Origin: an uncultured Gammaproteobacteria bacterium
Lineage (GTDB): Bacteria > Patescibacteriota > Patescibacteriia > UBA9934
DNA length: 64,000 nucleotides
Assembly (NCBI GenBank): GCA_964452565.1
Contig: CAYVLY010000001.1
Coordinates: forward strand, 386,897-450,896
Direction of reading: 5' to 3'
In this document: one piece after another, positions 1 to 64,000 of the stretch
Layout: the number at the start of each line of letters is the position of its first letter
Position numbering within the stretch: the stretch's first letter is position 1
Made by a program: the position numbers and the translations under genes
Notes under the pieces: model-generated
What the model saw: the letters and a program-made list of their open reading frames with translations, nothing else
Database searches by the model: none
Told to the model about the DNA's origin: nothing

Positions 1-1327
1 TATTCCTACGCAAGTAACGCTCCATTCTCAGTATAAACGTGCCTGGTGCATCAGAAAGAACCATCGGATGGATTCCAGCTCTCAATACCATTTGTCGTGC
101 AATATACTTATTTGGACAAGCCATCATGATCGGAACATTTGGCCTAAAAATATTGATAGTTGATGCGATAAATGAATATGACGAACAAGTTGCAATAAAA
201 TCAATCTGCTTATTCTCTGCCATTAGATGAACAGACTGAGCTATAGACTTTGGCAAAGCGCCGAGATCGCTGATCTCATAAAATGAAATGTCATCGAACC
301 TTGAAGCCTCGGCCTCGTCGATTATTGACGCCATTGTTTTAACAACAACGTATGGATGCTCGCCTGTCGCAGTTTCTGCAGAAAGCATTACTGCGTCCGT
401 ATGATCAATAATTGCATTTGCCACATCTGAAGTCTCAGCACGCGTTGCACGAGGATTCTTTGTCATTGACTCCATCATGTGCGTTGCGACTATTACTGGC
501 TTGCCAGTTTGGCGGCAAAGTTCGATCATGTCTTTTTGTACAATTGGAACTTGCTCTGGCTTTATCTCAACTCCCAAGTCACCTCGCGCGATCATTATTC
601 CATCAACAACATCAAGAATATCCTCAAACCCCTCAACGGCTTCTGGCCTTTCGATCTTAGCTATAATCTTTGGGCTAATACATCCAAGCGACCTACACTT
701 TGCATCAATAATTCTGCGTGCCTTTTTTATCTCTTCAGCATGTGTAACAAACGACAATGCAACAAAATCAACCCCCTGCTCCAAACCAAACATCAAATCT
801 TCATGATCTTTCTCTGTCATGGCAGGAGCCGAAACCGTTGAATCAGGAAGATTCATGCCTTTATTTGATGTAACCGGCCCACCATGCACAACTTTAAGTG
901 TGATCATCTTGCCACGTACAGACTCAACAACGGTCTCGATAAAACCATCATTTATGAAAAGTCTATGGCCTTTCTTTAAATCCTTATGAAGATCCCCATA
1001 GGTCACTGGCAATGGATGTCCCTCTTTATACTCATCAATACCAGTGTTCAGCTGTATAACCTGACCTCTATGAAGCTCGATTCCCTCTTCTGGAAGTTTT
1101 CCAACTCGAATCTTGGGCCCTTGCAGATCCTGCAAAATCGCAACCGTCTTACCTATCTTCTTCGCGGCTTGCCTAACATGTCGAACTAAAACTTTGTGAT
1201 CTGCGTAAGATCCATGAGAAAAATTTAAACGCGCAACATCTAATCCTGCGCGCATCATACGAACAAGCATCGCCGCTGATGATGACGATGGCCCGATCGT
1301 TGCAACTATTTTTGTACGTCGCTTCAT
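1..1327 (-). CDS. pyk: pyruvate kinase, N-terminal ~442 codons; gene continues beyond the window start
   Basis: Minus-strand ORF open to the window edge, so it is absent from the ORF track. ATG at 1327..1325. Hand translation gives MKRRTKIVATIGPSS at the start and LKVVHGGPVTSNKGMNLPD internally (PK K-G-x-N-L-P signature), in the same frame. Confidence 0.8.
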   Translation of the reverse strand, partial: MKRRTKIVATIGPSSSSAAMLVRMMRAGLDVARLNFSHGSYADHKVLVRHVRQAAKKIGKTVAILQDLQGPKIRVGKLPEEGIELHRGQVIQLNTGIDEYKEGHPLPVTYGDLHKDLKKGHRLFINDGFIETVVESVRGKMITLKVVHGGPVTSNKGMNLPDSTVSAPAMTEKDHEDLMFGLEQGVDFVALSFVTHAEEIKKARRIIDAKCRSLGCISPKIIAKIERPEAVEGFEDILDVVDGIMIARGDLGVEIKPEQVPIVQKDMIELCRQTGKPVIVATHMMESMTKNPRATRAETSDVANAIIDHTDAVMLSAETATGEHPYVVVKTMASIIDEAEASRFDDISFYEISDLGALPKSIAQSVHLMAENKQIDFIATCSSYSFIASTINIFRPNVPIMMACPNKYIARQMVLRAGIHPMVLSDAPGTFILRMERYLRRN

Positions 1328-1351
1328 ATGCAACGTAATTATAACACGAAA

Positions 1352-1825
1352 CTAACTACGCTTACGTCGCTTGCGGACAAGTTTTTGCAGTTCCTCTTCA
1401 AACTTCTTAAGATCCTCAAACGAATGATAAACAGATGCAAATCTTATGTATGCGACCTTATCAAAGCTACGCAGATGCTTCATAACAATGCTTCCAAGCT
1501 TGATACTGGTAATCTCACCTGAGCGTTCTTTTTGGATATCGCGCTCAATCTTTTGAACAAGGCTGTGAAACTGAGCATCAGTATACGGTCGCTTCTCAAG
1601 TGCCTTATTCAACCCCTCAATCATCTTCGATCGTAGATATGGCTCTCGCTTAGCATCACGCTTTACAACAGTGACATTGACCAGATCGACTTCCTCGACA
1701 GTCGAAAACCGATAACCGCAAGAAGCCTTCTCGCACTCTCGTCGACGACGCACTCCAGAGCCCTCTGAAGCAAGTCTAGAATCGACTACTCTAGTTGATT
1801 TAAATCTACAAACTGGACAATGCAT
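1352..1825 (-). CDS. nrdR: transcriptional repressor NrdR (zinc ribbon + ATP-cone)
   Basis: MHCPVCRFKSTRVVDSR...CxxC zinc ribbon followed by an ATP-cone; 157 aa is the typical NrdR size. Confidence 0.9.
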   Translation of the reverse strand: MHCPVCRFKSTRVVDSRLASEGSGVRRRRECEKASCGYRFSTVEEVDLVNVTVVKRDAKREPYLRSKMIEGLNKALEKRPYTDAQFHSLVQKIERDIQKERSGEITSIKLGSIVMKHLRSFDKVAYIRFASVYHSFEDLKKFEEELQKLVRKRRKRS

Positions 1826-1828
1826 AAT

Positions 1829-2332
1829 TTATTTTATTGCTTTTCGAATTATAGCAGGGCTATCGACTGAATTGATGAACTTTAGCTCATCGATTATTGA
1901 GATATCAATCCACTCTGCCAAATCAGCATACTCTTTTTCTTCCTCATCGAGATTCGCTTTCGAAAGCTCGCCTCCAATGCACTTAACAGTAAAATACAGA
2001 AGTGGGCAGTTCCAGAACTCATGTCCATACTTCTTCGAGTGGCTAGGGTTAAAAAACGATGTCTGGCAATGAATAGGCTCTCCAACTTCGACATCAAATC
2101 CTGTTTCTTCAAAACACTCCCTCTTCAGCGCATCCTGGATAGTTTCACCCAATTCCACTCCCCCGCCAGGAAAATCATAGCCATCGAATTGTTTTGAAAG
2201 CAAGATCTTGTTGTCTTCAATCAAAAGCCCATAAACGGAAGGTCGAAAACGCAACCTGTCCTCACAAACCTCGCAAGGATTCATATGAATATCATGACAA
2301 GTAATTTTTTTCATACTCATCGATTTTATCAC
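1829..2332 (-). CDS. NUDIX family hydrolase
   Basis: Nudix box GGGVELGETIQDALKRECFEETG (G-x5-E-x7-REuxEExGu). Confidence 0.8.
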   Translation of the reverse strand: MIKSMSMKKITCHDIHMNPCEVCEDRLRFRPSVYGLLIEDNKILLSKQFDGYDFPGGGVELGETIQDALKRECFEETGFDVEVGEPIHCQTSFFNPSHSKKYGHEFWNCPLLYFTVKCIGGELSKANLDEEEKEYADLAEWIDISIIDELKFINSVDSPAIIRKAIK

Positions 2333-2428
2333 AAATGTTTCACTAAGGGGCCGATCGGGACTTTAATGAAAATTTTCACATATAGCGTGTAAACTTGCAA
2401 ATCTAGTTAAACTGGTCCGGTTGAACTT

Positions 2429-2445
2429 ATTTAGTTGAACTAAAT
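2429..2445. promoter_or_regulatory. 17-nt perfect palindrome ATTTAGTT-G-AACTAAAT with flanking GTTGAACT direct repeat, upstream of the NUDIX-nrdR-pyk operon
   Basis: Seen directly in the sequence; candidate operator. It does not match the known NrdR-box consensus. Confidence 0.3.
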
Positions 2446-2463
2446 CGATACAGGCTAAAATTC

Positions 2464-2494
2464 AAAGGCGCCAATGTTGGCGCCTTTGTTTTCT
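2464..2494. terminator. bidirectional rho-independent terminator downstream of ftsZ
   Basis: Perfect hairpin AAAGGCGCCAA-TG-TTGGCGCCTTT flanked by T-runs on both strands. Confidence 0.7.
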
Positions 2495-2541
2495 ACTCTT
2501 ATTTTCAATTTCCAACTTCTCACCTCCAACCTTCATCATTA

Positions 2542-3780
2542 CTACATCATCTTCCGTCTGATAAACGCCGGGATGCCGAGGTCTTCATCATCTTGTCCAG
2601 CCTCAGACTTTGCTTGCTGACCACCCGCTGGAGGCTGTGCACCAACTTTTTGTTCAAATGTGTTCACTGGCTTTGGTTGCACTGGAGTACTTGAGACACG
2701 TTTTTGTTCAAATGGAGACTCCTTTTTCTGAGTGACAGCTGGCTTCTCATCACGCTCTGGAGCCTTCCAACTTCCTTGTGGTGCAACATCCATATCCCCT
2801 GCCAAGCTAGGTGTACTTCGTTGTTTTCTATTATCAAAGCCTGTTGCAACAACAGTAATCTTAACTTCATCTTCAAGTGTCTCATCTATGTTTGCTCCAA
2901 AGATAACTCTAGCATCATCATCAGCTGATCCAGTAATAACCTTTGCGGCCTCTGCCACCTCGTACATAGAAAGATCTGGGCTTCCAGTTACAGTAAATAG
3001 GATTCCTTTTGCGCCATCAATTGACAACTCGAGAAGCGGACTTGCGATCGCCATCTTAGCTGCCTCTACTGATCTATTTTCACCTGACGCTGATCCAATC
3101 CCCATCAAAGCTGAACCAGCGTTCTGCATAATAGCTTTGACGTCGGCAAAGTCAACGTTGATGAGTCCAGGTAAAGTAATAATCTCTGAGATTCCTTGGA
3201 CACCCTGTCGAAGAACATCGTCGATAATCGCAAATGACTCCAAAAGCGACGTCTTTTTATCAATAATCTGGAGGATTCGATCATTTGGAATTGTGATGAC
3301 TGTATCTACTTGCTCTACTAATTCATTGTAAGCATCGTCTGCAATACGCTTACGTTGAGCTCCTTCAAACGAGAATGGCTTTGTAACAACGGCTACTGTA
3401 AGTGCACCCGCTTCACGTGCAACCTTTGCAACCTCTGGTATTGAACCGCTTCCTGTTCCTCCACCAAGCCCGGCGGTCAGGAAAACCATATCAGTTCCTT
3501 GAACAGTGTTACGAATATCATTTGAACCCTCTTCTGCAGCACGTCGACCAACTTCTGGATTCATCCCCGCACCTAGTCCACGGGTTACAGTTTTACCTAT
3601 TGCAATTTTCTCCTTAGCTGGATTTTGATGAAGTGCTTGAACGTCAGTATTGACCGCAACAAACCCAACGCCCTTTATTTTTTCTTCAATCATGCGCTTT
3701 AGAGCTGCACCTCCACCTCCACCAATTCCAAAGACCTTGATCTTTGCAAATGTTTCTACTTCTGGTTTTACTTGAGCCAT
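2542..3780 (-). CDS. ftsZ: cell division GTPase FtsZ
   Basis: Tubulin signature GGGTGSG; N-terminal GIGGGGGAA; 412 aa. Confidence 0.95.
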   Translation of the reverse strand: MAQVKPEVETFAKIKVFGIGGGGGAALKRMIEEKIKGVGFVAVNTDVQALHQNPAKEKIAIGKTVTRGLGAGMNPEVGRRAAEEGSNDIRNTVQGTDMVFLTAGLGGGTGSGSIPEVAKVAREAGALTVAVVTKPFSFEGAQRKRIADDAYNELVEQVDTVITIPNDRILQIIDKKTSLLESFAIIDDVLRQGVQGISEIITLPGLINVDFADVKAIMQNAGSALMGIGSASGENRSVEAAKMAIASPLLELSIDGAKGILFTVTGSPDLSMYEVAEAAKVITGSADDDARVIFGANIDETLEDEVKITVVATGFDNRKQRSTPSLAGDMDVAPQGSWKAPERDEKPAVTQKKESPFEQKRVSSTPVQPKPVNTFEQKVGAQPPAGGQQAKSEAGQDDEDLGIPAFIRRKMM

Positions 3781-3924
3781 AGCTGAACAATTATTGTGTT
3801 ATAGCTGCCTCCTTGATGAACACTTATTGTATTCAATTAAGCTAATCTTAAATACTTTTTGTATTCACAAATTACCATACCAAAGGGTGTGCATAAAGCC
3901 TTGGGTGTGGATAAAAGCAGAATC

Positions 3925-3994
3925 CAGAACCCAGAAAAAAACAAAAGAATCGACTTTCGCCGACCCTCATCTGGCTTCTTCTTTCTGGGTTCTG
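3925..3994 (-). promoter_or_regulatory. long hairpin immediately downstream of ftsA stop (13-bp perfect stem CAGAACCCAGAAA/TTTCTGGGTTCTG, ~44-nt loop) followed by TTCTGCTTTT; candidate partial terminator or processing site between ftsA and ftsZ
   Basis: Inverted repeat seen in the sequence; located in the 216-nt ftsA-ftsZ spacer. Confidence 0.45.
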
Positions 3995-3996
3995 CA

Positions 3997-5247
3997 TCAA
4001 GGTATCAACGACTTCATCCATTTGCGTAACTGGTCTGCAATCTGATTTACGCCTTTGATATTCAAAAGATTAAACTTGCTACCATGAGCTCCGCGTATTG
4101 CAAATCCCCAAAGCGTAAGCCCGACTGCTGTTGCATATGCACTATCCTGGACTTCATCAATAACACTTGATACTCCGATTGGCCTTCCGATACTAGCTGG
4201 GAGTCGAAGTACACGCTTTGCAACATCAGCAATACCAGGCAGATGCATTGTAGCGCCCGTCAAAACAGTACCAACCGGCAACATCCCAGAACGATCTACC
4301 TTTCTTAGTTCATCGTCGATATTCTCAAATAGTTCTTCGATTCGCGCCTCAATGATCTCAGACACAAACCTAGCCTTAATCATCTCATCTTCAGATGACC
4401 CGAAGTCAGATAGCGAAAACTGCTGCTTTCGATCAACATCATCTGGAACAGCATTCCCAAGCTCAATTTTGACGCGATCTGCGACCTCTAGAGACGTTCT
4501 AAGCCCTATTGCTATATCATTGGTCAAATGGTCACCTCCAACCGGTAAGACGGCTGTATGAAGGATATCGCCCTCTTCAAACACCACTATACTTGTAGAT
4601 GAGGCCCCGATATCTATCACGCACACCCCTAACTCCTTTTGACGTTGAGTCAAGACCGCCTCAGCAGTCGCCAATGGAGTAAACACAAGATCATCGATAT
4701 CCAGGCCAGTCCGATATATGGTCTTTGTTAGATTCTTAATCTGAGATGACAAGGTCTGAATAATGACTGCATCAACCTCTAATCGGATTCCACTCATCCC
4801 AACTGGGTCTTTGATTCCATGTTGACCATCAACAGTAAAACTCTTTGGAATAACATGAAGGATCTCGTAATTTGATGGGGTTGCAACAGTTCTAGCAGCT
4901 TCGATAACTCTTTCCACGTCTTCTTCGCGAATATCAGCATCAGCCCTAGAAATCCCAATAACACCATGGCTTTCTTGTACGAAGATATTGTGTCCAGCAA
5001 TAGAAACCCAGGCGCTGTTAACTGCAACACCTGTCATGCGCTCGGCTCGCTCTAAAGCCTTTGAAACAGAAGACACCGCATCTTCCATAGAGGAAACGGT
5101 TCCCTTGTGTACCCCCTCTGATGGAACAGACACGGCTCCAGTGATATGAAGTTGTGGCTTTCCAGTCTCATCTGGAACGACCTGACCAACAACAACACGA
5201 ATTGTGGACGACCCAATATCTAAACCTGTAATGATCTCCTCTGCCAT
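3997..5247 (-). CDS. ftsA: cell division protein FtsA
   Basis: Actin-like ATPase N-terminus ITGLDIGSSTIRVVVG; 416 aa; directly upstream of ftsZ. Confidence 0.9.
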   Translation of the reverse strand: MAEEIITGLDIGSSTIRVVVGQVVPDETGKPQLHITGAVSVPSEGVHKGTVSSMEDAVSSVSKALERAERMTGVAVNSAWVSIAGHNIFVQESHGVIGISRADADIREEDVERVIEAARTVATPSNYEILHVIPKSFTVDGQHGIKDPVGMSGIRLEVDAVIIQTLSSQIKNLTKTIYRTGLDIDDLVFTPLATAEAVLTQRQKELGVCVIDIGASSTSIVVFEEGDILHTAVLPVGGDHLTNDIAIGLRTSLEVADRVKIELGNAVPDDVDRKQQFSLSDFGSSEDEMIKARFVSEIIEARIEELFENIDDELRKVDRSGMLPVGTVLTGATMHLPGIADVAKRVLRLPASIGRPIGVSSVIDEVQDSAYATAVGLTLWGFAIRGAHGSKFNLLNIKGVNQIADQLRKWMKSLIP

Positions 5248-5284
5248 AGTGTTTATATACTACCCTATTTTACCGTATTCTATC

Positions 5285-5671
5285 TTATCCGAAAAGTCGG
5301 CCGGCTTCGAGCAAATCTTGAATATATGGCCATAAAATCATAGCTGCAATTAATGCAGCAGTGCATGAAGTGATTAAAACTGCCCCAGCCATCATATCCT
5401 TAACATCCTTTACCATTTCATTCAACCTTGGCTTAAGTCCATCTGACAGCCTTTCGAAGATACTATTGATAACCTCGAGAACCAATACGGCCGCTACAAG
5501 CAATAAGAGCACTACTCTTTCCCAAACATCAAGCGGCAACAAAAAAACAACCACTAGAACAACAAGTGCTGCGATCAGCTGAATCCGAAAACTGTGTTCT
5601 TGCTTCATTACCTGCTTAATACCTCGCAAAGCGTACTTAAGACTTTTATAAAACTTTTTTACTGAGATCAT
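5285..5671 (-). CDS. dgkA: diacylglycerol kinase / undecaprenol kinase family (DgkA)
   Basis: 128-aa three-TM protein with the E-x-x-NS-x-xE motif (EVINSIFERL) typical of prokaryotic DAGK. Confidence 0.7.
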   Translation of the reverse strand: MISVKKFYKSLKYALRGIKQVMKQEHSFRIQLIAALVVLVVVFLLPLDVWERVVLLLLVAAVLVLEVINSIFERLSDGLKPRLNEMVKDVKDMMAGAVLITSCTAALIAAMILWPYIQDLLEAGRLFG

Positions 5672-5685
5672 ATAAATAATGGCTT

Positions 5686-6093
5686 CTATAAAATTTGTTC
5701 AACAATCTTATCTTGCAATGAAAACATTTCTTTATCCTCTCCTGGTCGCTCATGATCGTGCCCTAGGACATGTAGAACTCCGTGGACTATTAGATCGATA
5801 ACCTCATGTTCGATACTACCATGTGCTTGCCGACCTGCTTGATCATATGAGATCGCAACATCCCCGAGTTGATTGCCTCCTTCCGAATAGCCAAACGATA
5901 GCACATCTGTGACCTCATCTTTCTCGCGATACATCCTATTTAACTTCTGGATTTCTCGATCTGTCACAAAACGAACATTGATCACACCATCGTTTGATAC
6001 GCTTGAGTTGATTACATCCTGTATCTTTTGACAGATAGAATCTGATAGTTTATCAGACTCTATTAGAGATTGTTCAAAATCTAGACTTATCAT
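5686..6093 (-). CDS. ybeY: rRNA maturation endoribonuclease YbeY
   Basis: HGVLHVLGHDHE zinc-binding motif (H-x-x-x-H-x-x-G-x-D-H). Confidence 0.9.
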   Translation of the reverse strand: MISLDFEQSLIESDKLSDSICQKIQDVINSSVSNDGVINVRFVTDREIQKLNRMYREKDEVTDVLSFGYSEGGNQLGDVAISYDQAGRQAHGSIEHEVIDLIVHGVLHVLGHDHERPGEDKEMFSLQDKIVEQIL

Positions 6094-7049
6094 TGAGCAA
6101 GAAAGCTATTGATCATCATCTGGAAGGTTTGCAAATACACAATCTCTATTTCGTCAGAGAGATCATATTGGAATACATACACCCTACCTTCAGCTTCAAC
6201 ATATGCTAGAAGTTCATCTGGGCTCATATAAGCTACGTAACCCTCTTTTGTGAGTGTTGTATCAAGGTCGTCATATTCCCCTTCTCCAAACGAATTTTCT
6301 GCATACCAATCCTCAAACACCAAATCTTCTAGACTAGATGCAGTAAGCCGTATAGTCGCTGTTGAATTTGTACGGAAGATTACCTCTTCAGTTTCCTGGA
6401 ACTCTGAGTCAACCTCAGCAGCTACTGTCCATTGAGTTGGATAAGTTAATGTGAATCCGAGATCCTCGCTCTCATACTCCTCTACAGATCCAGTATCTAA
6501 CAATGTTTGCGGAGCCTCGCCAAGTGGACTATAACGATGGAACACCTCATTTCCATCTAAGAACGTATCACCATCTGAATCTGGGTCTCGCGCATCAGTT
6601 CCATACATCACCTCTTCGATGTCTGACAAACCGTCACTGTCCAAATCTGATCCTGGACGAATCTCTTCCTCTTCTACAATTACCTCCTCCTCAATTATCT
6701 CACCCTCGACTACTTCCTCTTCTTCAATACCCTGAAGCGCAACCCAGCCAAGAACAGCTATAGCTATAACAAACAATATTCCAGCAATCGCCAAGATCCA
6801 AGGAAGCTTGCTCTTCTTTTTCACTGGAGTGACCGGCTTTTTCACAGGCTGTTTTGGAGGTACTGGCTTTGGAGTTGGTTTTGGTACTGGCTTTGGTGCA
6901 GCCTTAACAACTGGCCTCTTCTCTTCCTTTACAACAGTCTTTTTCTGCTTGAATGCCTCGGGCATTACATGAATCACAAAATCACTTAACTCGCCTTTCT
7001 TTTGTTTCTTTGCACCTTTTGGCGCTTGCTTTTGTGATTCGTCGAACAT
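6090..7049 (-). CDS. single-pass membrane protein: K/P-rich cytoplasmic N-terminus, TM, poly-Glu spacer, two bacterial TSP3-like EF-hand Ca-binding repeats, C-terminal domain
   Basis: TM segment LPWILAIAGILFVIAIAVLGWVAL; repeats DSDGDGLSDIEEV and DSDGDTFLDGNEV (D1,D3,D5,D9,E12 EF-loop spacing). Paralogous to 7155..7841, 7939..8850 and 35229..35909. Confidence 0.6.
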   Translation of the reverse strand: MFDESQKQAPKGAKKQKKGELSDFVIHVMPEAFKQKKTVVKEEKRPVVKAAPKPVPKPTPKPVPPKQPVKKPVTPVKKKSKLPWILAIAGILFVIAIAVLGWVALQGIEEEEVVEGEIIEEEVIVEEEEIRPGSDLDSDGLSDIEEVMYGTDARDPDSDGDTFLDGNEVFHRYSPLGEAPQTLLDTGSVEEYESEDLGFTLTYPTQWTVAAEVDSEFQETEEVIFRTNSTATIRLTASSLEDLVFEDWYAENSFGEGEYDDLDTTLTKEGYVAYMSPDELLAYVEAEGRVYVFQYDLSDEIEIVYLQTFQMMINSFLAQ

Positions 7050-7154
7050 AGTCTACAAAGGTTATAAAGGTGATTAGAGGTTATAAAGGTGATTAAATGG
7101 CATCTCTACAGCCTTTAATCACTTTTTATTACCTTTGCCACCTTTTATCACTTT
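7050..7154 (-). promoter_or_regulatory. GTGAT/ATCAC repeat module (R1) upstream of the TSP3-family gene 6090..7049
   Basis: Read on the coding strand: 3x AAAGTGAT, then 2x TAATCACCTTTATAACC (17-nt direct repeat), then ATG. TATAAC -10-like box about 20 nt before the start. Can fold as GTGATTAAAGGC/GCC(A)TTTAATCAC. Confidence 0.5.
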
Positions 7155-7841
7155 TTACTTCGGTATCTCAAACAACTGACCCTCGCCATTTGGGTTATAA
7201 CCAGCAGCAACCTCTTGGCCATCTAGGAATCCGTCATCATCCGTATCTGCATCGAATGGATCTGTGTCATAAACCTGAACTTCCTCACGATCACCCAAAC
7301 CATCTTTATCTGTATCTACACTTTCAGGATCGGTCCCAGCTTCAATCTCCTCTGCGTCAGTTAATCCGTCGCCATCAGTATCCTGCTCTTCAAGCTCCTC
7401 ATCAACAACCTCCTCTTCATCGACATCCTCTTCTTCCTCTTCAATGTCTTCTACGATCTCTTCTGTTGTATCATCTACAACTTCGTCGGTTGCTACATCC
7501 TGAGTCATCAACCGATAAGCCAAGTAACCTGCTGCTGCAATAATTACAACTGCAACAACAACAATGACACCAACTTTAAAGACATTGGATATATCTGACT
7601 TTGGCGGTGCTGGTGGAACTGTTCCTGCACTTGGTGCCGCCTGTTGCGTTGGCGCAGTTGGCGTTGGTGAAGCTGCTGGAGTCGGTTCAGCCGCCTTAGG
7701 AGCCGCTGCTGGAGCAGTTGGTGCTACAGGAAGGTTCGTGGGCACACTAGGTGCATCTGCCTGAGCATCTGTAGGTCCATCAGTTTTAGCAAACATGTCC
7801 TCAACTTGAGGATCGTCTTTTTTCACTTGATCATCAAACAT
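7155..7841 (-). CDS. single-pass membrane protein with Pro/Ala-rich N-terminus, TM, acidic spacer and bacterial TSP3-like Ca-binding repeats
   Basis: DTDGDGLTDAEEIEAGTDPESVDTDKDGLGDREEV...DTDDDGFLDGQEV; the same MFD-start, TM and acidic-run architecture as 6090..7049. Confidence 0.6.
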   Translation of the reverse strand: MFDDQVKKDDPQVEDMFAKTDGPTDAQADAPSVPTNLPVAPTAPAAAPKAAEPTPAASPTPTAPTQQAAPSAGTVPPAPPKSDISNVFKVGVIVVVAVVIIAAAGYLAYRLMTQDVATDEVVDDTTEEIVEDIEEEEEDVDEEEVVDEELEEQDTDGDGLTDAEEIEAGTDPESVDTDKDGLGDREEVQVYDTDPFDADTDDDGFLDGQEVAAGYNPNGEGQLFEIPK

Positions 7842-7938
7842 AATTTATAAAGGTTATAAAGGTGATCAGAGGTGATAAAAGGTATTAAACCTTTCATCAC
7901 TTTTTATTCCTCTATCACTTTTAATCACTTTTGTTATT
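7842..7938 (-). promoter_or_regulatory. GTGAT/ATCAC repeat module (R2) upstream of the TSP3-family gene 7155..7841
   Basis: Coding strand: AAAAGTGATTAAAAGTGATAGAGGAATAAAAAGTGATGAAAGGT-TTAAT-ACCTTTTATCACCTCTGATCACCTTTATAACCTTTATAAATT-ATG. Contains a 12-bp hairpin with one G.U pair and shares the ATCACCTTTATAACCTTT block with R1. Confidence 0.5.
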
Positions 7939-8850
7939 TTACCTCAGTGGATCATATCCTCCAATCACCTCTGTGCCATCCTGGTATCCATCATTATCTG
8001 TATCTGAATCTGCTGGATCTGTTCCATGCTCAAATACCTCATCATAATCTAGTAATCCATCATCATCTGAATCTGTATCTCGATCGCTAGTTCCATAATA
8101 ATCCTCTTCATCACCGTCTAATTCATCAAAATCCCTGTCTCCTGGCCCAACCATCTCTAAACAAGCATATTTGTAATCTCGGATTCCAACTAAATAACAT
8201 GGGGCCGGATCACGTGTTTCAATTGCTTCTGCGATTCTCGCCCCGTATTCACATTGCGCATCAGATATAATTTCATTGTCGCAATTACCTTCGATAATTG
8301 CATTCAAAGCCCATAACGCACGACAATTATCTACTTTTTCTGAATCTGAATAATCCTCGCAGTCCTCATAGCCGTGATCTTCACCAAGTGTCTGGGTCAC
8401 AATAGCATCATTACAACTATTCTTTTTATCTTGATCTGCGATACCTTTGCAGTCATTGATATCTAAAGATGTAAGGGCAGATAATGTTGCGCAAGAATCA
8501 TAGTCCTCCCCCTCAAGCTCATCACAATAACTAATGTCTCCGGTTTGCTGAGCAAGCCTAGGAGCAGCGCTTGCAATACATTTATCTACATCATCCTCGC
8601 TTTGACAAGATTCTATATATAGCCTTGTATTGTTTTCAACGGTCTTATCTCCACCATTAAAGAATAGGCCAATGACAAATACTAGAAACCAAATTGCCAA
8701 TACAACCGCCACAATGGCTACGACAATCTTAATCACAAGCCCAGACTTCGCGCGTATCTTATCTTTCAAGCTTACAACCTTTGTACCCTCTTCATCCAAC
8801 TCGTACCAATCAACCTTACTTTCATCAAATTGTTTTTGTTTGTCTTGCAT
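7939..8850 (-). CDS. single-pass membrane protein with Cys-rich ectodomain and C-terminal bacterial TSP3-like Ca-binding repeats
   Basis: TM segment LVIKIVVAIVAVVLAIWFLVFVIGLFF; C-terminus DRDTDSDDDGLLDYDEVFEHGTDPADSDTDNDGYQDGTEVIGGYDPLR. Confidence 0.6.
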   Translation of the reverse strand: MQDKQKQFDESKVDWYELDEEGTKVVSLKDKIRAKSGLVIKIVVAIVAVVLAIWFLVFVIGLFFNGGDKTVENNTRLYIESCQSEDDVDKCIASAAPRLAQQTGDISYCDELEGEDYDSCATLSALTSLDINDCKGIADQDKKNSCNDAIVTQTLGEDHGYEDCEDYSDSEKVDNCRALWALNAIIEGNCDNEIISDAQCEYGARIAEAIETRDPAPCYLVGIRDYKYACLEMVGPGDRDFDELDGDEEDYYGTSDRDTDSDDDGLLDYDEVFEHGTDPADSDTDNDGYQDGTEVIGGYDPLR

Positions 8851-8862
8851 ATGATTGAAAGG

Positions 8863-11800
8863 TTATTGAGCACACATATTTAAGTAGATATCTGAAAGCT
8901 CCACAGTTCCCTCTCCATTATATGCTGTTCTCAAAGTCACGGTTTGCTCATTGGATCCATCGCAAGAGAATGTAGTTGGTAATTCTATTGATCTGCTTAA
9001 TCCAGCCTCGATAGTAGTAGACTCAGTCTCACCATCAAATGTTAGTGAGATTGTTACATTAAGGATCGCATCAACAATTGCTTCATACATAGCAACCAAC
9101 TCATCAGATGTTGTTGCACTGTATGCGTATGTGATTCCATTGTCAGGGACTTCACAATCGTGATTACCCTCAGTTGTCATTGCTCCACAAGAATCGCTGT
9201 TGTCAGTACATTCCATACTTGACCACCTCTGCATTTGAGCAATCTCACAATCACTATCACTCAACACTGCTGAGAACACCTCAACACCAGCATCTTTAAT
9301 GTCATCAAGGATATTACTTACTCCTCGCATATATTCGGCTGTATCCATGACATCATCACCATCTGTATCTTCTGTATCGATGTGATCGAAGTATAAGCTC
9401 TCATAATCTGTGTTATAGATATTTCCATCTGTAAAAATGATCATGTACTCATTATCTGCATACCCAGAGAATCCTAACGCCGCGTCCTCGATTGACTCAT
9501 AAATAGGTGTTCCTGTAGTGGAGTCTACTACCAGCCCGCTGGTGATACTTGATTGGGTATCTGACTCCGTTGTTGATACTCCAGCAGAACTTGCAGCTTC
9601 AAGCATTAAGAACTTACCTTCTCCAGACGATGAGTAACTTGCCCAAGCAACTAATGGCTTAAACATGTCAATTGCTTGATCCCAGAATGACAGTGTTGCC
9701 AACTTTGTGTCTTTGATGCTTGGATCATAGCCAGTTGCACCTTCTGTTTCTGCTGGATCAGTTCCACCCAAACCATCATCGTCTATTCCACCATCATCAT
9801 CGTCATCTCCACAGATATCTTCGCAATCAGCCTCATCAAGGACAAGCTCTCCACAGTCACACTCAATTGGCTCTGGTACCTCTTCCTCACACTCATCACC
9901 AACTCCATCACCATCTGTGTCCAATTGTGATGGATTTGAATCGTCTGGACAGTTATCTTCATCATCGGGTATTCCATCACCATCTGTGTCTACAGGTGCT
10001 GTGTAGGTTTGATGCAGGCCACCAATATAAGCCCATCCAATTCCCATATCTGCTGAAACTCCATCATAAGCTTCATGTAGAGCTGTGATAGCATCACCTA
10101 CTGCTGATTCCAATACTTCGATTCTGGTGCTATCTCCCAAGTCTGAACTCATCGACTTTGACAGGTCAATCACAAACATAATCTCAACGTCTGGATACTC
10201 GCGATCATCATCATTAATTGTCATTGTAAGACCATCAGAGACTGTACACTCAGGAATATAAAGTGTAGATGAGTTTCCAGTACTAATAACTAGTCCAGAT
10301 GAATCAAATGGAGAAATGTCAGTTGTATAGGTTCGCTTTGCGCCAAGCTCATTGGTCTCAAGAGCGATGCTCTGCGCTGTATAAGTAAACGGACACATGT
10401 TGGCACAGGAATCATTGCAAACTGGGAGTGCGCAATCTGAATACTCACAATCACTATCTGCCATGCAGTGATCGCCATTGTCTGATCCTCCGTTACAAAC
10501 TCCAACCATAGTACAAGTATATGTAGTGCCCGTACTGCCATCTAATATTATCTCACCATCTTCATCAACTTCTACTGTCCCACCCTCATCAGCTACATCG
10601 CAGTAATCATAAACTCCATTTGTTGAATCATAGTAGTAATAAGAAACATCATCGGCATCGCAGACCTCATCTCCATTAATCTCACCGTCTCCACAAAAAC
10701 TTCCTGATGAAGTTACGTTCACGCAATTGTCATTACAATATGCACAGGTCGAGCCATATGACGCAGTACAGATCGTTCCGTTTGCACTTCCTTCATCGCA
10801 TGATTCTTCACCGTCATAAACGTATCCATCTCCGCAGATGTTCTCAGTACATTCGATCGTACACGAGTCAGTAGAATCGTCATTTCCGTCGTCACACTCC
10901 TCTCCATCATCAACTACACCGTCTCCACATGAGCCAGGAGCTATGCAGTCAATATCTGCCCAGTCATATGCCCACAAACATGTAGAATCATCACACGTCC
11001 GTGTTCTTGTTGTTTGATATTCAATTGATGAACAAATTCCGTCTGCCACACCACTGCTATCACAGTCTCCATCTGTATCACATGGTTCGCCCATCTTATC
11101 TGCATCTCCGTCTACACAAACGGTTGTGTAAGGACACTCATTAGCAGTGTCTTTTGTTTCATCTGTTGTGTCTGTCTCTCCACACTGACCAGTTGATGAG
11201 CTGCCAGAACCGGCTGCCACAATCATAATACAATCGCTATCCTCATCACATTTATCTTCATCTGTTGAATTTCCGCTAGTGCACAACATTCCAGAATAAG
11301 TATCTGTGGTTCCATCACAATCCTCTTCATCATCTGCGTCACCGTCTCCACAATATGGACCAGCACCTGAGCAATCCCAAGCACAAGTATTAGACGCGCT
11401 GGCATCATATACACCATTCAAATATGTACATGATCCACCGCCATATGCTGCACCAGAGGCAGTTCCAGATGATCCACAGTCGCAGGCCTCACCTCCAGCC
11501 AAGGTTCCATCTCCACAATATGTTCGGCTTGTATTGAGACAATCTGCTCCGCAGAAACCATAGCTTCCATTTAATGACCCGTCATCACAATCCTCACCTG
11601 TTTCTGTCACTCCGTTTCCGCAGCTTGTCGCATCACATGTTGTCGTAGTGCTATAAGCAGCACATGTCGAATCGCACTCATCTACATAATATCCATCATT
11701 TGTTCCGTCTCCATCTGAGTCACATGCTGTTGTACTTGATGTGGTATCTCCGACCTCACAAAGCTCGCCACTTCCAACTATTCCATCTCCGCAGATATCA

Positions 11801-14800
11801 GATGCTCCCCAGATTGTTGATCCATCACAGAATGCCGGTCCATTTTGGAACCCATCACCTGTTCCGTATCCTCCAATAATTATTTGCTCATCGTCAGTTG
11901 TGTCACTGTCAATATCTGAGAACCAAGAACCAGTTTTAAATTCAAGTTCTGCACCAATAACATACCCAGAATCTCCATATGCACGATAATGATAGGTTCT
12001 TGAACCTCGCGGACAAAGATATTCACCAGCAACCTCATCCACACATGTTGTCTCATCATAATCTCTATATCTTCCGGAGCCACATCCTTGATAAGAATCT
12101 AAAGGATCTGAGTCAACGCTTACACCAAGATCTGTTGCTAGAACATCATCCCAGGATCCCCAAACACTTGATGTTAATGATCGAACAAAACTTCCTGATT
12201 CGATCTGTGGGGTTGAACTACTCATATACTCTGCAAGATCTGTAACATCTCCTAGACGATCCATATCGCGCATGAGCTTTGATTTTATGTCAGCACAATC
12301 GTATCCAGTTGCAGTACAGTCTAAGTCTGATTCGCAACTCGTTGTATAGTTTCCAGCTGTTGAGCTATAGCAAAGTGCCATGTCATCTACATTTGTAACA
12401 AGAGACAAGTTCTCAAGCATCATGTCAAAAATATCAACAGCTGTACTGCTTGCACCGTAGTTATAAGAGATGATTGCTATGTTCGGATATAACGATCCAG
12501 TGACATAGTTTGGAACAGCCACATAGGTTGAGCGGCCATCTACCACTGCCTGGAATCCATCAATCGTTGTTTGTGTTGGATTACCTGAGAATCCGTTTGC
12601 GTAATACCATGCCATTGGACTTAGGTACGAGCTATTCATCACAAAACGAACACCAATGGCATCACCTGTTGGGCCATTATCATTAACTACATTAAAGAAA
12701 TATTCTTTCAAAACTTCAGTACTTCCACGCTCTTGAGCCATCACAACGCGCAACTCTGGATAATCATCATCAGTGTCGCCATCTTCACCAGCATCTCGAC
12801 AATAGTATGTTGAGAAATTCATCCATCCACGTCCGACACCAGCAGACACACCTGAGCCTGCATGTAATCCGTCAGCATTATCTTCAAATGGGAAGTAATC
12901 AAGAGCTGGCCATGGATTATCACAAACAACTATCGTAATGTCTTCGGTTCCACTAACTACAGTTGATTCACATGTAGCAGATACATACTCGCAATCAGTA
13001 TCAAGGTCGCAACTCTCACCACTAATCGAACACACTCCTGAAGAACATGTCTCCTGACACTCAGAGTCAGTTGTACAACCGGTTATTGATGCATCAGAGC
13101 TACAGTAGAAAGACTCGCCAGATGTATCTTCTGTAACAATTGCTTTTGTTGCAATGTTTGCTTCACCACTTGATCCTGTGGATGTGTAATCAGCAGTGGC
13201 GGCGCTAACAGAGCCAACAGACTCACTGCTTCTTGTTAGGAATGAACCAATGCCATCGTCATCATCGTCGTCGTCCGAACTCCAGCTTGTCCATTCCCAT
13301 GTATATCCTGAAATTGGCTCAATCGCCTGTGCTGAGCCTGTGTCGTATGAATAAGCTGTTGCAGTAAATGTGTGCTCCTCATCAACCTCGGTGAATGCAT
13401 TCGGGCTATCTTCGTCTCCATCAATGATGTCCACTTCATCAAGTCCGCAAATGCTCTGATATGTCTCAAAGCTTTGTGAAGCATCTCCATCCATTGCAAC
13501 TCCATAACTTGTCAGAACTCCATCCCGATCATCATCACCCAGAGTATCTCCAGTAACATAGATTGTATAACTTGCTTCTGCAGCAAGTGCCTGATCGTGA
13601 TTGAACACCACTTTATAAACGCCATCACCAACTGCACTTTGCGTGTATCCAGTGATTGGCAATATACAGTCTCCACTTGTTTGTGCATGTACGATTGGCG
13701 CAAAGATCATTGTAAATACATTTAATGCTCGCTGCCACCAAGAATCTGACGATCCGCCCAAGGCAATAGTTGAATGAGTACTTGGGCAAGTTCCGTCATC
13801 AGTAGTTGTAATGTCTAATACTATAAATACATTGCCTTCAAAGGTTGATGTTTCCATCTTCATATTGAACAGCCCATAAATCTCAGCATTCAAACATGCG
13901 TTAGAGCCATTCGGGAACAATTCCGGATCAGGTCGCTCCATGCAACACAGTGTAGTTGCAGGACCATAGCCATCATCGCAATCATCATCATCTTCAGCAA
14001 CACATGAAAGATATAGCGAGGTATATGCCGTTAGATCGTCATAGGTAACCTGAACAGTTGCTGTTGCAAGGTTTGTACTCATATCTACCTGCTGTCCAGC
14101 GTCAGTACTGATCAAGGCCAACTGAACAGGATCTGTATATCCATCAGGTCCTGCGCCGTATGAGCTACCTTCGCAAGCGTCCAGCTCCCCATAGCCAGCA
14201 ATTCCATCTCCACAAACTGAGGCTTCAGTGTAATAAATCGATGAGCCTGAAAGCAGACAGTCATCAGAACACCACTCTTCCCCATCACAATCCTCACCGG
14301 CACTTGTACTTGAATGTTGATCTAATATTTCATCGCCACACTCGCCAGAACTTCCAAAGCTTGCGTAATCAGCATCAGCACCTTCACGAATACAGCTTGA
14401 TGAGCACCCGTCACCGTCGGTTGTATTTGAATCATCACAAGTCTCATATGGTTCATCGATTGTTCCATCACCACATTCTGCAGCAACTTGTGTAATCGCT
14501 GTTGTTCCTTCATTAAGACAGATTGAGGAGCATCCATCGCCAGATGAAGCATTTCCATCATCACAGTCCTCTCCTCCTTGATCATCTTCATGTGCGATAT
14601 CGCTATTTCCACATGTTGCTCCAGCTGCCTGAGACCCCTCGTTTAAACATGAAGAAGAACATCCATCACCGTTAGTTGAGTTGTTATCATCGCATTCTTC
14701 CCCGGTATCAAGGTCCCCATCACCACAACAGGAAGAACTATCTGCATCGCAAGTGCTTGCAGCATATGTACAATCCGTATCTAGAGAACACTCAGTTTCA

Positions 14801-17800
14801 GAGATAGAACATGTTCCAATTAACGCCTCTGTATCAGTTATTTCACATACTTCCTGGCAGTCTGTGTCAGCACTACAAGACTCGCCAGTTGATGAGCATG
14901 TGTATACACATGCGTCGGTTCCTTCATATTGGCAAGATGAAGAACATCCATCGCCATCAACTGTATTCCAGTCGTCACAGTCCTCACCCGTCTCAGTGGA
15001 GCCATTTCCGCAGATTCCATAATAAGTCTCTGATCCGCTTGCAGTACAAGCTGATGTACATCCGTCTGGGATATTTGTTTGACCTACATCAAACAAACTA
15101 CTTGCAACTGTAACCCATTCCGCTACATCCTCATCACTAACAATAGGGTCAGTCCATGACCAGTCATAGCCATAACCACTCAATTCCTGACCTGCAACAG
15201 AGCAGCTATCTGGATCTCCATATGCAGTGACCTCGTAATGCTGTGTATCGCCTATTGCCTCAAGTGTCTGATTTTCAGGGGCAAGTGCGATGCTGCTTAC
15301 CAAACAAAGTGCATCATCGTCCTTTGATCCAAAAGTCCAAGAGAAATCATCTCCATAGTTTGTTCTAGTAAGTGCTACGCCACTATTTGATATAGCAGAT
15401 CCTGACACTACAACTCTGTAGAACTCAGATTCCTTCAAGCTCGTACCGTAATCGCTGTCCGCAATAGTCAATGTCACCTCTGAACAACCAACTGATTCCA
15501 CGCTGCTGCAACTAGCTGTAGTTGTTATTTCTGAAACCACCGCACATAGCTCATTTGAGCAGGAATACAATGTTATATAATCAGTTATTGAATCATCCAT
15601 CACCACATTAAATGTAGCGCTAATTGCGCCATTCACGCATGCAGATGAACAATCTGGCTGATAGTCGCTAACATACGGATCTTCAAAATTAACAGTAACT
15701 TCTGCATCACCAGTGGTTCCGCTATCTGATTCTTCTGCTGTCAAAATAGTAATTCCTTCTGCAACACCAACTGCAGATATGCAATAATCTTCTGTCATTT
15801 CCTCACAATCTGTAAGGCCAATATATGAATATGTGTCTACATCCCAATCCCAACCATAACTTGCAGGATTCAAGACCTGACATTCTTGCAATGGCAATGC
15901 ATTGAACTCAGAATCTTCACCCTGCTCTTCAATCGTGGACGAGGTTGGGCTGACCATCACCTCTTCAATCTCACAATCTGCTTCACTTGGACCTGTAGTA
16001 AATGTCCAAGTCACATCCTCCTCAAGAGTTTGGCCAACGCCTGTATCTGAGTACGATGTAAGATCGTCCGTCACCCAAACAAGATATGAGGTGCTGGTTT
16101 TAAACTTCCCATCGTTATAAGAAGAATCTAAAGTCCATGTAAACGATGTTCGCTCAGTACTCGATGAGGCATATACCGACCCGCTTACATCATCGTCATC
16201 AAAATCAACATTGCACCTGCTATCAGAGCACTCAAAAATCTTAATGTTGTCGGTCGAAATAGTATCTTCATCCATGACAGTACTAAAAGACGCTCTAATC
16301 ACTGTATTGGTGCACGACTCTGTTGTATAAATTAGGTTTGGAACTGCACTAACCAAATCGTCAGAACACTCAACAAGTAAAGTTGGTACATCTGGAATGT
16401 CGCCTGTTGAGAAATACCAAGCATAACCTCCAGAAACATCAGCCGCGACCTCCTCTTCAACAGTTCCAACTTCAAAATTCAATTCATTACTTTCTTCTAG
16501 TGCCGACGAAGTAACAGATACTGGCCCAGTCTGGGTACCAGAAGGAACGGTCACCGTTACACTATCATCATCCCAATCCTCTACCGTGCCAAAAACTGAA
16601 CTATAAAATTCTACTGATCCTGCTGTTGACCCCAGCCTTTGACCATAGATAATAATAGTATCGTCAACCTCTGCGATATCTGGATCAATCGCACAAATTC
16701 CAGGAGTGGGTTCATCGTCAGTAACTGTAAAGTCAATATCATCTGAATCAACTCCAGCTTGTGTTGTTATATAAAGGTCGTAATCCCCTGCTTCAACATC
16801 GCTTTCATTAGTAAACTCTTCTGGAACTATGATTGTAATCTCATCATCACTCCAGTAATCATCCTCACAAGCATCTGGGAAATCAACACTACCCTGCGCG
16901 ACATATCCGCTAGTTTGATCTTCAAACCAAACACTTCCAATGGCAGCACCAAAGTTTGTACCTGAAATAGTGACATACTGACCCACGCCACCCTCTTCAG
17001 GATCTATAGAATAAATTGTTGGTATTTCCTCATCGCTATACTCAACTCCAAAGCTTATTTCGTTCGAAGTTACTCCATCAACTGTTACAGACACGTCAAC
17101 AAATTCTCCTGCCGTTAACGACGGCACGGTCACGACCGCAGACGCATCTGACCATGTTGAATAGCTACTTGCTTCAGTTGTATCAAAATAAATTGATGAA
17201 TCGCCCACTGAATCACCGAAGCCGAGCCCTGATAGCGTAACCGCGTCTCCTACCTCAGCTTCATCAGGAGCTATGTTACAAAGATTTGGACGCTCAGTTT
17301 CATTAACATCAAAATCATCAATCAACGTTCCTTCATCATTGTCAGTTGAGTCAGTATATCCAGATGGCGAAACTTCAACAGTAATAGGCCCATCATCAGC
17401 TCCTTCTGGTACTTCTGCAATGATCTGATCAGACCACCACCCCTCACCACAGGTTGGAATGTCAGCCTCTACCGTGCCGCCAGCGCCATCAGAAAAATAG
17501 ACCGAGCCTCTTGTTCCAAACCCAGAACCAGAAATAGTTACATAAGTGCCAACTGCTCCGTTTGAAGGTGAAATGCTCTCGATCTCAGGATATGAAACAC
17601 ATGTGCCATCTTCGCATGTCCCACTTGCACAATCATCGTCCTCCTCACATGAATCGCCATCACATGAGCCACAACTACCACCACAGTCAGTTCCCTCTTC
17701 ATCTTCGTCCTGCGTTCCATTGAAACAATGCGCTGGCAAAATCTTAATTCGAACTGAATCTGTGTCTTCGTTTCCTGCAATATCTGTCACAGTAACCTCA

Positions 17801-18837
17801 AGCGTGTAACGAGTGTCCTCTTCAGTGTCATCTGTATACCAAGTGCTTTCAATGGTTACATCTGATAAGTCAGATCCGCTTGCTGATACAGTGTCAAACC
17901 AATCATCACCAGCATAAAAATCCGCGCTCGATATCTCACTGTCATCTGTTGCTGATACTTGAACTAAACTTGAACTGTCTGTTGAGATATTCTCGCCGCT
18001 CTCAGGATAAGTAACACTCACATCAGGATCTTCGGTGTCAACTAACTCACCTGTGGTGAAAGTTGACGTACAGTCTGAAACCGCACAATCAAGCGAGGTT
18101 CCGGTCGAACTTTCAATATCGCCGTCTACAGTAACGGTGTACTGGGTATTTTCATCAAAACAATATCTATCTTCGTTTGGCTCAGGGCATGCTTCAGATG
18201 GCATGAACTCAATGCTGTTTCCTGAAATCTCCAAAGTTCCACTTACCTCATCGCCTGTTTCAGTATTTGTAATTGTGATATTCCCTTCAACTGTATCTTC
18301 ATCCAATGTTCTACTGAACGTGACCTCAGCTACGACATTACGAATCGACACTTCGCCTTCTGGTGAATAACCCGCAACTGCAAACGAAGTTACTGAACCT
18401 CCACCATAAGAACCACCCGCCCCACTATCACTACTTGTATAATCGCCATCACCGCCTGTGGCTTCTAATAAGGCATTTAGCACAAACGTCGTAATCGACC
18501 ACGATAATAATATTATCGCAAGCCCAATAAACCCGTTGAGAAGGATCTTCTTTGCTTTATCTACCTTGTCCGCCTCACCTCTTGCCGTCATCCACATGAA
18601 ACCACCGTATAGCACTATTACAACCGCAATAACGCCCAGAACAGTCAGGAATGTCCTTATAATCTTCGCAACAACGATTCTAAGATCTTCGTCCTGCAGA
18701 CCCGATACATCACCCACTTCCTCGAGTTCGTCGACTTGAGCATGGGTTACTTGCATTGGCACTAAGACACCTCCTGTTATTGTAAACAGGACTGCAAGCG
18801 AGCTTATGAATAGAGTTAAACGTTTGAAAAACAGCAT
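8863..18837 (-). CDS. giant (3324 aa) cell-surface adhesin-like protein with N-terminal signal peptide plus two-TM TrbC/VirB2-like pilin anchor module and a multi-domain ectodomain
   Basis: Single uninterrupted 9975-nt ORF. N-terminus: signal peptide, then VIAVVIVLYGGFMWMTARGEADKVDKAKKILLNGFIGLAIILLSW (two hydrophobic helices). Ectodomain: Big_5-like Ig domains; IPT/TIG-like ISPSNGAVGTYVTISGSGFG; many Cys-rich repeats of the form CGDGxxDxGEECDDGNxxxGDGCSSxC (DUF4215/Myxococcus-type cysteine-rich repeat); a TSP3 repeat DTDGDGIPDDEDNCPDDSNPSQLDTDGDGVGDECE; a vWA domain with MIDAS motif VIDLSKSMS. Confidence 0.85.
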   Translation of the reverse strand: MLFFKRLTLFISSLAVLFTITGGVLVPMQVTHAQVDELEEVGDVSGLQDEDLRIVVAKIIRTFLTVLGVIAVVIVLYGGFMWMTARGEADKVDKAKKILLNGFIGLAIILLSWSITTFVLNALLEATGGDGDYTSSDSGAGGSYGGGSVTSFAVAGYSPEGEVSIRNVVAEVTFSRTLDEDTVEGNITITNTETGDEVSGTLEISGNSIEFMPSEACPEPNEDRYCFDENTQYTVTVDGDIESSTGTSLDCAVSDCTSTFTTGELVDTEDPDVSVTYPESGENISTDSSSLVQVSATDDSEISSADFYAGDDWFDTVSASGSDLSDVTIESTWYTDDTEEDTRYTLEVTVTDIAGNEDTDSVRIKILPAHCFNGTQDEDEEGTDCGGSCGSCDGDSCEEDDDCASGTCEDGTCVSYPEIESISPSNGAVGTYVTISGSGFGTRGSVYFSDGAGGTVEADIPTCGEGWWSDQIIAEVPEGADDGPITVEVSPSGYTDSTDNDEGTLIDDFDVNETERPNLCNIAPDEAEVGDAVTLSGLGFGDSVGDSSIYFDTTEASSYSTWSDASAVVTVPSLTAGEFVDVSVTVDGVTSNEISFGVEYSDEEIPTIYSIDPEEGGVGQYVTISGTNFGAAIGSVWFEDQTSGYVAQGSVDFPDACEDDYWSDDEITIIVPEEFTNESDVEAGDYDLYITTQAGVDSDDIDFTVTDDEPTPGICAIDPDIAEVDDTIIIYGQRLGSTAGSVEFYSSVFGTVEDWDDDSVTVTVPSGTQTGPVSVTSSALEESNELNFEVGTVEEEVAADVSGGYAWYFSTGDIPDVPTLLVECSDDLVSAVPNLIYTTESCTNTVIRASFSTVMDEDTISTDNIKIFECSDSRCNVDFDDDDVSGSVYASSSTERTSFTWTLDSSYNDGKFKTSTSYLVWVTDDLTSYSDTGVGQTLEEDVTWTFTTGPSEADCEIEEVMVSPTSSTIEEQGEDSEFNALPLQECQVLNPASYGWDWDVDTYSYIGLTDCEEMTEDYCISAVGVAEGITILTAEESDSGTTGDAEVTVNFEDPYVSDYQPDCSSACVNGAISATFNVVMDDSITDYITLYSCSNELCAVVSEITTTASCSSVESVGCSEVTLTIADSDYGTSLKESEFYRVVVSGSAISNSGVALTRTNYGDDFSWTFGSKDDDALCLVSSIALAPENQTLEAIGDTQHYEVTAYGDPDSCSVAGQELSGYGYDWSWTDPIVSDEDVAEWVTVASSLFDVGQTNIPDGCTSACTASGSETYYGICGNGSTETGEDCDDWNTVDGDGCSSSCQYEGTDACVYTCSSTGESCSADTDCQEVCEITDTEALIGTCSISETECSLDTDCTYAASTCDADSSSCCGDGDLDTGEECDDNNSTNGDGCSSSCLNEGSQAAGATCGNSDIAHEDDQGGEDCDDGNASSGDGCSSICLNEGTTAITQVAAECGDGTIDEPYETCDDSNTTDGDGCSSSCIREGADADYASFGSSGECGDEILDQHSSTSAGEDCDGEEWCSDDCLLSGSSIYYTEASVCGDGIAGYGELDACEGSSYGAGPDGYTDPVQLALISTDAGQQVDMSTNLATATVQVTYDDLTAYTSLYLSCVAEDDDDCDDGYGPATTLCCMERPDPELFPNGSNACLNAEIYGLFNMKMETSTFEGNVFIVLDITTTDDGTCPSTHSTIALGGSSDSWWQRALNVFTMIFAPIVHAQTSGDCILPITGYTQSAVGDGVYKVVFNHDQALAAEASYTIYVTGDTLGDDDRDGVLTSYGVAMDGDASQSFETYQSICGLDEVDIIDGDEDSPNAFTEVDEEHTFTATAYSYDTGSAQAIEPISGYTWEWTSWSSDDDDDDDGIGSFLTRSSESVGSVSAATADYTSTGSSGEANIATKAIVTEDTSGESFYCSSDASITGCTTDSECQETCSSGVCSISGESCDLDTDCEYVSATCESTVVSGTEDITIVVCDNPWPALDYFPFEDNADGLHAGSGVSAGVGRGWMNFSTYYCRDAGEDGDTDDDYPELRVVMAQERGSTEVLKEYFFNVVNDNGPTGDAIGVRFVMNSSYLSPMAWYYANGFSGNPTQTTIDGFQAVVDGRSTYVAVPNYVTGSLYPNIAIISYNYGASSTAVDIFDMMLENLSLVTNVDDMALCYSSTAGNYTTSCESDLDCTATGYDCADIKSKLMRDMDRLGDVTDLAEYMSSSTPQIESGSFVRSLTSSVWGSWDDVLATDLGVSVDSDPLDSYQGCGSGRYRDYDETTCVDEVAGEYLCPRGSRTYHYRAYGDSGYVIGAELEFKTGSWFSDIDSDTTDDEQIIIGGYGTGDGFQNGPAFCDGSTIWGASDICGDGIVGSGELCEVGDTTSSTTACDSDGDGTNDGYYVDECDSTCAAYSTTTTCDATSCGNGVTETGEDCDDGSLNGSYGFCGADCLNTSRTYCGDGTLAGGEACDCGSSGTASGAAYGGGSCTYLNGVYDASASNTCAWDCSGAGPYCGDGDADDEEDCDGTTDTYSGMLCTSGNSTDEDKCDEDSDCIMIVAAGSGSSSTGQCGETDTTDETKDTANECPYTTVCVDGDADKMGEPCDTDGDCDSSGVADGICSSIEYQTTRTRTCDDSTCLWAYDWADIDCIAPGSCGDGVVDDGEECDDGNDDSTDSCTIECTENICGDGYVYDGEESCDEGSANGTICTASYGSTCAYCNDNCVNVTSSGSFCGDGEINGDEVCDADDVSYYYYDSTNGVYDYCDVADEGGTVEVDEDGEIILDGSTGTTYTCTMVGVCNGGSDNGDHCMADSDCEYSDCALPVCNDSCANMCPFTYTAQSIALETNELGAKRTYTTDISPFDSSGLVISTGNSSTLYIPECTVSDGLTMTINDDDREYPDVEIMFVIDLSKSMSSDLGDSTRIEVLESAVGDAITALHEAYDGVSADMGIGWAYIGGLHQTYTAPVDTDGDGIPDDEDNCPDDSNPSQLDTDGDGVGDECEEEVPEPIECDCGELVLDEADCEDICGDDDDDGGIDDDGLGGTDPAETEGATGYDPSIKDTKLATLSFWDQAIDMFKPLVAWASYSSSGEGKFLMLEAASSAGVSTTESDTQSSITSGLVVDSTTGTPIYESIEDAALGFSGYADNEYMIIFTDGNIYNTDYESLYFDHIDTEDTDGDDVMDTAEYMRGVSNILDDIKDAGVEVFSAVLSDSDCEIAQMQRWSSMECTDNSDSCGAMTTEGNHDCEVPDNGITYAYSATTSDELVAMYEAIVDAILNVTISLTFDGETESTTIEAGLSRSIELPTTFSCDGSNEQTVTLRTAYNGEGTVELSDIYLNMCAQ

Positions 18838-18915
18838 GTAATGATTGTTTATAACAATTATTACCCTGAGCGACCCCTGCGATCTACACAGGGAGTCGAA
18901 GGGTGAATTCTTTAA

Positions 18916-20733
18916 CTAAAATGAACACTCTGATGATGATGGCACACCAGCACAACAATATGGATAACTAGACGATGTTCCGCACGATCCTCCACTTACA
19001 TCAGGCCCCTCACCTGGAACAAAGCAATTCTGATATTGATTCTTGATCTGATAATCTCCTGTACCGTCCATTCGTGGAACCTCAGGTATGTAGAAATAGG
19101 TTGTTCCACCATCAACGCTTTCCAAGAAAACTCCGTGATTGATCTCAACTTGAGATGCAACAACGTCTTTTCCTGTTTCTCCAGCATCAGCCCCATCTTC
19201 ATCTAAGCTATTCACGTAAATCCAAAACGCCATCTCGTGAACTGGTACAGGTTCCAGCGAAATATTTGTAGTAGTTAGAGTCGAACTCATCATCACGGAA
19301 TCAAATGTAATATAAACCTCCTGATCTAATGAAATGTCTGATTCAGAAATATCTGGGGAAATACTGTCAATCTCTGGAGCAGTTAGATTTATATCGTCAG
19401 TTGTAGTAAAGCTCCAGGCATAGTCATCCCCTGCCGTTCCATCATCATCTCCATCCAAAGCGTTCCCTGCTGTATCTGTAACTCCATCATAAGGATAGAT
19501 ATCAACCTGCGGTGGCTCCTCGCCTGGAGTTGCCGCAACTGCCGTGACCGAGATTGTCTGACCTCCAGGAAGGCAGTAGATTGTCTCTCCACATGAGTTT
19601 GTTCCGCATGGATCATCTGATGTGAAGGTTACAGTTCTGTACTGATTGCTTATTTCATAAGATCCAGCTGTTGGAGATCCGTCCGCTCCAACTGTTTGAA
19701 TGTTATCGAATCCCGAATCCGACTCCCTTGTTCCAGAAGCACTTGTTGGATCAACTGCTTCACTAAATGTAATCTCAACAACAATATTTCGATCATATGA
19801 GCCAGATGCAGCTGGAGTAACACTATTCACAGTTGGAGGTGTTAGATCGATTTCTGTTCCAACTTCAAACGACCATTCATATCCTCCAGTATCAAGAATT
19901 GTCTCGCCATCTACATTTTCAATATCATCATTTAGATAAACCGTGTAGGAAGTATCATCTGTAGATGAGCCTAGGAGCTCTGTTGGATCAAATACGAATG
20001 TTTTTAAATCATCTGTGAAACTAACATCTACCTCAGTACTTTCAAACGCACCGCTCTCACCATCTGCAGATGCATAGATTAAAATGTTATCTGTATTAAG
20101 CTCAGTGGACGTTGTGTCGTCAGATACATCGTCCGGAGTTCCAGCTGTATCATAGCCTGAGATAATTGCCTCAAGATCTATCTCATCCTTGAATGTTACG
20201 AAGATTTTCGTGTTGCGAGCGATCTCTGATGCATTACGTTCTGGATAGTGATCACTTATTCCCCCTGATCCTAACGAGCCAGAGAGCCGCTCAACGGTCG
20301 GAGTACTTGAATAACTTGTTGAATACGATCCAGTATCACTTATCGCGCCTGTGAGTGCATTGATGATGAACGCTGTTATTGCATATGCGCACAGTGTAAT
20401 GACAAGTCCGATAGTCGCATTTATCAAAATGTTTTTCGCCTTTGTAATTTTGTCTGGATCTCCTTGCGATGTCATCCATGTGAATCCTGCATACAAAACT
20501 AGAACCAAGAAAATCACTCCTAGAATTCCTAAGAACACTTTTATGATATTTCCGATCAGCTCAGGTAGTTCAGCGTCTGCAAGTTCAGATGCCTCAGCTG
20601 CAGTCTCTAAGCCTCCTGCAACATCCTGCGCCATTGCTGGAGCCGCGCTAAAAATAAAAAGCGCCAGCACCAAAAAACCGACACCTACCATGAACATTAT
20701 CGCTTGGGGTAGAAGCGTTTTGTGTTTTGTCAT
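18916..20733 (-). CDS. 605-aa surface protein with the same signal peptide plus TrbC/VirB2-like two-TM anchor module, followed by Big_5-type Ig-like domains and a Cys-rich C-terminus
   Basis: N-terminal IIKVFLGILGVIFLVLVLYAGFTWMTSQGDPDKITKAKNILINATIGLVITLCAY is paralogous to the giant protein N-terminus. Ig-like TPPTVNSVTPAASGSYDRNIVVEITFSEAVDPTS; C-terminal CGTSSSYPYCCAGVPSSSECSF. Confidence 0.8.
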   Translation of the reverse strand: MTKHKTLLPQAIMFMVGVGFLVLALFIFSAAPAMAQDVAGGLETAAEASELADAELPELIGNIIKVFLGILGVIFLVLVLYAGFTWMTSQGDPDKITKAKNILINATIGLVITLCAYAITAFIINALTGAISDTGSYSTSYSSTPTVERLSGSLGSGGISDHYPERNASEIARNTKIFVTFKDEIDLEAIISGYDTAGTPDDVSDDTTSTELNTDNILIYASADGESGAFESTEVDVSFTDDLKTFVFDPTELLGSSTDDTSYTVYLNDDIENVDGETILDTGGYEWSFEVGTEIDLTPPTVNSVTPAASGSYDRNIVVEITFSEAVDPTSASGTRESDSGFDNIQTVGADGSPTAGSYEISNQYRTVTFTSDDPCGTNSCGETIYCLPGGQTISVTAVAATPGEEPPQVDIYPYDGVTDTAGNALDGDDDGTAGDDYAWSFTTTDDINLTAPEIDSISPDISESDISLDQEVYITFDSVMMSSTLTTTNISLEPVPVHEMAFWIYVNSLDEDGADAGETGKDVVASQVEINHGVFLESVDGGTTYFYIPEVPRMDGTGDYQIKNQYQNCFVPGEGPDVSGGSCGTSSSYPYCCAGVPSSSECSF

Positions 20734-20802
20734 ATTTTCTTGTCGTGTTAGTTACAACGACCACTAACATTATACCGCAAACTCAAGCAATCTTTACTAC
20801 AA

Positions 20803-20842
20803 ATTGTGGACACAAAAAGCCCCCGATTTCTTAGGGGCTTTT
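20803..20842 (-). terminator. 40-nt repeated double-hairpin terminator module (copy 1)
   Basis: ATTGTGGACACAAAAAGCCCCCGATTTCTTAGGGGCTTTT: hairpin TTGTG-GA-CACAA plus hairpin AAGCCCC-N9-GGGGCTT with T-run. Identical copy at 25844..25883. Confidence 0.6.
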
Positions 20843-20852
20843 AACTATATTT

Positions 20853-21416
20853 TCATAATACTACCAACTCCTCCCTCTTCTTCATTTCTTTTCCTTCAGT
20901 GTCAATCTGACTAGCTTCCTCTACATCATCACCTCTTGTGAATCTAGGGAAGAAGGTGGCTTCTATGTCTATGATGTATTGGTTCCAGTCTTCTCCATAT
21001 AGAGTGGTCGCTATTTCTTCTGTCTGTATCCATCTTATGGTTGTTCCGTTTGTATCTATGGCATATACCTTAGGATCAGACTGGATCTTTATTAGTACCA
21101 CTCCTGGGTTTGGTAACATTGGTTGTCCAAGTTCAATGGTGGTTAAAGTAGCGTCTGTTACTATTTTAACGTTGTCAAAGTTATCTTGGTATGTAAAGAA
21201 GGTTTGCATATCCATGAATGGACGTCTAACTGTCTCACCTGTAGTTTCGTCAGAATCTAGATAGTAAACTGTTGAGAAGTAAGCTGAACGTATATAGTCC
21301 CCTTCAGAGGTTACAGATATGTCTTCTAGTTCTCCTGTGACTGGAGATACTCCTGTTTGGCCTGTGGATGGCTCTGTTACTTCTGTAGCTGCATCATCAT
21401 CTGTAGTATCATTCAC
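20853..21416 (-). CDS. acidic hypothetical protein; ORF-track start is a GTG; reading frame is open and protein-like upstream as far as the TGA at 21648..21650
   Basis: No ATG, GTG or TTG in the 77 in-frame codons upstream of the listed GTG. The upstream segment encodes a BNR/Asp-box-like motif YSTDGGSTYT. It is in the same frame as the 1402-aa ORF. Confidence 0.5.
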   Translation of the reverse strand: MNDTTDDDAATEVTEPSTGQTGVSPVTGELEDISVTSEGDYIRSAYFSTVYYLDSDETTGETVRRPFMDMQTFFTYQDNFDNVKIVTDATLTTIELGQPMLPNPGVVLIKIQSDPKVYAIDTNGTTIRWIQTEEIATTLYGEDWNQYIIDIEATFFPRFTRGDDVEEASQIDTEGKEMKKREELVVL

Positions 21417-21647
21417 GACTCCATCGTCTACACCGTTAAGTGCACATGTTTCTGTTTCAAAGGTCGCTGTTATATCTGCAAGATCTGTACCCTCAATCTT
21501 AAACTGAAGTGTACTTCCTACTATATCTGTTGGAATAGTCCATGTGTAGTGTTCTGTATTTGTTATTGGGCCATCAATAAATGTGTATGTTGAACCGCCA
21601 TCTGTTGAGTAATGGATATTTACTAAATTAACACTCGAGGAGGTTAC

Positions 21648-24600
21648 TCATGACAGTGCGATATCTTCTCCTGGATTCAGACCTTCTGAACAGGTTCCTG
21701 TTGATGTAGAGGAAGATGAGATTGAGTCTGCACCACCTTCAAGAGAGCCAATCTCGGGAGAAGATGAGGTTGTTGGAGTACTTCCTGAACTTGCTGTTGT
21801 AAAACTTATGTCGTCTAGTGTTGTTTCATTACCAAAGTCATCTATGGCCCAAATCTTTGTGTAATATGTGGTTTGCTTGCTAAGGCCTGTGATGGTTGTG
21901 GTTGCGGTTCCTACGGTTGTTAGATCTGTGTCATCTGAATCATCCCATTCAGTAGCACTTGTTCTACCTTGAACATCTGACTGGCTAGTATCAATCCAGA
22001 TTTCATAATGATTAAAGTTTGAGTCTGTGGCTGCAGTCCAGGTAAACGTTGCGGTTGTGGTAGTCGCACTAGAACGTGCGAATGAAGCTAAAGACGCTGG
22101 ATCTACATTGTCTACAGTTATACTTGTTTTAGATGCAGTAGATCCGGCTGCAGTTCCATCATATGGAGTTATTCTAACCTGGGCAGTAGAAAGATCGGCT
22201 GCTGCCTCATCTGTAGCAGATTCCCATACAACAGAGACTGTATTAGCTCCAGATGAACTTGTTATATATCCACTGGCATTACCTACTTGGTAAGTATCAT
22301 CGTTTTCTACTGCAGGATCTCCATAAGTAGCAGATGCCTCTGCTCCTGTCTCAGATACTGTAGCTTTAGTCCATCCTCCGCCAATGTCGTATTCAACAAG
22401 GGCCTCTAGAGTATCGTCATCATCTGCATCATCCATGATGAATGTAATAGTCACATCTCCTGTTCCGTCTGTACCTTGAGTTGCTGTAACTGTTGAGACT
22501 GTTGGGGCAACATTGAAACCCCAGTTGGTATTATTCCCTCCATTTGTTGAACGTGACGGGCTTACAGCATGTGTAATTGTATTACCACCACTCGCATCTG
22601 AATCTGTGACATTAACATAATCTACAGAACTTGTACCTGAAACATTTAAAAGCCAGGTTGTAGCAGGACTAGAACTAGTAATTGTAATCAGGGCTGCATC
22701 ACCACCTGTTAATGTTAGGGTCCCAGATACTGTTGTTGTGGTGCTTGCTGTAAATACAATTGCCTTACTTGCTGTTGTAGAGGTTAAATTATTGAAAGAT
22801 GTAGTTCCAGAAATCGTTGTTGTCTTTGACACGTCGTCCAATGTCACGGTTCCTGATCTGGGCGTAAATGTCCCGGAGTTAGCCCAATCACCTCCCACTG
22901 TAATTGCATAGTTATCACCATCTGAAGTGTCTAGCGTTCCAGCCGTAATTGTGAGTGTATTATTTACATCTATAGCCTCATCTAGTGTATAAGTGCTACC
23001 AGATGAGTTAATTGTTAAATTATTGTATGGAGATAATGCTGAAAGTAATGATGTAGACTCTGTGGTTGCTGCATTATATGTAATTGTTCCACCTGAGTTA
23101 GTCCATGTGTTTGCAGTTTTAACAATATCAGAAGTCGTATCATTAGATTCAATCTGAAGTTCACCACTTGAAATTGTTACAGTATCTCCTCCTGCATCTC
23201 CAAAGGTATTTATATTTGTTCCCGTCTTCATCGTTCCACCACTAATAACTGTATTACCTGCAATGGTCATAGTGTAGTCATTAACATCAAAGGTTCCTGC
23301 AGATACTGTTAGATTTCCCACTATTGATTCATTTGCACCCAACTGAGCTATTGCACCTCCAGTTGTTGCAATTTCCAGGCTTTGATATGCCCAGTCCTGC
23401 ATAGCAACCGTTCCTGTTGATGAAACATATTTTACTGTAGAGCCTGAGTTCAAAGTTGGAACAGTATCATCTAAAGTCAAGGTTTCTGTTCCTCTCCATG
23501 CAAATGTTCCGCCATCTTCAACTACAAAATCACCAGACCAACCACTAACTGTCAAATCATAACCATTTATATTTAATTCCCCTTCTACAACAGTGAGGTC
23601 TTGCTCACTGTCATTCACAGTTAAATCAGATGCTAAATTAACAGTCGGTGTTGAAGTGGTGGTTCCTATTTTTATATGTCCGTCATATAAAGCTTCTGCT
23701 CCAGTTAAATCAAAAGTTTGAGCACTAGAGCCAGCAAGAGTCAATACAGAGTCATTCTTATCATAACTGTACCAATTTGATTCTATTGTTACATCTCCTT
23801 GAGCTTCAATTGTGCCCAATATCGTCCTTCCATCACTCATTAATAAATCACCTTCAACATACAGGGTATCCCCAGAGCCTAAATAAACATAATTAGAACC
23901 TCCACCACATACAACGCCCGTACCACTACAATCAAAGGTAACATCATTGAAAACACCAGAAGTAGCAATTGACGCCTTATCAAAATTCCAAGTGTCAGAA
24001 CCATTACCATCCCACATGAAAGTACCACTGTTATGATTAGAAACACCTCCAGCAGTATGGGTCCAACTGCCTGCAATAAATGTTGTACCAGTTGTTGCAT
24101 TAAAAGTTCCATCTGTAATAATCACATCATTTACATCTAATGTTCCTGTATTTCCATTTAATGTACCTCCAGATATATTTAAATCATCTGCCACCTCCAA
24201 TTCATATGCGCCAACATTCAAACTTCCATCAGTGAGTGTCAAATCTTGTCCTGAACTATTCATTATCAAGTCAGATGCTAAATTAACAGTTGGTGCTGCG
24301 GAACCAGTCCCTATTGTTACATGTGCGTTAAATAAAGCTTCCCCTCCAGTTAAATCAAAAATTTGTGTACCAGAGCTAGAAAAAACTAAAGGAGTGTCAC
24401 TGGTATTATTGCTATACCAATTTGACTCTATTGTTACATTTCCCTGGGCCTCAATTGTACCTGTTATTACTCTTCCATCACTCATTAATAAATCACCTTC
24501 AACATACAGGGTATCCCCAGAGCCTAAATAAACATAATTAGAACCTCCACCACATACAACGCCCGTACCACTACAATCAAAGGTAACATCATTGAAAACA

Positions 24601-25793
24601 CCAGAAGTAGCAATTGACGCCTTATCAAAATTCCAAGTGTCAGAACCATTACCATCCCACATGAAAGTACCACTGTTATGATTAGAAACACCTCCAGCAG
24701 TATGGGTCCAACTGCCTGCAATAAATGTTGTACCAGTTGTTGCATTAAAAGTTCCATCTGTAATAATCACATCATTTACATCTAATGTTCCTGTATTTCC
24801 ATTTAATGTACCTCCAGATATATTTAAATCATCTGCCACCTCCAATTCATATGCGCCAACATTCAAACTTCCATTAGTAATAGTTAAATCTAGCCCACCA
24901 TAATTCAAAATACAATCCGAAACTAAATTAACAGTTGGTGCATTAGTTACAGTTCCAATAGTTGTATGTGAATCCCATTCATCTGTATATCCTGTTAAAT
25001 CAAAAGTTTGTGTCCCTGTTCCAGTAAATGTCAGAGCGGCATCAGTAAGATTAAAGGCATCCCAAGGTCCTACAGTGACATTACCCTGCACCTCTATACC
25101 ACCACCGTTAAACCACCTTCCATCATAAAAAGTCGCATTACCGTTTATATATAGGGTGTCTCCTGAAAGATTAACATAGGAGCCGGAGTCACTGGTGCTA
25201 TCATAAGTAAAATTATTAAACACTCCAGAGGTAGGAATCCCGGCTTTATCAAAATTAAAGGTTTGTCTATAACCAGTATGTTTGACTGTTCCTGAACCTG
25301 CATTCCACACTCCTCCAGCTGTATGTGTCCAGTTTCCAGTAAAAGTGAGCGTCCCTGACGTACCATTAAATGTACCACCTGAAATTGTAACACCTCCGCT
25401 TATTGTAATATCTTGACTTGCTCCAGTGAATGTCCCATCTGCTTGATCATAATGTGATGAACCAATTGTTAAACTTCTAGCCTGTGTAATGGTCCCATCA
25501 TAACCACTATTTATATCAATTCCAGCAACAGACCCTGCAAATGAAGCGTCAATTGTTGAATCATTGTCAGAAGTATTATCAAAAGTAGCAACATCACTTG
25601 CTCCTGGTGGTGAATCGGTAGACCAGTTCAAGCCAGTTGACCAGTTTGTATCAACTCCTCCGCCACCATCCCAAGTGACTACTGCTGCATGAGCTTGATT
25701 GGCACTCCAAAAGGCTGCAAGTAGCACAAATAATGCAATAATAGAAATATTGCAAATCAGCAAGCCAAGCGATCTTGTCTTAATATATTTCAT
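21648..25793 (-). CDS. large secreted/anchored protein with parallel beta-helix-like ~215-aa tandem repeats and C-terminal FN3-like domains
   Basis: Likely start MKYIKTRSLGLLICNISIIALFVLLAAF (signal/anchor) at 25793; the ORF-track start at 25856 lies inside the terminator repeat. Repeats NISGGTLNGNTGTLDVNDVIITDGTFNATTGTTF occur; two copies are nucleotide-identical over ~400 nt. FN3-like TTATFTWTAATDSNFNHYEIWI. Stop TGA at 21648..21650. Confidence 0.8.
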   Translation of the reverse strand: MKYIKTRSLGLLICNISIIALFVLLAAFWSANQAHAAVVTWDGGGGVDTNWSTGLNWSTDSPPGASDVATFDNTSDNDSTIDASFAGSVAGIDINSGYDGTITQARSLTIGSSHYDQADGTFTGASQDITISGGVTISGGTFNGTSGTLTFTGNWTHTAGGVWNAGSGTVKHTGYRQTFNFDKAGIPTSGVFNNFTYDSTSDSGSYVNLSGDTLYINGNATFYDGRWFNGGGIEVQGNVTVGPWDAFNLTDAALTFTGTGTQTFDLTGYTDEWDSHTTIGTVTNAPTVNLVSDCILNYGGLDLTITNGSLNVGAYELEVADDLNISGGTLNGNTGTLDVNDVIITDGTFNATTGTTFIAGSWTHTAGGVSNHNSGTFMWDGNGSDTWNFDKASIATSGVFNDVTFDCSGTGVVCGGGSNYVYLGSGDTLYVEGDLLMSDGRVITGTIEAQGNVTIESNWYSNNTSDTPLVFSSSGTQIFDLTGGEALFNAHVTIGTGSAAPTVNLASDLIMNSSGQDLTLTDGSLNVGAYELEVADDLNISGGTLNGNTGTLDVNDVIITDGTFNATTGTTFIAGSWTHTAGGVSNHNSGTFMWDGNGSDTWNFDKASIATSGVFNDVTFDCSGTGVVCGGGSNYVYLGSGDTLYVEGDLLMSDGRTILGTIEAQGDVTIESNWYSYDKNDSVLTLAGSSAQTFDLTGAEALYDGHIKIGTTTSTPTVNLASDLTVNDSEQDLTVVEGELNINGYDLTVSGWSGDFVVEDGGTFAWRGTETLTLDDTVPTLNSGSTVKYVSSTGTVAMQDWAYQSLEIATTGGAIAQLGANESIVGNLTVSAGTFDVNDYTMTIAGNTVISGGTMKTGTNINTFGDAGGDTVTISSGELQIESNDTTSDIVKTANTWTNSGGTITYNAATTESTSLLSALSPYNNLTINSSGSTYTLDEAIDVNNTLTITAGTLDTSDGDNYAITVGGDWANSGTFTPRSGTVTLDDVSKTTTISGTTSFNNLTSTTASKAIVFTASTTTTVSGTLTLTGGDAALITITSSSPATTWLLNVSGTSSVDYVNVTDSDASGGNTITHAVSPSRSTNGGNNTNWGFNVAPTVSTVTATQGTDGTGDVTITFIMDDADDDDTLEALVEYDIGGGWTKATVSETGAEASATYGDPAVENDDTYQVGNASGYITSSSGANTVSVVWESATDEAAADLSTAQVRITPYDGTAAGSTASKTSITVDNVDPASLASFARSSATTTTATFTWTAATDSNFNHYEIWIDTSQSDVQGRTSATEWDDSDDTDLTTVGTATTTITGLSKQTTYYTKIWAIDDFGNETTLDDISFTTASSGSTPTTSSSPEIGSLEGGADSISSSSTSTGTCSEGLNPGEDIALS
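23836..24876 (-). repeat. near-perfect intragenic tandem duplication (period 645 nt; about 396 nt identical: 23836..24231 = 24481..24876)
   Basis: The identical 77-aa reverse-frame ORFs 23879..24112 and 24524..24757 in the ORF track show the duplication. The identical nucleotide strings were read directly. Confidence 0.85.
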
Positions 25794-25843
25794 GATCTTA
25801 TTGTTTCTATATTGTATCAAGCTACTATTTATAAAAGAAACAT

Positions 25844-25883
25844 ATTGTGGACACAAAAAGCCCCCGATTTCTTAGGGGCTTTT
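25844..25883 (-). terminator. 40-nt repeated double-hairpin terminator module (copy 2), downstream of yqeY
   Basis: Identical to 20803..20842. Confidence 0.6.
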
Positions 25884-25893
25884 TTGTTTAAAA

Positions 25894-26340
25894 CTATTCA
25901 CCAAGCAACCGCGCTAGCATTGCTTTGACGCGTTTGCCGTCGGCTTGATCCTTAAGCTCTTCCATTAGTTTACCCATGGCTTTGCCCATTCCAGACATGT
26001 CTCCGATCTCAAGCTCTTTGATGACTTTCTTCGCAGCTTTCTCAAGATCCTCTTCTGACATCTCGGGCGGCAAATACTTTTTAAGAACTTCGATTTCTGA
26101 CCGAGCCTTGTCTGCTAAGTCCTCCCGCTCCCCTTTGATGAACATCTCAAGAGAATCCTCGATCTTCTTAAGATCAGATCGAACCACTGAAACAACATCT
26201 GCATCCTCTAGCTCCTCCTTCATGTCGATCATTTTATTCTTGAGCGATGCAATCAGCAATCTCAGTACACTAAGGGTCTCGGCATCCTTCCCTTTCATTG
26301 CCTCCTTCATGTCACTTGTAATTTTGTCGTATAAATTCAT
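25894..26340 (-). CDS. yqeY: GatB/YqeY domain protein
   Basis: 148-aa helical protein with a YqeY-like sequence (MNLYDKI...LKK...EIE...YLP). Confidence 0.75.
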   Translation of the reverse strand: MNLYDKITSDMKEAMKGKDAETLSVLRLLIASLKNKMIDMKEELEDADVVSVVRSDLKKIEDSLEMFIKGEREDLADKARSEIEVLKKYLPPEMSEEDLEKAAKKVIKELEIGDMSGMGKAMGKLMEELKDQADGKRVKAMLARLLGE

Positions 26341-26399
26341 ATTTTGTGATTATTTCTTATATATAGTGTATTCTTAATGCGGCATTAAGACAAGATATT

Positions 26400-26864
26400 A
26401 TGAAAAGTAAATTCAGCGAAAAGCTTGAAAAGCATTCTCAAGAACACCTACAGGATGGCGAAAAATATATAATTGGAATACGAGTCAACTGCCCTGGTCT
26501 TTTGACAGCTATGAGCCTTGGAGCAACAGGAGCAGCCGTTGGTGTAGTTATGGCGGCTCAACTACATAAGAAGGCTCAAGAAAAGGCAGGGGAAACTTTG
26601 AAACAATCAAGCCCCCAGATGGCACTTGCTTTGACTAACAAGAGGATGTTGATCTTCAAACGATCGATATTCACTGGTGGCGCTCGAGATCTACTCGGTC
26701 ATATCAATCGCGACAAGATCAAAAGCGGAGAGATTGATAAAACATTTTTTGGATACAATCTAAAAATAAACTTCAAAGATGACAAAACACTGGAGCTTCA
26801 AGGCATCAAAATCGACCACTGCGAAGAATTCATCAATGAGCTTAACAGGCAGCTGACTACATAA
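26400..26864 (+). CDS. hypothetical protein
   Basis: 154-aa ORF with a Gly/Ala-rich hydrophobic segment; no recognised motif. Confidence 0.45.
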   Translation: MKSKFSEKLEKHSQEHLQDGEKYIIGIRVNCPGLLTAMSLGATGAAVGVVMAAQLHKKAQEKAGETLKQSSPQMALALTNKRMLIFKRSIFTGGARDLLGHINRDKIKSGEIDKTFFGYNLKINFKDDKTLELQGIKIDHCEEFINELNRQLTT

Positions 26865-26950
26865 CAAACAATTTCGTATAGTTGTCGATCGACAACTATA
26901 CAGAGTAAATAAAAAACCACCACACGGCGGTTCTTTTAATACACGCCAAG

Positions 26951-27237
26951 GTCCCCAGCCAATTTTTCCCAGCTAATCTTAAACTCAGGCCTGTCACGAG
27001 CACGTCCAGGTTTATCCTCGGGCAGGAGAACGGAATTGCATTTTGCGTGACATTTATCCATATAAACAAATGGAGCTCAAAATGCCCGTTCGTATGTACC
27101 GAGGTATACCTGGACAGCGCAGTGAGGCCAAGCAGTTTCTTTTCCCCATTTCTTTGCTGCTTCAAAGAAATGGGGCCAGGGGTTAGGGGCAGGATGCCCC
27201 ATAACAAAACAGGGCCTTGCGGCCTTGTTTTATTTTT
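26951..27237 (+). ncRNA. copy 1 of an about 240-nt structured repeat family (candidate sRNA or MITE) with 3' rho-independent terminator
   Basis: Shares >85% identity with 46210..46489 and a core with 61947..62167. Internal hairpins CCCCATTTCTTTG-N7-CAAAGAAATGGGG and GGGGCA-GGA-TGCCCC. Terminator ACAGGGCC-TTGC-GGCCTTGT plus TTTTATTTTT. Confidence 0.5.
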
Positions 27238-27241
27238 GAAT

Positions 27242-27499
27242 TTATCGTTTTCGATATCCACCGCGTCGGCGGTCATCTTCATTGATCTGTCCAGTCTTTA
27301 CCATCCAAGCTCGCTTCTCTCCGATCTTTAGACCACGCAATGCGCTATCTTTTCGCTTGTTCTTTGTTTTCTTTTTAACATGATATCGCTTTCCTGCAAC
27401 AGACAACTTTTTACCAGATTGCATAAATCGACGTGAAAATCGACGATACATCGCCTCAAAACTTTCACCTTTCTTTCGTTTGATAAAAATGTCTGACAT
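27242..27499 (-). CDS. rpsU: 30S ribosomal protein S21
   Basis: Basic 85-aa protein; YRRFSRRFMQSG...KRYH.KKKTKNKRKDSALR resembles the S21 family. Confidence 0.65.
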   Translation of the reverse strand: MSDIFIKRKKGESFEAMYRRFSRRFMQSGKKLSVAGKRYHVKKKTKNKRKDSALRGLKIGEKRAWMVKTGQINEDDRRRGGYRKR

Positions 27500-27702
27500 G
27501 TGCTTTCACCTTCCTTTCTCTGGTGGAACCTCCATCTTTGGCATATCGCGGTGTCGAAATCTACTTTTTTGCTCATCGTACGTTCTAGTACGTTTCGCAA
27601 AAGCCTCGATTTCTCCTAGCGATATATCCAAACCTGAAAATTCCTTAATGATTACTGGCAGAATAGTACTAAAATTGGATAATTATGTCAATCCTAAATG
27701 CC

Positions 27703-27741
27703 TAAAAAGCAAAAGTCCCACCCAGGCGTTCCCAGGTGGGG
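27703..27741 (-). terminator. GC-rich hairpin plus T-run terminator downstream of the high-GC gene 27767..28579
   Basis: Minus strand reads CCCCCACCTGGGAACGCCTGGGTGGGACTTTTGCTTTTT, the same style as the terminators at 36577..36614 and 37757..37810. Confidence 0.5.
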
Positions 27742-27766
27742 GCTCGAAAGTCCGATCGCGAGGAGG

Positions 27767-28579
27767 CTACCTGAGCATCCAGCCGTAGATGTCCTGCATG
27801 CGATCATCGATGTTCTCGTCCCTCAGGCAGACCGCGATGCGCGCTGCCCAGGCCGGAACCATCATGTCGGGACACATCATGACGGCGGCGTCGTAGGGGA
27901 AGAACTCTACCCCCTGGATCACCTCTGCGTCTGAACCGTCACCCCCCTGCGCCGTCTGCACGTTGAGGTGCAGTGTGCCCCGATCAGTGGCCTTGAGGAA
28001 CCTGATGTCCACCTCGACAGCGAGACAGCCGATACCCTGACCTTCCCTGAAATTGGAGAACCACTGGGAACGCTGAGGGTTCATGCGCGGTCCCGGAACC
28101 ATCCAGGTACGCTTGAAGACCCCTTCGTGGTCACCAACCTCAGCATGAAGCTCCTCCATGCCGGTATCCTCGTGGGTCGCGGCGATCTTACCGTAGCCAC
28201 CGGCGGCGTTCCAGCTCATACCGCCCATGCATGGACGATTTTGGTAGGCCAGCGCCACGTAGAGACCACCCTCGACCACGACGTACGGCATAACCACCGT
28301 GCCACCACCACCTGCTTCCCAGTAGACCACAGTGACGAACTGGTCACCGTTTCCAGCGTCGAGATGGCAGAGATGGACCTCGCGGTAGATCTGCTTCTCG
28401 TCGTTGTGGATGTACAGAACGACTCTCTGAACCTGGTCTGAGCCGCCAGACCCCTCGACGCTGTCGACGTGCACCTTCCAGTCCGACTCCACACTCGATG
28501 GGATAGGCCCCAGGACAGCCAAGATGCCCTCAGGCATCAGGCTCTGAAAGCCACTCGCTTGAACCTGCTCTTCACTCAT
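27767..28579 (-). CDS. hypothetical protein encoded in a ~60% GC island (cassette 1)
   Basis: 270-aa ORF with GC content far above the surroundings. RBS GGAGGTG before the ATG; TTGACG-N17-TAAGGT promoter-like element about 60 nt upstream; own terminator. Confidence 0.55.
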   Translation of the reverse strand: MSEEQVQASGFQSLMPEGILAVLGPIPSSVESDWKVHVDSVEGSGGSDQVQRVVLYIHNDEKQIYREVHLCHLDAGNGDQFVTVVYWEAGGGGTVVMPYVVVEGGLYVALAYQNRPCMGGMSWNAAGGYGKIAATHEDTGMEELHAEVGDHEGVFKRTWMVPGPRMNPQRSQWFSNFREGQGIGCLAVEVDIRFLKATDRGTLHLNVQTAQGGDGSDAEVIQGVEFFPYDAAVMMCPDMMVPAWAARIAVCLRDENIDDRMQDIYGWMLR

Positions 28580-28706
28580 AGCACCTCCATGCTAATGCCA
28601 ATCCTTGCCATCAGTAGCAAAGGAAAAGAACCTTAGCGTAATTATCGATTCTCGTCAACCCAAAAACCCGCCAAATCGGCGAGTTTTTTAAACTGTCTAT
28701 ATTCTT

Positions 28707-29405
28707 TTATATCTGCCCCTTGAGTGCTTCCAATTTTTCAATAACTGCAGCCTTGTAGCCCTCATCTAACTCTTCTCCAGAAAACTCATATGAAACCTCT
28801 CCACTGGCATTCATTGTAATTGCAACGGTAGTAGAAGGCCCACTATAGTCAAAATTATCACCCGAGTAAGTCTGAAGACTACTTATATGAATCTCTGCCA
28901 CAGCTTTTGAGTGGAAATATTCATCAAAATAATAATCACCAGGCTCAAATTCATCAACGTAATTTAAATCAGGTGTATCAACATTTGCACCAAACCCATT
29001 ATATAAACTGTGACCGTTCTCAACTGGATTAACTTCTGAATGATCAACCTCATCCATCACGGTATCTAAATCACCTTCGTTAAATACCTCACGTGCCCTT
29101 GTAATCATTGCACCACGCTCAGTTTGTTCAAATTTCTCTATTGCAGCTTGAATTTCTTTATCATCAACCTCTGCTTCCACCGAGGCTCTATCTGCCTCCA
29201 TGCGTATAAACTCAACCCCTCCCTGCAATGCATCCCAGTCAAAATCTCTCAACTTCTCAGCAAGCGCCCTATCACTTCTTGCTGATGATACCAACTGTGA
29301 AAACTCTTCAACTCGTCGTCGCGCCTCTAGAAACTCCGTCCTCTCGAGGACTTCTCTTGTATCTGGAGCGCGTACAACCTCCTTTGGTGCACCTCTTTCT
29401 GGCAT
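28707..29405 (-). CDS. hypothetical acidic protein
   Basis: 232-aa ORF in a native-GC background; no recognised motif. Confidence 0.5.
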   Translation of the reverse strand: MPERGAPKEVVRAPDTREVLERTEFLEARRRVEEFSQLVSSARSDRALAEKLRDFDWDALQGGVEFIRMEADRASVEAEVDDKEIQAAIEKFEQTERGAMITRAREVFNEGDLDTVMDEVDHSEVNPVENGHSLYNGFGANVDTPDLNYVDEFEPGDYYFDEYFHSKAVAEIHISSLQTYSGDNFDYSGPSTTVAITMNASGEVSYEFSGEELDEGYKAAVIEKLEALKGQI

Positions 29406-29486
29406 ACATTTAAGATTAAATAATTATTACCCTCATTCTAAGAACTAATGATCTAAATTACAAGAAGGTGTCCACACAAGGGCTGT

Positions 29487-29515
29487 ACCATAAAAGACCA
29501 GGCAAGCTGGTCTTT
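29487..29515. terminator. bidirectional terminator hairpin AAAGACCAG-GCAA-GCTGGTCTTT downstream of hisS
   Basis: Perfect inverted repeat flanked by A/T runs. Confidence 0.6.
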
Positions 29516-29532
29516 TATAGTGAAAAACAAAT

Positions 29533-30858
29533 TTATTTACCTTTGAGCTGCTTCTTCACTAAATTAAGAACCTTGGTGATATCTACAATCTCTTGCCCTC
29601 CTGATTCCATATCACGAATAATGATTGTTCCATCAAGTACTTCTTTTTGCCCAAGGATCAATGCAACCTTTGCATTCCGTTTATCGGCGATCTCAAGCTG
29701 TGCCTTAAGTGCCCCCTTTCCAAACGCTTCCGCAGTCTTGATGCCCGCAGTACGGAACTCCTCAAAAACTATCAATCCTTTGCGTCGAGCTGCATCTCCT
29801 AGCTGACAGAAAAAAACATCAGTCTCTTGCTGTTTAGGAAGCTCAACTCCTTGACTCTTCATAGCGCGAACGATCCGCTCTATACCAAGCGCCAATCCCA
29901 TAGCAGGGGTATCCTCGCGACCACCAAGCTGCTCAATCAACATGTCGTAGCGACCTCCGCCCCCAAGAGAACTTTGTGCCTTCTCACCTTCGTCATCCAC
30001 TTGCACGATCTCAAACACAGTCTTTGTGTAGTAGTCCAAACCTCGAACCAAGAATGGATCAAGTTCATATGGCACCTCGGCCTCATCAAGATATTCAATT
30101 ACAGTCATGAAGTGTTGCTTTGATTCCTCATCAAGCCAATCAAGAATCTGCGGTGCATCCTTTTTGAGCTCATCCATTCCCTCTTCCTTTGAATCAAGTA
30201 GCCGCAATGGATTCTTAGTCAAACGCTTCTTGTCAACATCAGACAACTTTTTACGGAACTGCTTAAAGTAACTCACAAGTTCCATGATGTACTCACGTCG
30301 TGAATCCTCTGTTCCGATTGAGTTGATCAAAAACTTCACATCTACACCAAGCTCAGTAAGCATCCGATGTGTCATGATGATCATCTGTGCATCTAGAATT
30401 GGATCAGATGACCCAATTGCCTCAAGTCCAAACTGATAAAACTGACGATAACGACCAGCCTGCGGACGATCATGTCTAAACATCGGACCGAAGTACCACA
30501 TCTTCACTGGCTGTGTCTTGTTAAGCATTCCATGTTCGATATACGCACGTGCGACTGAAGCAGTTGCCTCAGGTCGCAATGTAACACGAGCCTCGCTCGG
30601 ATCCTTAAATGTATACATCTCCTTTTCAACTATGTCAGTTGCCTTTCCAACAGAACGCTCAAACAAAGTTGTTGGCTCTAGAATTGGCAGACGAATACGA
30701 CCAAAACTATAATCTGTTGCAATCTTTCGACAAGCATCCTCAACAGCATCCCAATATGTTTGATGCTCAGGAAGGATGTCTTTGAATCCACGCAAAATCT
30801 GCGGGGTCTTTATCTTTTTCTTTGGTTCCTCCTCGATAGGTTTCTTCTGTGCAGTCAT
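29533..30858 (-). CDS. hisS: histidyl-tRNA synthetase
   Basis: Class II aaRS motifs; HisRS-like RLDSKEE...GGGRYD; 441 aa. Confidence 0.9.
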   Translation of the reverse strand: MTAQKKPIEEEPKKKIKTPQILRGFKDILPEHQTYWDAVEDACRKIATDYSFGRIRLPILEPTTLFERSVGKATDIVEKEMYTFKDPSEARVTLRPEATASVARAYIEHGMLNKTQPVKMWYFGPMFRHDRPQAGRYRQFYQFGLEAIGSSDPILDAQMIIMTHRMLTELGVDVKFLINSIGTEDSRREYIMELVSYFKQFRKKLSDVDKKRLTKNPLRLLDSKEEGMDELKKDAPQILDWLDEESKQHFMTVIEYLDEAEVPYELDPFLVRGLDYYTKTVFEIVQVDDEGEKAQSSLGGGGRYDMLIEQLGGREDTPAMGLALGIERIVRAMKSQGVELPKQQETDVFFCQLGDAARRKGLIVFEEFRTAGIKTAEAFGKGALKAQLEIADKRNAKVALILGQKEVLDGTIIIRDMESGGQEIVDITKVLNLVKKQLKGK

Positions 30859-30860
30859 AA

Positions 30861-31469
30861 TTAATAAGTTAGATTATACTCAGGAGTATCGATCACTCCG
30901 GCTTTACTAAATGGAAGTCCGCGAATCCATACTCGTCCGACAATGTTATCTTCTGGGATTGGTCCAATTGAACGAGAATCTAAACTCATATCGCGATTAT
31001 CCCCCAAGACAAAGTACTCGCTGTCGCTCAATACCACATACTCCTCTCCGTGAGTATACTCATCAATGTAGTACTCATCGACAACCACACCATTGGGAAA
31101 CTCATCATTGTAAACTCGGATTGTTCCTTCTTTGATTTCTACGGTTTCGCCAGGTAGACCAATCACGCGCTTAATGTAATACTGATCTATACCTGTAGGT
31201 GGTTCAAATACGACAATCTCTCCACGTTCGATCGCTCGGAATCTGTATGAAAGCTCATCAATGATCAAATACTCGTTCTCTTCAAAATTCGGCTCCATTG
31301 AAGCTCCCTTTACAATAAATGGTTGAATCAAAAAGTATCGAATCGGAATAATGATAGCAGCTGCAATGATCACAACCTGCAATACCTCTAAAACAAATAC
31401 CACAACACCACCCAGCGTTGCTCCGAAGATTCTGAATATTGCAGAGTCTTTTTTCTCCTTAAAAGACAT
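30861..31469 (-). CDS. lepB: signal peptidase I
   Basis: Catalytic Ser box GASMEPNF and the GDNRDMSLDSR box. Confidence 0.85.
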   Translation of the reverse strand: MSFKEKKDSAIFRIFGATLGGVVVFVLEVLQVVIIAAAIIIPIRYFLIQPFIVKGASMEPNFEENEYLIIDELSYRFRAIERGEIVVFEPPTGIDQYYIKRVIGLPGETVEIKEGTIRVYNDEFPNGVVVDEYYIDEYTHGEEYVVLSDSEYFVLGDNRDMSLDSRSIGPIPEDNIVGRVWIRGLPFSKAGVIDTPEYNLTY

Positions 31470-31596
31470 GTTTTTACTTTAAAATTGGCTTAAATCTCGC
31501 TCAGAATAGCATATTTTTCATGCATGTGCAAGGAAAAACCACCACTCATGATTTCCGATTCCCAATTCCATAAAAACCTGCTAGAATACGAGCGTT

Positions 31597-33084
31597 ATGA
31601 GCGACGAGCATAGCGTTGATTTTCTCAAAAAGAAGTACCAGATGGTCCCAACTCAAAAGAGCACAAAGCGAAAGCGCAAGGCTCTCAAAGTGTTTGGGGC
31701 GCTTTTTGTTGTTACAGCTATCTGCGGCGTTCTTTTTTCTTACAATCTTTCCCGCGAGTATGACGACGAGGCTGTTGAGTATGAGAGCTTCTCACTCTTC
31801 TCTTCTTTACGTAATCTTGTTAGTTCAGGAGATAAGGAGTTGACCGGTGAAGATGATGACCGCATAAACTTTTTACTTCTTGGAGTTGGAGGATACGGAC
31901 ATGCCGGGCCTGAGCTTTCTGACACCATAATGTTTGCAAGTTACAAACCTTCAACAAGTGATATTGGTTTGCTCTCGATTCCTAGAGACCTAGCCGTGCC
32001 TATTCCTGGATATGGCTACCAAAAGATCAACAGTATAAATGCGTATGGTGAGATGGAAGATCCTGGATCTGGTCCTGAGTGGTCATCTGAGGTAATTGGC
32101 GATCTTCTTGATCAGCAGATTCACTACTACGTGAAGGTTGACTTCAATGGATTTGTAGAAATGATTGATGCAATTGGCGGAATCGATGTGTATGTTGATA
32201 GGTCATTTACAGACTACAGCTACCCCACTGACGACGATCTTATTCAAACAGTTTCGTTTGATGCTGGATGGACACACATGGACGGTGAAACCGCCTTGCA
32301 GTTTGCCCGCTCAAGACACGGAGATAATGGCGAAGGGTCTGACTTTGCTCGCGCTGAGCGCCAACAAAAAATCTTGCTTGCTGTAAAAGATGAACTTCTC
32401 TCAGCATCAACCTTTCTGAACCCGTCAAAGCTGAGCAACCTAGTTGAGACTTTCCAGGACAATGTTGAAACAAACATGTCATTCTGGGAGTTGATGAAAA
32501 TGACACGCTACATTCCAGATATCGACACTGAGAATATCTACACAACAGTTCTTGAAACTGGATATGACAGTCCTCTGTATTCTACGATGATTAATGGAGC
32601 GTATGTTCTTCTACCAAAGAAAGATGACTGGACACCAATTCAGGAGATGGCGCAAAACATTTTTGATGAATCTGGTTCTGCAAGTTATGCAACTGACAGT
32701 GTAGATAGCGATTCTGACACAAGTGCGGAGATCTCATCAACGATCCTGGAGATACAAAACGGAACAAGCGTTGTAGGCCTTGCCTTTCAAACCTCGCAGA
32801 TGCTCTCTGGAACAAACTTTTCTGTAGAAAACATCGGAAACGCAGACTCTCAAGATTATGAAACAACTATAATCTACGACCTTACCGGCGGAGAAAAACC
32901 AGACGAACTGGAAGTATTAACAAACTTTTTAGAAGCCGATGTTGCAATGACAACATCGGGTTGGATCTTTTCTGAAACAGTCACTCCTCGTGAGCTAACA
33001 ATTGATACTCCAGAGGATACTGATGAAAACATTGACTTTTTGATAATTTTGGGGCAAAACGCTACGAGCTTGGTACTGCAATAA
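31597..33084 (+). CDS. LytR-CpsA-Psr (LCP) family cell-envelope protein with C-terminal LytR_C-like domain
   Basis: N-terminal TM; FLLLGVGGYGHAGPELSDTIMFASY LCP core; extended -10 TGCTAGAAT just upstream. Confidence 0.8.
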   Translation: MSDEHSVDFLKKKYQMVPTQKSTKRKRKALKVFGALFVVTAICGVLFSYNLSREYDDEAVEYESFSLFSSLRNLVSSGDKELTGEDDDRINFLLLGVGGYGHAGPELSDTIMFASYKPSTSDIGLLSIPRDLAVPIPGYGYQKINSINAYGEMEDPGSGPEWSSEVIGDLLDQQIHYYVKVDFNGFVEMIDAIGGIDVYVDRSFTDYSYPTDDDLIQTVSFDAGWTHMDGETALQFARSRHGDNGEGSDFARAERQQKILLAVKDELLSASTFLNPSKLSNLVETFQDNVETNMSFWELMKMTRYIPDIDTENIYTTVLETGYDSPLYSTMINGAYVLLPKKDDWTPIQEMAQNIFDESGSASYATDSVDSDSDTSAEISSTILEIQNGTSVVGLAFQTSQMLSGTNFSVENIGNADSQDYETTIIYDLTGGEKPDELEVLTNFLEADVAMTTSGWIFSETVTPRELTIDTPEDTDENIDFLIILGQNATSLVLQ

Positions 33085-33170
33085 AGTGATTAAAGGTTAA
33101 AAAGGTGATCAAAAGTGATTAACAACTTTTCACACCTCTCATCACCTTTCATCACTTCTTAATCACCTCT
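33085..33170 (+). promoter_or_regulatory. GTGAT/ATCAC repeat module (R3) upstream of der
   Basis: AAAGTGATTAAAGGTTAAAAAGGTGATCAAAAGTGATTAACAACTTTTCACACCTCTCATCACCTTTCATCACTTCTTAATCACCTCT-ATG. Same architecture as R1 and R2: 3x GTGAT, then 3x ATCAC. AAAGGTGAT...ATCACCTTT is a perfect 9-bp pairing. Confidence 0.5.
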
Positions 33171-34541
33171 ATGACTTCACACGCCCCCAAGGTCGCGATT
33201 GTTGGCCGAACAAATGTAGGAAAATCAACCCTGTTCAACAAGCTTATTGAAGAACAGAAGTCTTTAGTTTCTGCGACTCCCGGTACAACTCGTGATCGCT
33301 ATGAGGGAGACTGCATCTGGCGCGCCAAGGTTGTGCGGCTGATTGATACAGGTGGGCTTGATCGTGATCAAACTGATGAGATCGATATTGAGATTGGCAA
33401 GCAAGCAAGGGCAGCCATAAAGGAGGCTGATCTTGTTTTATTTATAGTTGATGTTAAGGCCGGTCTTCAAGAAGAAGATCGTTTGTTAGAAAAAGAACTT
33501 CAGAAGCTTAAGAAGCCAATAATTCTCGTTGGAAATAAGGCAGACAATGCAAAGCTTGTTGCATCTGTTCATGATAAGCAATGGCATAAGTGGAGTCTGC
33601 AATCTCCGATGCCAGTTTGTGCCAAACGGGGAAATAGGACCGGTGACTTGCTTGATAGCGTTTACGAAGAACTTGAAGAGCTGGGCAAACCCCCGATTTC
33701 GATTTCCGATGCCACTGCCATGCGTGTTGCAGTTATTGGAAGGCCGAACGTTGGAAAGTCTTCCCTTCTTAATGCCGCACTTGGTGAAACTCGATTTATT
33801 GCATCATCACGTGAACATACGACTCGCGAACCTAATGACACACAAGTTACTATAGACGGACGTGATTATATTCTTATCGACACTGCGGGTCTTCGAAAAA
33901 TGGCACGTGTTCACAGTGGTAAGTCAAAACTTGAAAAAGAAGGTGTTGAAAGAACCATTAAAGCCATAAAGAAATCTGACGTTTGTCTTCTGGTGCTCGA
34001 TATTTCTAAAAATATCCAAGCGCAAGATAAGCATCTAGCTGGTGAACTTGAAAAATCTGGAGCAAGCGTGGTTATCATTGCAAACAAGTGGGATCTGATT
34101 CCTGATAAAGACCCTGTCACGATCGACAAATACGAACACTACATCCGCGCTAACTTGCCATCTCTTGATTGGGCGCCGATCTTGTTTACAACTGCTACAA
34201 CTGGAAAGCGTGTTCAAAACATGTTCGATATTATTGATCAAGTTTTTGAAAATAGATTCACACAGCTTGATGATCAAGAAACACACGAGTTTATCAGCCG
34301 AGCCATTGTGAAGCACAAACCAAGTCGTGGAAAAGGAATCGCGCATCCAAAAATCTTTAAGTTTAGGCAAACTGGAGTTAACCCTCCAACATTCCTTTTG
34401 TTCATCAAGCAGATGCGTACTGACTCTCTGAATAAATCATATTTGCGGTTCTTAGAGAACTTATTGCGACGATTTTATTCATTTGGTGGAACTCCGATTG
34501 TGATCAAAGTGCGCGGACGTAAGAAATCACATACGACTTAA
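33171..34541 (+). CDS. der: ribosome-biogenesis GTPase Der (EngA), tandem GTPase domains + KH-like domain
   Basis: Two P-loops GRTNVGKSTLFN and GRPNVGKSSLLN; 456 aa. Confidence 0.9.
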   Translation: MTSHAPKVAIVGRTNVGKSTLFNKLIEEQKSLVSATPGTTRDRYEGDCIWRAKVVRLIDTGGLDRDQTDEIDIEIGKQARAAIKEADLVLFIVDVKAGLQEEDRLLEKELQKLKKPIILVGNKADNAKLVASVHDKQWHKWSLQSPMPVCAKRGNRTGDLLDSVYEELEELGKPPISISDATAMRVAVIGRPNVGKSSLLNAALGETRFIASSREHTTREPNDTQVTIDGRDYILIDTAGLRKMARVHSGKSKLEKEGVERTIKAIKKSDVCLLVLDISKNIQAQDKHLAGELEKSGASVVIIANKWDLIPDKDPVTIDKYEHYIRANLPSLDWAPILFTTATTGKRVQNMFDIIDQVFENRFTQLDDQETHEFISRAIVKHKPSRGKGIAHPKIFKFRQTGVNPPTFLLFIKQMRTDSLNKSYLRFLENLLRRFYSFGGTPIVIKVRGRKKSHTT

Positions 34542-34550
34542 TACAGAACA

Positions 34551-34642
34551 CAGATCCCCTCCAGCTCCCCCCTCGAAAGGGGGAGGGTCTAGATTCGAAA
34601 TTAGACCCCTCCTTGCGAAGGAGGGGGTAGGGGAGGTCTGTG
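34551..34642. repeat. dual-hairpin REP/RPE-like element copy A (der-pth spacer)
   Basis: CTCCCCCCTCGAAAGGGGGAG hairpin, then GGTCTAGATTCGAAATTAGACC, then CCCCTCCTTGCGAAGGAGGGG hairpin. Family members at 53535, 54409, 56494 and 61069. Confidence 0.7.
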
Positions 34643-34663
34643 AATCTCAATTCCAACAACTCT

Positions 34664-35224
34664 ATGAAACTAATCCTAGGCCTGGGCAATCCAGGAAAAA
34701 AATACGAAAGTACTCGCCACAATGTCGGCTTTATGGTGCTCGATGCGATTGCTGCTGAGCTCGGTGCCTCATTTTCTGATAAATCCGATTTACATGCTGA
34801 CGTGGCTGAGTTAAATCTCGACGGCGAGAAGCTGATATTGGCAAAGCCAACAACATTCATGAACAAGTCAGGCGATTCCTTACGGGCACTAATCAAAAAA
34901 TACAAAGTTGACTTAGGTGATATTTGGATCGTGTTTGATGATGCAGCTTTGGGTCTTGGAACACTTCGAGTTCGGCAAGAAGGATCGGCCGGCGGGCACA
35001 ATGGTGTAAAGTCAATCATCGATGCAATCGGCGGTCAAACTTTTTGGAGATTTAAAGTCGGCGTCAACTCCCCTGCTGAAAATGTGCCGCTTGAGGATTG
35101 GGTGCTTTCAAAGTTCGCAGGTGATCAAGTCGAACTTCTCGGACGCGTGATCGAACTTACAAAAGAACAAATCCTAAACGCCTTACAAACCGAACCAAGC
35201 GATGAAAGCCTGTCGATAAACTAA
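34664..35224 (+). CDS. pth: peptidyl-tRNA hydrolase
   Basis: MKLILGLGNPGKKYESTRHNVGFMVLD Pth signature. The ORF track begins at a GTG at 34640 inside the REP-like element; the ATG at 34664 is the likelier start. Confidence 0.85.
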   Translation: MKLILGLGNPGKKYESTRHNVGFMVLDAIAAELGASFSDKSDLHADVAELNLDGEKLILAKPTTFMNKSGDSLRALIKKYKVDLGDIWIVFDDAALGLGTLRVRQEGSAGGHNGVKSIIDAIGGQTFWRFKVGVNSPAENVPLEDWVLSKFAGDQVELLGRVIELTKEQILNALQTEPSDESLSIN

Positions 35225-35228
35225 ACAT

Positions 35229-35909
35229 ATGAAAAAATTTGCATTACTTACATTAGCCTCCCTACTACTTGTAGGGTTTGGGTGTACATCAGATTCGTCA
35301 GATGATACAGGCCTTGAAATTCCTGAAGATGAGACTGTTGAGGAATCAACAGAGTCAACTCTAGACTCTGATGGGGACGGGATCACAGACTACGAAGAAA
35401 TTGAAACCTATCAGACAGATCCATTCGATGAAGATACAGACGGTGATGGATATTTGGATGGTGACGAGATTGCTGCAGGATACGATCCAAACGAGCCTGC
35501 AGTAACAACTATAGTAGAAGAGGATGCCAACTTTCAAGATACACAGATAAAAGATGGTCTGACAGTTAATACAGATATTACAGTTGACCTTACAACAACT
35601 ATTGACTGCGGAGCTGAGGTGTCATGTTTTGATGAAAAGTTTGCAGCTTGCGAACCCTCAACAATGACAAGTGATGCAAGTGGGTGGGTAGCGGTTAGTT
35701 ATGAAATTACTGGCCCAGCTGATTACGGGTGCGCAGTAACAATGATATATACAACAAACCCCAATCCGGAATGGCAAGATAAACCGCTTTACTGTGTCTA
35801 CGATAATTCAAAAGACTTTGAATCAGCGATGATGGAAGCTGTCGAAGCAGCGATGGAAACTGACGGATACTGCAGTGGACCACTTAATGACGTATTCCAC
35901 TCTGAGTAA
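35229..35909 (+). CDS. lipoprotein with bacterial TSP3-like Ca-binding repeats (fourth member of the TSP3 family in the window)
   Basis: Signal peptide MKKFALLTLASLLLVGFGC; DSDGDGITDYEEIETYQTDPFDEDTDGDGYLDGDEIAAGYDPNEP. Confidence 0.6.
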   Translation: MKKFALLTLASLLLVGFGCTSDSSDDTGLEIPEDETVEESTESTLDSDGDGITDYEEIETYQTDPFDEDTDGDGYLDGDEIAAGYDPNEPAVTTIVEEDANFQDTQIKDGLTVNTDITVDLTTTIDCGAEVSCFDEKFAACEPSTMTSDASGWVAVSYEITGPADYGCAVTMIYTTNPNPEWQDKPLYCVYDNSKDFESAMMEAVEAAMETDGYCSGPLNDVFHSE

Positions 35910-35920
35910 GTAAATATTAC

Positions 35921-35948
35921 AAAAAGAGCCAATCCCGGCTCTTTTTTG
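35921..35948 (+). terminator. terminator AAGAGCCAATCCCGGCTCTTTTTT; near-identical copy at 36611..36636
   Basis: Hairpin GAGCC-N6-GGCTC plus T6. Confidence 0.6.
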
Positions 35949-35959
35949 GTTTACAGGGC

Positions 35960-35988
35960 TTGACAATGCAGTTTTTTTATGCTAAATT
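35960..35988 (+). promoter_or_regulatory. near-consensus sigma70 promoter of high-GC cassette 2 (TTGACA-N17-TAAATT, preceded by TGC)
   Basis: TTGACA at 35960..35965, 17-nt spacer, TAAATT at 35983..35988. The ORF-track start of the 198-aa ORF (TTG at 35960) is this -35 box. Confidence 0.55.
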
Positions 35989-36034
35989 TCTTTGTTCATT
36001 CAACCAGGCCCAGGGGCGCAAACCAGAGAACAAC

Positions 36035-36556
36035 ATGCCTGACAGAGTGGAAAAACTCGCCAGTCTAATGGGAATGAAAGGAACCGTAGTTGATGGGAAG
36101 GAAATCTTCGCCTGTCGGCTCGGTTCAGAAGGCGACACCCTCGTCATCGCGTACTACGACGACGCGCGGCACATCTGGAAAATCCGGTTCTTGCCGGGAA
36201 TCCCCATCGTACCTGCGCAAGCGCTGGTGCACGGTGGCTACAGGTGGAACGAGCGAGGCTATGGATATAAGTTCTACAACTGGCCCAAAACCTCAATCCA
36301 GATCGAAGATGAACCCCACGAAGTTGGTCAACGCGAATTTATGTGTTCGATTGGTGCTTTCACAGCTGAACGAACCGTGGATGCCTTCGTGGCGCTCCAA
36401 CTCGTCTTCCGCGTAAGCTTCCTTGCGCCATACGATCGCCCCCTGACAGACACACAGGTCAGAGAAGCAATGCATCTAATGACGATCGTGGCCAATGACT
36501 GTCATTTTGTCGCCCCACCTGGGTATTACCCTGGCGACGAAGACCTCGAAAGCTAA
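36035..36556 (+). CDS. hypothetical protein in ~60% GC island (cassette 2), 173 aa from first ATG downstream of the promoter
   Basis: In-frame ATG at 36035 (M26 of the track ORF 35960..36556); GC-rich codon usage unlike the host genes. Confidence 0.5.
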   Translation: MPDRVEKLASLMGMKGTVVDGKEIFACRLGSEGDTLVIAYYDDARHIWKIRFLPGIPIVPAQALVHGGYRWNERGYGYKFYNWPKTSIQIEDEPHEVGQREFMCSIGAFTAERTVDAFVALQLVFRVSFLAPYDRPLTDTQVREAMHLMTIVANDCHFVAPPGYYPGDEDLES

Positions 36557-36576
36557 ACCGTACCTCACCCCCACCC

Positions 36577-36614
36577 CGGACCCCCGCGTCCTTGCGTGGG
36601 GGTTCTGCTTTTTT
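36577..36614 (+). terminator. GC-hairpin terminator of cassette 2 (shared module TCACCCCCACCCC...CGTGGGGGTTCTGCTTTTTT)
   Basis: ACCCCCGCG-TCCTTG-CGTGGGGGT hairpin (one G.U pair) plus TCTGCTTTTTT. About 80% identical to 37757..37810. Confidence 0.65.
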
Positions 36615-36682
36615 GAGCCAATACCGGCTCTTTTTTGACCAAACTACCAACGTTACACGTTGGTAGTTTTTGCATAATTATA

Positions 36683-36711
36683 TTGACAATTTGGCTAATT
36701 TATGCTATATT
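36683..36711 (+). promoter_or_regulatory. near-consensus sigma70 promoter of high-GC cassette 3 (TTGACA-N17-TATATT)
   Basis: TTGACA 36683..36688, 17-nt spacer ATTTGGCTAATTTATGC, TATATT 36706..36711. Similar to the cassette 2 promoter (TTGACAAT...TTTATGCTAWAT). Confidence 0.55.
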
Positions 36712-36778
36712 TTTTTGTTTCTAGCGCAACTCCGCGCAGAACATATCGTGCATCCCGCACGTGAAGAGGGAGACAAGA

Positions 36779-37747
36779 ATGACTCACAGGCAAATCAAGG
36801 TGTGGCGCCAGCCCACCTCTGTGAGCGTCCAGCTCGAAGCCACCCGCAGCGCCGAGCACGAATTGAGACAGCTCATCATAGCCATACAGCAAGCGCTGGG
36901 GGTCCAGGACTGGCACAACTTCGGACGCATGCTCCAGACCTGCTGCAACGTCTTCATGCCAGAACGCCACACCCCGATGGGCTTCGGCGTACGCAGACGT
37001 TCACCAGCCCAGATCCTCAAGCGCAAGATGGAGTGGGTGGACATCGAAGAGTTCAAGGCCTTCGGCCTCAAGATCGAAGACGAAACCTTCACAGCCACCC
37101 CCCGCGAACCCGTGACCATCACGATCGGACGCACCTTCACTGGGGGTCACGAGTTCAACAGCGATGGACACAGCATCGTCTTCACGGTCGCAAGCGACTC
37201 CGAGGTCGAGATCATCGCTGAGGTCCAGGACAGAGTCGGGAGCGTCGATAGAGGCCGCCACATGGGCAGCTACCACTTGCAGCTTGGCGAAACCACCTAC
37301 ACATCTGTGCTCTACGTCCAGGCCTGGACTCAGAGACACTGGGCCTTCAGCAAGGGCAGCAAGGAACGCCTGGGAGACCGCCTGCAGGAACCGCCCTACG
37401 ACTGCTTCCGCCGAGATGCTCCGATCTATCAGGTCGAACCGCTCGAAGACGAGGAGCTCGTGGTCTACGAGAGCTCTGGGGCCCACAATGTAGGTCTGGA
37501 AGTGCCCTTCTCGCGCACGGCACCGAGACACCCGGATCGTCAGGTCTTCGCCTCGGTCGGACCGTTCTCGTTGGCACTGCGCAAGGGCGAACGCCGCGGA
37601 CGCAGCCCAGCTCGCGATCGCATCGTGGTCTTCCGCGATGACAAACTGCCCATCGTCCCACCCGAAGTTGACGATGAGGAATGCGACGATAGCGGCTGGG
37701 ACTGCGACGAATTCGACTTCGCTGACCGGTACGACGCAGAGTACTAG
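36779..37747 (+). CDS. hypothetical protein in ~60% GC island (cassette 3), 322 aa
   Basis: RBS GAGGGAGA 6 nt before the ATG at 36779; GC-rich; antisense ORFs in this stretch are treated as GC artefacts. Confidence 0.55.
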   Translation: MTHRQIKVWRQPTSVSVQLEATRSAEHELRQLIIAIQQALGVQDWHNFGRMLQTCCNVFMPERHTPMGFGVRRRSPAQILKRKMEWVDIEEFKAFGLKIEDETFTATPREPVTITIGRTFTGGHEFNSDGHSIVFTVASDSEVEIIAEVQDRVGSVDRGRHMGSYHLQLGETTYTSVLYVQAWTQRHWAFSKGSKERLGDRLQEPPYDCFRRDAPIYQVEPLEDEELVVYESSGAHNVGLEVPFSRTAPRHPDRQVFASVGPFSLALRKGERRGRSPARDRIVVFRDDKLPIVPPEVDDEECDDSGWDCDEFDFADRYDAEY

Positions 37748-37756
37748 CCCCACCAC

Positions 37757-37810
37757 TCACCCCCACCCAAGGACCCCCTCGTCCTCGGCGTGGGGGTTCT
37801 GCTTTTTTGT
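37757..37810 (+). terminator. GC-hairpin terminator of cassette 3 (second copy of shared module)
   Basis: TCACCCCCACCCAAGGACCCCCTCGTCCTCGGCGTGGGGGTTCTGCTTTTTTG. Confidence 0.65.
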
Positions 37811-37817
37811 TCAAACC

Positions 37818-37878
37818 TGGGGCCCACCACGAGCCTGCCTGCCAGCAGGCAGGGGTTTCAGGGGGATGAAGTGCCCCC
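37818..37878 (+). repeat. internally deleted fragment of the about 240-nt structured repeat family (retains both termini)
   Basis: GGGCCCACCACGAGC (5' end as in copy 3), then palindrome CCTGCCTGCCAGCAGGCAGG, then GGGGGATGAAGTGCCCCC (3' hairpin as in copy 3, GGGGGACGGAGTGCCCCC). Confidence 0.5.
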
Positions 37879-37954
37879 AATGAAACACGTTTCACACAAC
37901 AACCCTTGACACACCTAACAAAATCAGATTTTTCGTGCATGATAAAATATAAGT

Positions 37955-39055
37955 ATGACTCAAGGAGATGAGAGCTTGGCGTATTTGATGGCCTTAAATG
38001 AATTTCCACAGTTTGGTCCGCGCAGGATGCAGCGGTTGTTTAAGTATTTTGATTCAGCCCAGTCAATCTTCGAATCAGGCACATCAGATCTTCAAAGTGC
38101 AGGGATCTCTGAGAATATTGCAAAAGAGTTCATTGAATTCCGTAAATCAATCAATCCGCAGGAACTACTTGAGCTTATTCGATCGAATCAGGTCTCGACC
38201 TTATCAATCTTCGACCCTAACTACCCCACCCTACTCAAAGAGATATTTGATCCTCCGACATTGCTATATGTAAAAGGTAAGCTTCCAGATCTTACTGATC
38301 GAAAACTTCTTGGAATCGTTGGTTCGCGCAAAGTAAGTCCATATGGCATGCAGGCTGCAAAAGACCTAACTCGAAACATAGCAAGGGCTGGAATCATTAC
38401 TGTAAGCGGGCTTGCGTATGGAGTTGATCAAATCGTACATCGATCAACAATCGACGCAGGCGGATCAACGATCGCAGTTCTAGGCTTTGGCATTCTGCAT
38501 GAATCAACGCCGCGTGAACAAAAGATGCAAAGATACATAGTTGAGAATGGCGGATGTTTAATCAGTGAATTCCCGCTGATGATGCATGGTGCCAAACAAA
38601 ACTTCCCAGTCCGCAACCGAATCATCTCAGGGCTAAGCCACGGGACCCTTGTGGTTGAGGCGGCGATAAAATCCGGCTCACTAATAACAGCCCGATCGGC
38701 AACTGATCAAAACCGTGAGGTTTTTGCTGTTCCAGGTCCGATTAACTCTCCAGCTTCAGAAGGTACAAATAATCTAATCAAAAATGGCGCACATACGGTC
38801 ACTTCGATCGAAGATATACTTGAACCACTTGAAATCGACCGAATCCGATCAAACTCAATCAAAAAAACCACCCCAAAGGGCGACACTCCGCAGGAAGATA
38901 AAATCCTGTCGATCTTATCAAAACAACCAGTCCACATCGACGACATCACCCGCAAATCCAACCTTCCTCCCCACACCGTCGCAAGCGTAATTTCGATGCT
39001 TGAATTGAAAGGACTTGCCCAAAACGTCGGAGCGCAATACTATACGTACGTATGA
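37955..39055 (+). CDS. dprA: DNA processing protein DprA (Smf)
   Basis: Rossmann-like core GIVGSRKVSPYGMQAAKDLTRNIARAGIITVSGLAYGVDQIVH; 366 aa with C-terminal winged-helix-like tail. Confidence 0.85.
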   Translation: MTQGDESLAYLMALNEFPQFGPRRMQRLFKYFDSAQSIFESGTSDLQSAGISENIAKEFIEFRKSINPQELLELIRSNQVSTLSIFDPNYPTLLKEIFDPPTLLYVKGKLPDLTDRKLLGIVGSRKVSPYGMQAAKDLTRNIARAGIITVSGLAYGVDQIVHRSTIDAGGSTIAVLGFGILHESTPREQKMQRYIVENGGCLISEFPLMMHGAKQNFPVRNRIISGLSHGTLVVEAAIKSGSLITARSATDQNREVFAVPGPINSPASEGTNNLIKNGAHTVTSIEDILEPLEIDRIRSNSIKKTTPKGDTPQEDKILSILSKQPVHIDDITRKSNLPPHTVASVISMLELKGLAQNVGAQYYTYV

Positions 39056-40329
39056 TCCCGCAATATTACAAAGCCTACGAAAACTTTTTGTCACTGACCA
39101 ATCTGTGTCAAAAGCCGTTTTCTGATTCAAAAGCAGAGCTCAAAAAATCCATGAGACGCACAGAGCTATTTATGGAAGCTCTTGGTAGTCCGCATAAAAA
39201 GCTTAAGATCATTCATATCGCAGGAACAAGTGGAAAAGGATCGGTCGCATATATGCTACATCAGATGCTTAAGGCTGACAACCAAAGCGTTGGAACCTAC
39301 CTCTCACCTCATACAACAACCTTCTTAGAACGCTTTCAATATAACGACAAGCTTTTAAGTGCTAAAGAACTTACTGATTCGATTGATGATCTGATGAGCA
39401 CATATGAATCTTTTCTTGAAAAGCACGGCACTCCACTTTCGTTCTTCGAGCTCTCAACTTGCCTCTCGCTCTTCGCCTTTCATAAAGCCGGCGCCAAGTG
39501 GTGTGTACTTGAGACTGGATGCGGTGGCCGCTGGGATGCCACAAATGTAATCCCAACTCCAGAGGTTGCGATTATCACAAATATCGACAAGGATCATACT
39601 GAGCTTTTAGGGAACTCTCTAACACAGATTGCATTTGAAAAAGCTGGAATCATTAAAAAGAATGGAACGGTTTTTTGCGGTGAAGTGAGACCAAAAATAA
39701 AAAAAGTATTCATGAAAGAGGCGATCAAAAACAATGCCGCGCTTTTCTTTATTCACCCTCCGTTTGAGAACATCACAGATGCAAAGCATGGAGAACATCA
39801 GCAACACAATGCTTCACTTGCTGTGGCTGCAGCACAAGAGCTAAAGATAGCTGATTCTTCGATCGAAAAAATACTTGATAATCTCAAACGCCTTCCTTGT
39901 CGCTTTGAAACTATTCAAAAGTCGCCGCAAATCATCCTGGATGGCGCACATTCCCCTGCCAAGATTGCGGCTACAGTGAAAAAGATCAAAACAATCGACA
40001 AACCTATACACTTGATATTCGGCTGTGCTGCAAACAAAGATGCAACTCAAATGATTAAACAGCTCGCTCCACACATTAACAAAGTCACAACAACACGATT
40101 TAAGATGGATATGCGAAAAGCAGCAATCCCATCTGATCTCATCAAGGCAGTACCAAAGGCAAAGCGGTCTGGTGCATTCTTGGATCATGAGGAAGCACTT
40201 GATCATGCTAAGAAGCAAATCAAGCAAGGCGAGGTTATTATCGCCACCGGCTCTCTTTTCCTAACAGGTGAAATGCGTACGAATTGGATCAGTGAAGAAG
40301 AAATAATCACAACTGGCTCTTCCTTTTGA
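39052..40329 (+). CDS. folC: folylpolyglutamate synthase / dihydrofolate synthase (Mur ligase family)
   Basis: P-loop IHIAGTSGKGS; LDGAHSP motif; 425 aa. Confidence 0.7.
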   Translation: MIPQYYKAYENFLSLTNLCQKPFSDSKAELKKSMRRTELFMEALGSPHKKLKIIHIAGTSGKGSVAYMLHQMLKADNQSVGTYLSPHTTTFLERFQYNDKLLSAKELTDSIDDLMSTYESFLEKHGTPLSFFELSTCLSLFAFHKAGAKWCVLETGCGGRWDATNVIPTPEVAIITNIDKDHTELLGNSLTQIAFEKAGIIKKNGTVFCGEVRPKIKKVFMKEAIKNNAALFFIHPPFENITDAKHGEHQQHNASLAVAAAQELKIADSSIEKILDNLKRLPCRFETIQKSPQIILDGAHSPAKIAATVKKIKTIDKPIHLIFGCAANKDATQMIKQLAPHINKVTTTRFKMDMRKAAIPSDLIKAVPKAKRSGAFLDHEEALDHAKKQIKQGEVIIATGSLFLTGEMRTNWISEEEIITTGSSF

Positions 40330-40473
40330 TGGAGGAGATCCCTCGACTCCTCGCGTAAACGCTCGGTCGCTCGGGATGACAGCTTCTGGAATACAGCTAT
40401 CCGCCACCGTCATTTGACATCCCTCTCTTAATCCTGCATTATTGGCACGTACATATCTCAAATTAAGCTAATT

Positions 40474-42762
40474 ATGGGCACAAAACTACTGATCGTTGAG
40501 TCACCAACCAAGGCAAGAACAATTACGAAATTTTTAGGCGCACCTTACGAGGTGCTTTCTTCCTATGGACATATCCGGGATCTTCCGAAAAAGGAGATGG
40601 GAGTGGATACTGAGAAAAGCTTCACACCAAAGTACGTGGTTCCTACAGATAAGAAAAAGCACGTAAGCGAGTTAAAGGCTGCTGCTAAAAAAGCAGATGA
40701 GATCTACCTTGCCTCTGATGAAGACCGCGAAGGAGAAGCCATTGCCTGGCATGTGGCTGAAATCTTGAAGCTTGATGAGTCTGAAATCAAACGGATCGCT
40801 TTTCATGAAATCACAAAACATGCAATTGAAGAAGCCCTAAAGGAGCCTCGCAAGCTCTCAATGCACCTAGTTGACGCACAGCAGACCCGTCGTATTCTTG
40901 ATCGACTTGTCGGTTACGAACTTTCTCCATTCTTATGGAAAAAAGTTCAACGCGGACTTTCAGCTGGGCGTGTACAATCAGTTGCTCTTCGACTAATCGT
41001 TGAAAGAGAACGTGAACGCAATGCCTTTAATTCTGAGGAATACTGGACTATCGAGGGGCTATTTGAAAAGGATACAGCCGAGTTTGAAGGAAAACTCTCG
41101 AAAATCGATGGAAAGAAGGTTGAAAAACTACAGATCCAAACTGAGGCTGATGCGCAAAAGATCAAAGATGATGTTACTGGCGAAGAATTTACAATCTCAT
41201 CGATTGAAAAGAAGCAAGCTACCCGAAAACCTCCAACACCACTGACAACTTCTACTTTGCAGCAAGAGGCGAACAGCAAACTTGGGTTTGGCGCAAAGCG
41301 AACCATGACAATCGCACAAAAGCTCTATGAAACTGGACGTATTACTTACATGCGTACTGACTCTCTGAACTTAGCTGATAAATTCTTAGGTGAAGCACAA
41401 GAGTATATCCAAGGCTCGCTTGGAAGTGACTATGCTAAAGGTAAGCAAGTCTATAGAACAAAGAAAAAAGGTGCACAAGAAGCTCATGAAGCAGTTCGTC
41501 CAACTGATATAACTGCATCACCAGAAGCTTTGCGTGGAAGACTTAAAGACGAGGGCCAGTGGAAACTTTATGATCTGATTTGGCGACGAACACTTGCGAC
41601 GCAGCTTCCTGCTGCAAAGCTTGAGCAAACTGGTATCAACCTAGAAGCCAAGAACTATACATTCCGTACAAGCGGTAGTGTGATCGTATTTGATGGATTC
41701 ATGAAAGTATACCGTGCTGCAAAACAAACCATCCTTCCTGAACTTGCAGAGGGTGATAAGGTCAAAGATAAGGAGATCAATGCCAAGCAACACTTCACAG
41801 AACCACCTGCACGATTCTCTGATGCAACTTTGGTTAAGGTGCTTGAAGAGCATGGTATTGGTCGACCTTCAACTTATGCGCCTACGATCGGGACGATCAT
41901 TGATCGTGGATATGTTGAGCGTGATGAGCGTAAAAAGCTTGCACCAACCAACACTGCTCTGATCGTAACCGACCTACTTGTTGAGCACTTCCCAGACATT
42001 GTTGATTACGAATTCACAGCAACCATGGAGAAAACACTTGATGAAATCGCTGAGGGTAAGATCGAATGGGTACCAATGCTTGAAGCTTTTTACAAACCAT
42101 TCCATGAACATTTAGAAAAAAAGTCCGAAGAACTGACCAGAGCGGATGTAATGCACGAGCGAGAGCTTGGGGTTGATAAAAAGTCAGGAAAGACCGTATA
42201 CCTCAAAACCGGACGCTTTGGACCATATGTCCAACTAGGTGAATATCATAAAGACGATAAAGAAGCGCCAAAGCCAAAGAGCTCTTCCCTGCTTAAGGGC
42301 ATGAACATGGATACTGTGACTCTTGAAGAGGTACTTCCATTATTCGAACTTCCTCGAACCGTCGGTACTACAGCAGATGGTGAAGTTATCACAGCGCAAC
42401 TTGGTCCATATGGTCCTTATCTAAAAGCTGGCAAACTCAACGCCTCTCTGCCAGAAGAAGAAAGCGTTCTTGAAGTAAATGAAAATACCGCACGAGTTAT
42501 TCTTGAGACCACTAGGGCACAGAAGAAAGCCATGGCAGAACCACTTGCAAAGCTTGGAATAGATCCTGAATCAAAGGAAGAGATACTTGTGAAGGTTGGC
42601 CGCTTTGGACCCTATGTCACAGATGGAACAACAAATGTATCAGTCCCTAAAAAGTTCGATCCAAAAGAAATAACCGCAGAGCAAGCGATTGAAATGCTTA
42701 TAAAGAAGCGAGCAAAAAAAGGTATAAAACCAGGTGCAAAGAAAAACGCCAAGAAAAAATAG
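40474..42762 (+). CDS. topA: DNA topoisomerase I
   Basis: TOPRIM N-terminus LLIVESPTKARTITKFLG...GHIRDLP; 762 aa with Lys-rich C-terminal tail. Confidence 0.95.
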   Translation: MGTKLLIVESPTKARTITKFLGAPYEVLSSYGHIRDLPKKEMGVDTEKSFTPKYVVPTDKKKHVSELKAAAKKADEIYLASDEDREGEAIAWHVAEILKLDESEIKRIAFHEITKHAIEEALKEPRKLSMHLVDAQQTRRILDRLVGYELSPFLWKKVQRGLSAGRVQSVALRLIVERERERNAFNSEEYWTIEGLFEKDTAEFEGKLSKIDGKKVEKLQIQTEADAQKIKDDVTGEEFTISSIEKKQATRKPPTPLTTSTLQQEANSKLGFGAKRTMTIAQKLYETGRITYMRTDSLNLADKFLGEAQEYIQGSLGSDYAKGKQVYRTKKKGAQEAHEAVRPTDITASPEALRGRLKDEGQWKLYDLIWRRTLATQLPAAKLEQTGINLEAKNYTFRTSGSVIVFDGFMKVYRAAKQTILPELAEGDKVKDKEINAKQHFTEPPARFSDATLVKVLEEHGIGRPSTYAPTIGTIIDRGYVERDERKKLAPTNTALIVTDLLVEHFPDIVDYEFTATMEKTLDEIAEGKIEWVPMLEAFYKPFHEHLEKKSEELTRADVMHERELGVDKKSGKTVYLKTGRFGPYVQLGEYHKDDKEAPKPKSSSLLKGMNMDTVTLEEVLPLFELPRTVGTTADGEVITAQLGPYGPYLKAGKLNASLPEEESVLEVNENTARVILETTRAQKKAMAEPLAKLGIDPESKEEILVKVGRFGPYVTDGTTNVSVPKKFDPKEITAEQAIEMLIKKRAKKGIKPGAKKNAKKK

Positions 42763-42794
42763 AACCAAAAACAGGCTCTTACGAGCCTGTTTTT

Positions 42795-44636
42795 CTATTT
42801 TACTTCTGACCGATCTATCCCGCCCCTTGTTGGCGCTGTGCCTGGCTTTGTTGTCTTTGCCTGCTTCCCGGCTCCAACACCAAGCTTACTGGCATCAACA
42901 GCAGTATCACCAAACTTAAATCCAGTCTTCATTGACTTTCTTTCTGCCAGCTCTTCTGGAGTCTGAACCTCTGGTGCTTCTGGTGCCGGCGTCTCTGCTG
43001 GCGCAGCCGCTTCTGGCCCTCTAGTCTTTAACAGTTCCGCTTCTGCCTTAATTTCTCTATCTAGTTGCTTTTTGCGCTCTGCTATTTCTTCAAGTCCAGC
43101 CTCGGCCTCGTCCAATCGTGCTTTGAGTGCATCGTGATCCGCTTTACTAAGCTCTGTATTTTCTAGCTGCTCCTCGAGACCTTTAATCGTTTCTGTTAAT
43201 GATGCTTCATCCTCAACAATCTTATTAAGCCTTTCAGAAAATTCATCTTGTTTTCCCGAGCCTTCAAGAGCAGCAATCCTATCACTAAACTGCTGTTGTT
43301 CATTCTTCTTCTCCTTAGCCTTTTCTTTCTTTAACGTCATCTTACCCATTTTCTTAATCTGTTTCCTACGTTCTTCATCTTCCTTCGCAAGCTTCTCATC
43401 GAGCTTCTTAATAGCCTCACCCGGCTCTCCAAACTTTGCTTCTTCCTGTCCTGTGATTTGTTTTAAGAATGACCAAAGACCAAGCGCCATTCGTGGAATC
43501 GTGGGAAGTGATCCAAGAATTGGCTTTCTACCTGCTATAAACTGACCCAACACACCAACTGTACCCATAGATGCAGCGGCAGCAGCCCATCCAACCTTTT
43601 TGACTTTACTATATTCTTCTTCATCAACCTCTTCCTTTGCAGCTTGCTCCTGCTGTTCCATACCAGCACCAAACTCTTGCCCCGCACCCCGTCTAGCTGC
43701 TTCGTTTATTTCCGTTCCTGGAACTTGCCCGCGATCGCCACCTCTATCACGACCTAAGGCATCAGCTGCTGCACCAGCAGCAGCACCAACTGCTGCTTCA
43801 ACGCCAGCACCAGCCTGGCTATCATCTGGTGGTTCTATTCCACCATCAGCCCCAGGTGCTTCAATGACATCAATAGCATTATCTAACGCCTGATCCCAGC
43901 GCTGCCTTGTCTCGCGATTTGATTCTTCTACTTCTGGGGGCAGTCCTGCGCCACCGCCAGTTAACTCAAATGTTTTGCTTTTTACCAACTTTATTACGTT
44001 TGCCAAATCCTCATAATCCACGCTGTCATCTAATTGATCGACATTCTCGAGCATTAGCAACATTTGAATTGCATCCTTTGTATCTTCATCCGCTCTTCTC
44101 TCCATCTCACGCAGAGTGTCCAAAAAATCTGGATTTTTAACAGCTTCCAGTACGGACTGGTAATATTCTGTATTATCACCTGGTGGTTCAACGTCTGCGT
44201 CTGGTGGTTCAACGTCTGCGTCTGGTGGTTCAACGTCTGCGTCTGGTGGTTGAATCTCTTGCCCTGTACCAGTGTCATCAGCAGGCGGCTCAACATCAGC
44301 AGGCGGCTCAACATCAGCAGGCGGCTCAACATCAGCAGGCGGCTCAACTCCACCTTCTCGATCCATACGATCAGCAACAGCATCGCCAAGATCGCCGATT
44401 GCCTCAGCCTCAGCACCTGCTCTAGCTTGTGCGCGCAACTCTTCCTCAGCAGCAAAGCGGGCCGCAGCTTCCTCATCTAGTTCAACACGAGCCGCCTCCT
44501 CAGCCGCAGCCTCTGCAGCAAGCTGCTCTGGAGATACTTCTGGCTGCTCTGCAGCTGCCTCAGGAGTGCCTTCAACTCCCTCTTGTTGACCTTCTTTTTT
44601 GTCTGGTTCATTTACCATATGTATACATAATATCAA
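42795..44636 (-). CDS. acidic low-complexity coiled-coil protein with tandem VEPPAD / DADVEPP repeats and one predicted TM segment
   Basis: 613-aa ORF; probable start MVNEPDKK at 44618. 4x VEPPAD (18-nt period, 44272..44345) and 3-4x DADVEPP (21-nt period, 44188..44270). Lys/Glu-rich coiled-coil C-terminal half. Confidence 0.55.
   Translation of the reverse strand: MILCIHMVNEPDKKEGQQEGVEGTPEAAAEQPEVSPEQLAAEAAAEEAARVELDEEAAARFAAEEELRAQARAGAEAEAIGDLGDAVADRMDREGGVEPPADVEPPADVEPPADVEPPADDTGTGQEIQPPDADVEPPDADVEPPDADVEPPGDNTEYYQSVLEAVKNPDFLDTLREMERRADEDTKDAIQMLLMLENVDQLDDSVDYEDLANVIKLVKSKTFELTGGGAGLPPEVEESNRETRQRWDQALDNAIDVIEAPGADGGIEPPDDSQAGAGVEAAVGAAAGAAADALGRDRGGDRGQVPGTEINEAARRGAGQEFGAGMEQQEQAAKEEVDEEEYSKVKKVGWAAAAASMGTVGVLGQFIAGRKPILGSLPTIPRMALGLWSFLKQITGQEEAKFGEPGEAIKKLDEKLAKEDEERRKQIKKMGKMTLKKEKAKEKKNEQQQFSDRIAALEGSGKQDEFSERLNKIVEDEASLTETIKGLEEQLENTELSKADHDALKARLDEAEAGLEEIAERKKQLDREIKAEAELLKTRGPEAAAPAETPAPEAPEVQTPEELAERKSMKTGFKFGDTAVDASKLGVGAGKQAKTTKPGTAPTRGGIDRSEVK
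44188..44345 (-). repeat. in-frame tandem coding repeats (21-nt x about 4 and 18-nt x 4)
   Basis: TGGTGGTTCAACGTCTGCGTC units and ATCAGCAGGCGGCTCAAC units, read directly. Confidence 0.9.
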
Positions 44637-44683
44637 AATCTTGCTTTTCGTGGTATTAGCGGCTAGTGTATACTATATAAGCT

Positions 44684-46153
44684 ATGAAAATTGCTTTTGA
44701 AACAATAAAAGAAGCATTGACCTCGGATCGATATACATCCGAGGATATTGAACTTGCAAAAAAAGCTTTTAATCTTGCAAAGCAAGCGCATGAAGGTCAG
44801 GTCCGCAAAACTGGAGAGCCATATTTCATTCACCCCATGATTACCTCGATAAAGCTTGCTGATATGAAGCTCCCTATCGAAGTTGTGGTTTCTGGGCTCC
44901 TACACGATGTTCCAGAAGATACTGAGGTAGAACTCGATGAGATTAGGAACGCTTTTGGTGATGATATTGCGAACATGGTCAACGGCGTTACAAAGTTGGG
45001 ACATGTTCAGTACCGTGGGATTGATAGATATGTCGAAAACCTGCGCAAGATGTTCTTGGCAATGGCGCAAGATGTTCGTGTGGTCTTTATCAAATTCGCC
45101 GACCGCATGCACAACATGGAAACGCTGTATGTGATTCCTGAACACAAACGAAGGCGTATTGCCAAAGAGGTAATGGAAATCTATGCTCCGATCGCCAATC
45201 GACTTGGTATGGGTGAATATCGTGGGTTGTTTGAGGATTATGCATTTCGATATATTGAACCAAAAGAATACAACTGGACAAAGCATTTACTAGAACAACG
45301 TGTAAAAAAGGCAGGACCTGCCATGGAGCGCGCAATGAAGAATGTTGATGCCGAACTGCTAAAACACAACATTCATACAATGAACATACATGGCAGGATT
45401 AAGTATTGCTATTCCCTTTTTAAAAAACTCAGGCGTTACAATGATGACATCTCAAAGGTATATGACATCATGGCTCTACGGATCATTGTAGACGATGTCA
45501 GTGAGTGTTATGCAGCGCTTGGAATTTTACATGGACTATATACACCACTTTCCGGACGAATCAAGGATTACATCTCACAGCCTAAACCAAACGGTTACCA
45601 GTCACTTCACACCACGGTTTTTGATGATCAGGGGACGATTCTTGAATTTCAGATTCGTACAACTGAGATGCACGAAGAAGCTGAATACGGTATTGCGGCT
45701 CACTGGCGATACAAAGAAAATCCTGGACAAAAAGAACGTCAGGTAACCTGGATGAATGAACTTGTTAAGATCCAAAAAGAGCTTGATGAGGAAGACTTCA
45801 TGGACCGACTTGATGAGCTAAAGCTCGACATGTTCCAGGACCGCATCTTTGTCTTCTCACCCAATGGTGACGTGTTTGACCTTCCAGCAGGCTCAACCCC
45901 GATCGACTTTGCTTATAATGTTCACACTGATATCGGAAATAAAGCAAGTGGTTCTAAGATTAATCATCAGATGGCAAACCTTAATACTCCGCTACGTTCT
46001 GGTGATATGTGTGAGGTTCTTGTTGATCGAAACCGCCAAAGTCCAAATGCTGACTGGTTGAAATTTGTAAAGACTCACCACGCGCGATCAAAAATCCGCG
46101 ACGCCCTAAGGAAGTCAAAAAAATCTTTCTTTCAGAGTATTATAAATCGGTAG
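44684..46153 (+). CDS. rel: short bifunctional RelA/SpoT-family (p)ppGpp synthetase/hydrolase (HD + synthetase + TGS, no ACT)
   Basis: HD motif LLHDVPEDT; synthetase region RIKYCYSLFKKL...DIMALRIIV; TGS IFVFSPNGDVFDLPAGSTPIDFAY. Confidence 0.85.
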   Translation: MKIAFETIKEALTSDRYTSEDIELAKKAFNLAKQAHEGQVRKTGEPYFIHPMITSIKLADMKLPIEVVVSGLLHDVPEDTEVELDEIRNAFGDDIANMVNGVTKLGHVQYRGIDRYVENLRKMFLAMAQDVRVVFIKFADRMHNMETLYVIPEHKRRRIAKEVMEIYAPIANRLGMGEYRGLFEDYAFRYIEPKEYNWTKHLLEQRVKKAGPAMERAMKNVDAELLKHNIHTMNIHGRIKYCYSLFKKLRRYNDDISKVYDIMALRIIVDDVSECYAALGILHGLYTPLSGRIKDYISQPKPNGYQSLHTTVFDDQGTILEFQIRTTEMHEEAEYGIAAHWRYKENPGQKERQVTWMNELVKIQKELDEEDFMDRLDELKLDMFQDRIFVFSPNGDVFDLPAGSTPIDFAYNVHTDIGNKASGSKINHQMANLNTPLRSGDMCEVLVDRNRQSPNADWLKFVKTHHARSKIRDALRKSKKSFFQSIINR

Positions 46154-46209
46154 GAGCAGCGGCCAGACAAAGGGCCGGCTTACGCCGGCCCTTTTAATTC
46201 TGAAACTAA

Positions 46210-46489
46210 GTCCCCAGCCAACCTTCTAACCTCGGGCCTGTCACGAGCACGTTCATGCTCATCCCCTGGCAGGAAGACGGAATAGCATTTTGAGTCCAAT
46301 TTATCCATATATACAAATTGGATCGCCAAAATGCCCGTCTGTATGCCTGGGGTATGCATGGACAGCGCAGTGAGGCCAAGCAGTTTCTTTTCCCCATTTC
46401 TTTGCTGCTACAAAGAAATGGGGCCAAGGGTTAGGGGTTAGGGGCAGGATGCCCCAATAACAAAAGACCGGCGATCTGCCGGTCTTTTG
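46210..46489 (+). ncRNA. copy 2 of the about 240-nt structured repeat family with 3' terminator
   Basis: Near-identical to copy 1, including the GTCCCCAGCC start. Hairpins CCCCATTTCTTTG-N7-CAAAGAAATGGGG and TCCAATTT...AAATTGGA. Terminator GACCGGC-GATCT-GCCGGTC plus TTTT. Confidence 0.5.
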
Positions 46490-46493
46490 CGAT

Positions 46494-46521
46494 GGATCCC
46501 CGCCTTTGCGGGGATGACAAG
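46494..46521. repeat. solo GGATCCCCGC-CTTT-GCGGGGATGACAA hairpin (same motif as the MITE-like family X ends), downstream of parB
   Basis: Perfect 8-bp stem; motif GGATyCC..GGrATGACAA shared with 59337..59440 and 62792..62879. Confidence 0.5.
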
Positions 46522-46528
46522 TTTATAG

Positions 46529-47416
46529 CTACTCCACAATCCTCTTAATAAAATCCTTTAGCTCCTCTCGCGAGTAAAAGTGAATTGTTAGTTTGCTTGC
46601 CGGTCCCTTCACTTGAAGTCCGACCTTAGTACCTAGTGCTTCGCGAAGTTCTGATTCGATCGCCGCAATGTTTGGATCTTTGTCCGCCTTTTTGCGCGGT
46701 GTGGCAGCTCGTGCCTCTGCCTCACGCACACTCATCTTTCCTCCAAGCATTTGTTTAAACAATTCGTTTCGACGCTTTGGATCAGATTCTGACAAAAGAG
46801 TTCGAGCATGAGACCTGGTAATCTTCTTTTCCATAAGTGCCTGCTGAATCTCATGATCGAGATCCATTAGACGCATTGTATTTGCAACATATGACCGACT
46901 CTTACCAACACGCTTTCCAATCTCATCCTGAGTGAGTCCAAACAATTCGACAAACGAATTAAATGCTCGCGCCTCTTCAATGGCATTCAAGTTTGACCGT
47001 TGAATGTTTTCGATAAGTGCTAGCTCAAGCTTTTGCTGTTCTGTTGCAGTTCGCACAACTGCTGGAACGCTTTTCATGCCAAGCATCTTTGCACATCTAA
47101 AGCGTCGCTCACCTGCAATGAGCTCATAAGATCCATCATCCTTCCGGGTTACAAGTAAGGGCTGTAATATTCCATGCTCTTTTATGGACTGCAAAAGATC
47201 CTCCAAGTCTGATGGAGAAAAGTGAACACGCGGCTGATGCGGATTTTCAGCGATTTGATCGACCGGAATCTCAGACTCAACTGTGTGCTTAATAACTTCT
47301 GCAGCCTCAGTTCCTGGTTCAGGTGCTATCTTGGGTGGAATCAATGAACTAAGTCCACGACCTAATCCTCCCTTAGGTGTTACCATACAATGCTTCTTTA
47401 GTTGCGTTTTCTTCAC
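46529..47416 (-). CDS. parB: chromosome partitioning protein ParB
   Basis: GERRFRCAKMLGMKSVPAVV ParB box. The track ORF overlaps parA; the internal start MVTPKGGLGRGLSS at 47386 is likelier. Confidence 0.85.
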   Translation of the reverse strand: MKKTQLKKHCMVTPKGGLGRGLSSLIPPKIAPEPGTEAAEVIKHTVESEIPVDQIAENPHQPRVHFSPSDLEDLLQSIKEHGILQPLLVTRKDDGSYELIAGERRFRCAKMLGMKSVPAVVRTATEQQKLELALIENIQRSNLNAIEEARAFNSFVELFGLTQDEIGKRVGKSRSYVANTMRLMDLDHEIQQALMEKKITRSHARTLLSESDPKRRNELFKQMLGGKMSVREAEARAATPRKKADKDPNIAAIESELREALGTKVGLQVKGPASKLTIHFYSREELKDFIKRIVE

Positions 47417-48167
47417 GCATTAAGAATTCTTTAGCTAATCGCTCGTATGATCGAGCTGCCTTTGACTTTGGATCATAGTGCGCAATGGACTGACCAAAGC
47501 TTGGGGCCTCAGCCAAACGAACACTACGCGGAATAACTGAACGGAAAATCTTTTCTGGAAAGTGTTTATAGAGCTCTTCAAGCACTTGGTTTGAAAGCTT
47601 TGTTCGCGAATCAAACATAGTGATCACTGCTCCCATAACCTGAAGCTCTGGCTTGATCGACTGTTTAACCATGTTAATTGTCTGCATGAGCTGCCCCAAT
47701 CCTTCAAGAGCATAATACTCGGCCTGCACCGGGATCAATACGCTGTCTGCTGCCACAAGTCCATTAATCGTAAGAAGTCCAAGCGTTGGTGGATTGTCGA
47801 TCAGTATGTAATCGTAATCATTCCGAACTTCGAGCAATGCTTCGTGCAACTTCTTTTCGCGACCAAATTCATTTACAAGCTCCACAGATGCTGCCGCTAG
47901 ATTCGCATGTCCTGGCAAAATATGTAGACCCTCATGTGCTGATTTAACCAGAAGATCATGTGCTTTATGAAGGCCAGCAATTGCTTCGTACGTCCCCTTT
48001 GTATCTGATATCTCATGCCCTAAACCACTTGATGCATTTGCCTGCGGATCCAGATCAACCAAAAGAACGTATTTCCCTTGTTCAGCCAAATACGCCGCTA
48101 GGTTAATCGCCGTTGTGGATTTACCAACACCTCCCTTTTGATTCACGATCGAAACAATATGCGCCAT
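47373..48167 (-). CDS. parA: chromosome partitioning ATPase ParA/Soj
   Basis: Deviant Walker A NQKGGVGKSTTAINLA. Confidence 0.9.
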   Translation of the reverse strand: MAHIVSIVNQKGGVGKSTTAINLAAYLAEQGKYVLLVDLDPQANASSGLGHEISDTKGTYEAIAGLHKAHDLLVKSAHEGLHILPGHANLAAASVELVNEFGREKKLHEALLEVRNDYDYILIDNPPTLGLLTINGLVAADSVLIPVQAEYYALEGLGQLMQTINMVKQSIKPELQVMGAVITMFDSRTKLSNQVLEELYKHFPEKIFRSVIPRSVRLAEAPSFGQSIAHYDPKSKAARSYERLAKEFLMREENATKEALYGNT

Positions 48168-48271
48168 AACGCACTTATTATATCAGTTTGAGGGGTGATC
48201 ATCAAAGCAAGCATGTGGGTCTATCGTGCCCCAATGTTTGACAAAAACCAGTAAAAACTGTAGTATCTTCG

Positions 48272-48348
<77 letters not shown>

Positions 48349-48471
48349 GGCCGTCGAACGGCCTAAATCCGTTCAGGCAACCACAAAAACCCATCGACAC
48401 CACGTCGGTGGATTTTTGTACAACAAGGCCTGTGGCCCGTCTAACGGGCCCAAAATGCTAAAATAGACCAT

Positions 48472-48741
48472 ATGCATTTTGTTTATGTTCTGTTCTGTAA
48501 AGATCGGAGATTATATATCGGCTACACAAAAAACTTGCAGGAACGCTTTACCGCGCATCAAGGTGGTAAAGTACGATCAACGCGCCACCGACTACCTATT
48601 AAGCTCATCTATTATGAGCATTATTGCAATAGCAAGGATGCTAGAGCTCGAGAAATATACCTCAAGAGTGGTGGAGGCCACCATCACTTTAAAAGACAGC
48701 ACAAGAACCAACTTATAAGACTGGGTTATAAGCATCTCTAA
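48472..48741 (+). CDS. GIY-YIG nuclease domain protein (small standalone)
   Basis: MHFVYVLFCKDRRLYIGYTKNLQERFTAHQ matches the GIY-YIG core (Y-V-Y..G.T..L..R...H). Confidence 0.7.
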   Translation: MHFVYVLFCKDRRLYIGYTKNLQERFTAHQGGKVRSTRHRLPIKLIYYEHYCNSKDARAREIYLKSGGGHHHFKRQHKNQLIRLGYKHL

Positions 48742-48772
48742 ATAACAAAAACCGGTCGTTAGACCGATTTTT

Positions 48773-49774
48773 TTGTACCTGGCATATCGTGGTACCATGA
48801 GTGTTAATGAAAAACTTATGCAGAAAAAGACTATTAAGTTTGTTTTCTTATCAATAATCGCGTTGTCCATTATAACTGGAATTGCATACTTTTCTATTCC
48901 ATCAAATCTCAAGATGCATTCACATGAAAAGGATGAGCACAAAGTGGGAGACGTAGGTACTTGCCAACTCTTCTTCACAATGGACGCCATTGTAGCAGAT
49001 GGACAACGTACACTTCGTAGTGCGACGTCAACGGATGGATTCACATTTACATTCGAAGATGAAATCTGGCTGGAGTCACACCATACAGCTGACCCCGCTG
49101 TACGACTCGGAAGCGATGGTATTTGGAGAATTGTTACAGGATCAATGGGTGGCTCGCCTGATCACGGAATTCGATTTGGATACGTAAGTGATGAACCATA
49201 CTTTCCTGAGCCCGATCTGATCATCACTGATGAGAATACTCATTATCAATTTCCAGATTTAATTGAAATGGATGATGGGTATAGGATTTACTTTGGCGGA
49301 GGTGGTATATATAGCGCGTTTTCTGAAGATGGTTTTGAATTTGAAAAAGAAGACCTCTGGCTGCGATCTTTTGACGGTGTTGACATGGTTGCTGACCCCA
49401 CTGTTGCACGCCGAGATGATGGAAGTTATGTAATGTATTACAAGGTAGCCGGGGAATTAACAGGAGATGGGACGCGGTCGGTAAAAAACCATGCGCTCGC
49501 CCGTGCATTTAGTGAAGATGGAATCAATTGGACTCATGAAGAAGTAATTCTTGTCGAGCATGCAAGTGTTCCTGCGGCTTATACAGATGCAAATGGGACA
49601 GTGTGGGTGTATTATCTTTACTTTGGAGATTGGCCAGAAGAGAAAGAATCTATATGGGCAACATATGAGCTTGATGATGGTAGTCTTGCTGAACCACAAC
49701 CTATCAGGTTTATTGGGGGTATCCCAGAAGGATATTGGACCAATAACCCCTCACCAATGCTTTTGAGTGATTAA
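48773..49774 (+). CDS. secreted/anchored beta-propeller-like protein with BNR/Asp-box-like repeats
   Basis: N-terminal TM FVFLSIIALSIITGIAYF; repeats ATSTDGFTFTF, FSEDGFEFE, FSEDGINWTHEE (S-x-D-G-x-x-W/F). Confidence 0.55.
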   Translation: MYLAYRGTMSVNEKLMQKKTIKFVFLSIIALSIITGIAYFSIPSNLKMHSHEKDEHKVGDVGTCQLFFTMDAIVADGQRTLRSATSTDGFTFTFEDEIWLESHHTADPAVRLGSDGIWRIVTGSMGGSPDHGIRFGYVSDEPYFPEPDLIITDENTHYQFPDLIEMDDGYRIYFGGGGIYSAFSEDGFEFEKEDLWLRSFDGVDMVADPTVARRDDGSYVMYYKVAGELTGDGTRSVKNHALARAFSEDGINWTHEEVILVEHASVPAAYTDANGTVWVYYLYFGDWPEEKESIWATYELDDGSLAEPQPIRFIGGIPEGYWTNNPSPMLLSD

Positions 49775-49823
49775 ATGATTTTGACGAGATCAAAAAAGAC
49801 CGTCTTTTTATGACAGTCTTTTT

Positions 49824-49900
49824 TGGTGGCTGGGGTGGGAATCGAACCCACAACCTCAGGCTTATGAGTCCTGCGCTCTAACCGATTGAGCTACCCAGCC
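49824..49900 (-). tRNA. tRNA with CAU anticodon (elongator Met or Ile2/lysidine)
   Basis: Reverse complement reads GGCTGGGTAGCTCAATCGGTTAGAGCGCAGGACTCATAAGCCTGAGGTTGTGGGTTCGATTCCCACCCCAGCCACCA; Y11:R24 elongator-type D-stem. Confidence 0.8.
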
Positions 49901-50003
49901 TTGTTATGCGCCAAGACTATAACAGAAATCTGGCATTTTTGCAAGCCCCCGGATTGACGTTTTCGTCAATTTTTGATACAATTTTCGCGTTAAATCCAGT
50001 TAT

Positions 50004-50090
50004 GGGCGAGTGGCGGAACTGGTAGACGCGCAGGACTCAAAATCCTGTGGTAGCAATACCGTGCGGGTTCGATCCCCGCCTTGCCCACCA
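50004..50090 (+). tRNA. tRNA-Leu (anticodon CAA), long variable arm
   Basis: GGGCGAGTGGCGGAACTGGTAGACGC...CAGGA-CTCAAAA-TCCTG...GGGTTCGATCCCCGCCTTGCCCACCA. Confidence 0.85.
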
Positions 50091-50122
50091 AAAAGAACCG
50101 ACATGTGTCGGTTCTTTTTGTC
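50091..50122 (+). terminator. rho-independent terminator after tRNA-Leu
   Basis: GAACCGACA-TG-TGTCGGTTC perfect hairpin plus TTTTTG. Confidence 0.75.
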
Positions 50123-50192
50123 CTGAGCCTGTCGAAAGGCCCAGTATCAGAGTACTCGACCATAGTCGAATCTTTTTGTATGATGCGATCGT

Positions 50193-50768
50193 ATGAATCA
50201 AGAACTATTAGACAAATATAAACTCTCCCCTATCCGATCAATCGCATGGGATGAGATATACTCAAAATGGAAAGAATGCGAGGAGGAAGTTTGGCGATCG
50301 CACTATACAGAACGCGGGCATGATTCATGGGACAGCTGGCGTCGCCAATATATCGAAGCAATCAAGCCTGAGAGCCGATCATGGAAACTATACAAGGTCA
50401 CAACCCCAGCAGAATCAATCTCAAAAATGTATATTGGCCCATTCAAAGGCTGGACCGGTTATTATGACAATCGTGAGCAATCGACTTTTGCTGATATAGC
50501 CAAGAATCTCGATCCAGAAAAACGCAAGGCTCTGCTAAAAATCGCAAATAATTTCCCCAAAGAAATGTTCATCTGGGGACTTGCAGATAGCCATAGAATC
50601 ATGACCATGGAGGGATCTCACCGGTCAGCAGCTGCTACGCTAGCATATATCAACCAAATTCCTATATCATCAGATGTTGAGATAGCACTAAGTCATTACA
50701 ATGCTGATGAACAAGATTCATTCGATAAACTCTTCACAACCATTGTCAAAGCACAAATGGGCTCATAA
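50193..50768 (+). CDS. hypothetical protein
   Basis: 191-aa ORF; no recognised motif. Confidence 0.45.
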   Translation: MNQELLDKYKLSPIRSIAWDEIYSKWKECEEEVWRSHYTERGHDSWDSWRRQYIEAIKPESRSWKLYKVTTPAESISKMYIGPFKGWTGYYDNREQSTFADIAKNLDPEKRKALLKIANNFPKEMFIWGLADSHRIMTMEGSHRSAAATLAYINQIPISSDVEIALSHYNADEQDSFDKLFTTIVKAQMGS

Positions 50769-50789
50769 TCTGATATAATACTATCCGTT

Positions 50790-51251
50790 ATGACAATGAG
50801 CACTCATACAGCTATTGGAGCAGCAATTGGATTTGCGGTTGGGAACCCAATCCTTGGATTTATCATTGGATTTACTTCTCACTTTCTAATCGACATTATT
50901 CCACATGGTGACAGCAATATTTCGAAGAATCTTAGGGTTCATAAAAGAAAAAAGGGCGCATTTACTTACGGCACAATCGATGGGATTGCAGCGATCTATA
51001 TCATTCTGCTGTTAACGCCGATCCCCAAGGAAACATCTGAGATTGCGTTTAGCGCAGCTATTGCCGGAAGTATCTTGCCAGATCTACTCGTAGGACTTCA
51101 TGATCTAACAAAGTCAAAGTTCTTGAAGCCAATAAATGACCTGCACTTCTTCTTCCACGAATTACTAGTAAAAAAATACGGGGACATTAAACTGCCCACA
51201 GCCTTGATCGGACAAGTCGTCCTGATCATGATCATAATGACACAAATATAA
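50790..51251 (+). CDS. membrane protein, possibly YdjM-like metal-dependent hydrolase family
   Basis: Multi-TM; HFLIDIIPHGD motif. Confidence 0.45.
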   Translation: MTMSTHTAIGAAIGFAVGNPILGFIIGFTSHFLIDIIPHGDSNISKNLRVHKRKKGAFTYGTIDGIAAIYIILLLTPIPKETSEIAFSAAIAGSILPDLLVGLHDLTKSKFLKPINDLHFFFHELLVKKYGDIKLPTALIGQVVLIMIIMTQI

Positions 51252-51270
51252 AAACCCCGTTCGGGGTTCT

Positions 51271-54200
51271 TTATTTTACAATCCTCACAACCCCATCATT
51301 TGCATTGACTTCGACTTCATCGCCGTCTTTCAAAACTTGTGTCGCAACCTTGGATCCGATGATGCATGGCTTCTTTAATTCACGGGCCACGATCGCAGCG
51401 TGACAGATTACTCCCCCTTCGTCTGTAACAATCGCTGCGGCTTTTTTGATTGCTGGCAAGAAGTCAGGTGTAGTCATTGGAGAAACTAGGATCTCACCTT
51501 TTCGAAACTCACCGATCTGATCCTTACACTTTAGAACTTTAACAGTTCCCTGGACTCTTCCCTTGAATGCAACCTGCCCCTCTATACTTTGAACATCAGC
51601 GGGCACCTCTTCAAACTCGAAGTTAAGATCTGAATTACTCTGAATAAACTCATCTATCGTTATAGCATTAGCGACCTTAGGGGGCACCAAGACAAAGTGC
51701 TGCTTACGATCCTCCAAGACTGACTTATCGGGCACACTGAAAACCTCATCCAACAAGATCGAAGTTACCAAACGAGATAGTTCTGGATACAGTTCGATCA
51801 ATGTCGATCGAATTACTTCATCAGATCGATCAAAAAACTCATCCTTGTCCCTCCAAGCTCGCGCCTTTTCCTGCATCTCCTTAGGCAACCTTTTATCAAA
51901 CCCTGCATGATAGAGGATCACCAGGTCAGCCATCATTGCATAGAGCAGGTTGCTAAATTGATCAAATGCATTGGAATCAACAAGTGGCTTTTTCCAAAAT
52001 CCCCTCATAATATCTAGGTTTCGACCGTATCTCTCAAGCACCTTATCGAAATAATCTGGATTCTCTTCATGCTTCTTAACTACCCCTCCCATAAGATCCC
52101 ACATCACAGCCTCATTCTCCCAAACCTCTACGACGCCATCGTTGATGTAAAAAACATAAGGCGACTTCTGACCTATTTCAATCCCATGATACTTCTCTAA
52201 ACCTTCATCATTGGCATAAAACCAGGCCTGCTGGATAATAATCGAAAAATCCCGCGTATAAGCTTTTCGATAAATATCCCGAGGTTCTTTTTTAGACTCA
52301 AGCAGCTTGACAGTACCTTGATCTGCATTGACTTCTATGATGTCGCCACTACTAAGTACACTTGTTGCACACTTGGTTCCAACGACACACGGCTTCTTAA
52401 GCTCACGAGACACAATCGCGGCGTGGCTGAGCATTCCTCCAGCATCAGTTACAATCGCGCCAGCCTTTTTCATGAGTGGAACATAGTTTGGATCTGTCAT
52501 TCCAGTAACAAGGATCTCCCCTTCTTCTATTTTGGCGTCTTCAAAATTTGTAATGATTCTACACTTACCTGTTACGATTCCCTCGTACGCAGTTGTTCCT
52601 TTCAAAATCCCAGTATCGAGATTCTTCCAACCCTGTTTTATTCTGTCTACTTCATCAGCATTGAGAATCAGAGTATTGCCTGGGGTTAAATATACCCCGG
52701 ACTTTATATATCGTTGTTTTGCCTCGTCGAGAGATACGCTACAAGCTACCAGCTCATCGATGGTAAGCGTAGAGTAAGCTCGGTCATTGCCGCCCGTGAA
52801 GTGCTTAACCATTAAATTGATCAAATCTTCTGCATCTTTATAAATCGTCTCTGAATAGCGCCTTGCCTTTTCAAACTTTTTAGCCGATGCGCTGTAAAGC
52901 CTATCTGGTAAAAAGTTTATAACAGCTTTGGTCGAAATCTGATACGCACCATACGCACTGTACACTTCTTTCAATTTCGCTAATGTATCCTGATCGGTCA
53001 AATCTCCACTCAGATTTTTAATTAAAGCGGTAAGCCCATCTGCAGTCTTTACAAATGAATCACACCACCTATCAACAACAGCCTCGTCATCAATCACCAA
53101 CTGTGCCAAGTGGCTTCCATGCGATTCATACGAATCCATTGGAAGGTAGGCTGACATTATTCCGTTCTTAATGACTAGTAGCACAGAATCAAGCGAAGAA
53201 CCAAAAAATTCTTGAGGCTTGCTAAAATATACACCCTCACCCAGCGACACTTGCAAAAGTGAAAACGGTCCCTCCCAATCTTTCTGCCAGTTGCGACTAG
53301 CGATTTTTGATACGTTGCTTTTTTCTTTATCAAACGACCCCAACGTAGTAATCGGCCGGCTTTGGGTGATGTAAAACTTGCCATTCTCATAAGCCCATTC
53401 GATATCGCAAGGAAAGCCATAGTGGTCTTCAATCTTTTTTATCAGTTCAGCCAGTTCAATGATCTGAGATTCTGACAAGACTTGTGCCTCGGCTTCGTCA
53501 GATGCTAACTCGATCCATTGATTATTAGACGTAGAGACCTCCCCTATCCCCTCCTTCGTAAGGAAGGGTCTAGCCACTCGACTCTCCCCCTTACGAAGGG
53601 GGAGTTGGAGGGGGTCAGACCCAAGAACTAGCTTCTTATTTTGAACATTCACGTTGACATCAAGAATCTCAAGCGTATCTTTTTGCACAACATAAGCATC
53701 TGGTGTTATTGATCCTGATACTATTGCCTCGCCTAAACCAAACCCGGCCTCGATAATCATTTGGTTTCTGTCTTGAGTCACAGGATGAACCGAGAATGCG
53801 ATTCCTGAGGTTTCTGACTGGATCATCTTTTGCACAACAACAGCGACTGATATGTGATGATTTTCTAATCCTTGCTCAAATCGATAATAGATTGCTCGAG
53901 GAGTAAACAAAGATGCCCAGCACCTCTGGACGTCCCTCAAAAGTCTTTCCTGAGTTGTATTCAAAAAGGTATCCAGCTGCCCTGCCCATGCCGCAGATGC
54001 GCTATCCTCTGCTGTTGCGCTTGATCGGACCGCGACGTAGTCGGCTCCTAATTGATCAAACTGCGATTGAACTTCCTTCGCAATATCATCAGGCATCACA
54101 GCGCTCATAATCAAACCCTGGATCTTCTCAGAGGCCTCATCAATAGTGTGAATAGCTTCAGTATTCACAGTATCAAGGATTGATGCAATCTCAACTCCAA

Positions 54201-54375
54201 GGTCGGTCTCTTCCAAAAATCTATCAAACGCATCGGCTAGAATCACATACCCTGGGGGTACAGCTAGACCCGCCTGAGTCATCTCGCCAAGCGACGCACC
54301 TTTCCCACCGGCTTGATCAACGTCGCTTGATGCTATTTTTTCAAATACTTTTGTATAACTCATATCAAAAAACAC
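51271..54375 (-). CDS. PEP-utilising enzyme family protein: PPDK_N-type ATP-grasp N-domain plus two phosphohistidine swivel domains (PEP synthase / rifampicin-phosphotransferase-like)
   Basis: N-terminal DQAGGKGASLGEM; two copies of G-G-x-x-S/C-H-A-A-I-V-x-R-E-L-K-K-P-C-V/I-x-G (GGMLSHAAIVSRELKKPCVVG; GGVICHAAIVARELKKPCIIG); 1034 aa. Carries an in-frame REP-like insert at 53535..53620. Confidence 0.8.
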   Translation of the reverse strand: MFFDMSYTKVFEKIASSDVDQAGGKGASLGEMTQAGLAVPPGYVILADAFDRFLEETDLGVEIASILDTVNTEAIHTIDEASEKIQGLIMSAVMPDDIAKEVQSQFDQLGADYVAVRSSATAEDSASAAWAGQLDTFLNTTQERLLRDVQRCWASLFTPRAIYYRFEQGLENHHISVAVVVQKMIQSETSGIAFSVHPVTQDRNQMIIEAGFGLGEAIVSGSITPDAYVVQKDTLEILDVNVNVQNKKLVLGSDPLQLPLRKGESRVARPFLTKEGIGEVSTSNNQWIELASDEAEAQVLSESQIIELAELIKKIEDHYGFPCDIEWAYENGKFYITQSRPITTLGSFDKEKSNVSKIASRNWQKDWEGPFSLLQVSLGEGVYFSKPQEFFGSSLDSVLLVIKNGIMSAYLPMDSYESHGSHLAQLVIDDEAVVDRWCDSFVKTADGLTALIKNLSGDLTDQDTLAKLKEVYSAYGAYQISTKAVINFLPDRLYSASAKKFEKARRYSETIYKDAEDLINLMVKHFTGGNDRAYSTLTIDELVACSVSLDEAKQRYIKSGVYLTPGNTLILNADEVDRIKQGWKNLDTGILKGTTAYEGIVTGKCRIITNFEDAKIEEGEILVTGMTDPNYVPLMKKAGAIVTDAGGMLSHAAIVSRELKKPCVVGTKCATSVLSSGDIIEVNADQGTVKLLESKKEPRDIYRKAYTRDFSIIIQQAWFYANDEGLEKYHGIEIGQKSPYVFYINDGVVEVWENEAVMWDLMGGVVKKHEENPDYFDKVLERYGRNLDIMRGFWKKPLVDSNAFDQFSNLLYAMMADLVILYHAGFDKRLPKEMQEKARAWRDKDEFFDRSDEVIRSTLIELYPELSRLVTSILLDEVFSVPDKSVLEDRKQHFVLVPPKVANAITIDEFIQSNSDLNFEFEEVPADVQSIEGQVAFKGRVQGTVKVLKCKDQIGEFRKGEILVSPMTTPDFLPAIKKAAAIVTDEGGVICHAAIVARELKKPCIIGSKVATQVLKDGDEVEVNANDGVVRIVK
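53535..53620. repeat. dual-hairpin REP/RPE-like element copy B, embedded in frame in the PEP-utilising enzyme CDS
   Basis: CCCCTCCTTCGTAAGGAAGGG, then GTCTAG, then CTCCCCCTTACGAAGGGGGAG. Translated as PLQLPLRKGESRVARPFLTKEGIGEV without a stop. Confidence 0.7.
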
Positions 54376-54408
54376 TGTATCACACAGTGCTACTTCTATA
54401 AATATACA

Positions 54409-54446
54409 GGCAACCCCCTCTATCTCCCCCTTGGGAAGGGGGAGGA
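54409..54446. repeat. REP-like element copy C (single hairpin CTCCCCCTT-GGG-AAGGGGGAG with GGCAACCCCCTCTAT leader)
   Basis: Identical leader and hairpin to copy D at 56494. Confidence 0.7.
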
Positions 54447-54447
54447 C

Positions 54448-54939
54448 TCAGAACAACGCATCAGCACTAACACTTAGGATTGTGACGATAATGCCGGCGG
54501 CAAAAACTCCTGGAATAATTCCCCAAACAGCGTACTTGAACGGAATCTTGAGAGCCACAGCTGCTAAAGTCGCAGTCCAAAGTCCAGTGAATGGTAGTGG
54601 TAGTGCTGTAAATAAGAAAAGTGCAAATGCTCCGTACTTTGCGTACTTGTCACGCACTCGACGCTCAGCACGATCAACTGACTTATCAATTACTTTTGTA
54701 AGGATCGGGGCAAATCGCTCTGTCATCCTACGCAACCAATTGAGTCCGAAGTATAGCGGGAACAAAGGCAGCATGTTTCCGAAAATTGCATATCCAAGTG
54801 CATCAAGAGGTGCAAGTAGCCACGTATGGATTGCAATCGGGATTGCTAATCGAAGCTCTGTGATTGGCAAGGTAGCCAAAATCACAGTCGCAAGCTCGCG
54901 CGGAAACTGGTCAAGAAATTGTACAATTGCATCGATCAT
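54448..54939 (-). CDS. small multi-pass membrane protein (putative small multidrug export family, COG2426-like)
   Basis: 163 aa, four hydrophobic helices. Confidence 0.5.
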   Translation of the reverse strand: MIDAIVQFLDQFPRELATVILATLPITELRLAIPIAIHTWLLAPLDALGYAIFGNMLPLFPLYFGLNWLRRMTERFAPILTKVIDKSVDRAERRVRDKYAKYGAFALFLFTALPLPFTGLWTATLAAVALKIPFKYAVWGIIPGVFAAGIIVTILSVSADALF

Positions 54940-54941
54940 AT

Positions 54942-55910
54942 TTACTCAGGCCACTGGTAAGTCTTAAATGCCCAATAGGCCAAACCTTTAGCTTCATTTG
55001 CGCGCGCATCCTTTGACTCTGACCCCATCACAATAACATGAATTTTATCACCCTCATGCTCTACGGTAGTCGCAAGAACATATCCGGCTTGGGGTAAGTA
55101 CCCTGTCTTTCCCCCTACCACATCATATGGATCTTCATTAACAAACGTGGTTAACAATGTATTCGTGTTCTCTATCGTGACTGATCGACCCGATGCTTGA
55201 GTAATGGTCACAGATGGCAGCTGTGTGTAGTATGTGATTGTTTCATTTTGCTCTGCTGCCTGAAGGAGCAACACTAACTCACGAGCGGTCGACATATTAT
55301 CAGCATCAAGTCCAGTCACATCATAAAACTCAGTCTGCTCCATCCCAAGCTCATCTGCCTTCTGGTTCATTCGTGCGATAAAGTCCTCGCTTGATAACCC
55401 AGAAAATCGAATCAATGATTGTGTTGCTGTATTATCTGATCCAACCAAGCTTGCTGCTAAGACATCACTCAAAGCAAGACTATTGAAATAACCAAGGTAA
55501 ACTCGTCCACCTGCCACATAATCTAAATCCGGGTCAAGGCTCACTATCTGATTCAAATCAGGATTCTGATCCATAAACACAAGCGCCGCCATTAACTTGG
55601 TAACACTTCCGATCGATCGCAAGGCGTCTGGATGTTTTTGAAACAGCACAGCGCCGCTCGCATCATCCATTACCAATGCACTCCATGCTGTAGTAACGAT
55701 CCCATGTGAATCCAGGTCGATTTTCACAGGATGATCCCTGCTATCTGCCTCAGGAAGTGCAGCATATGCTACTTCAATTTCTGCAGCACTCATAATAGTT
55801 TGTTCAAATGTTCCTTCTCCAACCTGATACTCAAAAACCGATGCATCTGTTGGAAAGATTTGCACCAAAGTGGTCGCAATCAATGCTTGTCCTAGTAACT
55901 TCAATAGCAT
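54942..55910 (-). CDS. dacA: D-alanyl-D-alanine carboxypeptidase (peptidase S11, PBP5-like)
   Basis: SxxK (SVTK), SxN (SDN) and KTG (GKTGY) motifs. Confidence 0.8.
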   Translation of the reverse strand: MLLKLLGQALIATTLVQIFPTDASVFEYQVGEGTFEQTIMSAAEIEVAYAALPEADSRDHPVKIDLDSHGIVTTAWSALVMDDASGAVLFQKHPDALRSIGSVTKLMAALVFMDQNPDLNQIVSLDPDLDYVAGGRVYLGYFNSLALSDVLAASLVGSDNTATQSLIRFSGLSSEDFIARMNQKADELGMEQTEFYDVTGLDADNMSTARELVLLLQAAEQNETITYYTQLPSVTITQASGRSVTIENTNTLLTTFVNEDPYDVVGGKTGYLPQAGYVLATTVEHEGDKIHVIVMGSESKDARANEAKGLAYWAFKTYQWPE

Positions 55911-55911
55911 A

Positions 55912-56469
55912 TTACTCCTCTTCGATCGTAGTTAGTGACTCAAGTAGTTGATCAATCTTTGAATTCTCATGCAAGTCCTCGAAATCTGGAAGCTCCTCAA
56001 CGCTATGGATTCCCAGGTGGCGAAGCATCTTTGATGAAAGTGTATATACTGGCTGGAGCTTGTTCTTGTCATTACGTTCTTCAATAAGTCCACGCATCAG
56101 CAAATTTCGAAGGATAATACTACAGTTAACTCCACGAATGTGTTCGATCTCTGCCTTAGTTATCGGTGCTCTATAGGCAATGATTGTAAGAGTCTCAAGC
56201 TGCGGTCGAGTAAGTTCTGACTGCATGTCATCTTTAGTAAGATCCGATAGTTCCTGGGCCAATTCAGGGTTAGTCGCGAGCGTCACAGCATCTTGTGAGA
56301 TAACTAGATGCGCGCCTCGATCTTCGACATTCATCTGGGTCGCCATCTCTTTCAATGTGAGCTCAAGTTCAGAAACCTTAACCTTAAGCATTTTTGCCAG
56401 GCGTTTAAAAGTCATTGGCTTTGTTGAGAGAAATAACAGTGCTTCGATTTTTGGTTTGAGTTGGTTCAT
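55912..56469 (-). CDS. scpB: segregation and condensation protein B
   Basis: Winged-helix ScpB N-terminus IEALLFLSTKPMTFKRLAKML; adjacent to scpA. Confidence 0.85.
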   Translation of the reverse strand: MNQLKPKIEALLFLSTKPMTFKRLAKMLKVKVSELELTLKEMATQMNVEDRGAHLVISQDAVTLATNPELAQELSDLTKDDMQSELTRPQLETLTIIAYRAPITKAEIEHIRGVNCSIILRNLLMRGLIEERNDKNKLQPVYTLSSKMLRHLGIHSVEELPDFEDLHENSKIDQLLESLTTIEEE

Positions 56470-56493
56470 AGTTACAGTATATCAAGACTCGCT

Positions 56494-56583
56494 GGCAACC
56501 CCCTCTATCTCCCCCTTGGGAAGGGGGAGGACCTTGATCTAGATCCCCCCTCCTTCCCAAGGAGGGGCTGGGGGTGGTTGCCT
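56494..56583. repeat. dual-hairpin REP/RPE-like element copy D in the scpA-scpB spacer, abutting the scpA stop
   Basis: GGCAACC...CTCCCCCTTGGGAAGGGGGAG...GATCTAGATC...CCCCTCCTTCCCAAGGAGGGG...GGTGGTTGCC, an outer inverted repeat enclosing the two hairpins. Confidence 0.7.
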
Positions 56584-57330
56584 TTAAACCCTTTCTATCA
56601 TTATTTCTTCATCTTTTTGCTTAACCTTTACAATCTGTCGGCGCATCATTTCCAAAAGTGCCAAGAAGCTTACTACAACCTCTACCCTGCTCTTTGCACC
56701 TGCTACTACATCCTTGAAGCTCATCTTTGCACGTGTGCTAATGGCTCCCTTGAGTTCATCTAACCGCTCCTCGACTGATTTGACGCGTTCCATTGAAATC
56801 TCTCGCAAAGCAAAGAATGGCTCCATGCGCTTGAGTAACGATCGAAACGCATGATGTAGGTTGATTAACGTAATATTCTCAGCTGGGTAAAATGCGTCTT
56901 CTGTTTCAATGATCTTCTTTGTATACGGACGTAGGTAAGCCTTCTCAGGATTTTCAAACTTCTCCTCAAGTCTATCTGCCGCTTCTTTGAAAAGTCGATA
57001 CAAACGTAGCTGATCCTCAAGGTCCTCAATCTTTTCATCCTCATCATCGATCCGTAAGTATGGTAGGAGCTCGCGACTCTTAAGATAAATCAAACGCGAT
57101 GCTACAACTAGAAAGTCAGCCATCTCTTCTGGCAAGACTTGCTCACTTTCGAGCCGCTCGAGATACTCATCTGTAACTTCTGCAAGGTTAACATCTTTGA
57201 TCTCAAGCTCGTGTTTATCTAATAACTCCAAAAGAAGCCCTAAGGGGCCACTAAACGCCTCTTGCTTGATTTCCAACTGGATCATGCATGCATTATATCG
57301 CAGATTTACAGAATACAGAACCCAGAACAC
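56584..57330 (-). CDS. scpA: segregation and condensation protein A
   Basis: ScpA-like FSGPLGLLLELLDKHELEI...; likely start MIQLEIKQ at 57286. Confidence 0.85.
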   Translation of the reverse strand: MFWVLYSVNLRYNACMIQLEIKQEAFSGPLGLLLELLDKHELEIKDVNLAEVTDEYLERLESEQVLPEEMADFLVVASRLIYLKSRELLPYLRIDDEDEKIEDLEDQLRLYRLFKEAADRLEEKFENPEKAYLRPYTKKIIETEDAFYPAENITLINLHHAFRSLLKRMEPFFALREISMERVKSVEERLDELKGAISTRAKMSFKDVVAGAKSRVEVVVSFLALLEMMRRQIVKVKQKDEEIMIERV

Positions 57331-57423
57331 AGACTGCAGAATCCACGATCACCACGTGACAATACGGCACTTTTATGATGAAACAACTCCAGACGCCCCT
57401 TCGCCCGAACTTCAGGAGCTCTC

Positions 57424-57657
57424 ATGAATGCCAAACGTTTTCTGCTTGTAAGACTCTTGGCAGCACTAGTCACGTACTGCCTTCAAACCATAGCACTCAT
57501 ATACACGGCGTTAGCGCTTATCAAATTCGACCACCATATCATGAATGGCGAAGTGAATAACGCCGTCAAGATGCTCATCGGGGTCGGATTGATGCTATGC
57601 GGATTCTATGTTCTAAGCCTCGCCCGCAAGGCTATATCAAAGAAACCCAGACGGTAG
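57424..57657 (+). CDS. possible small two-TM membrane protein
   Basis: 77-aa ORF with two hydrophobic segments, followed by hairpin CCCAGGACC-TTG-GTCCTGGG plus T-run; weak support. Confidence 0.3.
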   Translation: MNAKRFLLVRLLAALVTYCLQTIALIYTALALIKFDHHIMNGEVNNAVKMLIGVGLMLCGFYVLSLARKAISKKPRR

Positions 57658-57816
57658 CAAAGATAATCTGTAGATGAGATTGTTCACACAGCAAGCTAGC
57701 GATCCGCACGACACCCCAGGACCTTGGTCCTGGGTGATTTGCCTTTTAGAAAACCAGCATATACAAGGCTTTCTACCCCAAGGTTCAACCTTGAAAGAAA
57801 AAGTTAATATTTAAAG

Positions 57817-57850
57817 GGCCGGGGTGTAAATCACCCCGGCCCTCTTTTCT
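57817..57850. terminator. bidirectional terminator downstream of aspS
   Basis: GGGCCGGGGTG-TAAA-TCACCCCGGCCC perfect 11-bp hairpin with T-runs on both sides. Confidence 0.7.
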
Positions 57851-57855
57851 GTGTT

Positions 57856-59253
57856 CTATTTCTCTATTGATATATTCGCATCCTTGAGTGCCTGCTCTGA
57901 AAGCTCAGATGGTGCGTCCATCATCAGATCCCGCGCACTTCCGTCTTTAGGGAACGCCATCACTTCACGGATATTTGGCTCGTTCTGCAGAATCGCAACA
58001 ATCCTATCCATTCCAAGTGCTATCCCACCATGTGGCGGTGCCCCGTACTTGAAAGCCTGCAGCATGTGCCCGAACTGATCACTGATTTGATCCTCATTGA
58101 ATCCGATAATCTCAAGTACAGCTTTAAGCAGCTCAGGCTTATGATTTCGAATACTTCCACCTCCAATCTCAAATCCATTCAAAGCCAGGTCGTACTGTGA
58201 TGCAATGATCTTTTCAATATCTTTCTTTTCGATAAGATCTTTTTCAAAATCAGGCTGCGCTGCAGAAAATGGATTATGGGTGAATGTCCAGCCTCCGTTA
58301 TCGTCCTTTTCGAAGAATGGAAAGTCAACGACCCAGCAAAACGCTAATAAATTCGAATCGTCTTTATCCTTTCTAAGATCTGGCCGATCAGTTCCATGCT
58401 TTTCCATTGCTTCTGCATAAGTCATCCGAGGGAATGGCTTTTCTTGAATCTTCTTTTCAGGATAATTCTCCTCTACTACTTTGATCATCATACTCTCGAT
58501 CATATCCATTACATCATCCTGATCTACAAAACTCATCTCAAAATCCATCTGAGTAAACTCAGGCTGACGATCACCACGTTGATCTTCATCACGGAAACAC
58601 TTTGCCATTTGGAAATATCGTTCAACTCCGGAAGTCATCAAAAGCTGCTTGAACTGTTGCGGAGCCTGAGGAAGAACATAAAACTTACCTGGATGAAGGC
58701 GCGCTGGAACAATATATTCACGCGCTCCTTCTGGGGTCCCTTTTGTAAGGATCGGAGTCTCAACTTCAATAAACCCCTCACCTCCAAGAAAACCACGCAT
58801 CGCCTGGAACACCTTATTGCGATTTCGGATATTCTCAGCCATGCGCTCCGATCGGAGATCAAGATATCGATACTTAAGTCGAACGTCCTCACCCACTCCT
58901 GAAGTATCTTTATCCAATTCAAATGGCGGGGTCTTTGCCTCATTTAAAACAGTGATCTTCTTTGCCAAAAGCTCAACTGTACCGGTTGTGATCTTATCGT
59001 TGACTTGCTTATCACCACGCTTTTGAACAACACCCTCAATCTCTACAACCCACTCAGGTCGAAGGGTCTCAGCAATCTTTGTTCCATCCTCGCCAAGATC
59101 CGCAGGCACTCCAACGATCTGCAAAAGACCATCTTTATCACGGAGATCAAAAAACATTATCTTACCCATATCACGCCGTGCATGAATCCATCCGGCGACT
59201 TTGACGGTTTCATCTGCCTTATCGACCGTCTGCGAAGTGAAAATTCTTTTCAT
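57856..59253 (-). CDS. aspS: aspartyl-tRNA synthetase, short archaeal/non-discriminating type
   Basis: 465 aa; OB-fold N-terminus VKVAGWIHARRDMGKIMFFDLRD; class II motifs. Confidence 0.9.
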   Translation of the reverse strand: MKRIFTSQTVDKADETVKVAGWIHARRDMGKIMFFDLRDKDGLLQIVGVPADLGEDGTKIAETLRPEWVVEIEGVVQKRGDKQVNDKITTGTVELLAKKITVLNEAKTPPFELDKDTSGVGEDVRLKYRYLDLRSERMAENIRNRNKVFQAMRGFLGGEGFIEVETPILTKGTPEGAREYIVPARLHPGKFYVLPQAPQQFKQLLMTSGVERYFQMAKCFRDEDQRGDRQPEFTQMDFEMSFVDQDDVMDMIESMMIKVVEENYPEKKIQEKPFPRMTYAEAMEKHGTDRPDLRKDKDDSNLLAFCWVVDFPFFEKDDNGGWTFTHNPFSAAQPDFEKDLIEKKDIEKIIASQYDLALNGFEIGGGSIRNHKPELLKAVLEIIGFNEDQISDQFGHMLQAFKYGAPPHGGIALGMDRIVAILQNEPNIREVMAFPKDGSARDLMMDAPSELSEQALKDANISIEK

Positions 59254-59336
59254 ATGAATGTTTAAAATGTTGAAGTGTCTAAGTTGTTTACGGGATCCAG
59301 TTTACCTTTTTGGGACGATTTGCTCAAGATTACTAT

Positions 59337-59440
59337 TTGTCATTCCCGCGAAGGCGGGAATCCATCAGTTATCGAATTCGATAAACGACCTGCCTGCCGG
59401 CAGGCAGGTGGATCCCGGCTCTACGGCCGGGATGACAATC
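59337..59440. mobile_element. MITE-like element X1: two inverted copies of hairpin motif GGATyCCCGC-loop-GCGGGrATGACAA flanking internal palindromes
   Basis: TTGTCATTCCCGCGAAGGCGGGAATCCATC, then GTTATCGAATTCGATAAAC, then CCTGCCTGCCGGCAGGCAGG, then GGATCCCGGCTCTACGGCCGGGATGACAATC. Ends at the recO stop. Confidence 0.5.
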
Positions 59441-60216
59441 TAAGCAGCAAGCCCCTGCCAAAACGGCACGGTTTGATCAACTGGAAGATGATATTGCATT
59501 AAATCGTGTACGATTCGCGAAAAATCTTCAATATGATCTCTTTCGAAATTAGTCTGCATAATATCCTCATACCTTGCCTCTCGAGCAAAACGAAGGATCT
59601 TAACCGCCTCTTCTGCGATCGTACGTGCTGCAAACCACTCTTCTCCGTCTTTCTGAACACAGTCACTGCAAACTAGCCCACCTTTACCACCATGCCACCT
59701 AAAAGCTAGTGGCATTATCTTGTCTTTACAAACCACACAATCGCCCAAAGCTACCTCATAACCAAGCTGTTGCATTAATCGAAGTAAGAGCGATCCTAAC
59801 AAAAGCACCTGCTGCTTCTTTTCGATACGTTCTTGCTGATCAACAAAGTGCACCCAATCCAGAATCAAATGATACAAGATCTCATCCTCGTCGTACTCGC
59901 GTAAATGTTTGTCGATCAGCGCTAGCGATGATTGAGTGAGAATCCTTCGATCAAGGTCATCCATCAATGATCGGAACGCATGCTGCCGCTCAACTGAGAT
60001 AACTGTTACCGAACGACGGCCTTTGATTATTTCAAGATCCACAATCGCATAAGGCTCAAGGTGCGCAGCCAACTTTGCCTTACCCTTGCGCGCTCCGCGT
60101 CCAGTAAAAACCACCTTTCCAAAATCGCGTGTCAAAGCAGAATAACGACGATCCGCTTCCCGAAATGGAGCGGACGTCAATACAATAGCTTCAGTTTTTA
60201 GAGCCGACCAAGCCAT
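59440..60216 (-). CDS. recO: DNA repair protein RecO
   Basis: OB-fold N-terminus and C-terminal zinc finger CVVCKDK...CSDC. Confidence 0.8.
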   Translation of the reverse strand: MAWSALKTEAIVLTSAPFREADRRYSALTRDFGKVVFTGRGARKGKAKLAAHLEPYAIVDLEIIKGRRSVTVISVERQHAFRSLMDDLDRRILTQSSLALIDKHLREYDEDEILYHLILDWVHFVDQQERIEKKQQVLLLGSLLLRLMQQLGYEVALGDCVVCKDKIMPLAFRWHGGKGGLVCSDCVQKDGEEWFAARTIAEEAVKILRFAREARYEDIMQTNFERDHIEDFSRIVHDLMQYHLPVDQTVPFWQGLAA

Positions 60217-60220
60217 GACT

Positions 60221-60613
60221 CTACTCTAGCGCATCGAGGAAAGATTGCAAGATAAGCATTGCCGCAAGCGAATCCTCAGGCGCCTTGGTTCCCTCTTCCC
60301 TTTGCAAACGCTGGCTCTCAGCTGTAGTAAAGCTCTCGTCGATTTCATGAACTTCGATTCCCACATGCGATCGTAACTTTTGGATGAATACCTGAGTAAC
60401 CTTCAACTGCTCGCCATCATGGAACTTACCAACTGCTAGTGGAACTCCAACAACAATCTGTTCAACTCCTTCGCTCTTCACCAGCTCTGCAAGTGAATCA
60501 AAAATCTGCTCGTTATTTTCAACAGTCTCAATCGGACTTGCCATCTTTGTTTCACTGTCACCTAAAGCAAGTCCCATCTTTTTAAGTCCAAAGTCAATTC
60601 CTAAATATCGCAT
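60221..60613 (-). CDS. ruvX: Holliday junction resolvase-like RuvX/YqgF
   Basis: MRYLGIDFGLKKMGLALGD (RNase H-like). The track ORF extends to 60676, but the conserved start is the internal Met at 60613. Confidence 0.8.
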   Translation of the reverse strand: MRYLGIDFGLKKMGLALGDSETKMASPIETVENNEQIFDSLAELVKSEGVEQIVVGVPLAVGKFHDGEQLKVTQVFIQKLRSHVGIEVHEIDESFTTAESQRLQREEGTKAPEDSLAAMLILQSFLDALE

Positions 60614-60614
60614 A

Positions 60615-61064
60615 CTATTCATTTTCAGTTTCAATATAATATCCAGCCTCAAAACTTGGCCGCACAACCTCGCCATTTACCATTGCTGCCATGTCATCGT
60701 CCATGTTAAATACCTCGTCACCATCATCAACATGCAAGATAGCGATGTAGGTGTCTCCTGGGATCATTGTACTGGTTAGATCAATAGTGTAATCGTACGA
60801 TCCGTCGTAGAAGTACTCTGAGATTCCTATGGTTTCGCCTGGGGCAATGTCCATAGACTCATGGATGGTCACAAAACCTGGTTCGCTATTCTCAACATAC
60901 AAATAGACTTGATTGAGATCATACTGATCATCAACTTCGATTAAACCTATATCAACTTCGACTGGACCAAAGTCAGGAGAAGCATCAGGAGCAATCATGA
61001 AAAATAGGCCAATGATAGCTAATATTATTATTACGGCACCAAGGCCTAAAAAGTCTTTTTTCAT
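60615..61064 (-). CDS. signal-anchored hypothetical protein
   Basis: N-terminal TM LGLGAVIIILAIIGLFFMIA; acidic ectodomain. Confidence 0.45.
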   Translation of the reverse strand: MKKDFLGLGAVIIILAIIGLFFMIAPDASPDFGPVEVDIGLIEVDDQYDLNQVYLYVENSEPGFVTIHESMDIAPGETIGISEYFYDGSYDYTIDLTSTMIPGDTYIAILHVDDGDEVFNMDDDMAAMVNGEVVRPSFEAGYYIETENE

Positions 61065-61068
61065 AGTT

Positions 61069-61147
61069 CGCCTCTCCCCCTTCCCAAGGGGGAGGGTCTA
61101 GATCTAGTCTCCCCTCCTTACGAAGGAGGGGTTGGGGGAGGTTTCTC
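61069..61147. repeat. dual-hairpin REP/RPE-like element copy E (between map and the downstream gene)
   Basis: CTCCCCCTTCCCAAGGGGGAG, then GGTCTAGATCTAGTCT, then CCCCTCCTTACGAAGGAGGGG. Confidence 0.7.
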
Positions 61148-61151
61148 ATTA

Positions 61152-61934
61152 TTAAATCTTAATCTCAGGCTGAGGGGTTAGGATCTCTGGTCCCTCATCA
61201 GTTATCGCAACGGTGACTTCGAAATGCCCAGCATCAGATGTGTCCTGAGTTCGAATCGACCAACCATCACCATCAGTTTTTATATCATGTCCTCCAGTAG
61301 TGATCATCGGCTCAAGCGCCAAGCACATTCCCTTCTTTATCTTGACGATTGGAAAATCTCCACTGGTGAAATTCGGAATCTGGGGCTTCTCGTGTACGGC
61401 ATGGCCTACTCCATGTCCAGTCAATGCTCTAACAATTCCATAGCTGGTTCCCTCAATAACTTCCTCAACAGCCTTTGCAATATCTTGAATCATTCCATCT
61501 TTTTGACAAGCCTTGATGGCACGATCGAGTGCAAGCCGTGTGGTCCTCAAAAGCTGTTTCCTATCCTCACTTATCGAACCAACCGGAACAGTCACAGCCA
61601 TGTCTGTACAAAGTTCTTTGTACCAGCATCCAATGTCGAGCCCTACAATGTCACCTTCCTTGAGTTCAATGTCGCGATCTCCGCAGCCATGAACAATCTC
61701 GTCATTTGCAGAAATACAAAGCGTTGACGGAAACTCAACTCCATCCCCACTTTTATAGCCTTTGAAAGACGGCTTGGCTCCCTCATCAAGAAGAGCCTGC
61801 TCTGCGATCTTATCGATTTCAGACATCAAAACACCAGGCTTAACCGCATCAACAGCCTTTTGCAAAGCACGCGAGAGGATCGCCCCTCCCTCACGCATGA
61901 TCTCAATTTCTTCTGGTGTCTTAATAAGTGCCAT
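61152..61934 (-). CDS. map: methionine aminopeptidase type I
   Basis: Pita-bread fold with metal ligands; 260 aa. Confidence 0.9.
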   Translation of the reverse strand: MALIKTPEEIEIMREGGAILSRALQKAVDAVKPGVLMSEIDKIAEQALLDEGAKPSFKGYKSGDGVEFPSTLCISANDEIVHGCGDRDIELKEGDIVGLDIGCWYKELCTDMAVTVPVGSISEDRKQLLRTTRLALDRAIKACQKDGMIQDIAKAVEEVIEGTSYGIVRALTGHGVGHAVHEKPQIPNFTSGDFPIVKIKKGMCLALEPMITTGGHDIKTDGDGWSIRTQDTSDAGHFEVTVAITDEGPEILTPQPEIKI

Positions 61935-61946
61935 AAGCTCTTTCTT

Positions 61947-62167
61947 GGGCCACCACGAGCACGTTCAGGTTTATCCTCGGGCAGGAGAACGGAATTGCAT
62001 TTTGATGTCCAATTTCTCCATAGATACAAATTGGATCTCCAAAATGCCCGTTCGTATGCCTGAGGTATACCTGGACGAGCGCAGTATGGCCACGCCCTTT
62101 CTTTTCCATATTTCTTTGGGCGAGCAAAGAAATATGGCCTGGGGGCTACGGGGGACGGAGTGCCCCC
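61947..62167 (+). ncRNA. copy 3 of the about 240-nt structured repeat family (more diverged, with compensatory substitutions)
   Basis: Hairpin CCATATTTCTTTG-N6-CAAAGAAATATGG compares with CCCCATTTCTTTG...CAAAGAAATGGGG in copies 1 and 2; both stem sides changed. TCCAATTT...AAATTGGA; 3' hairpin GGGGGACGGAGTGCCCCC. Confidence 0.5.
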
Positions 62168-62177
62168 GCTTGATTAA

Positions 62178-62732
62178 TTAAATCCTCAAAGCCTCTTCAA
62201 TCCGCTTTTCAACTTCTTCAATCTCACCAACTCCATCAACATCCTTAACTACCCCCATCTTACGATACTCCTCAATAATTGGCTCTGTATCATTGTGATA
62301 AATAGCCAAACGCTTCTTGATCAGCTCCTCAGTGTCATCTGCCCTTCCTTCGATCTCTGCGCGTTTTAAAAGACGCTTGAGTGTCTCTTCCTCAGGAACC
62401 GTAACCACCACAAGCGCAGTTGGTACATCAAAGTTATTAAAAGTATGGAACTGAGCCATGTTACGTGGGTACCCGTCGATGATATATCCCTCCTCAGCAT
62501 CAGGCTTTTGGAGTCGCACCTTAAGAACATCGAGCGCCACATCGTCAGAAACAAGCACACCACTGTCGATGAGCTCTTTTATCTTTTTCCCAAGCTCACT
62601 TCCTGACGCTGCCTCATCACGCAAAAGCTGACCCATCGATAATGCTGGGATGTTTAACTTCTTTGATAGAATGTTCGCTTGCGTCCCCTTACCACTCCCC
62701 TGCGGACCAAGAACTAATATTTTGTGTTTCAT
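62178..62732 (-). CDS. adk: adenylate kinase (short, lid-less form)
   Basis: P-loop GPQGSGKGTQ; 184 aa. Confidence 0.9.
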   Translation of the reverse strand: MKHKILVLGPQGSGKGTQANILSKKLNIPALSMGQLLRDEAASGSELGKKIKELIDSGVLVSDDVALDVLKVRLQKPDAEEGYIIDGYPRNMAQFHTFNNFDVPTALVVVTVPEEETLKRLLKRAEIEGRADDTEELIKKRLAIYHNDTEPIIEEYRKMGVVKDVDGVGEIEEVEKRIEEALRI

Positions 62733-62791
62733 AATATGTTGAAATTGTTTAATCGCTCGGCTCTACCTCGCTTGTCCAAAATGTTAATCTA

Positions 62792-62879
62792 CTTGTCACC
62801 CCCGACTCCGATCGGGGGTCCATCGTTTATCGAACTCGATAGTTGATGGATCCCGGCTCTACGGCCGGGATGGCACATC
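62792..62879. mobile_element. MITE-like element X2 (second member of family X)
   Basis: TTGTCACCCCCGACTCCGATCGGGGGTCCATC, then GTTTATCGAACTCGATAG, then GGATCCCGGCTCTACGGCCGGGATGGCACATC. The left hairpin sequence differs from X1 but keeps its position and pairing; the right hairpin is identical to X1. Confidence 0.5.
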
Positions 62880-62884
62880 TTTCC

Positions 62885-63112
62885 CTACTCCTCAAATATC
62901 TTCTCCAAAGCCCTTTTAACATCACCGCCAGAGATCAGATTAGCGTCCTGAAGGTGCCTGAGAAGCTCTTTAACGCGATCTTCACTCAAAGACCCATATT
63001 TCCTCATGTATATCTGCAACGCAAGCTCTAAAAGGTTCTTTTCCCTCGAATCCAACCCCATATTCCGACTAAGCTTGTGTATCTTACTATCAGTTAATTT
63101 GATCTCTGTCAT
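62885..63112 (-). CDS. small hypothetical protein
   Basis: 75-aa helical ORF; weak support. Confidence 0.35.
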   Translation of the reverse strand: MTEIKLTDSKIHKLSRNMGLDSREKNLLELALQIYMRKYGSLSEDRVKELLRHLQDANLISGGDVKRALEKIFEE

Positions 63113-63207
63113 ATTCGATTTTACCTCCCCATTTTAGCGTGTTTGTAGGCTATCTGCAATAATTAAAGCAGGGCTCTTAGACCCCGCTATTATAGGCCTA
63201 TCTGATA

Positions 63208-63969
63208 TTATTCCTGGAATATTTCCTCGACCTCTCCCGATGAAATATGCGGGATAACACGAGCTTTCTCGTAAACCTCCCCCATTACATGCGCACCTCT
63301 TACTGTGGCGGACCCTTCCTTCCTTTCAATAATTACATTCTGATTATTTACACCTAATTCTAACGGAATAGAACCTGGACCAAAGTCAACAACCGGTATT
63401 TCCGTGCCCACAACCTCGTCATCACTAATCAACTGTAATATATGCTCACGATCGGATTCAGACACAAAAACCATACAAGACGTGGGCTGTATCAATCTAT
63501 ATAACCTTTTATATGCAGTGTCTAATTTCCCATTATCCGGATGTTCCTCAGTAATCTCATTGGCAGGATCAATAAGGCTATCGCTAACCCCAAGCTTATG
63601 ACGCATAGCTCCACCGTCAGGAAGTTCAAAATAATATGACCCGCTGCTAACTTTAAAAATTCTAGAAAACTCAGATGCAATCTCTGGATCTTCTATGGCA
63701 TCTCTAATTAATTGCTCTTGTAACATTCTTTCGTGCGAATAAAATCTCCGTAATTGCTCCTGACGCCATTCTGGGTCACTATCATCCCAATCTATAGCAT
63801 CGTACCGCGCCTTCATCTTTTCATAATACTCAGTATAAATTTTTTCATCAAACAATTCACGAATACGCAATAACCTACGCTCTCTCTGTCGCAGGTATTC
63901 ATGTTCCTCTCCCAGCTGCATCCCCTCCTCCCTTCTTGGTAGCACACCTCTTGATACTGTCATAGACAT
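63208..63969 (-). CDS. hypothetical protein
   Basis: 253-aa ORF; no recognised motif. Confidence 0.45.
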   Translation of the reverse strand: MSMTVSRGVLPRREEGMQLGEEHEYLRQRERRLLRIRELFDEKIYTEYYEKMKARYDAIDWDDSDPEWRQEQLRRFYSHERMLQEQLIRDAIEDPEIASEFSRIFKVSSGSYYFELPDGGAMRHKLGVSDSLIDPANEITEEHPDNGKLDTAYKRLYRLIQPTSCMVFVSESDREHILQLISDDEVVGTEIPVVDFGPGSIPLELGVNNQNVIIERKEGSATVRGAHVMGEVYEKARVIPHISSGEVEEIFQE

Positions 63970-64000
63970 AAATTATAACAAAATAGTAAAGCCGGTCAAT

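Follow-up and report, generated by a model that had tools for sequence, protein, structure and literature searches.

A GC-rich, diverged Nudix gene cassette between hisS and rpsU of a Candidatus Uhrbacteria genome that looks resident rather than recently imported

The 64,000-nt stretch of DNA analyzed here (the window) comes from a Candidatus Uhrbacteria genome of 43% GC, and the segment of interest occupies the interval between hisS (29533..30858, minus strand), the conserved left border with Pfam domains recognized in the syntenic loci and 62-87% identity among Uhrbacteria relatives, and rpsU encoding S21 (27242..27499, minus strand), the conserved right border with its own promoter (TTGACA-17-TACTAT at 27691-27663). 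This slot contains ORF1 (27767..28579, minus strand, from the ORF list), the 270-aa coding sequence of what we term cassette 1, encoding a diverged Nudix-fold protein that resembles NUDT5 and ADP-ribose pyrophosphatases and has a degenerate Nudix box. The second occupant is a 232-aa hypothetical gene (28707..29405, minus strand) of ordinary composition (42% GC, GC3 0.31), for which no homologue was found in any relative's locus. The 5' edge of cassette 1 is marked by an upstream low-GC hairpin terminator, AAAAAACTCGCCGATTTGGCGGGTTTTT (28663..28690, minus strand), of which GGCGGGTTTTTG is unchanged in 3/3 loci (window, L012 and L005) and in which the window and L012 are identical over 19 bases in a run, GGCGGGTTTTTGGGTTGAC. 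It is followed by a putative promoter (28630..28658, minus strand) with a -35 of TTGACG (28658-28653), a 17-nt spacer and a weak -10 of TAAGGT (28635-28630); GGGTTGAC of this region is also present at the orthologous position in L012. The sequence-only reading had assigned ORF1 a TTGAC-type promoter, and TTGACG-17-TAAGGT is indeed present, but the -10 fits the consensus at just 3/6 positions and our consensus scan made no call there, so this promoter is weaker than claimed. The strong ribosome binding site GGAGGTG, in comparison, could be located as a Shine-Dalgarno sequence at 28582-28588(-), within a 5'UTR read from the sequence (28580..28629, minus strand, 46% GC). The cassette ends in a GC-rich 3'UTR with an intrinsic terminator (27704..27766, minus strand, 61% GC), in which the terminator scan found the expected GC hairpin at 27740-27717(-), its stem being 10 bp long, 7 of them GC pairs, and leading into ACTTTTGCTTTTT, with the T-tract extending to ~27704. 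The module GGGTGGG(G)ACTTTTGCTTTT of this terminator is also found 3' of two different cassettes in L012. With promoter, Shine-Dalgarno sequence, 270-codon ORF and intrinsic terminator, cassette 1 forms a genuine self-contained transcription unit.

The description of ORF1 as a high-GC gene amid low-GC neighbors proved accurate, leaving no room for a uniform GC: its 60.1% GC (0.601) corresponds to z=7.5 vs. the rest of the window, as judged against windows of 813 nt placed away from the three GC islands (mean GC 0.436, SD 0.022, maximum 0.522). In 300-nt windows, GC was 0.58-0.62 over 27700-28599 and 0.38-0.43 on both sides, a sharp step with change points at 27716 and 28558, i.e. at the cassette-1 terminator and the start codon. 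Codon usage was similarly deviant, with GC1/GC2/GC3 of 0.65/0.41/0.75 in ORF1 vs. 0.54/0.36/0.41 in nine housekeeping genes; among ~55 ORFs compared, the only outliers of the window in GC3 and in preference for NNC codons were the three cassettes. This NNC preference is very strong (TTC 0.91, ATC 0.92, TAC 0.85), G-ending codons (CAG, AAG, CTG, GTG) are up as well, and the amino acid content has shifted from lysine (2.7% vs. 8.2%) to arginine (7.4% vs. 5.0%). GC is raised in codon positions 1, 2 and 3 and also in the untranslated 3'UTR of the cassette.

An abrupt GC step at gene boundaries would fit an assembly chimera, or a CPR contig to which high-GC reads from a contaminant had been joined, but we regard such an artefact as practically negligible. 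Both island borders were reproduced exactly in two independent run-level assemblies: a Logan contig of 3296 bp from SRR8146440 and another of 1790 bp from SRR8146441 are 100% identical to window positions 27173-30468 and 27173-28962, respectively, and each crosses both cassette-1 junctions. In addition, orthologous GC-rich genes occupy the same slot in independent MAGs of other projects, and the flanking regulatory sequences are conserved between genomes.

In AT-rich genomes, islands of high GC frequently turn out to be RNA genes, and a unit with its own promoter and terminator might likewise encode a structured non-coding RNA in which the ORF is fortuitous. The codon-position periodicity of ORF1, the 4e-4 chance of 270 stop-free codons at its composition, a weak structure z-score and the absence of any Rfam family in cassette 1 at gathering thresholds and even at E<=1 all speak against this reading, to which we give next to no credence; it is effectively refuted by conservation at the protein level. 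A full HMMER scan found ~164 remote relatives of ORF1, the best with 36% identity and none closer among ~15 billion proteins, while a word-indexed search of 5.8 billion clusters matched ORF1 to itself only, and ORF1 alone had no match in Pfam (even at E<=1), PHROGs, PADLOC, NCBIfam or PDB sequences. Among 40 aligned homologues, to which ORF1 is significantly related (phmmer E 6e-27 to 1e-10), 28 match Pfam NUDIX (PF00293) at E<=0.01, the canonical Nudix box is visible in the family alignment, and the family profile matches ADP-sugar pyrophosphatases in the PDB at 1e-7. The AF2 model of ORF1 is confident (pLDDT 90.2, pTM 0.86) and has the Nudix alpha/beta/alpha fold, as evidenced by a Foldseek search of the PDB in which the top 50 were all Nudix enzymes at probability 1.0, the best being NUDT5, ADPRase and YffH (E 6e-8). 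An N-terminal beta domain (strands E34-E88 in the model) precedes the Nudix core, and alignments to NUDT5 and to the Klebsiella and E. coli ADPRases extend over 210-255 columns with a TM of 0.53-0.59 on the target. A conserved proline ~15-16 residues downstream of the box is said to mark ADP-ribose/ADP-sugar pyrophosphatases, a criterion attributed to Dunn et al. in 1999; in ORF1, P164 lies 15 residues after G149, inside the family motif LPGxPxNPN. ORF1 thus encodes a two-domain protein with a Nudix fold, very diverged but of the NUDT5/NudF type (ADP-ribose/ADP-sugar pyrophosphatases), and moves from an apparent orphan into a Nudix family made up mostly of Patescibacteria proteins.

While sharing this two-domain fold with human NUDT5, E. 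coli NudF/ADPRase and the GDP-mannose hydrolase YffH, ORF1 is just 10-16% identical to solved structures, is known by its sequence and a predicted model, and differs from these enzymes in an extra N-terminal segment, a subfamily-specific insertion and three replacements in the box. It remains below the Pfam gathering threshold for PF00293. Its box, G128-x5-A-x7-E-E143-L-H-A-E147-V-G149 vs. G-x5-E-x7-R-E-U-x-E-E-x-G-U, has the first E replaced by A, R by E and the first E of EE by A; the full box is kept in the relatives P0021 and P0153 and in the L015 homologue. Since ORF1 lacks these three signature residues, we surmise that ligand binding or an altered specificity is a likelier role for it than that of a standard hydrolase.

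The synteny comparison of 16 Candidatus Uhrbacteria genomes revealed that the slot holds diverged, GC-rich homologues in related species and is empty in distant ones. A Nudix homologue resides between hisS and rpsU in five species (window, L005, L012, L015 and L013, the last detected by profile alone with an hhalign probability of 84%; L040 adds another locus from the L015 lineage), and in eight more distant relatives the gap is 100-260 bp and empty; the loci without an occupant are L017-L024 and L026. A subfamily insertion (..IYRxVxxG....EGNxY) is common to the slot homologues and missing in the wider family. The slot Nudix proteins are 28-43% identical to each other vs. 73-87% for HisRS and 56-92% for S21, with synonymous sites saturated, at or near random expectation, in cassettes and housekeeping genes alike. 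Of these species, window and L012 are the most closely related, yet their Nudix proteins resemble each other least (28%), and L005 and L015 reach 43%; this discordance with the species relationships fits allele replacement or transfer as much as rate variation. Based on synteny and the insertion, ORF1 is this genome's representative of a rapidly evolving Nudix subfamily settled in the hisS-rpsU slot of one Uhrbacteria subclade, and the data support cassette 1 as an accessory cassette at a variable position. Its atypical composition and patchy distribution are those of a genomic island, but the features of a recent island are missing, as there is no close donor homologue, no low divergence between copies and no mobility hallmark.

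Two further cassettes lie on the plus strand of the window. Cassette 2 (35960..36615) comprises a promoter (TTGACA-17-TAAATT), a 173-aa orphan CDS (36035-36556, 54% GC) and a GC hairpin terminator (36578-36605), while cassette 3 (36683..37808) comprises a promoter (TTGACA-17-TATATT), a 322-aa CDS, ORF3 (36779-37747, 61% GC, GC3 0.77), and a GC hairpin terminator (37776-37797), bearing out the earlier remark that the terminators of all three high-GC cassettes are alike in style. Cassettes 2 and 3 have near-consensus promoters with an extended -10, and a 24-nt terminator duplication is found on both sides of cassette 2. ORF1, ORF2 and ORF3 show no detectable relationship among themselves. ORF3 has a syntenic orthologue (P0002 in L003) of 46% identity, with nothing closer among ~15 billion proteins, and promoter, 5'UTR and terminator are conserved between the two; a structure model of ORF3 from this 2-sequence alignment reached a pLDDT of 36, too low for use. 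A GC bump at 44.2-44.6 kb was considered as a fourth cassette and rejected, being a low-complexity repeat protein. GC-rich single-gene cassettes are also found in slots of L012, L014, L015 and L017, and the slots hisS-rpsU, pth-dprA and lytR-lepB carry cargo that differs among genomes and are empty in others. Cassettes with unrelated coding sequences have promoter and terminator modules in common, the promoter parts being AT-rich and lineage-typical. In this lineage, small accessory genes of this class are thus lodged in a few slots between the genes of a single conserved housekeeping block, each with a terminator module rich in GC and a promoter module close to consensus (weak at ORF1), and their coding parts diverge or are exchanged far faster than the flanking modules and neighbors.

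Acquired bacterial DNA is usually AT-rich. High GC in a low-GC genome is routinely taken as a sign of recent horizontal transfer, and this shortcut fails for cassette 1 because homologues that have diverged at this locus show the anomaly as well, in host genomes that differ widely in composition. The sequence-only reading had proposed recent acquisition from a high-GC donor, e.g. a phage or a plasmid or, should the lineage be episymbiotic, an actinobacterial host. Contrary to recent acquisition, five species share a same-subfamily homologue in the same slot at 28-43% identity with saturated synonymous sites, the GC excess is seen in 4/5 of them, and the ORF3 orthologue is likewise 65% GC in a 42% GC genome. 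As for donors, tblastn with ORF1 in phage and plasmid collections and an IMG/VR scan found nothing, and the named family members are nearly all Patescibacteria plus one Myxococcota cluster, with none actinobacterial. With no relatives found among phages, plasmids or actinobacteria, there is little to support a recent transfer from a donor of high GC; as related species' versions in the same slot are equally GC-rich and very divergent, the odd composition of cassette 1 looks long-standing.

A more elaborate version of transfer invokes recent or recurrent horizontal replacement, in which unsampled donors of high GC (high-GC Patescibacteria, Myxococcota-like bacteria or CPR phages) repeatedly supply GC-rich coding segments to the same few sites, homologous recombination at the shared modules being one conceivable route, with the GC excess as a donor signature. 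We consider this unlikely on balance though still credible. It would account for a classic composition anomaly, for slot content that varies among close relatives, for empty slots in others, for Nudix similarities discordant with those of HisRS, for identical promoter and terminator modules around unrelated coding sequences and for the terminator duplication around cassette 2; terminator modules common to unrelated coding sequences could mean that cassettes arrive as mobile units. GC-rich donors are conceivable too, given the Uhrbacteria of ~62% GC (L024-L026) and the myxobacterial cluster of the family. Against this explanation, ~15 billion proteins hold nothing above 36% identity to ORF1 or 46% to ORF3, phage, plasmid and IMG/VR data hold no relatives, five species share subfamily, insertion and slot, and the promoter parts have the AT-rich, lineage-typical composition mentioned above. 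Cassette GC3 scales with host GC3 (see below). Moreover, the ORF list, part of which was profiled, has no integrase- or transposase-type ORF at 24-40 kb, no tRNA lies within 19 kb of cassette 1, and no flanking repeats were found there. The cassette-1 terminator motif had two chance-like matches in IMG/VR, and the cassette-2/3 motif had three in metagenome contigs, one being the L012 species again and two not being cassettes.

Among known systems, the phage moron of Hendrix and co-workers comes close: one gene of deviant GC that brings its own promoter and terminator and is positioned between conserved genes (Cumby, Davidson & Maxwell 2012, PMC3594210). Cassette 1 is alike in being a single gene of deviant GC with its own (weak) promoter and terminator that is missing at that position in relatives. 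Unlike morons, it lies among chromosomal housekeeping genes (hisS, rpsU, lepB, der, pth, dprA) of a CPR bacterium, has no nearby phage genes, PHROG match or viral homologues, and retains its GC anomaly in diverged orthologues rather than as a mark of recent gain. Chromosomal hot spots and islets hold accessory genes between core genes, with cargo that differs among genomes. The slots here likewise hold varying cargo or none, but as single GC-rich genes without mobility genes and with promoter and terminator modules in common. Cassettes 2 and 3 also recall integron gene cassettes, forming a single-gene array with a conserved 3' element beside unrelated ORFs; in contrast to integron cassettes, these units have their own promoter, the 3' element is a T-tract intrinsic terminator rather than attC, and no integrase or attI is nearby. 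The template/variable repeat pair, differing at adenines, that marks the target of a diversity-generating retroelement was also looked for at cassette 1, and no repeat touches 27.7-28.6 kb within the 64-kb window. A literature search on GC-rich islands in Patescibacteria found nothing relevant.

The cassette genes are ~9-24 GC points (GC3 +0.2 to +0.5) above host composition, with L013 nearly an exception. Slot genes have a GC3 of 0.57/0.68/0.75/0.95 vs. host values of 0.25/0.40/0.41/0.61, so that 4/5 slot homologues exceed their hosts by 0.28-0.34 across a host range of 0.25-0.61; the L013 homologue has almost no excess (0.48 vs. 0.41). Across 10 genomes, with host background at several loci given by 2-4 flanking genes only, family GC3 rose with host GC3 (slope 0.88, intercept +0.27, r=0.74, p=0.013), with a mean excess of +0.21 (p=1.5e-4), while for the slot genes only, L013 included, the correlation was not significant (r=0.77, n=5, p=0.12). 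This pattern suggests that the GC excess may be a maintained equilibrium and not an un-ameliorated donor signature. Taken as a whole, a resident, fast-evolving Nudix cassette with a GC excess that is maintained rather than imported seems to us the best explanation, if only somewhat on the likelier side of even.

Maintenance of this kind could be rooted in selection at the level of expression, with the genes being resident and their GC-richness serving codon preference and a GC-rich, nuclease-resistant mRNA for strongly expressed small proteins. The very strong NNC preference, the near-consensus extended -10 promoters of cassettes 2 and 3, the strong Shine-Dalgarno sequences and terminators, and a predicted mRNA folding energy per nucleotide ~1.6-fold that of neighboring genes would agree with this explanation. 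Nevertheless, selection for codons or transcripts sits poorly with the changes in codon positions 1 and 2, in amino acids (lysine down, arginine up) and in the untranslated 3'UTR, with the rise in G-ending codons, and with the weak promoter of ORF1 itself. The sole ribosomal-protein gene in the window, rpsU, has a GC3 of 0.34, and synonymous-codon shuffles gave z of -2.4, -2.1 and -0.8 vs. -1.8 and +0.3 for controls, with no clear structure signal. We judge expression-level selection to be improbable.

For the resident cassette with a maintained excess, the most likely cause would be a GC-favoring fixation bias tied to recombinational turnover of hypervariable loci, which we propose may take the form of GC-biased gene conversion (gBGC) in a naturally transformable lineage, with selection on transcript composition as the alternative. 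The mouse Fxy gene is an example of a gBGC signature. To our knowledge, no description exists of bacterial gBGC on this scale, with individual genes raised by +0.3 GC3. The cassettes resemble such signatures (Lassalle et al. 2015, PMC4450053; mouse Fxy) in raised GC3, accelerated protein evolution and GC-shifted amino acids at loci that would be expected to recombine, but differ in effect size, +0.2 to +0.5 GC3 in individual genes being far above bacterial reports. The effects that Lassalle et al. (2015, PMC4450053) give for bacteria are much smaller. A search for enriched 7- or 8-mers (Chi-like or uptake motifs) in 15 cassettes yielded none that was convincing. In its strongest form, which we put forward as speculative and rather doubtful, the cassettes would be an undescribed class of portable single-gene units, with promoter and terminator modules acting as homology arms for swaps by natural transformation and the resulting gBGC holding their GC content at 15-20 points over that of the genome even as the encoded proteins become almost unrecognizable; if true, this would be the first gene-scale gBGC hot spot in bacteria.

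Should the excess be maintained, by biased gene conversion or by transcript selection, these cassettes would provide an unusually clean, gene-sized natural experiment on bacterial base composition as well as a way to study how uncultivated CPR organisms capable of natural transformation recombine. As fast-evolving, autonomously transcribed small proteins of an episymbiotic lineage, their products are candidates for functions in host interaction or conflict.

Cassette 1 is set off from its surroundings by a sharp compositional step, with 58-62% GC at 27700-28599 vs. 38-43% on either side in 300-nt windows; two further islands at 36-38 kb excepted, the 64-kb window stays at 37-47% in 1-kb windows. 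As the sequence-only reading had claimed for a high-GC ORF in low-GC surroundings, the coding sequence ORF1 (27767-28579, minus strand, 270 aa), at 60.1% GC, is far outside the island-free background (mean 43.6%, SD 2.2, maximum 52.2 in 813-nt windows; z=7.5), and cumulative composition placed one change point at the terminator (27716) and the other at the start codon (28558). The GC-rich block codes for protein: GC1/GC2/GC3 of ORF1 are 0.65/0.41/0.75, a pattern found in the annotated frame only, and a 270-codon open frame would arise by chance with a probability of ~4e-4 at this composition. Among ~55 ORFs in the window, just three GC-rich ORFs were outliers in GC3 (0.59-0.77 vs. 0.23-0.58), and the same three in NNC/(NNC+NNU) (0.65-0.88 vs. 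0.17-0.61). Because Logan contigs of SRR8146440 and SRR8146441, two run-level assemblies made independently, are 100% identical to the window over both cassette borders, chimerism can be excluded as far as sequence alone permits.

ORF1 on its own found no match in Pfam, PHROG, PADLOC, NCBIfam or PDB sequences, and a word-indexed search of 5.8 billion clusters returned nothing beyond ORF1 itself. When 1.84 billion representatives were scanned exhaustively with phmmer, 164 relatives emerged, the best being the proteins P0003 (36% identity, E 6e-27), P0004 (34%) and P0005 (29%); the named relatives are mostly from Patescibacteria, plus one Myxococcota cluster. The aligned family has the consensus ...PRGFxxPGExHxxxAxRExxEExG..., a canonical Nudix box, with 28 of 40 members matching Pfam NUDIX and the family profile matching PDB ADP-sugar pyrophosphatases at 1e-7. 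An AlphaFold model of ORF1 from the family alignment (pLDDT 90.2, pTM 0.86) retrieved NUDT5, the Klebsiella and E. coli ADP-ribose pyrophosphatases and the GDP-mannose hydrolase YffH in Foldseek, all with probability 1.0. The Nudix-fold gene ORF1 is real and autonomous, and is best placed as a new, degenerate member of a largely patescibacterial Nudix family. Its own box is degenerate (G128-x5-A-x7-E-E143-x2-A-E147-x-G149); among the closest relatives, the box is canonical at locus L015, nearly canonical at L005, broken by an insertion at L013 and degenerate in other ways at L012 and L004. Catalytic residues thus appear to have been lost repeatedly, which would imply that function in the ORF1 family has been relaxed or shifted.

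A HisRS-based scan of species-representative genomes placed the lineage in Candidatus Uhrbacteria (Patescibacteria) and yielded 16 related loci (HisRS identity 51-87%) with the conserved backbone folC-dprA-[slot]-pth-der-lytR-[slot]-lepB-hisS-[slot]-rpsU-yqeY, where a slot is filled with accessory genes in some genomes and empty in others. The hisS-rpsU gap is empty (100-260 bp) in L017-L024 and L026 and occupied in closer relatives: by an ordinary-GC 232-aa gene plus ORF1 in the window, P0004 in L005-L008, a Nudix homologue of 284 aa and another GC-rich ORF in L012, a P0005-type homologue plus a 694-aa gene in L015/L040, and in L013 a 272-aa ORF that is Nudix by profile comparison only (probability 84%, E 8e-6). 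A homologue of the same subfamily occupies this slot in five species; the insertion ..IYRxVxxG....EGNxY, common to the slot proteins and absent from the wider family, argues that they belong to a single subfamily. Their divergence is extreme compared with neighboring genes (pairwise identity 28-43% vs. 73-87% for HisRS and 56-92% for S21), and their similarities are out of step with species relationships, as exemplified by 28% Nudix identity between the window and L012 although HisRS is 87% identical, and 43% between L005 and L015 although HisRS is 73% identical. In L004 (3084-3440) and L011 (1583-1960), genes for bAvd/23S_rRNA_IVP-type four-helix bundles, resembling DGR accessory genes, are found 2-6 kb away from members of the Nudix family; in the window, the surroundings of ORF1 showed no DGR-type repeat.

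The GC excess of ORF1 reaches beyond third positions to GC1 (+0.11) and GC2 (+0.05), with lysine lowered from 8.2% to 2.7% and arginine raised from 5.0% to 7.4%; the untranslated 3'UTR and terminator are at 61-70% GC, and promoters and 5'UTRs at 38-46%. C-ending codons dominate, G-ending codons are raised too, and GAA/GAG is near 50/50, a poor fit to an actinobacterial donor. Selection on transcript composition is a live alternative explanation of such an excess; synonymous-codon shuffles gave no convincing evidence of selected mRNA structure, enriched oligomers and DGR-type repeats were searched for and not found, and GC3 is not raised in rpsU, the sole ribosomal-protein gene in the window.

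This excess recurs across hosts of widely differing composition. GC3 of the slot Nudix gene vs. host housekeeping genes is 0.57 vs. 0.25 in L005, 0.68 vs. 0.40 in L012, 0.75 vs. 0.41 in the window and 0.95 vs. 0.61-0.62 in L015/L040, with L013 (0.48 vs. 0.41) as the exception. Over 10 genomes, comprising slot loci and wider-family members of other Patescibacteria (L004, L009-L011, L042), family GC3 regressed on host GC3 with a slope of 0.88 and an intercept of +0.27 (r=0.74, p=0.013), and exceeded host GC3 by 0.21 on average (p=1.5e-4). Synonymous positions are at or near random expectation between genomes, in cassettes and housekeeping genes alike, so any ancestral donor signature should be erased. 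Host GC inside Candidatus Uhrbacteria ranges from ~37% to 62%, which matters in two ways, as a potential source of donors and as a natural contrast; the relatives L024-L026 (HisRS ~62% identical) have an overall GC of ~62%.

The cassette had been read as a recent import from a phage, a plasmid or an actinobacterial host. This reading is borne out only in part: an accessory cassette in a hot spot is supported, but neither the recency nor these donors are, as evidenced by: 1) diverged homologues in the same slot; 2) the recurrent GC excess; 3) synonymous sites near random; and 4) no donor among the sampled sequences, and no phage or plasmid link. We infer that cassette genes of this class are kept GC-rich, and that their composition is not the footprint of a recent transfer. 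As the cause we favor a GC-favoring fixation bias tied to recombinational turnover; GC-biased gene conversion, documented in bacteria at far smaller magnitude (PMC4450053), would explain together why GC is high at every position, why amino-acid usage is GC-shifted and why the proteins diverge rapidly.

Cassette 3 (36683-37808, plus strand) repeats the pattern of cassette 1, and the GC anomaly is not confined to this genome: its 322-aa product ORF3 (structure predicted at a pLDDT of 36, too low to use) has a single homologue, P0002 (46% identity), in the same pth-dprA slot of the syntenic MAG L003, with 65% GC (GC3 0.86) in a 42% GC genome and with the promoter, two-hairpin 5'UTR and terminator of cassette 3 retained. 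More GC-rich single genes (GC3 0.65-0.89), none matching Pfam or PADLOC, occupy the pth-dprA, hisS-rpsU and lytR-lepB slots of L012, L014, L015 and L017. Modular flanks are common to unrelated CDSs: the promoter module TTGACAA..T.TATG[CA]TATATT to five cassettes whose CDSs fall into four unrelated families, the 3' module CTCACCCCCACCC..GGGGGTTC to four cassettes, and the terminator GGGTGGG(G)ACTTTTGCTTTT to ORF1, the Nudix gene of L012 and another, unrelated cassette of L012; the upstream hairpin and -35 (GGCGGGTTTTTGGGTTGAC) are identical over 19 nt between the window and L012. Recurrent replacement from unsampled GC-rich donors, the other live alternative to the fixation bias, is consistent with these portable modules and with the discordant Nudix similarities. 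Around ORF1 itself, the proposed Shine-Dalgarno GGAGGTG is present and the GC-rich hairpin CCCACCTGGG-AACG-CCTGGGTGGG followed by ACTTTTGCTTTTT was called as a terminator by scan; the proposed promoter, TTGACG-17-TAAGGT, exists but has a poor -10 and was not called in the promoter scan, whereas those of cassettes 2 and 3 reach scores of 10/12 and 11/12 and carry a TG extension. The system of cassettes to which ORF1 belongs is best described as unusual, persistently GC-rich and moron-like; among named concepts, the phage 'moron' (PMC3594210) comes closest to this architecture, although here the setting is chromosomal and the composition anomaly old. Its interest is moderate, and would be greater if a maintained-GC mechanism were confirmed.

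Cassette 2 (35960-36615, plus strand) encodes ORF2, a 173-aa candidate orphan protein, and is flanked by two copies of a 24-nt low-GC terminator (GAGCCAATMCCGGCTCTTTTTTG; 35921-35950 and 36615-36638), which suggests a tandem duplication of an entire terminator-promoter-CDS-terminator unit; even so, ORF2 and ORF3 have no sequence similarity. The gene at 42795-44636 (minus strand), for a 613-aa A/E/P-rich protein of low complexity, has tandem repeats of 18 and 21 nt (44180-44365) and gives rise to a local GC bump that mimics a fourth island. At 27500-27690 (minus strand), rpsU is preceded by a promoter of its own (TTGACA-17-TACTAT) and by a ~190-nt leader that has no match in Rfam and may be an S21 regulatory leader; this leader is kept in L005 (75% over 405 nt, CDS included) and missing from L012, although L012 is the closer relative.

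An intergenic repeat of ~210-300 nt occurs in three copies (26980-27189, 46227-46437 and 61939-62151; 83-95% identity in matched blocks) and contains the hairpin CCCCATTTCTTTGCTGCTTCAAAGAAATGGGG; both Logan contigs terminate within its first copy, at 27173. Rfam gives no match to this repeat, which may represent a MITE-like element or else an unknown family of small RNAs. Palindromes that are GC-rich and REP-like (CTCCCCCTTGGGAAGGGGGAG and its variants) are scattered between genes at 34550-34653, 53533-53607, 54409-54447, 56494-56594 and 61111-61158, and comparable small palindromic elements are present in slots of L003 and L012. Two copies of a 44-nt terminator-like sequence, 98% identical, lie at 20799-20842 and 25840-25883 and flank a 1402-aa repeat-protein gene (21648-25856, minus strand) with 645-nt internal direct repeats (23613-24632). 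A 3324-aa ORF (8863-18837, minus strand) with many short internal repeats is probably a giant surface protein, typical for CPR genomes.

What the first reader, a model, noticed from the sequence alone, without database searches (positions are those of the whole stretch)
35950..37815. High-GC cassettes 2 and 3: two unrelated ~60% GC ORFs, each flanked by a duplicated promoter module and a duplicated GC-hairpin terminator module, immediately upstream of dprA
The ORFs 36035-36556 and 36779-37747 are GC-rich islands. Each is preceded by a near-consensus promoter (TTGACAAT-N-TTTATGCTAAAT at 35960 and TTGACAAT-N-TTTATGCTATAT at 36683). Each is followed by an ~50-nt module TCACCCCCACCC..GACCCCC..CGTCCT..GGCGTGGGGGTTCTGCTTTTTTG (36564-36614 and 37757-37810). 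The spacer between them also holds two further terminators, including a second copy of AGAGCCAATmCCGGCTCTTTTTT (35921 and 36611). Repeated boundary modules around different cargo ORFs resemble a cassette-array arrangement with promoter plus terminator units rather than attC sites. A terminus fragment of the ~240-nt repeat sits at the right border. The array lies next to the competence gene dprA. This is a candidate integration hotspot or a new cassette-type accessory system of unknown function, possibly toxin/immunity or host-interaction genes.
Basis: seen in the sequence. Interest (0 to 1): 0.8.

Follow-up and report, generated by a model that had tools for sequence, protein, structure and literature searches.

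The report
GC-rich gene cassettes beside dprA
Between two housekeeping genes of a tiny candidate-phyla-radiation (CPR) bacterium lies a strain-variable slot holding unusually GC-rich genes of unknown function, each with its own copy of the same strong promoter and terminator; it matters because these look like mobile cassettes with no visible mobility gene, and nothing yet explains why they stay so GC-rich.

Summary
ORF2 (36035-36556) and ORF3 (36779-37747) are real protein-coding GC3 outliers (0.60 and 0.77, against 0.39±0.06 for 47 window genes). Each sits behind a near-consensus promoter and ahead of a duplicated hairpin terminator. Only the "240-nt repeat fragment" claim fails.

The cassette reading is supported by comparison. 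Four related Uhrbacteria genomes carry the same terminator-A/promoter and terminator-B modules between pth and dprA, with four unrelated GC-rich cargos in all. Two strains whose flanks are 99.7% identical differ completely in this island. The reduced identity running into dprA points to allelic replacement by homologous recombination.

ORF3 belongs to an uncharacterised family of about 300 aa (about 30 clusters). It has a confident AlphaFold model but no specific structural or Pfam match. The family carries a conserved 5'UTR hairpin motif and is GC-richer than its host in all 12 loci examined. In other genomes the unit is bracketed by direct repeats, either terminator copies or tRNA-Pro 3' ends, and it often lies near recombination or SOS genes. 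No integrase was found.

Best reading: integrase-less, self-expressed single-gene cassettes in a replacement-type hotspot. Their function and the cause of the persistent GC excess remain unknown. ORF2 is an orphan.

The parts
35921..35948 (.). Terminator A: the hairpin AAAAAGAGCC-aatccc-GGCTCTTTTTT. It is symmetric, so it can act in both directions. It closes the upstream TSP3-repeat lipoprotein gene (35229-35909) and forms the left edge of the junction module.
   Evidence: The hairpin is conserved in L001, L003 and L004, with changes in the stem that keep pairing (GAGCC/GGCTC, TAGCC/GGCTA).
35960..35988 (+). Promoter P1: TTGACA, 17-nt spacer, TAAATT, with a TG extension.
   Evidence: The spacer resembles the promoter of L003.
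36035..36556 (+). ORF2, 173 aa. A GC-rich orphan cargo gene (GC 0.536, GC3 0.60).
   Evidence: The only database match is to itself (P0002). No Pfam, PHROG, NCBIfam or PADLOC hit.
36564..36615 (+). Terminator B, copy 1: a C-rich arm CTCACCCCCACCC, then the hairpin GGACCCCCGCG-loop-CGTGGGGGTTC, then a T-run.
36614..36637 (+). Terminator A' (second copy of terminator A), fused directly to the T-run of terminator B.
36640..36672 (+). A third hairpin with a T-run: CCAAACTACCAACG-ttaca-CGTTGGTAGTTTTTG.
   Evidence: Read directly.
36683..36711 (+). Promoter P2: TTGACA, 17-nt spacer, TATATT, with a TG extension. It matches 11 of 12 consensus positions.
   Evidence: Orthologous to the promoters of L001 and L004.
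36712..36778 (+). 5'UTR of ORF3. Hairpin 1 is GCGCAACTCCGCGC (36724-36737). Hairpin 2 is CGTGCATCCCGCACG (36747-36761). The Shine-Dalgarno sequence GAGGGAG lies at 36766-36772.
   Evidence: The motif CGTGCAYCCCGCAYGTGAAGAGGGA is conserved in front of family members in 6 genomes. Both hairpins are predicted in most of the six sequences. No Rfam match.
36779..37747 (+). ORF3, 322 aa. A member of an uncharacterised CPR protein family of about 300 aa (GC 0.61, GC3 0.77).
   Evidence: AlphaFold model with pLDDT 88. No specific structural match.
37756..37810 (+). Terminator B, copy 2.
   Evidence: It marks the right breakpoint of the strain-level replacement seen between L001 and L004.
37811..37895 (+). 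An 85-nt hairpin-rich insert, absent from relative L003. It includes the 20-nt palindrome CCTGCCTGCCAGCAGGCAGG, which also occurs at 59389. It is not a fragment of the 240-nt repeat.
37955..39055 (+). dprA, the conserved right flank of the hotspot.
27703..28658 (-). It has its own promoter TTGACG-17-TAAGGT (28658-28630) and a hairpin terminator CCCCCACCTGGG-loop-CCTGGGTGGG (about 27717-27742). This is a second hotspot, next to hisS.
   Evidence: Syntenic GC-rich homologue in L003 at 3-449(-) with E=3e-11. A further GC-rich ORF lies at the same position in L004 (1-239(-)); it is apparently frameshifted and its homology is not established.

Best explanation
The region between the pth/TSP3-lipoprotein genes and dprA is a replacement-type, strain-variable gene-cassette hotspot of a Candidatus Uhrbacteria (CPR/Patescibacteria) genome.

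It holds two tandem single-gene transcription units. Each consists of a junction module, a GC-rich cargo ORF and terminator B. The junction module is a hairpin terminator followed by a near-consensus sigma-70 promoter and a T-rich start of the transcript.

Shown: the modules are duplicated within this genome and conserved in relatives, while the cargo between them differs. Whole islands are swapped between near-identical strains by homologous recombination whose tract runs into dprA.

Inferred: new units are added by recombination at the hairpin junction modules, which leaves direct repeats on both sides of each unit. This could be a Campbell-type or site-specific event, using a recombinase encoded elsewhere or the host's own recombination system. 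The same signature is seen around family members in other CPR genomes: a perfect 64-nt terminator repeat in one, and repeated tRNA-Pro 3' ends in another.

ORF3 is one member of an uncharacterised CPR family of about 300 aa that travels with its own 5'UTR hairpin motif and a C-rich/G-rich terminator. ORF2 is an orphan cargo in a second unit.

The units are probably very strongly transcribed, because they share a promoter class with the tRNA and rpsU genes.

Their GC excess is a property of the cassettes and not of any host genome examined. I take it to reflect circulation in a cassette pool whose composition is kept away from the host equilibrium by a force not yet identified.

Protein function is unknown. 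The acidic C-terminal tail ending in Tyr or Phe, and the frequent neighbourhood of dprA, recG, recO, recA and lexA-dinB, make a role at the DNA recombination/repair interface the leading guess.
For: Modules and composition.

Same modules, different cargo, in four related genomes. These are the window, L001, L003 (the metagenome contig L009 is identical to it) and L004. The cargos are unrelated in all six reading frames.

Strain-level replacement. L001 and L004 are 99.7% identical over 5.8 kb on the left and 99.8% further to the right. The island itself is completely different. The left breakpoint is 7 nt after the pth stop codon, and the right breakpoint is at the start of terminator B. About 900 bp of 90-95% identity follow inside dprA. 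This is the pattern described for replacement flexible genomic islands (PMC4033161) and for minimal mobile elements (PMC3787668).

The ORF3 family. There are 30 representative hits, in different genomic contexts. The gene is GC-richer than its surroundings in all 12 loci, by 0.08-0.22 in GC, with GC3 of 0.53-0.89.

Direct repeats bracketing units. L021 has a 64-nt repeat at 100% identity. L020 has a 131-nt module repeat that includes the tRNA-Pro 3' end, plus two further tRNA-3'-like 38-mers. In the window, a 23-nt repeat (terminator A) and a roughly 52-nt repeat (terminator B) bracket the units.

Expression. Three of the six intergenic consensus promoters in the window drive the three GC-rich ORFs.
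Against: No integrase, transposase or other recombinase was found among the window ORFs of 150 aa or more that were scanned, nor in any locus gene table.

The repeats in the window are short and coincide with functional terminators. A simple tandem duplication of regulatory DNA, or conservation for function, could produce them.

Two syntenic pairs (window/L001 next to dprA; L016/L019 between recG and thyA) suggest long residence. For the window/L001 pair, synonymous sites are saturated. Long residence fits in-place maintenance of GC better than recent import.

No donor reservoir was found. The terminator pattern found nothing beyond this clade in the genome, metagenome and viral collections, apart from the L003-identical contig L009. 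Protein-derived patterns found nothing in viral contigs.

Only four genomes inform on the pth-dprA locus.
Confidence: 0.62

Rival explanations
1. These are native, vertically inherited, fast-evolving genes. Their GC-rich synonymous sites are held by selection or a local bias, for example for a U-poor, nuclease-resistant, long-lived mRNA, or by biased gene conversion. The shared promoter and terminator are ordinary conserved regulatory DNA. Cargo differences between genomes reflect loss and occasional gain, not a cassette mechanism.
For: Synonymous sites are saturated between the window and L001 for ORF3, as for all flanking genes, yet GC3 stays at 0.77 and 0.86. A second syntenic pair, L016/L019, also keeps GC3 at 0.84 and 0.89. 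The GC excess appears in hosts ranging from 39% to 55% GC. T3 is only 0.06-0.18 in most cargos. The hisS-adjacent gene has a syntenic homologue in L003.
Against: Two strains with 99.7% identical flanks carry completely different cargo. Units are bracketed by direct repeats, including a perfect 64-mer and tRNA 3' ends. The family occupies many different genomic positions. GC1 and the Arg/Lys ratio are shifted as well, so the bias is not confined to synonymous sites. The r-protein gene rpsU, behind the same promoter class, has GC3 of 0.34, so high expression alone does not explain the bias.
Confidence: 0.22
2. These are recent horizontal acquisitions taken directly from a high-GC organism, for example the bacterial host of this presumed epibiont, through DNA uptake. 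They have not yet drifted to the recipient's composition.
For: GC3, the dominance of C at third positions and the high Arg/(Arg+Lys) ratio resemble genes of a genome of about 62-68% GC. The hotspot lies next to the competence gene dprA.
Against: Searches of 5.8 billion and of 1.84 billion proteins found only about 30 relatives of ORF3, none for ORF2 and none for cassette 1. All 12 family loci examined lie in DNA of lower GC than the gene, and those with enough flanking genes show ordinary small-genome housekeeping contexts. The promoter, 5'UTR and terminator are AT-rich and conserved among CPR genomes. Synonymous saturation between syntenic copies excludes a single recent event.
Confidence: 0.08
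3. This is an integron-like, site-specific cassette system. The terminator hairpins would act as attC-like folded recombination sites, recognised by a tyrosine recombinase encoded elsewhere in the genome.
For: Imperfect palindromic modules sit at the 3' end of each cassette. The units form a tandem array bracketed by direct repeats. In L020 the units sit at a tRNA-Pro 3' end, with repeated tRNA-end fragments, which is the classic footprint of a tyrosine integrase.
Against: No integrase was found in the 64-kb window or in the loci fetched (and the gene tables). No GTTRRRY-type core was seen when reading the modules. Each cassette has its own promoter. The repeats differ between genomes, as expected if whichever local terminator is present gets used. 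The one exchange event that could be reconstructed used homologous flanks.
Confidence: 0.12
4. The GC-rich stretches are structured non-coding RNAs, or artefacts of chimeric assembly.
For: High-GC islands in AT-richer genomes can be RNA genes. Long antisense ORFs are also present.
Against: The GC1 > GC2 << GC3 pattern is frame-specific. The ORF3 family aligns as protein over its full length with E=3e-71, and gives a confident fold (pLDDT 88). The sense frame scores 252 bits, against at most 126 bits for the other frames. The antisense ORFs lie in the codon-aligned frame, which a low A3 content leaves open by default (my reading of the coordinates). The same junctions occur in independent assemblies from NCBI, Logan and JGI. 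No Rfam hit.
Confidence: 0.02

Closest known systems
Minimal mobile elements of Neisseria (Saunders & Snyder 2002; Snyder 2007, as summarised in PMC3787668) and replacement flexible genomic islands (PMC4033161)
   Same: Different whole-gene content sits between the same two conserved flanking genes in close relatives. No mobility gene is present. Exchange is by homologous recombination in the flanks, leaving a tell-tale stretch of raised divergence at the island border. The organisms carry competence genes.
   Different: Here each cargo is a single ORF placed between conserved copies of one promoter module and one terminator module. The units can be stacked in tandem. All cargos share a strong GC excess over the host. 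One cargo family recurs at unrelated sites in other genomes, bracketed by direct repeats.
Integron gene-cassette arrays
   Same: There is a tandem array of single-ORF units. An imperfect palindromic element lies at the 3' end of each unit. The cargo is unrelated and mostly orphan. The array is variable between strains.
   Different: There is no intI gene and no attI site. No attC core motifs were seen. Every unit carries its own strong promoter and a true intrinsic terminator, whereas integron cassettes are read from a common Pc promoter. The boundary modules are genome-specific.
Small integrative islands at tRNA 3' ends (tyrosine-integrase genomic islands and their integrase-less satellites)
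   Same: In L020 two GC-rich units follow tRNA-Pro. Each is delimited by a repeated copy of the tRNA 3' end.
   Different: The units are only about 1.1-1.3 kb, with one gene and no integrase. In the window no tRNA is involved, and the repeats are terminator hairpins.
Horizontally acquired compositional islands in general
   Same: There are sharp composition boundaries at the gene ends, atypical codon and amino-acid usage, and orphan genes.
   Different: The deviation is towards higher GC and persists in syntenic copies. For the window/L001 pair synonymous sites are saturated. The same family is GC-richer than its host in all 12 loci examined. Ordinary drift towards host composition should have erased this.

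Membership tests
Integron gene cassettes | An adjacent intI tyrosine recombinase gene and an attI site | tested here: not met
   Pfam scans of the window ORFs of 150 aa or more found only housekeeping genes. None appears in the gene tables of the related loci. The rest of the 709-kb genome was not seen.
Integron gene cassettes | attC sites with conserved R''/L''-L'/R' cores (GTTRRRY) | tested here: not met
   The terminator modules are hairpins followed by T-runs. No GTTRRRY core was seen on reading them by eye; no formal motif scan was run.
Integron gene cassettes | Promoterless cassettes expressed from a common Pc promoter | tested here: not met
   Each unit has its own near-consensus promoter and its own terminator.
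Minimal mobile element / replacement flexible genomic island | Different gene content between the same conserved flanking genes in close relatives | tested here: met
   The pth-dprA interval holds ORF2 plus ORF3 in the window, an ORF3 homologue in L001, a 152-aa ORF in L003 and a 293-aa ORF in L004. L001 and L004 are 99.7% identical outside the island.
Minimal mobile element / replacement flexible genomic island | Exchange by homologous recombination in the flanks, seen as a mosaic or raised-divergence border | tested here: met
   To the right of the island, identity is 90-95% for about 900 bp inside dprA and then about 100%. To the left it is 99.7% right up to the pth stop codon.
Minimal mobile element / replacement flexible genomic island | No associated mobility genes | tested here: met
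   None in the window or in the flanks of the loci (and the gene tables).
tRNA-targeting integrative island | Direct repeat of a tRNA 3' end at the island borders, plus an integrase | tested here: inconclusive
   The repeat criterion is met in L020 at tRNA-Pro. It is not met in the window, where the nearest tRNAs are at 48-50 kb. No integrase was seen anywhere.
Intrinsic (Rho-independent) terminator | A GC-rich hairpin followed directly by a U-run | tested here: met
   Terminator B has 11-12 base pairs, folds at -20 to -27 kcal/mol and is followed by T5-7. It is conserved in 5 copies. Termination itself was not measured.
Sigma-70 promoter | -35 TTGACA and -10 TATAAT hexamers with 17±1 spacing | tested here: met
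   10/12 and 11/12 matches, each with a TG extension. Promoter activity was not measured.
Known anti-phage defence, toxin-antitoxin or polymorphic toxin systems | A recognisable domain or a multi-gene architecture | tested here: not met
   No PADLOC, Pfam, PHROG or NCBIfam hits for any cargo. The units are monocistronic.
SSB-like proteins / proteins carrying an SSB-type C-terminal tip | An OB fold plus an acidic C-terminal tail ending in a hydrophobic or aromatic residue | tested here: inconclusive
Rfam cis-regulatory RNA (for the ORF3 5'UTR) | A match to a curated covariance model | tested here: not met
   No hit at gathering score. Only chance-level hits at E of 0.8 or more.

The most novel reading that the evidence does not exclude
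CPR bacteria harbour a previously unrecognised class of integrase-less, self-expressed, single-gene cassettes. The cassettes insert at terminator or tRNA-3' hairpins and stack into arrays. Their coding sequences are kept far above host GC, by 0.25-0.45 in GC3, over evolutionary time. The cause would be either a biased process acting specifically on them, or the fact that their true reservoir is another, unsampled, GC-rich replicon or partner organism. The most widespread cargo, the ORF3 family, would be a new-fold protein that plugs into the recombination machinery (DprA, RecO, RecG, RecA) through an SSB-like acidic C-terminal tip.
Probability: 0.22. Interest if true: 0.85.

Novelty: new variant of a known kind. 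Interest (0 to 1): 0.66.

Why it matters
CPR/Patescibacteria have tiny, streamlined genomes, and how they gain and exchange accessory genes is poorly understood.

This locus shows a concrete and repeatable architecture for accessory genes in these organisms. Strongly promoted, terminator-insulated single-gene units sit in a slot that is swapped between near-identical strains. The same gene family turns up in other CPR genomes, bracketed by direct repeats and without any mobility gene.

The persistent GC excess is an anomaly that standard models of drift towards host composition do not predict. It holds in hosts from 39% to 55% GC, and in the window/L001 pair it survives saturation of synonymous sites. 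Explaining it could reveal one of three things: a hidden gene reservoir such as a partner organism or an extrachromosomal element, a gene-specific GC-biasing process, or selection on mRNA properties.

The ORF3 family now has a confident predicted structure with no specific match. It has a conserved 5'UTR motif and a non-random neighbourhood of recombination genes. That makes it a tractable target for experiments.

Tried and rejected
- Pfam, PHROGs, NCBIfam and PADLOC searches on ORF2, ORF3, cassette 1 and the L003, L004, L018 and L020 cargos gave nothing.
- Sequence and profile searches against the PDB gave only chance-level hits, the best being the Ku80 C-terminal region at E=0.08.
- AlphaFold with a 2-sequence alignment failed (pLDDT 36). 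It succeeded with 31 sequences.
- A strict terminator pattern found nothing in the genome, metagenome or viral collections. The looser pattern found only L009, which is identical to L003, plus chance hits in high-GC contigs.
- Viral searches with protein-derived patterns were negative. The 31-sequence alignment was too diverse for the search for related loci.
- I tested whether the other cargos are ORF3 read in another frame or on the other strand. They are not.
- I considered overlapping antisense genes. The antisense ORFs always lie in the codon-aligned frame, which a low A3 content keeps open, so no extra gene is needed.
- I considered translational (expression-level) codon selection. NNG is preferred over NNA, and rpsU, behind the same promoter class, has a low GC3.
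- I considered sequestration of the Shine-Dalgarno sequence by the 5'UTR. It is not predicted in most minimum-free-energy folds.
- The 240-nt repeat fragment at the right border is a chance-level 11-mer match.
- The literature searches found no prior description of GC-rich gene islands in CPR.
Full report
**1. What is in the sequence**

The window is about 44% GC. Between the end of a TSP3-repeat lipoprotein gene (35229-35909) and dprA (37955-39055; Pfam DNA_processg_A, E=1e-72) lie two ORFs whose GC rises to 0.55 and 0.60-0.65 in 300-nt windows.

ORF2 (36035-36556, 173 aa) has GC 0.536 and GC1/2/3 of 0.61/0.40/0.60. ORF3 (36779-37747, 322 aa) has GC 0.61 and GC1/2/3 of 0.63/0.43/0.77. Neighbouring genes have GC3 of 0.31-0.44. 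Against 47 gene proxies of the window (GC3 mean 0.387, sd 0.059), the z-scores are +3.4 for ORF2 and +6.4 for ORF3. No other gene in the 64 kb behaves like this.

Both ORFs sit behind the two best sigma-70-like sites of the region: TTGACA-17-TAAATT at 35960 and TTGACA-17-TATATT at 36683, each with a TG extension.

In the whole window only eight TTGAC[AG]-N16-18-TANNNT sites exist. The six intergenic ones precede ORF2, ORF3, cassette 1, rpsU and two tRNAs.

Both ORFs are followed by the same terminator module. It has a C-rich arm CTCACCCCCACCC, an 11-12 bp hairpin and a T-run. A 22-mer within it is identical at 36594 and 37788, with 0 matches expected by chance.

A second hairpin terminator (AGAGCCAATMCCGGCTCTTTTTTG) occurs at 35925 and 36614. 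A third hairpin with a T-run lies at 36640-36672.

An independent Logan assembly is 100% identical through ORF2, terminator B and terminator A'.

The one sub-claim that fails is the 'fragment of the 240-nt repeat' at the right border. It is an 11-nt match with E about 1.

**2. These are protein-coding genes, not RNAs or artefacts**

The frame-specific GC pattern supports coding. So does a full-length protein alignment of ORF3 to a homologue at E=3e-71, and a sense-frame BLAST score twice that of any other frame. A confident AlphaFold model was obtained once 31 family sequences were supplied (pLDDT 88, pTM 0.84). Rfam finds nothing. The long antisense ORFs always lie in the codon-aligned frame, which a low A3 content leaves open.

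**3. Comparative genomics of the locus**

The only word-index homologue of ORF3 (P0001, 46% identity) lies in another Patescibacteria MAG at the same place: hisS, lepB, lytR, der, pth, [gene], dprA, folC, topA. It too is a GC island, at 0.65 with GC3 0.86, in roughly 42% GC DNA.

Using DprA as an anchor brought in three further relatives. In L003 (Ca. Uhrbacteria SI037_bin110) and in L004, the interval upstream of dprA again carries one GC-rich ORF. L003 has a 152-aa ORF with GC3 0.80. L004 has a 293-aa ORF with GC3 0.90. Each lies between the same terminator-A/promoter module and the same terminator B.

These ORFs are unrelated to ORF2, to ORF3 and to each other in any of the six frames. So five units share their boundaries and hold four unrelated cargos.

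The hisS-adjacent site is a second slot of this kind. The cassette 1 gene has a syntenic GC-rich homologue in L003 (E=3e-11). A further GC-rich ORF lies at the same position in L004. It appears frameshifted, and its homology is not established.

**4. How the content changes**

L001 and L004 are essentially the same strain. They are 99.7% identical over 5.8 kb on the left and 99.8% further to the right. Yet everything from 7 nt after the pth stop codon to the first base of terminator B differs. L001 has no lipoprotein gene and carries the ORF3 homologue. L004 has the lipoprotein gene and an unrelated cargo.

To the right of the island, identity is only 90-95% for about 900 bp inside dprA before returning to about 100%. 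This is the signature of allelic replacement by homologous recombination in the flanks. It has been described for replacement flexible genomic islands (PMC4033161) and for Neisseria minimal mobile elements (PMC3787668). This step is shown.

**5. The ORF3 family and the cassette signature elsewhere**

A full HMMER search of 1.84 billion representatives with the two-sequence profile found 30 proteins. Nearly all are about 300 aa.

They share an N-terminal QIKAWR-like motif and a conserved C-terminal core: LG.R, PL.GE.LVVY, HPD..VFASVGPFSLAL and D.I.VF.D..LPI. About two-thirds of the full-length members have an acidic tail ending in Y or F.

I looked at 12 loci. The genomic positions differ:
- beside dprA (window, L001);
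- recG-[gene]-thyA-radA (L016, L019);
- recO-[gene]-ruvX (L017);
- near lexA-dinB (L018, L021);
- 2 kb from recA (L020);
- beside unrelated genes (L011, L015, L022);
- one contig, L014, is too short to judge.

In every case the gene is GC-richer than its surroundings. GC is 0.50-0.67 against 0.39-0.56, and GC3 is 0.53-0.89 against 0.26-0.64 for neighbouring genes of 100 aa or more.

Six of these genes are preceded by the same 5'UTR: a variable GC hairpin, then the conserved motif CGTGCAYCCCGCAYGTGAAGAGGGA. Several also end in a terminator of the CACCCC...GTGGGG type.

Three genomes show insertion footprints:
- In L021 the unit is bracketed by a perfect 64-nt direct repeat, which is a terminator.
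- In L020 two tandem GC-rich units follow tRNA-Pro: an unrelated 230-aa orphan and the family gene. Each is preceded by a 131-nt repeat containing the tRNA 3' end, a terminator and a promoter. Each is followed by a tRNA-3'-like 38-mer.
- In the window, terminator A brackets the ORF2 unit and terminator B brackets the ORF3 unit.

No integrase or transposase was seen in the window or in any locus gene table. Insertion at the hairpin modules is therefore inferred from the repeats, not shown.

**6. The GC anomaly**

Between the window and L001, identical amino acids use the same codon only slightly more often than codon usage predicts. This holds for ORF3 (0.55 observed against 0.52 expected) and for all flanking genes, so synonymous sites are saturated. 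A gene imported once before that split should have reached the host composition.

Either the copies were imported independently from a GC-rich cassette pool, or a force keeps them GC-rich where they are. The first is plausible given how fast the locus turns over.

The bias is general. C3 is 0.4-0.58 and G exceeds A at third positions. Arg/(Arg+Lys) is 0.63-0.84, against 0.31-0.49 in the host genes that contain Arg. It is not the pattern of translational selection. It is also not shared by rpsU, which sits behind the same promoter class.

No donor was found. There are no relatives outside these CPR-like contexts, and nothing in viral contigs. I could not resolve the cause.

**7. Function**

Function is unknown. 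In six of nine independent contexts, recombination, repair or SOS genes lie within 5 kb, and three are immediate neighbours (dprA, recG, recO). With such genes at roughly 2-3% of a small genome, I estimate a chance probability of the order of 0.005. This is a rough, post hoc estimate.

From my own knowledge, RecO and RecG, and in Bacillus DprA, are clients of the acidic C-terminal tip of SSB. The family's acidic tail ending in Y or F is reminiscent of that tip. This is a lead, not a test. No OB fold was detected.

**8. Verdict**

The closest known concepts are minimal mobile elements and replacement flexible islands, whose defining features are met here. Integron membership fails on all three of its features that were tested.

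What is new is threefold. First, the unit architecture: a duplicated terminator-promoter junction module around single ORFs. Second, the same family recurs at other sites with direct-repeat footprints and no mobility gene. Third, the GC excess persists.

The literature searches found no prior description.

Noticed in passing
window 26980-27189, 46227-46437, 61939-62151: Three intergenic copies of a repeat of about 240 nt. Each folds into a long imperfect hairpin (dG -110 to -120 kcal/mol for about 250 nt). There is no Rfam hit at gathering score. Copy 2 lies between relA and parB, and copy 3 between map and adk. It is a candidate MITE or structured RNA.
   Followed up: partly
L020 3652-6086 (ENA ERZ15232945): tRNA-Pro is followed by two tandem GC-rich single-gene units: a 230-aa orphan containing an HEMGH motif, and an ORF3-family gene. 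Each is preceded by a 131-nt repeat made of the tRNA 3' end, a terminator and a promoter. Each is followed by a tRNA-3'-like 38-mer. This is an integration footprint without an integrase.
   Followed up: partly
L021 4863-4926 and 5965-6028 (GCA_041666805.1): A perfect 64-nt direct repeat, which is a hairpin terminator, brackets the ORF3-family gene. A hicAB pair, a DEAD helicase and lexA-dinB lie downstream.
   Followed up: partly
L018 4246-5511 (-); L022 1223-2128: Further GC-rich genes sit near family members. L018 has a 421-aa orphan with GC3 0.82. L022 carries a second family paralogue (P0023), separated from P0015 by one host-like gene.
   Followed up: partly
L004 10343-13088 vs L001 9507-9525: A second strain-level difference between the 99.7%-identical genomes: a 2.7-kb insertion between folC and topA carrying two genes of normal GC (469 aa and 343 aa).
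   Followed up: no
L004 about 50-75 (minus-strand ORF starting at 239): The hisS-adjacent GC-rich ORF in L004 appears frameshifted, probably in a run of C. This could be a pseudogene, a sequencing error or a phase-variable tract.
   Followed up: no
window 37834-37853 and 59389-59408: The 20-nt palindrome CCTGCCTGCCAGCAGGCAGG occurs twice. One copy lies inside the 85-nt insert between terminator B and dprA, an insert that relative L003 lacks.
   Followed up: partly
window 34565, 54424, 56509, 61074: A family of CTCCCCC-loop-GGGGGAG hairpins (30-39 nt, 4-5 copies) lies at gene ends. It is another shared terminator-like module in this genome.
   Followed up: no
window 8863-18837 (-), 21648-25856 (-), 42795-44636 (-): Giant ORFs of 3324 aa and 1402 aa carry internal repeats, including a 300-nt duplication at 23613/24258. 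A 613-aa ORF carries 18- and 21-nt tandem repeats and raised GC (0.51-0.55). These are probably surface proteins. A T4SS-pilin-domain protein lies at 18916-20733.
   Followed up: no
window 36564-36605, 37756-37800, and the L001, L003 and L004 terminators: The conserved C-rich arm (CTCACCCCCRCCC) upstream of the terminator hairpin can pair with the same G-run. This gives two alternative hairpin registers. It may be regulatory, or it may be a recognition site.
   Followed up: partly

Follow-up and report, generated by a model that had tools for sequence, protein, structure and literature searches.

Repeat copies in the window

The window, which is the whole 64-kb stretch of DNA analysed, contains five copies of a G/C-rich double-hairpin element, designated A to E. 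Four are full or nearly full and one is a half. The copies, their two hairpins (H1 and H2) and the gene that hosts copy B are as follows.

34553-34638, plus strand: copy A, full, in the spacer between der (engA) and pth (nhmmer E=3e-18); H1 at 34565-34585 with one mismatch in its stem, H2 at 34606-34626, both on the plus strand
51271-54375, minus strand: host gene of copy B, encoding a 1034-aa PEP-utilising enzyme with a PPDK_N domain and two PEP-utilizers (swivelling His) domains
53536-53616 (profile match 53535-53617), minus strand: copy B, full, in frame within the host gene (nhmmer E=1.5e-20)
54409-54446, plus strand: copy C, left half only, consisting of the terminal segment and H1 (54424-54444, plus strand), with the stop of a Sm_multidrug_ex gene on one side and the start of the PEP-utilising enzyme gene on the other (nhmmer E=7e-9)
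56494-56582, plus strand: copy D, full, in the scpA/scpB spacer (nhmmer E=6e-20); H1 at 56509-56529 and H2 at 56547-56567, both on the plus strand; terminal inverted repeats GGCAACC...GGTTGCC
61073-61144, plus strand: copy E, without the left terminal segment, in the spacer between map and a DUF7282 gene (nhmmer E=3e-17); H1 at 61074-61094 and H2 at 61111-61131, both on the plus strand

An element profile trained on 77 copies from other genomes only, and then searched against the 64 kb with nhmmer, recovers exactly these five copies and nothing further. The sequence-only reading had listed five copies at these places and had described four as intergenic, and both claims are borne out, with A, C, D and E all lying in spacers between genes. 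The H1 pattern CTCCCCC-N7-GGGGGAG has five matches in the window and the H2 pattern has four, and neither has a match in dinucleotide-preserving shuffles of the window. Three of the copies are defective (the stem mismatch of A, the half copy C and the truncated copy E). Copy C has 39 nt identical to the left half of copy D, and its orthologue at L001, a locus in another genome (positions 3925-3975), is decayed and has a nested hairpin in the H1 loop. In copy A the GTG at 34640 is the earliest in-frame start available to the pth ORF. The suggestion that this start is false is reasonable, since the Pfam match of pth begins at residue 11 and an ATG lies at 34664.

Copy B within the PEP-utilising enzyme gene

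The host gene has the PPDK_N ATP-binding domain (Pfam, 2.9e-94) and the mobile His domain (PEP-utilizers, 9e-50), and so satisfies the criteria for a PEP-utilising enzyme. Its closest solved chains are PEP synthases and rifampicin phosphotransferases (names as deposited). The true start is probably the ATG at 54363, and the corresponding database protein (P0001) has 1030 aa. Copy B is on the minus strand like its host gene, and hence the plus strand reads H2 before H1. Its parts, all on the minus strand, are listed below in the order of the gene.

53607-53616, minus strand: left terminal segment, GACCCCCTCC on the gene strand, whose complement is the mirror "third strand" of H1 (mirror score 8, 3-nt loop)
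53584-53604, minus strand: H1, CTCCCCCTT-CGT-AAGGGGGAG, 9 bp, perfect
53569-53583, minus strand: variable centre, differing from the L001 orthologue by several substitutions and a 3-nt indel
53548-53568, minus strand: H2, CCCTTCCTT-ACG-AAGGAGGGG, with one C-to-T change in the stem and a loop that is the reverse complement of the H1 loop
53536-53544, minus strand: right terminal segment, GGGGAGGTC on the gene strand, the mirror third strand of H2 (mirror score 8)

The 81 nt of copy B are in frame and free of stop codons, the ORF is continuous, and the encoded segment is DPLQLPLRKGESRVARPFLTKEGIGEV, corresponding to about 27-28 codons or residues 254-281 of the host protein. The predicted in-frame insertion of about 30 residues without a stop is thus confirmed at about 28 residues. 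Since the reading frame is open through the element, the ribosome would add these residues to the enzyme, although translation is inferred from ORF continuity only; copy B appears to be a repeat of non-coding DNA that came to lie within a gene and is read as part of it.

Alignment of orthologues supports the proposal that the segment is lineage-specific. The insertion point is occupied by at most 10 residues in 117 of 119 homologues of the host protein, none of which carries the segment, and the same element at the same site is found in only one, a relative with 84% identity. An independent JGI assembly has the same element at this site. Judged from this comparison of sequences, copy B is old and vertically inherited, because the relative has it at the same site. 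The host gene on either side of the insert is 85% identical to that of the relative at the protein level and 56% identical at silent sites, which indicates that it is under purifying selection.

The expected loop position also agrees with the structure prediction. In the AlphaFold model pLDDT is below 50 over residues 253-283, which are flanked by strands at 247-250 and 286-289. In this model copy B lies in a surface loop, at a beta-hairpin turn in the ATP-binding domain, and the roughly 28 added residues are probably disordered.

Element architecture and relation to BoxC

Each half-element consists of a C-stem, a 3-nt loop, a G-stem, a second 3-nt loop and a mirrored G-stem. Two such 9-bp polypyrimidine/polypurine halves lie tail to tail on opposite strands, and all full copies are H1/H2 heterodimers. 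In the terminal inverted repeats the purine arms of the hairpins recur as mirror repeats. This mirror third segment, 8-9 nt long after the 3-nt loop, is present at eight of the nine window hairpins (6 nt at H1 of copy A) and likewise in 229 of 304 hairpins from loci L001-L111. Two details of the initial description do not hold: the loops, given as 3-6 nt, are 3 nt in both hairpins of every copy, and the palindrome GTCTAGAT, taken to be a built-in central part, is not a family feature, as the centre is variable (8-30 nt in 121 copies).

The H1 and H2 loops are reverse-complementary in 49 of the 121 copies (shuffle mean 12.6, maximum 24), and because of this complementarity the whole element would be able to fold as one long hairpin. 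Copies with complementary loops have a single long-hairpin fold with predicted energies of -45 to -67 kcal/mol. Among the 121 copies the outer stem covaries between AA/TT and GA/TC.

By this architecture, as read from the sequence, the element is of the BoxC / PIT / TMECO kind, intrastrand triplex motifs known from the 1990s onwards (Bergler 1992; Hoyne and Maher 2000; Holder et al. 2015, PMC4666352). In TMECO, as published, a loop of 3-6 separates a G/C-rich pyrimidine stem from a purine stem, each of 9, and a second loop of 3 nt, often TTA or CCG-like, leads on to the mirrored purine stem, giving the pattern 9-[3-6]-9-3-9. TMECO copies are likewise numerous and dispersed and form inverted pairs of two slightly different types (described as A+B); their number varies strongly among relatives, and no link to a transposase, phage or plasmid has been reported. 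The sequence family is distinct, since the window stems, CTCCCCCTT and CCCCTCCTT, do not fit the TMECO pattern CCCTCNCCC-N3-6-GGGNGAGGG-N3-GGGNGAGGG, which does match the E. coli control locus. Reports of TMECO are confined to Proteobacteria, and in E. coli K-12 it was described as "always intergenic", whereas the window family occurs in Patescibacteria and several phyla, with 17-35% of sampled copies inside genes. The likeness to triplex motifs rests on a sequence rule alone, and actual triplex formation has not been shown. For TMECO itself, published studies in E. coli did not detect a triplex footprint in vivo and could assign no function other than local instability. No function or enzyme for BoxC / PIT / TMECO was found in the literature searched: no enzyme partner is mentioned for TMECO (PMC4666352), and none is named in later intrastrand-triplex papers. 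A literature search with the element sequence strings gave no match.

Distribution and copies inside genes

The insertion hypothesis would have been refuted if distant orthologues carried the same peptide segment, or if the element were unique to this window. Neither is the case, since 117 of the 119 homologues lack the segment and the element occurs at more than 110 loci in other genomes. Its family is spread over many phyla, Patescibacteria included.

The sampled copies that lie inside genes are in frame, as in polA, uvrB, uvrC, murC and infB. Of 121 copies, 42 are spanned by an ORF that stays open for 60 codons or more to either side, and in 20 of these it does so for 150 codons or more. 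The ten host ORFs tested (PolA, UvrB twice, a UvrD-like helicase, MurC, UvrC, IF-2, PfkB, Wzy_C and a PolyA_pol-family nucleotidyltransferase) all have Pfam domains on both sides of the insert or split by it, and in-frame insertions into other coding sequences, for which a check had been proposed, do occur in other genomes. At the UvrB insertion point a solved UvrB has one residue and L093 has 33. The genes are unrelated, and both orientations and all frames are represented among the copies. A stop codon cannot occur in an arm of purines or of pyrimidines alone, and therefore several reading frames stay open, which, together with the position of copy B in a loop, explains how it survives in its gene. 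In Patescibacteria such repeats belong to many housekeeping proteins (PolA, UvrB, UvrC, MurC, IF-2), which bears on how genes are called, proteins aligned and structures predicted in these genomes.

Association with DUF559 nucleases

Among 149 ORFs located within 200 nt of elements, the largest recurrent family is DUF559 with 12 members, and the next has three. DUF559 is the sole ORF cluster that always adjoins the element, all 12 members being flanked on both sides (Pfam E-value about 1e-33). A reciprocal search, by a peptide pattern derived from the element-associated seeds, found 80 metagenome loci by protein alone, and 43 of these have the strict motif within 220 nt (background, 13 strict-motif matches in 153 kb). 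Because the pattern came from those seeds, the search covers one DUF559 subfamily only. A perfect pyrimidine-arm hairpin lies within 100 nt at 57 of 70 DUF559 loci, against a background of 0.018 per 100 nt. The mirror rule is followed in 53 cases versus 10 for the direct orientation. The upstream and downstream flanks of the same locus are mutually complementary (p=1e-7), and DUF559 proteins with the same flanking stem are more alike (53.5% versus 45.5% identity).

DUF559 also occurs close to TMECO in E. coli K-12, where the family member ycjD is 168 nt from a TMECO. Across E. coli, ycjD is present in 3378 of 5426 genomes, and the median number of other TMECO-like sites is 22 in ycjD-positive and 4.5 in ycjD-negative genomes (p=8e-10, uncorrected for phylogeny). 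Genomes of the O157:H7 type have kept 14 TMECO-like sites without ycjD. The reciprocal search and the E. coli data support the link between DUF559 and the element.

No DUF559 gene lies within the 64-kb window, which does not cover the rest of the source genome. The pairing of a nuclease with a cognate hairpin, by which the repeat is present on both flanks and its type follows the nuclease type, is accordingly seen in relatives and other genomes and not in the window. An instance in the window's own lineage is locus L035 from a Ca. Uhrbacteria relative, whose map-DUF7282 spacer, orthologous to that of copy E, holds a half element, a DUF559 gene and a full element. The element is inverted between the two genomes, and thus they do not form a clean empty-versus-filled pair.

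The arrangement resembles the Ssn (GIY-YIG)-NTS/dRS3 system, in which a small single-domain nuclease gene has its own hairpin repeat on both sides, the repeat is also dispersed at high copy, and nuclease and repeat variants go together (PMC11893778). That association was established by the same flank-counting logic, with 31% of homologues having the repeat on one flank and 14% on both (PMC11893778). The two systems differ in that Ssn has the GIY-YIG fold and DUF559 the Vsr-like PD-(D/E)xK fold, and single-stranded DNA activity has been demonstrated for Ssn but no activity for DUF559. The closest solved chain of the DUF559 proteins, 3hrl, is uncharacterised. No paper tying the family to repeats was found in the literature on DUF559, PF04480, COG2852 and YcjD.

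A proposed role for the nuclease and a parasitic alternative

The explanation that we prefer, and consider somewhat probable, is that copy B is a read-through repeat of the BoxC kind that is spread and kept by a DUF559 partner nuclease, the role of the nuclease being inferred. The partner would be a small single-domain Vsr-like PD-(D/E)xK enzyme that recognises a folded or paired half-unit and nicks beside it; repair of the break templated on another copy would then spread and preserve the repeats. Such a scheme would be analogous to that of RAYT with REPINs and of Ssn with NTS repeats. In the window genome the enzyme may act in trans from elsewhere or may have been lost. DUF559 may be the partner of the family, but this role has not been demonstrated, and there are no cleavage, binding or transposition data for any DUF559 protein. 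Adjacency could also mean that the gene targets the repeats and does not move them, and no mechanism is at hand by which a nicking enzyme creates insertions at new, non-homologous sites.

A broader proposal, which we hold only tentatively, is that DUF559 proteins (YcjD and thousands of "endonuclease domain-containing proteins") are dedicated nucleases of BoxC/PIT/triplex repeats across bacteria, and that in the small genomes of Patescibacteria the repeats take up in-frame positions within housekeeping genes, where they are actively maintained. If true, this would be the third nuclease-repeat partnership after RAYT-REPIN and Ssn-NTS and would place a PD-(D/E)xK member on that short list. DUF559 is very large as a family and has a solved structure but still lacks an assigned role, and the link to BoxC/PIT/TMECO would provide a function both for this large domain and for a 30-year-old orphan repeat.

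It is also conceivable, if unlikely, that DUF559 parasitises the repeats. As a free-standing gene of the homing-endonuclease type it would insert where two half-units meet in a palindromic junction, and the repeats would spread otherwise, for example by another transposase in trans or by hairpin template switching during replication. The gene always lies between the mirror-segment sides of two inverted half-units, as this reading would have it, and gene-free "inside-out" junctions exist as well (L009, L010, L042, L046, L078, L101 and L110). Loci L015 and L075, 8 kb apart in the same genome, share a unit of element, gene and half element, so the DUF559 gene itself duplicates. The nearest characterised relative of DUF559 is the homing endonuclease I-Bth0305I, a distant one by sequence (3r3p, E=1.3e-4), and that Vsr-like family (Dassa 2009, Taylor 2011) is documented to include selfish nuclease genes that are free-standing and have hairpins immediately upstream of their start codons. 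Those genes, however, reside in phage introns, inteins or fractured genes, have unique targets and lack a dispersed repeat family. A parasitic gene would also leave unexplained the lower repeat numbers in ycjD-negative E. coli and the preservation of silent sites in in-gene copies (below), and no other recurrent transposase is found among the 149 neighbouring ORFs.

Silent-site conservation

In four orthologous gene pairs silent sites are 95% identical in the element and 53% identical in the host gene. Inside the element, conserved codons agree at the third position in 22/22, 20/21, 14/17 and 26/26 cases, compared with 56%, 45%, 54% and 58% outside it. The 20 codons on either side of the element have silent-site identity at background, and recent recombination is rejected as the source for this reason. 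In copy B the nucleotide sequence of the hairpin and mirror modules has been kept constant; the spacers, the centre and the silent sites of the host gene have all diverged. Conservation this sharp is unexpected for a decaying selfish insert and still needs explaining.

Copy D is 78/87 identical to its positional orthologue in a Ca. Uhrbacteria MAG (L106) against 60-63 for its paralogues. In copy B, orthologue and paralogue cannot be told apart by overall identity, and the hairpin loops match the orthologue. Homogenisation within the genome is thus disfavoured, by the far closer match of copy D to its orthologue and for copy B by the loop sequences only.

These same data, namely the strong and sharply bounded conservation in four gene pairs and the greater similarity of copy D, and of the loops of copy B, to the positional orthologue, suggest that the repeats might be host cis-elements under selection for a structural role of the DNA or RNA, such as replication or recombination pause sites, mRNA stabilisers or translational pause sites, with the DUF559 adjacency secondary. 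The folds are predicted to be very stable, and in vitro triplex formation and polymerase stops have been published for TMECO. Nevertheless, a host function is distinctly improbable given that the copies lie in unrelated genes in both orientations and all frames, that presence differs among close relatives (copy D is missing from L001), that copy number swings widely within E. coli, and that three of the window copies have defects. In the literature, tests for promoter and terminator activity were negative and no regulatory role emerged; in the window, no copy between 53 and 62 kb is called as an intrinsic terminator and none has a T-tail.

Comparison with REP, RPE and MITE families

The element had been labelled REP/RPE-like. 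RPE-like is apt as an analogy for its behaviour in genes and not as a family assignment, and a place among the REPs fails on the tag and RAYT-neighbour tests. Like REP/BIME/REPIN sequences with their RAYT (TnpA-REP), the family has short G/C-rich palindromes, inverted heterodimers that give a long hairpin, old and vertically inherited copies without target-site duplication, and a single small nuclease-type gene flanked by repeats. It differs in lacking the GTAG or CGTC tag (4/77 and 10/77 copies, respectively, with TTAG or CTAG spacers instead in 57/77), in its mirror third segment, which is not a REP feature, and in a neighbouring gene that encodes DUF559 (PD-(D/E)xK) and not an HUH Y1 transposase and that can be multicopy (L015, L075). 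RPEs, too, are palindromic repeats that have inserted in frame into many housekeeping genes of unrelated kinds, where they are presumably translated and accommodated as loops. They are about 100-150 bp long and restricted to Rickettsia, whereas the window family spans phyla. Two RPE families belong to the CGTC-tagged REP superfamily and CGTC is not conserved in the window family; short of a direct alignment to RPE consensus sequences, no sequence or architectural relation was seen.

Movement as a MITE by a DDE transposase, or as a REP/REPIN by a RAYT (HUH Y1), might be read from the terminal inverted repeats, the small size, the many dispersed copies and the inverted doublets with their long hairpin, and the missing target-site duplications would fit the REP/IS200 world. 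It is nonetheless very improbable. Direct repeats beside 79 copies are not above the shuffled control, which argues against a DDE transposase, the REP tags are scarce as noted, and neither Y1_Tnp nor another transposase recurs among the 149 adjacent ORFs. Viral carriage was not detected either, with 0 matches in 2.9 million viral contigs (IMG/VR). A merely incidental likeness to the repeats, with the 28 residues being an ordinary loop peculiar to the lineage, a lesion in a pseudogene or an artefact of assembly, is already contradicted. Although this loop is variable in the enzyme family and a few lineages have unrelated inserts of 6-31 residues there, copy B matches the profile with its full modular architecture, recurs at the identical site in the independent JGI assembly and leaves the 1034-codon ORF intact in a gene under purifying selection.

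A known RNA family for the element is rejected, as no Rfam match fits: at gathering thresholds Rfam finds three tRNAs only, and permissive searches add only sub-threshold hairpins of miRNA type. The H2 arm contains AAGGAGG, suggesting a Shine-Dalgarno role. Copies A and D are too far from the downstream starts, and the spacing fits only copy E, where the H1 arm is 9 nt before the DUF7282 start, and the DUF559 gene of L035.

Copies of the element in the window

The window (G+C 44%) has one repeat family with five members, as the sequence-only reading had proposed. The pattern of the first hairpin, H1 (CTCCCCC-N7-GGGGGAG), occurs five times and that of the second hairpin, H2, four times, with neither found in shuffled window sequence. 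A profile trained on 77 copies, all from outside the window genome, returned exactly the same five copies and no further match. Multiple alignment gives a common plan. From left to right, this is a terminal segment, (R)ACCCCCTC, then 2-3 nt, H1 (CTCCCCCTT-N3-AAGGGGGAG), a variable centre, H2 (CCCCTCCTT-N3-AAGGAGGGG), 3 nt, and a second terminal segment, GGGGAGGT(Y). Four copies are intergenic, again as proposed, and lie in short spacers with co-directional genes on either side.

Copies of the element
Copy A: der-pth spacer
Copy B: minus strand, as its host gene (51271-54375, minus strand, PEP-utilising enzyme)
Copy C: spacer between a small exporter gene and the PEP enzyme gene; left half only
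Copy D: scpA-scpB spacer
Copy E: spacer between map and a DUF7282 gene; without the left terminal segment

The H1 purine arm of copy E (GGGGGAG, minus strand; 61064-61094) ends 9 nt 5' of the ATG of the DUF7282 gene and may be its ribosome-binding site. That gene lies on the side where the missing terminal segment would be.

Architecture and naming

The terminal segments mirror the neighbouring purine arms: after a 3-nt spacer, 8-9 nt of the arm are repeated backwards, with T tolerated opposite A. This rule holds for 8/9 window hairpins and for 229 of the 304 hairpins of the other listed loci. The three-block plan is that published for BoxC/PIT/TMECO repeats as an intrastrand triplex motif, 5'-CCCTCNCCC-N3-6-GGGNGAGGG-N3-GGGNGAGGG (Holder et al. 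2015, PMC4666352), and the window element thus adds a new sequence family to a known type of architecture. E. coli K-12 has 23 such repeats, and 3610 were counted across 262 proteobacterial genomes; types A and B differ in their second loop (TTA and CCG, respectively), and each of the five inverted pairs of K-12 joins one type with the other (PMC4666352). TMECO has no transposon, phage or plasmid link and no regulatory role was found, but it is statistically associated with local rearrangement (PMC4666352). The window element is a tail-to-tail heterodimer of a BoxC/TM-type repeat, and head-to-head ("inside-out") arrangements are also present in the sampled loci.

The two modules covary. The loops of H1 and H2 are each other's reverse complement in 49 of 121 sampled copies (shuffle mean 12.6, maximum 24), and the outermost pair changes together, AA with TT or GA with TC. 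In computed folds, copies with complementary loops form a single hairpin of ~40 bp (-45 to -67 kcal/mol); the loops of copy E are not complementary, and its fold has two hairpins. As read from the sequence, H1 and H2 differ such that the long fold has T-G and C-A oppositions, always in the same places. T-G oppositions are the Vsr substrate class, which is a lead only.

The element is no DDE-type MITE, since target-site duplication is absent. The REP label of the sequence-only reading does not hold in the strict sense either, as the GTAG/CGTC tags are missing and RAYT is not recurrent beside the element. Under the better name of BoxC/TM-type repeat dimer, its finding is confirmed and its interpretation supported.

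Distribution

Uniqueness to the window would have counted against the earlier reading, but the element also occurs elsewhere. Scanning one genome per species for the exact double-hairpin pattern gave at least 110 loci. Those listed include Patescibacteria (recorded as Andersen-, Magasanik-, Uhr-, Falkow-, Taylor-, Specht- and Saccharibacteria), Poribacteria, Ignavibacteria/Chlorobiota, Gammaproteobacteria, Planctomycetota, Myxococcota, Chloroflexi and Thermodesulfobacteriota. The terminal segments are conserved across the listed loci though they were outside the search pattern. The pattern had no match in 2.9 million viral contigs.

Small extra hairpins are nested within the element at L001 3925-3975 and downstream of the DUF559 gene of L037, and upstream of H1 in L022, L025, L028 and L044 (all element-bearing loci of other genomes). 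Examples are GACCCGTCAGACGGGTC in the H1 loop and GGCCTTCGGCC between terminal segment and H1, which suggests that modules have been inserted into modules.

Copy B in the PEP enzyme gene

The host gene encodes a PPDK_N domain and two PEP-utilizers domains. Copy B reads through in frame as DPLQLPLRKGESRVARPFLTKEGIGEV with no stop, and the ORF is continuous across it; translation of the insert is inferred. When the N-terminal domain was aligned with 119 database homologues, 117 had at most 10 residues (mostly 2) at this stretch. The exception that matters is P0060, a homologue 84% identical to the host protein. Its contig, L001, is syntenic with the window (scpA, scpB, S11 peptidase, PEP enzyme) and has this element too, at an identical codon position and with two perfect hairpins. 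The AlphaFold model (mean pLDDT 84) has values under 50 in just a few short stretches, of which the longest, residues 253-283, has no secondary structure and is flanked by strands 247-250 and 286-289; gaps in the alignment with solved PEP synthases coincide with the insert site. The insertion is therefore real, lineage-specific and located in a loop, and it arose no later than the split of the two lineages. ScpB identity to the window is 88% in a Ca. Uhrbacteria MAG, 85% in L001 and 78% in Ca. Uhrbacteria UBA12070. The flanks of copy B have 85% protein identity but only 56% third-position identity in conserved codons between window and L001, so the host gene is under purifying selection.

L001 has long A/T-rich palindromes of another family (1595-1675, 3225-3330) in the scpA-scpB spacer, the place of copy D in the window, and behind the S11 peptidase gene. 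Sister lineages therefore have different hairpin repeats in the same spacers. The L001 PEP-enzyme locus (4021-8281) is called as two neighbouring ORFs of 719 aa and 697 aa, which share a protein cluster with a 1419-aa fused version; the gene in the window is a single 1034-aa ORF that differs in its C-terminal arrangement. Unrelated short inserts occur at residues about 250-285 of the enzyme family in other lineages (P0020, P0035, P0091). One reads IPAEAGIQ, which recurs in L041 at the 5' end of a stop-to-stop frame with uvrB, upstream of the likely UvrB start, and may be another repeat.

Residence inside genes

Residence in genes is family-wide. Within the listed loci, 42 of 121 sampled copies are spanned by frames with at least 60 open codons to either side, and 20 of these by frames with at least 150; both orientations and all frames are represented. 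A Pfam scan of ten element-spanning ORFs found bona fide genes in all ten, with domains flanking or split by the insert. The hosts are PolA, UvrB (two), a UvrD-like helicase-nuclease, MurC, UvrC, IF-2, a PfkB kinase, a Wzy_C protein and a PolyA_pol-family nucleotidyltransferase. The two UvrB proteins carry the element in the same loop in opposite orientations, and L093 has 33 residues at a point where solved UvrB has 1. Stop codons are impossible in the arms because these are purely pyrimidine or purely purine, and a typical copy is open in 2-4 of six frames. The parallel drawn earlier with Rickettsia palindromic elements is therefore apt for behaviour. In contrast, the TMECO copies of K-12 are reported to be intergenic without exception (PMC4666352).

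Conservation at silent sites

The element is conserved at silent sites. Third positions of same-amino-acid codons were compared in four orthologous gene pairs sharing an in-gene copy.

Third-position identity inside and outside the element
Window and L001: inside 22/22; outside 56%
L017 and L061: inside 20/21; outside 45%
L093 and L076: inside 14/17; outside 54%
L024 and L053: inside 26/26; outside 58%
Pooled: inside 82/86; outside about 53%

The observed changes are confined to spacers and centre; the hairpins, including loops, and the mirror segments are unchanged. A recent recombination tract is rejected, since third-position identity is at background in the 20 codons on either side. Homogenisation of copies within a genome is unlikely, because copy D matches its positional orthologue in L106 at 78 of 87 positions and its paralogues at only 60-63, and the loops of copy B are those of its orthologue and unlike those of paralogues. 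The modules evolve as though purifying selection acted at the sequence level, and there is no proven explanation for this.

DUF559 genes beside the element

DUF559, a family of small predicted Vsr-like nucleases, is statistically associated with the element. When all ORFs of the at least 110 listed loci were clustered, a single family was always element-adjacent (12/12 members in 11 genomes; L015 and L075 share a contig). This ~120-aa protein matches DUF559 at about 1e-33. A Pfam scan of 149 element-adjacent ORFs in the listed loci gave 12 DUF559 members and 3 for the next family. In gene orientation the geometry is constant: hairpin, 3 nt, mirror segment, 10-60 nt, gene, mirror segment, 3 nt, hairpin. 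Two inverted half-units thus enclose the gene, each with its mirror side towards it, and full elements are often present on one flank or on both.

The reciprocal test used 80 metagenome loci gathered by DUF559 peptide pattern alone. A strict H1 or H2 motif lay within 220 nt of DUF559 in 43 of them, on both sides in 22 (background 13 per 153 kb), and most of the rest have variant C-run/G-run hairpins of the same design. Perfect pyrimidine-arm hairpins lay within 100 nt in 57/70 loci (background 0.018 per 100 nt), at a median of 23 nt 5' of the start codon and 22 nt 3' of the stop. Within a locus, the upstream flank is complementary to the downstream one (p=1e-7), the mirror rule holds in 53 cases versus 10, and proteins with identical flanking stems have 53.5% identity versus 45.5%.

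The window itself has no DUF559 gene. In L035 (Ca. Uhrbacteria UBA12070; 76% identity to the window in Map, 78% in ScpB), the map/DUF7282 spacer is occupied by a half element, then a DUF559 gene, then a full element, where the window has only copy E; the element orientation also differs. A GTG within the L035 mirror segment, 7 nt past the AAGGAGG of H2, looks to be the start codon of the DUF559 gene.

The one DUF559 gene of E. coli K-12, ycjD, is flanked by fabI and sapF, and a type-A TMECO lies 168 nt past its stop. BoxC was reportedly first described downstream of envM, which is fabI. ycjD is accessory (3378 of 5426 complete E. coli genomes). With genomes sampled at even intervals along the ranking, 37 that carry ycjD had 16-30 other TMECO-like sites (median 22) versus 2-20 (median 4.5) in 22 that lack it (Mann-Whitney p=8e-10), a difference confounded by phylogroup. 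O157:H7-type genomes without ycjD still hold 14. Just upstream of ycjD, and overlapping its start codon, is a perfect 17-bp inverted repeat that has no relation to TMECO (NC_000913.3 1351760-1351830; L192 4258-4302). Holder et al. 2015 mention neither ycjD nor any endonuclease (PMC4666352), and a literature search, which excluded subscription-only literature, found no paper linking DUF559 to repeats.

A possible partner nuclease

The closest solved chain to DUF559 is 3hrl, an uncharacterised Neisseria protein (5.5e-29), and the closest characterised one is 3r3p, the Vsr-like homing endonuclease I-Bth0305I (1.3e-4). It is inferred that DUF559 may recognise the half-unit and nick beside it, and that templated repair would then both spread and preserve copies. 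RAYT with REPINs is a precedent for nuclease-repeat pairing. A closer one is the Ssn GIY-YIG nuclease with NTS repeats, a link found by flank association, like that of DUF559 here, and later proven biochemically (PMC11893778). The chief alternative is that DUF559 does no more than home into the repeats. A host function of the repeats is not excluded, and is compatible with the other readings. The cross-phylum residence in genes and the nucleotide-level maintenance are worth following up, as is DUF559 as candidate partner nuclease for an orphan repeat class.

Other repeats in the window

A second repeat, unrelated to the element, is a ~230-nt conserved unit in three copies, with an internal hairpin CCCCATTTCTTTG-N6-CAAAGAAATGGGG and no Rfam match. 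Copies 1 and 2 have 83-95% identity across the two repeat blocks, with a 7-nt indel between the copies, and the start codon of map is directly preceded by copy 3. Two very long ORFs are rich in internal repeats (families D1-D4 and D8).

Other repeats
26980-27200, 46227-46440, 61939-62155 (minus strand): ~230-nt repeat
8863-18837, minus strand: repeat-rich ORF, 3324 aa
21648-25856, minus strand: repeat-rich ORF, 1402 aa

At 44180-44365, the coding frame of ORF 42795-44636 (minus strand) contains perfect 21-nt and 18-nt tandem repeats.
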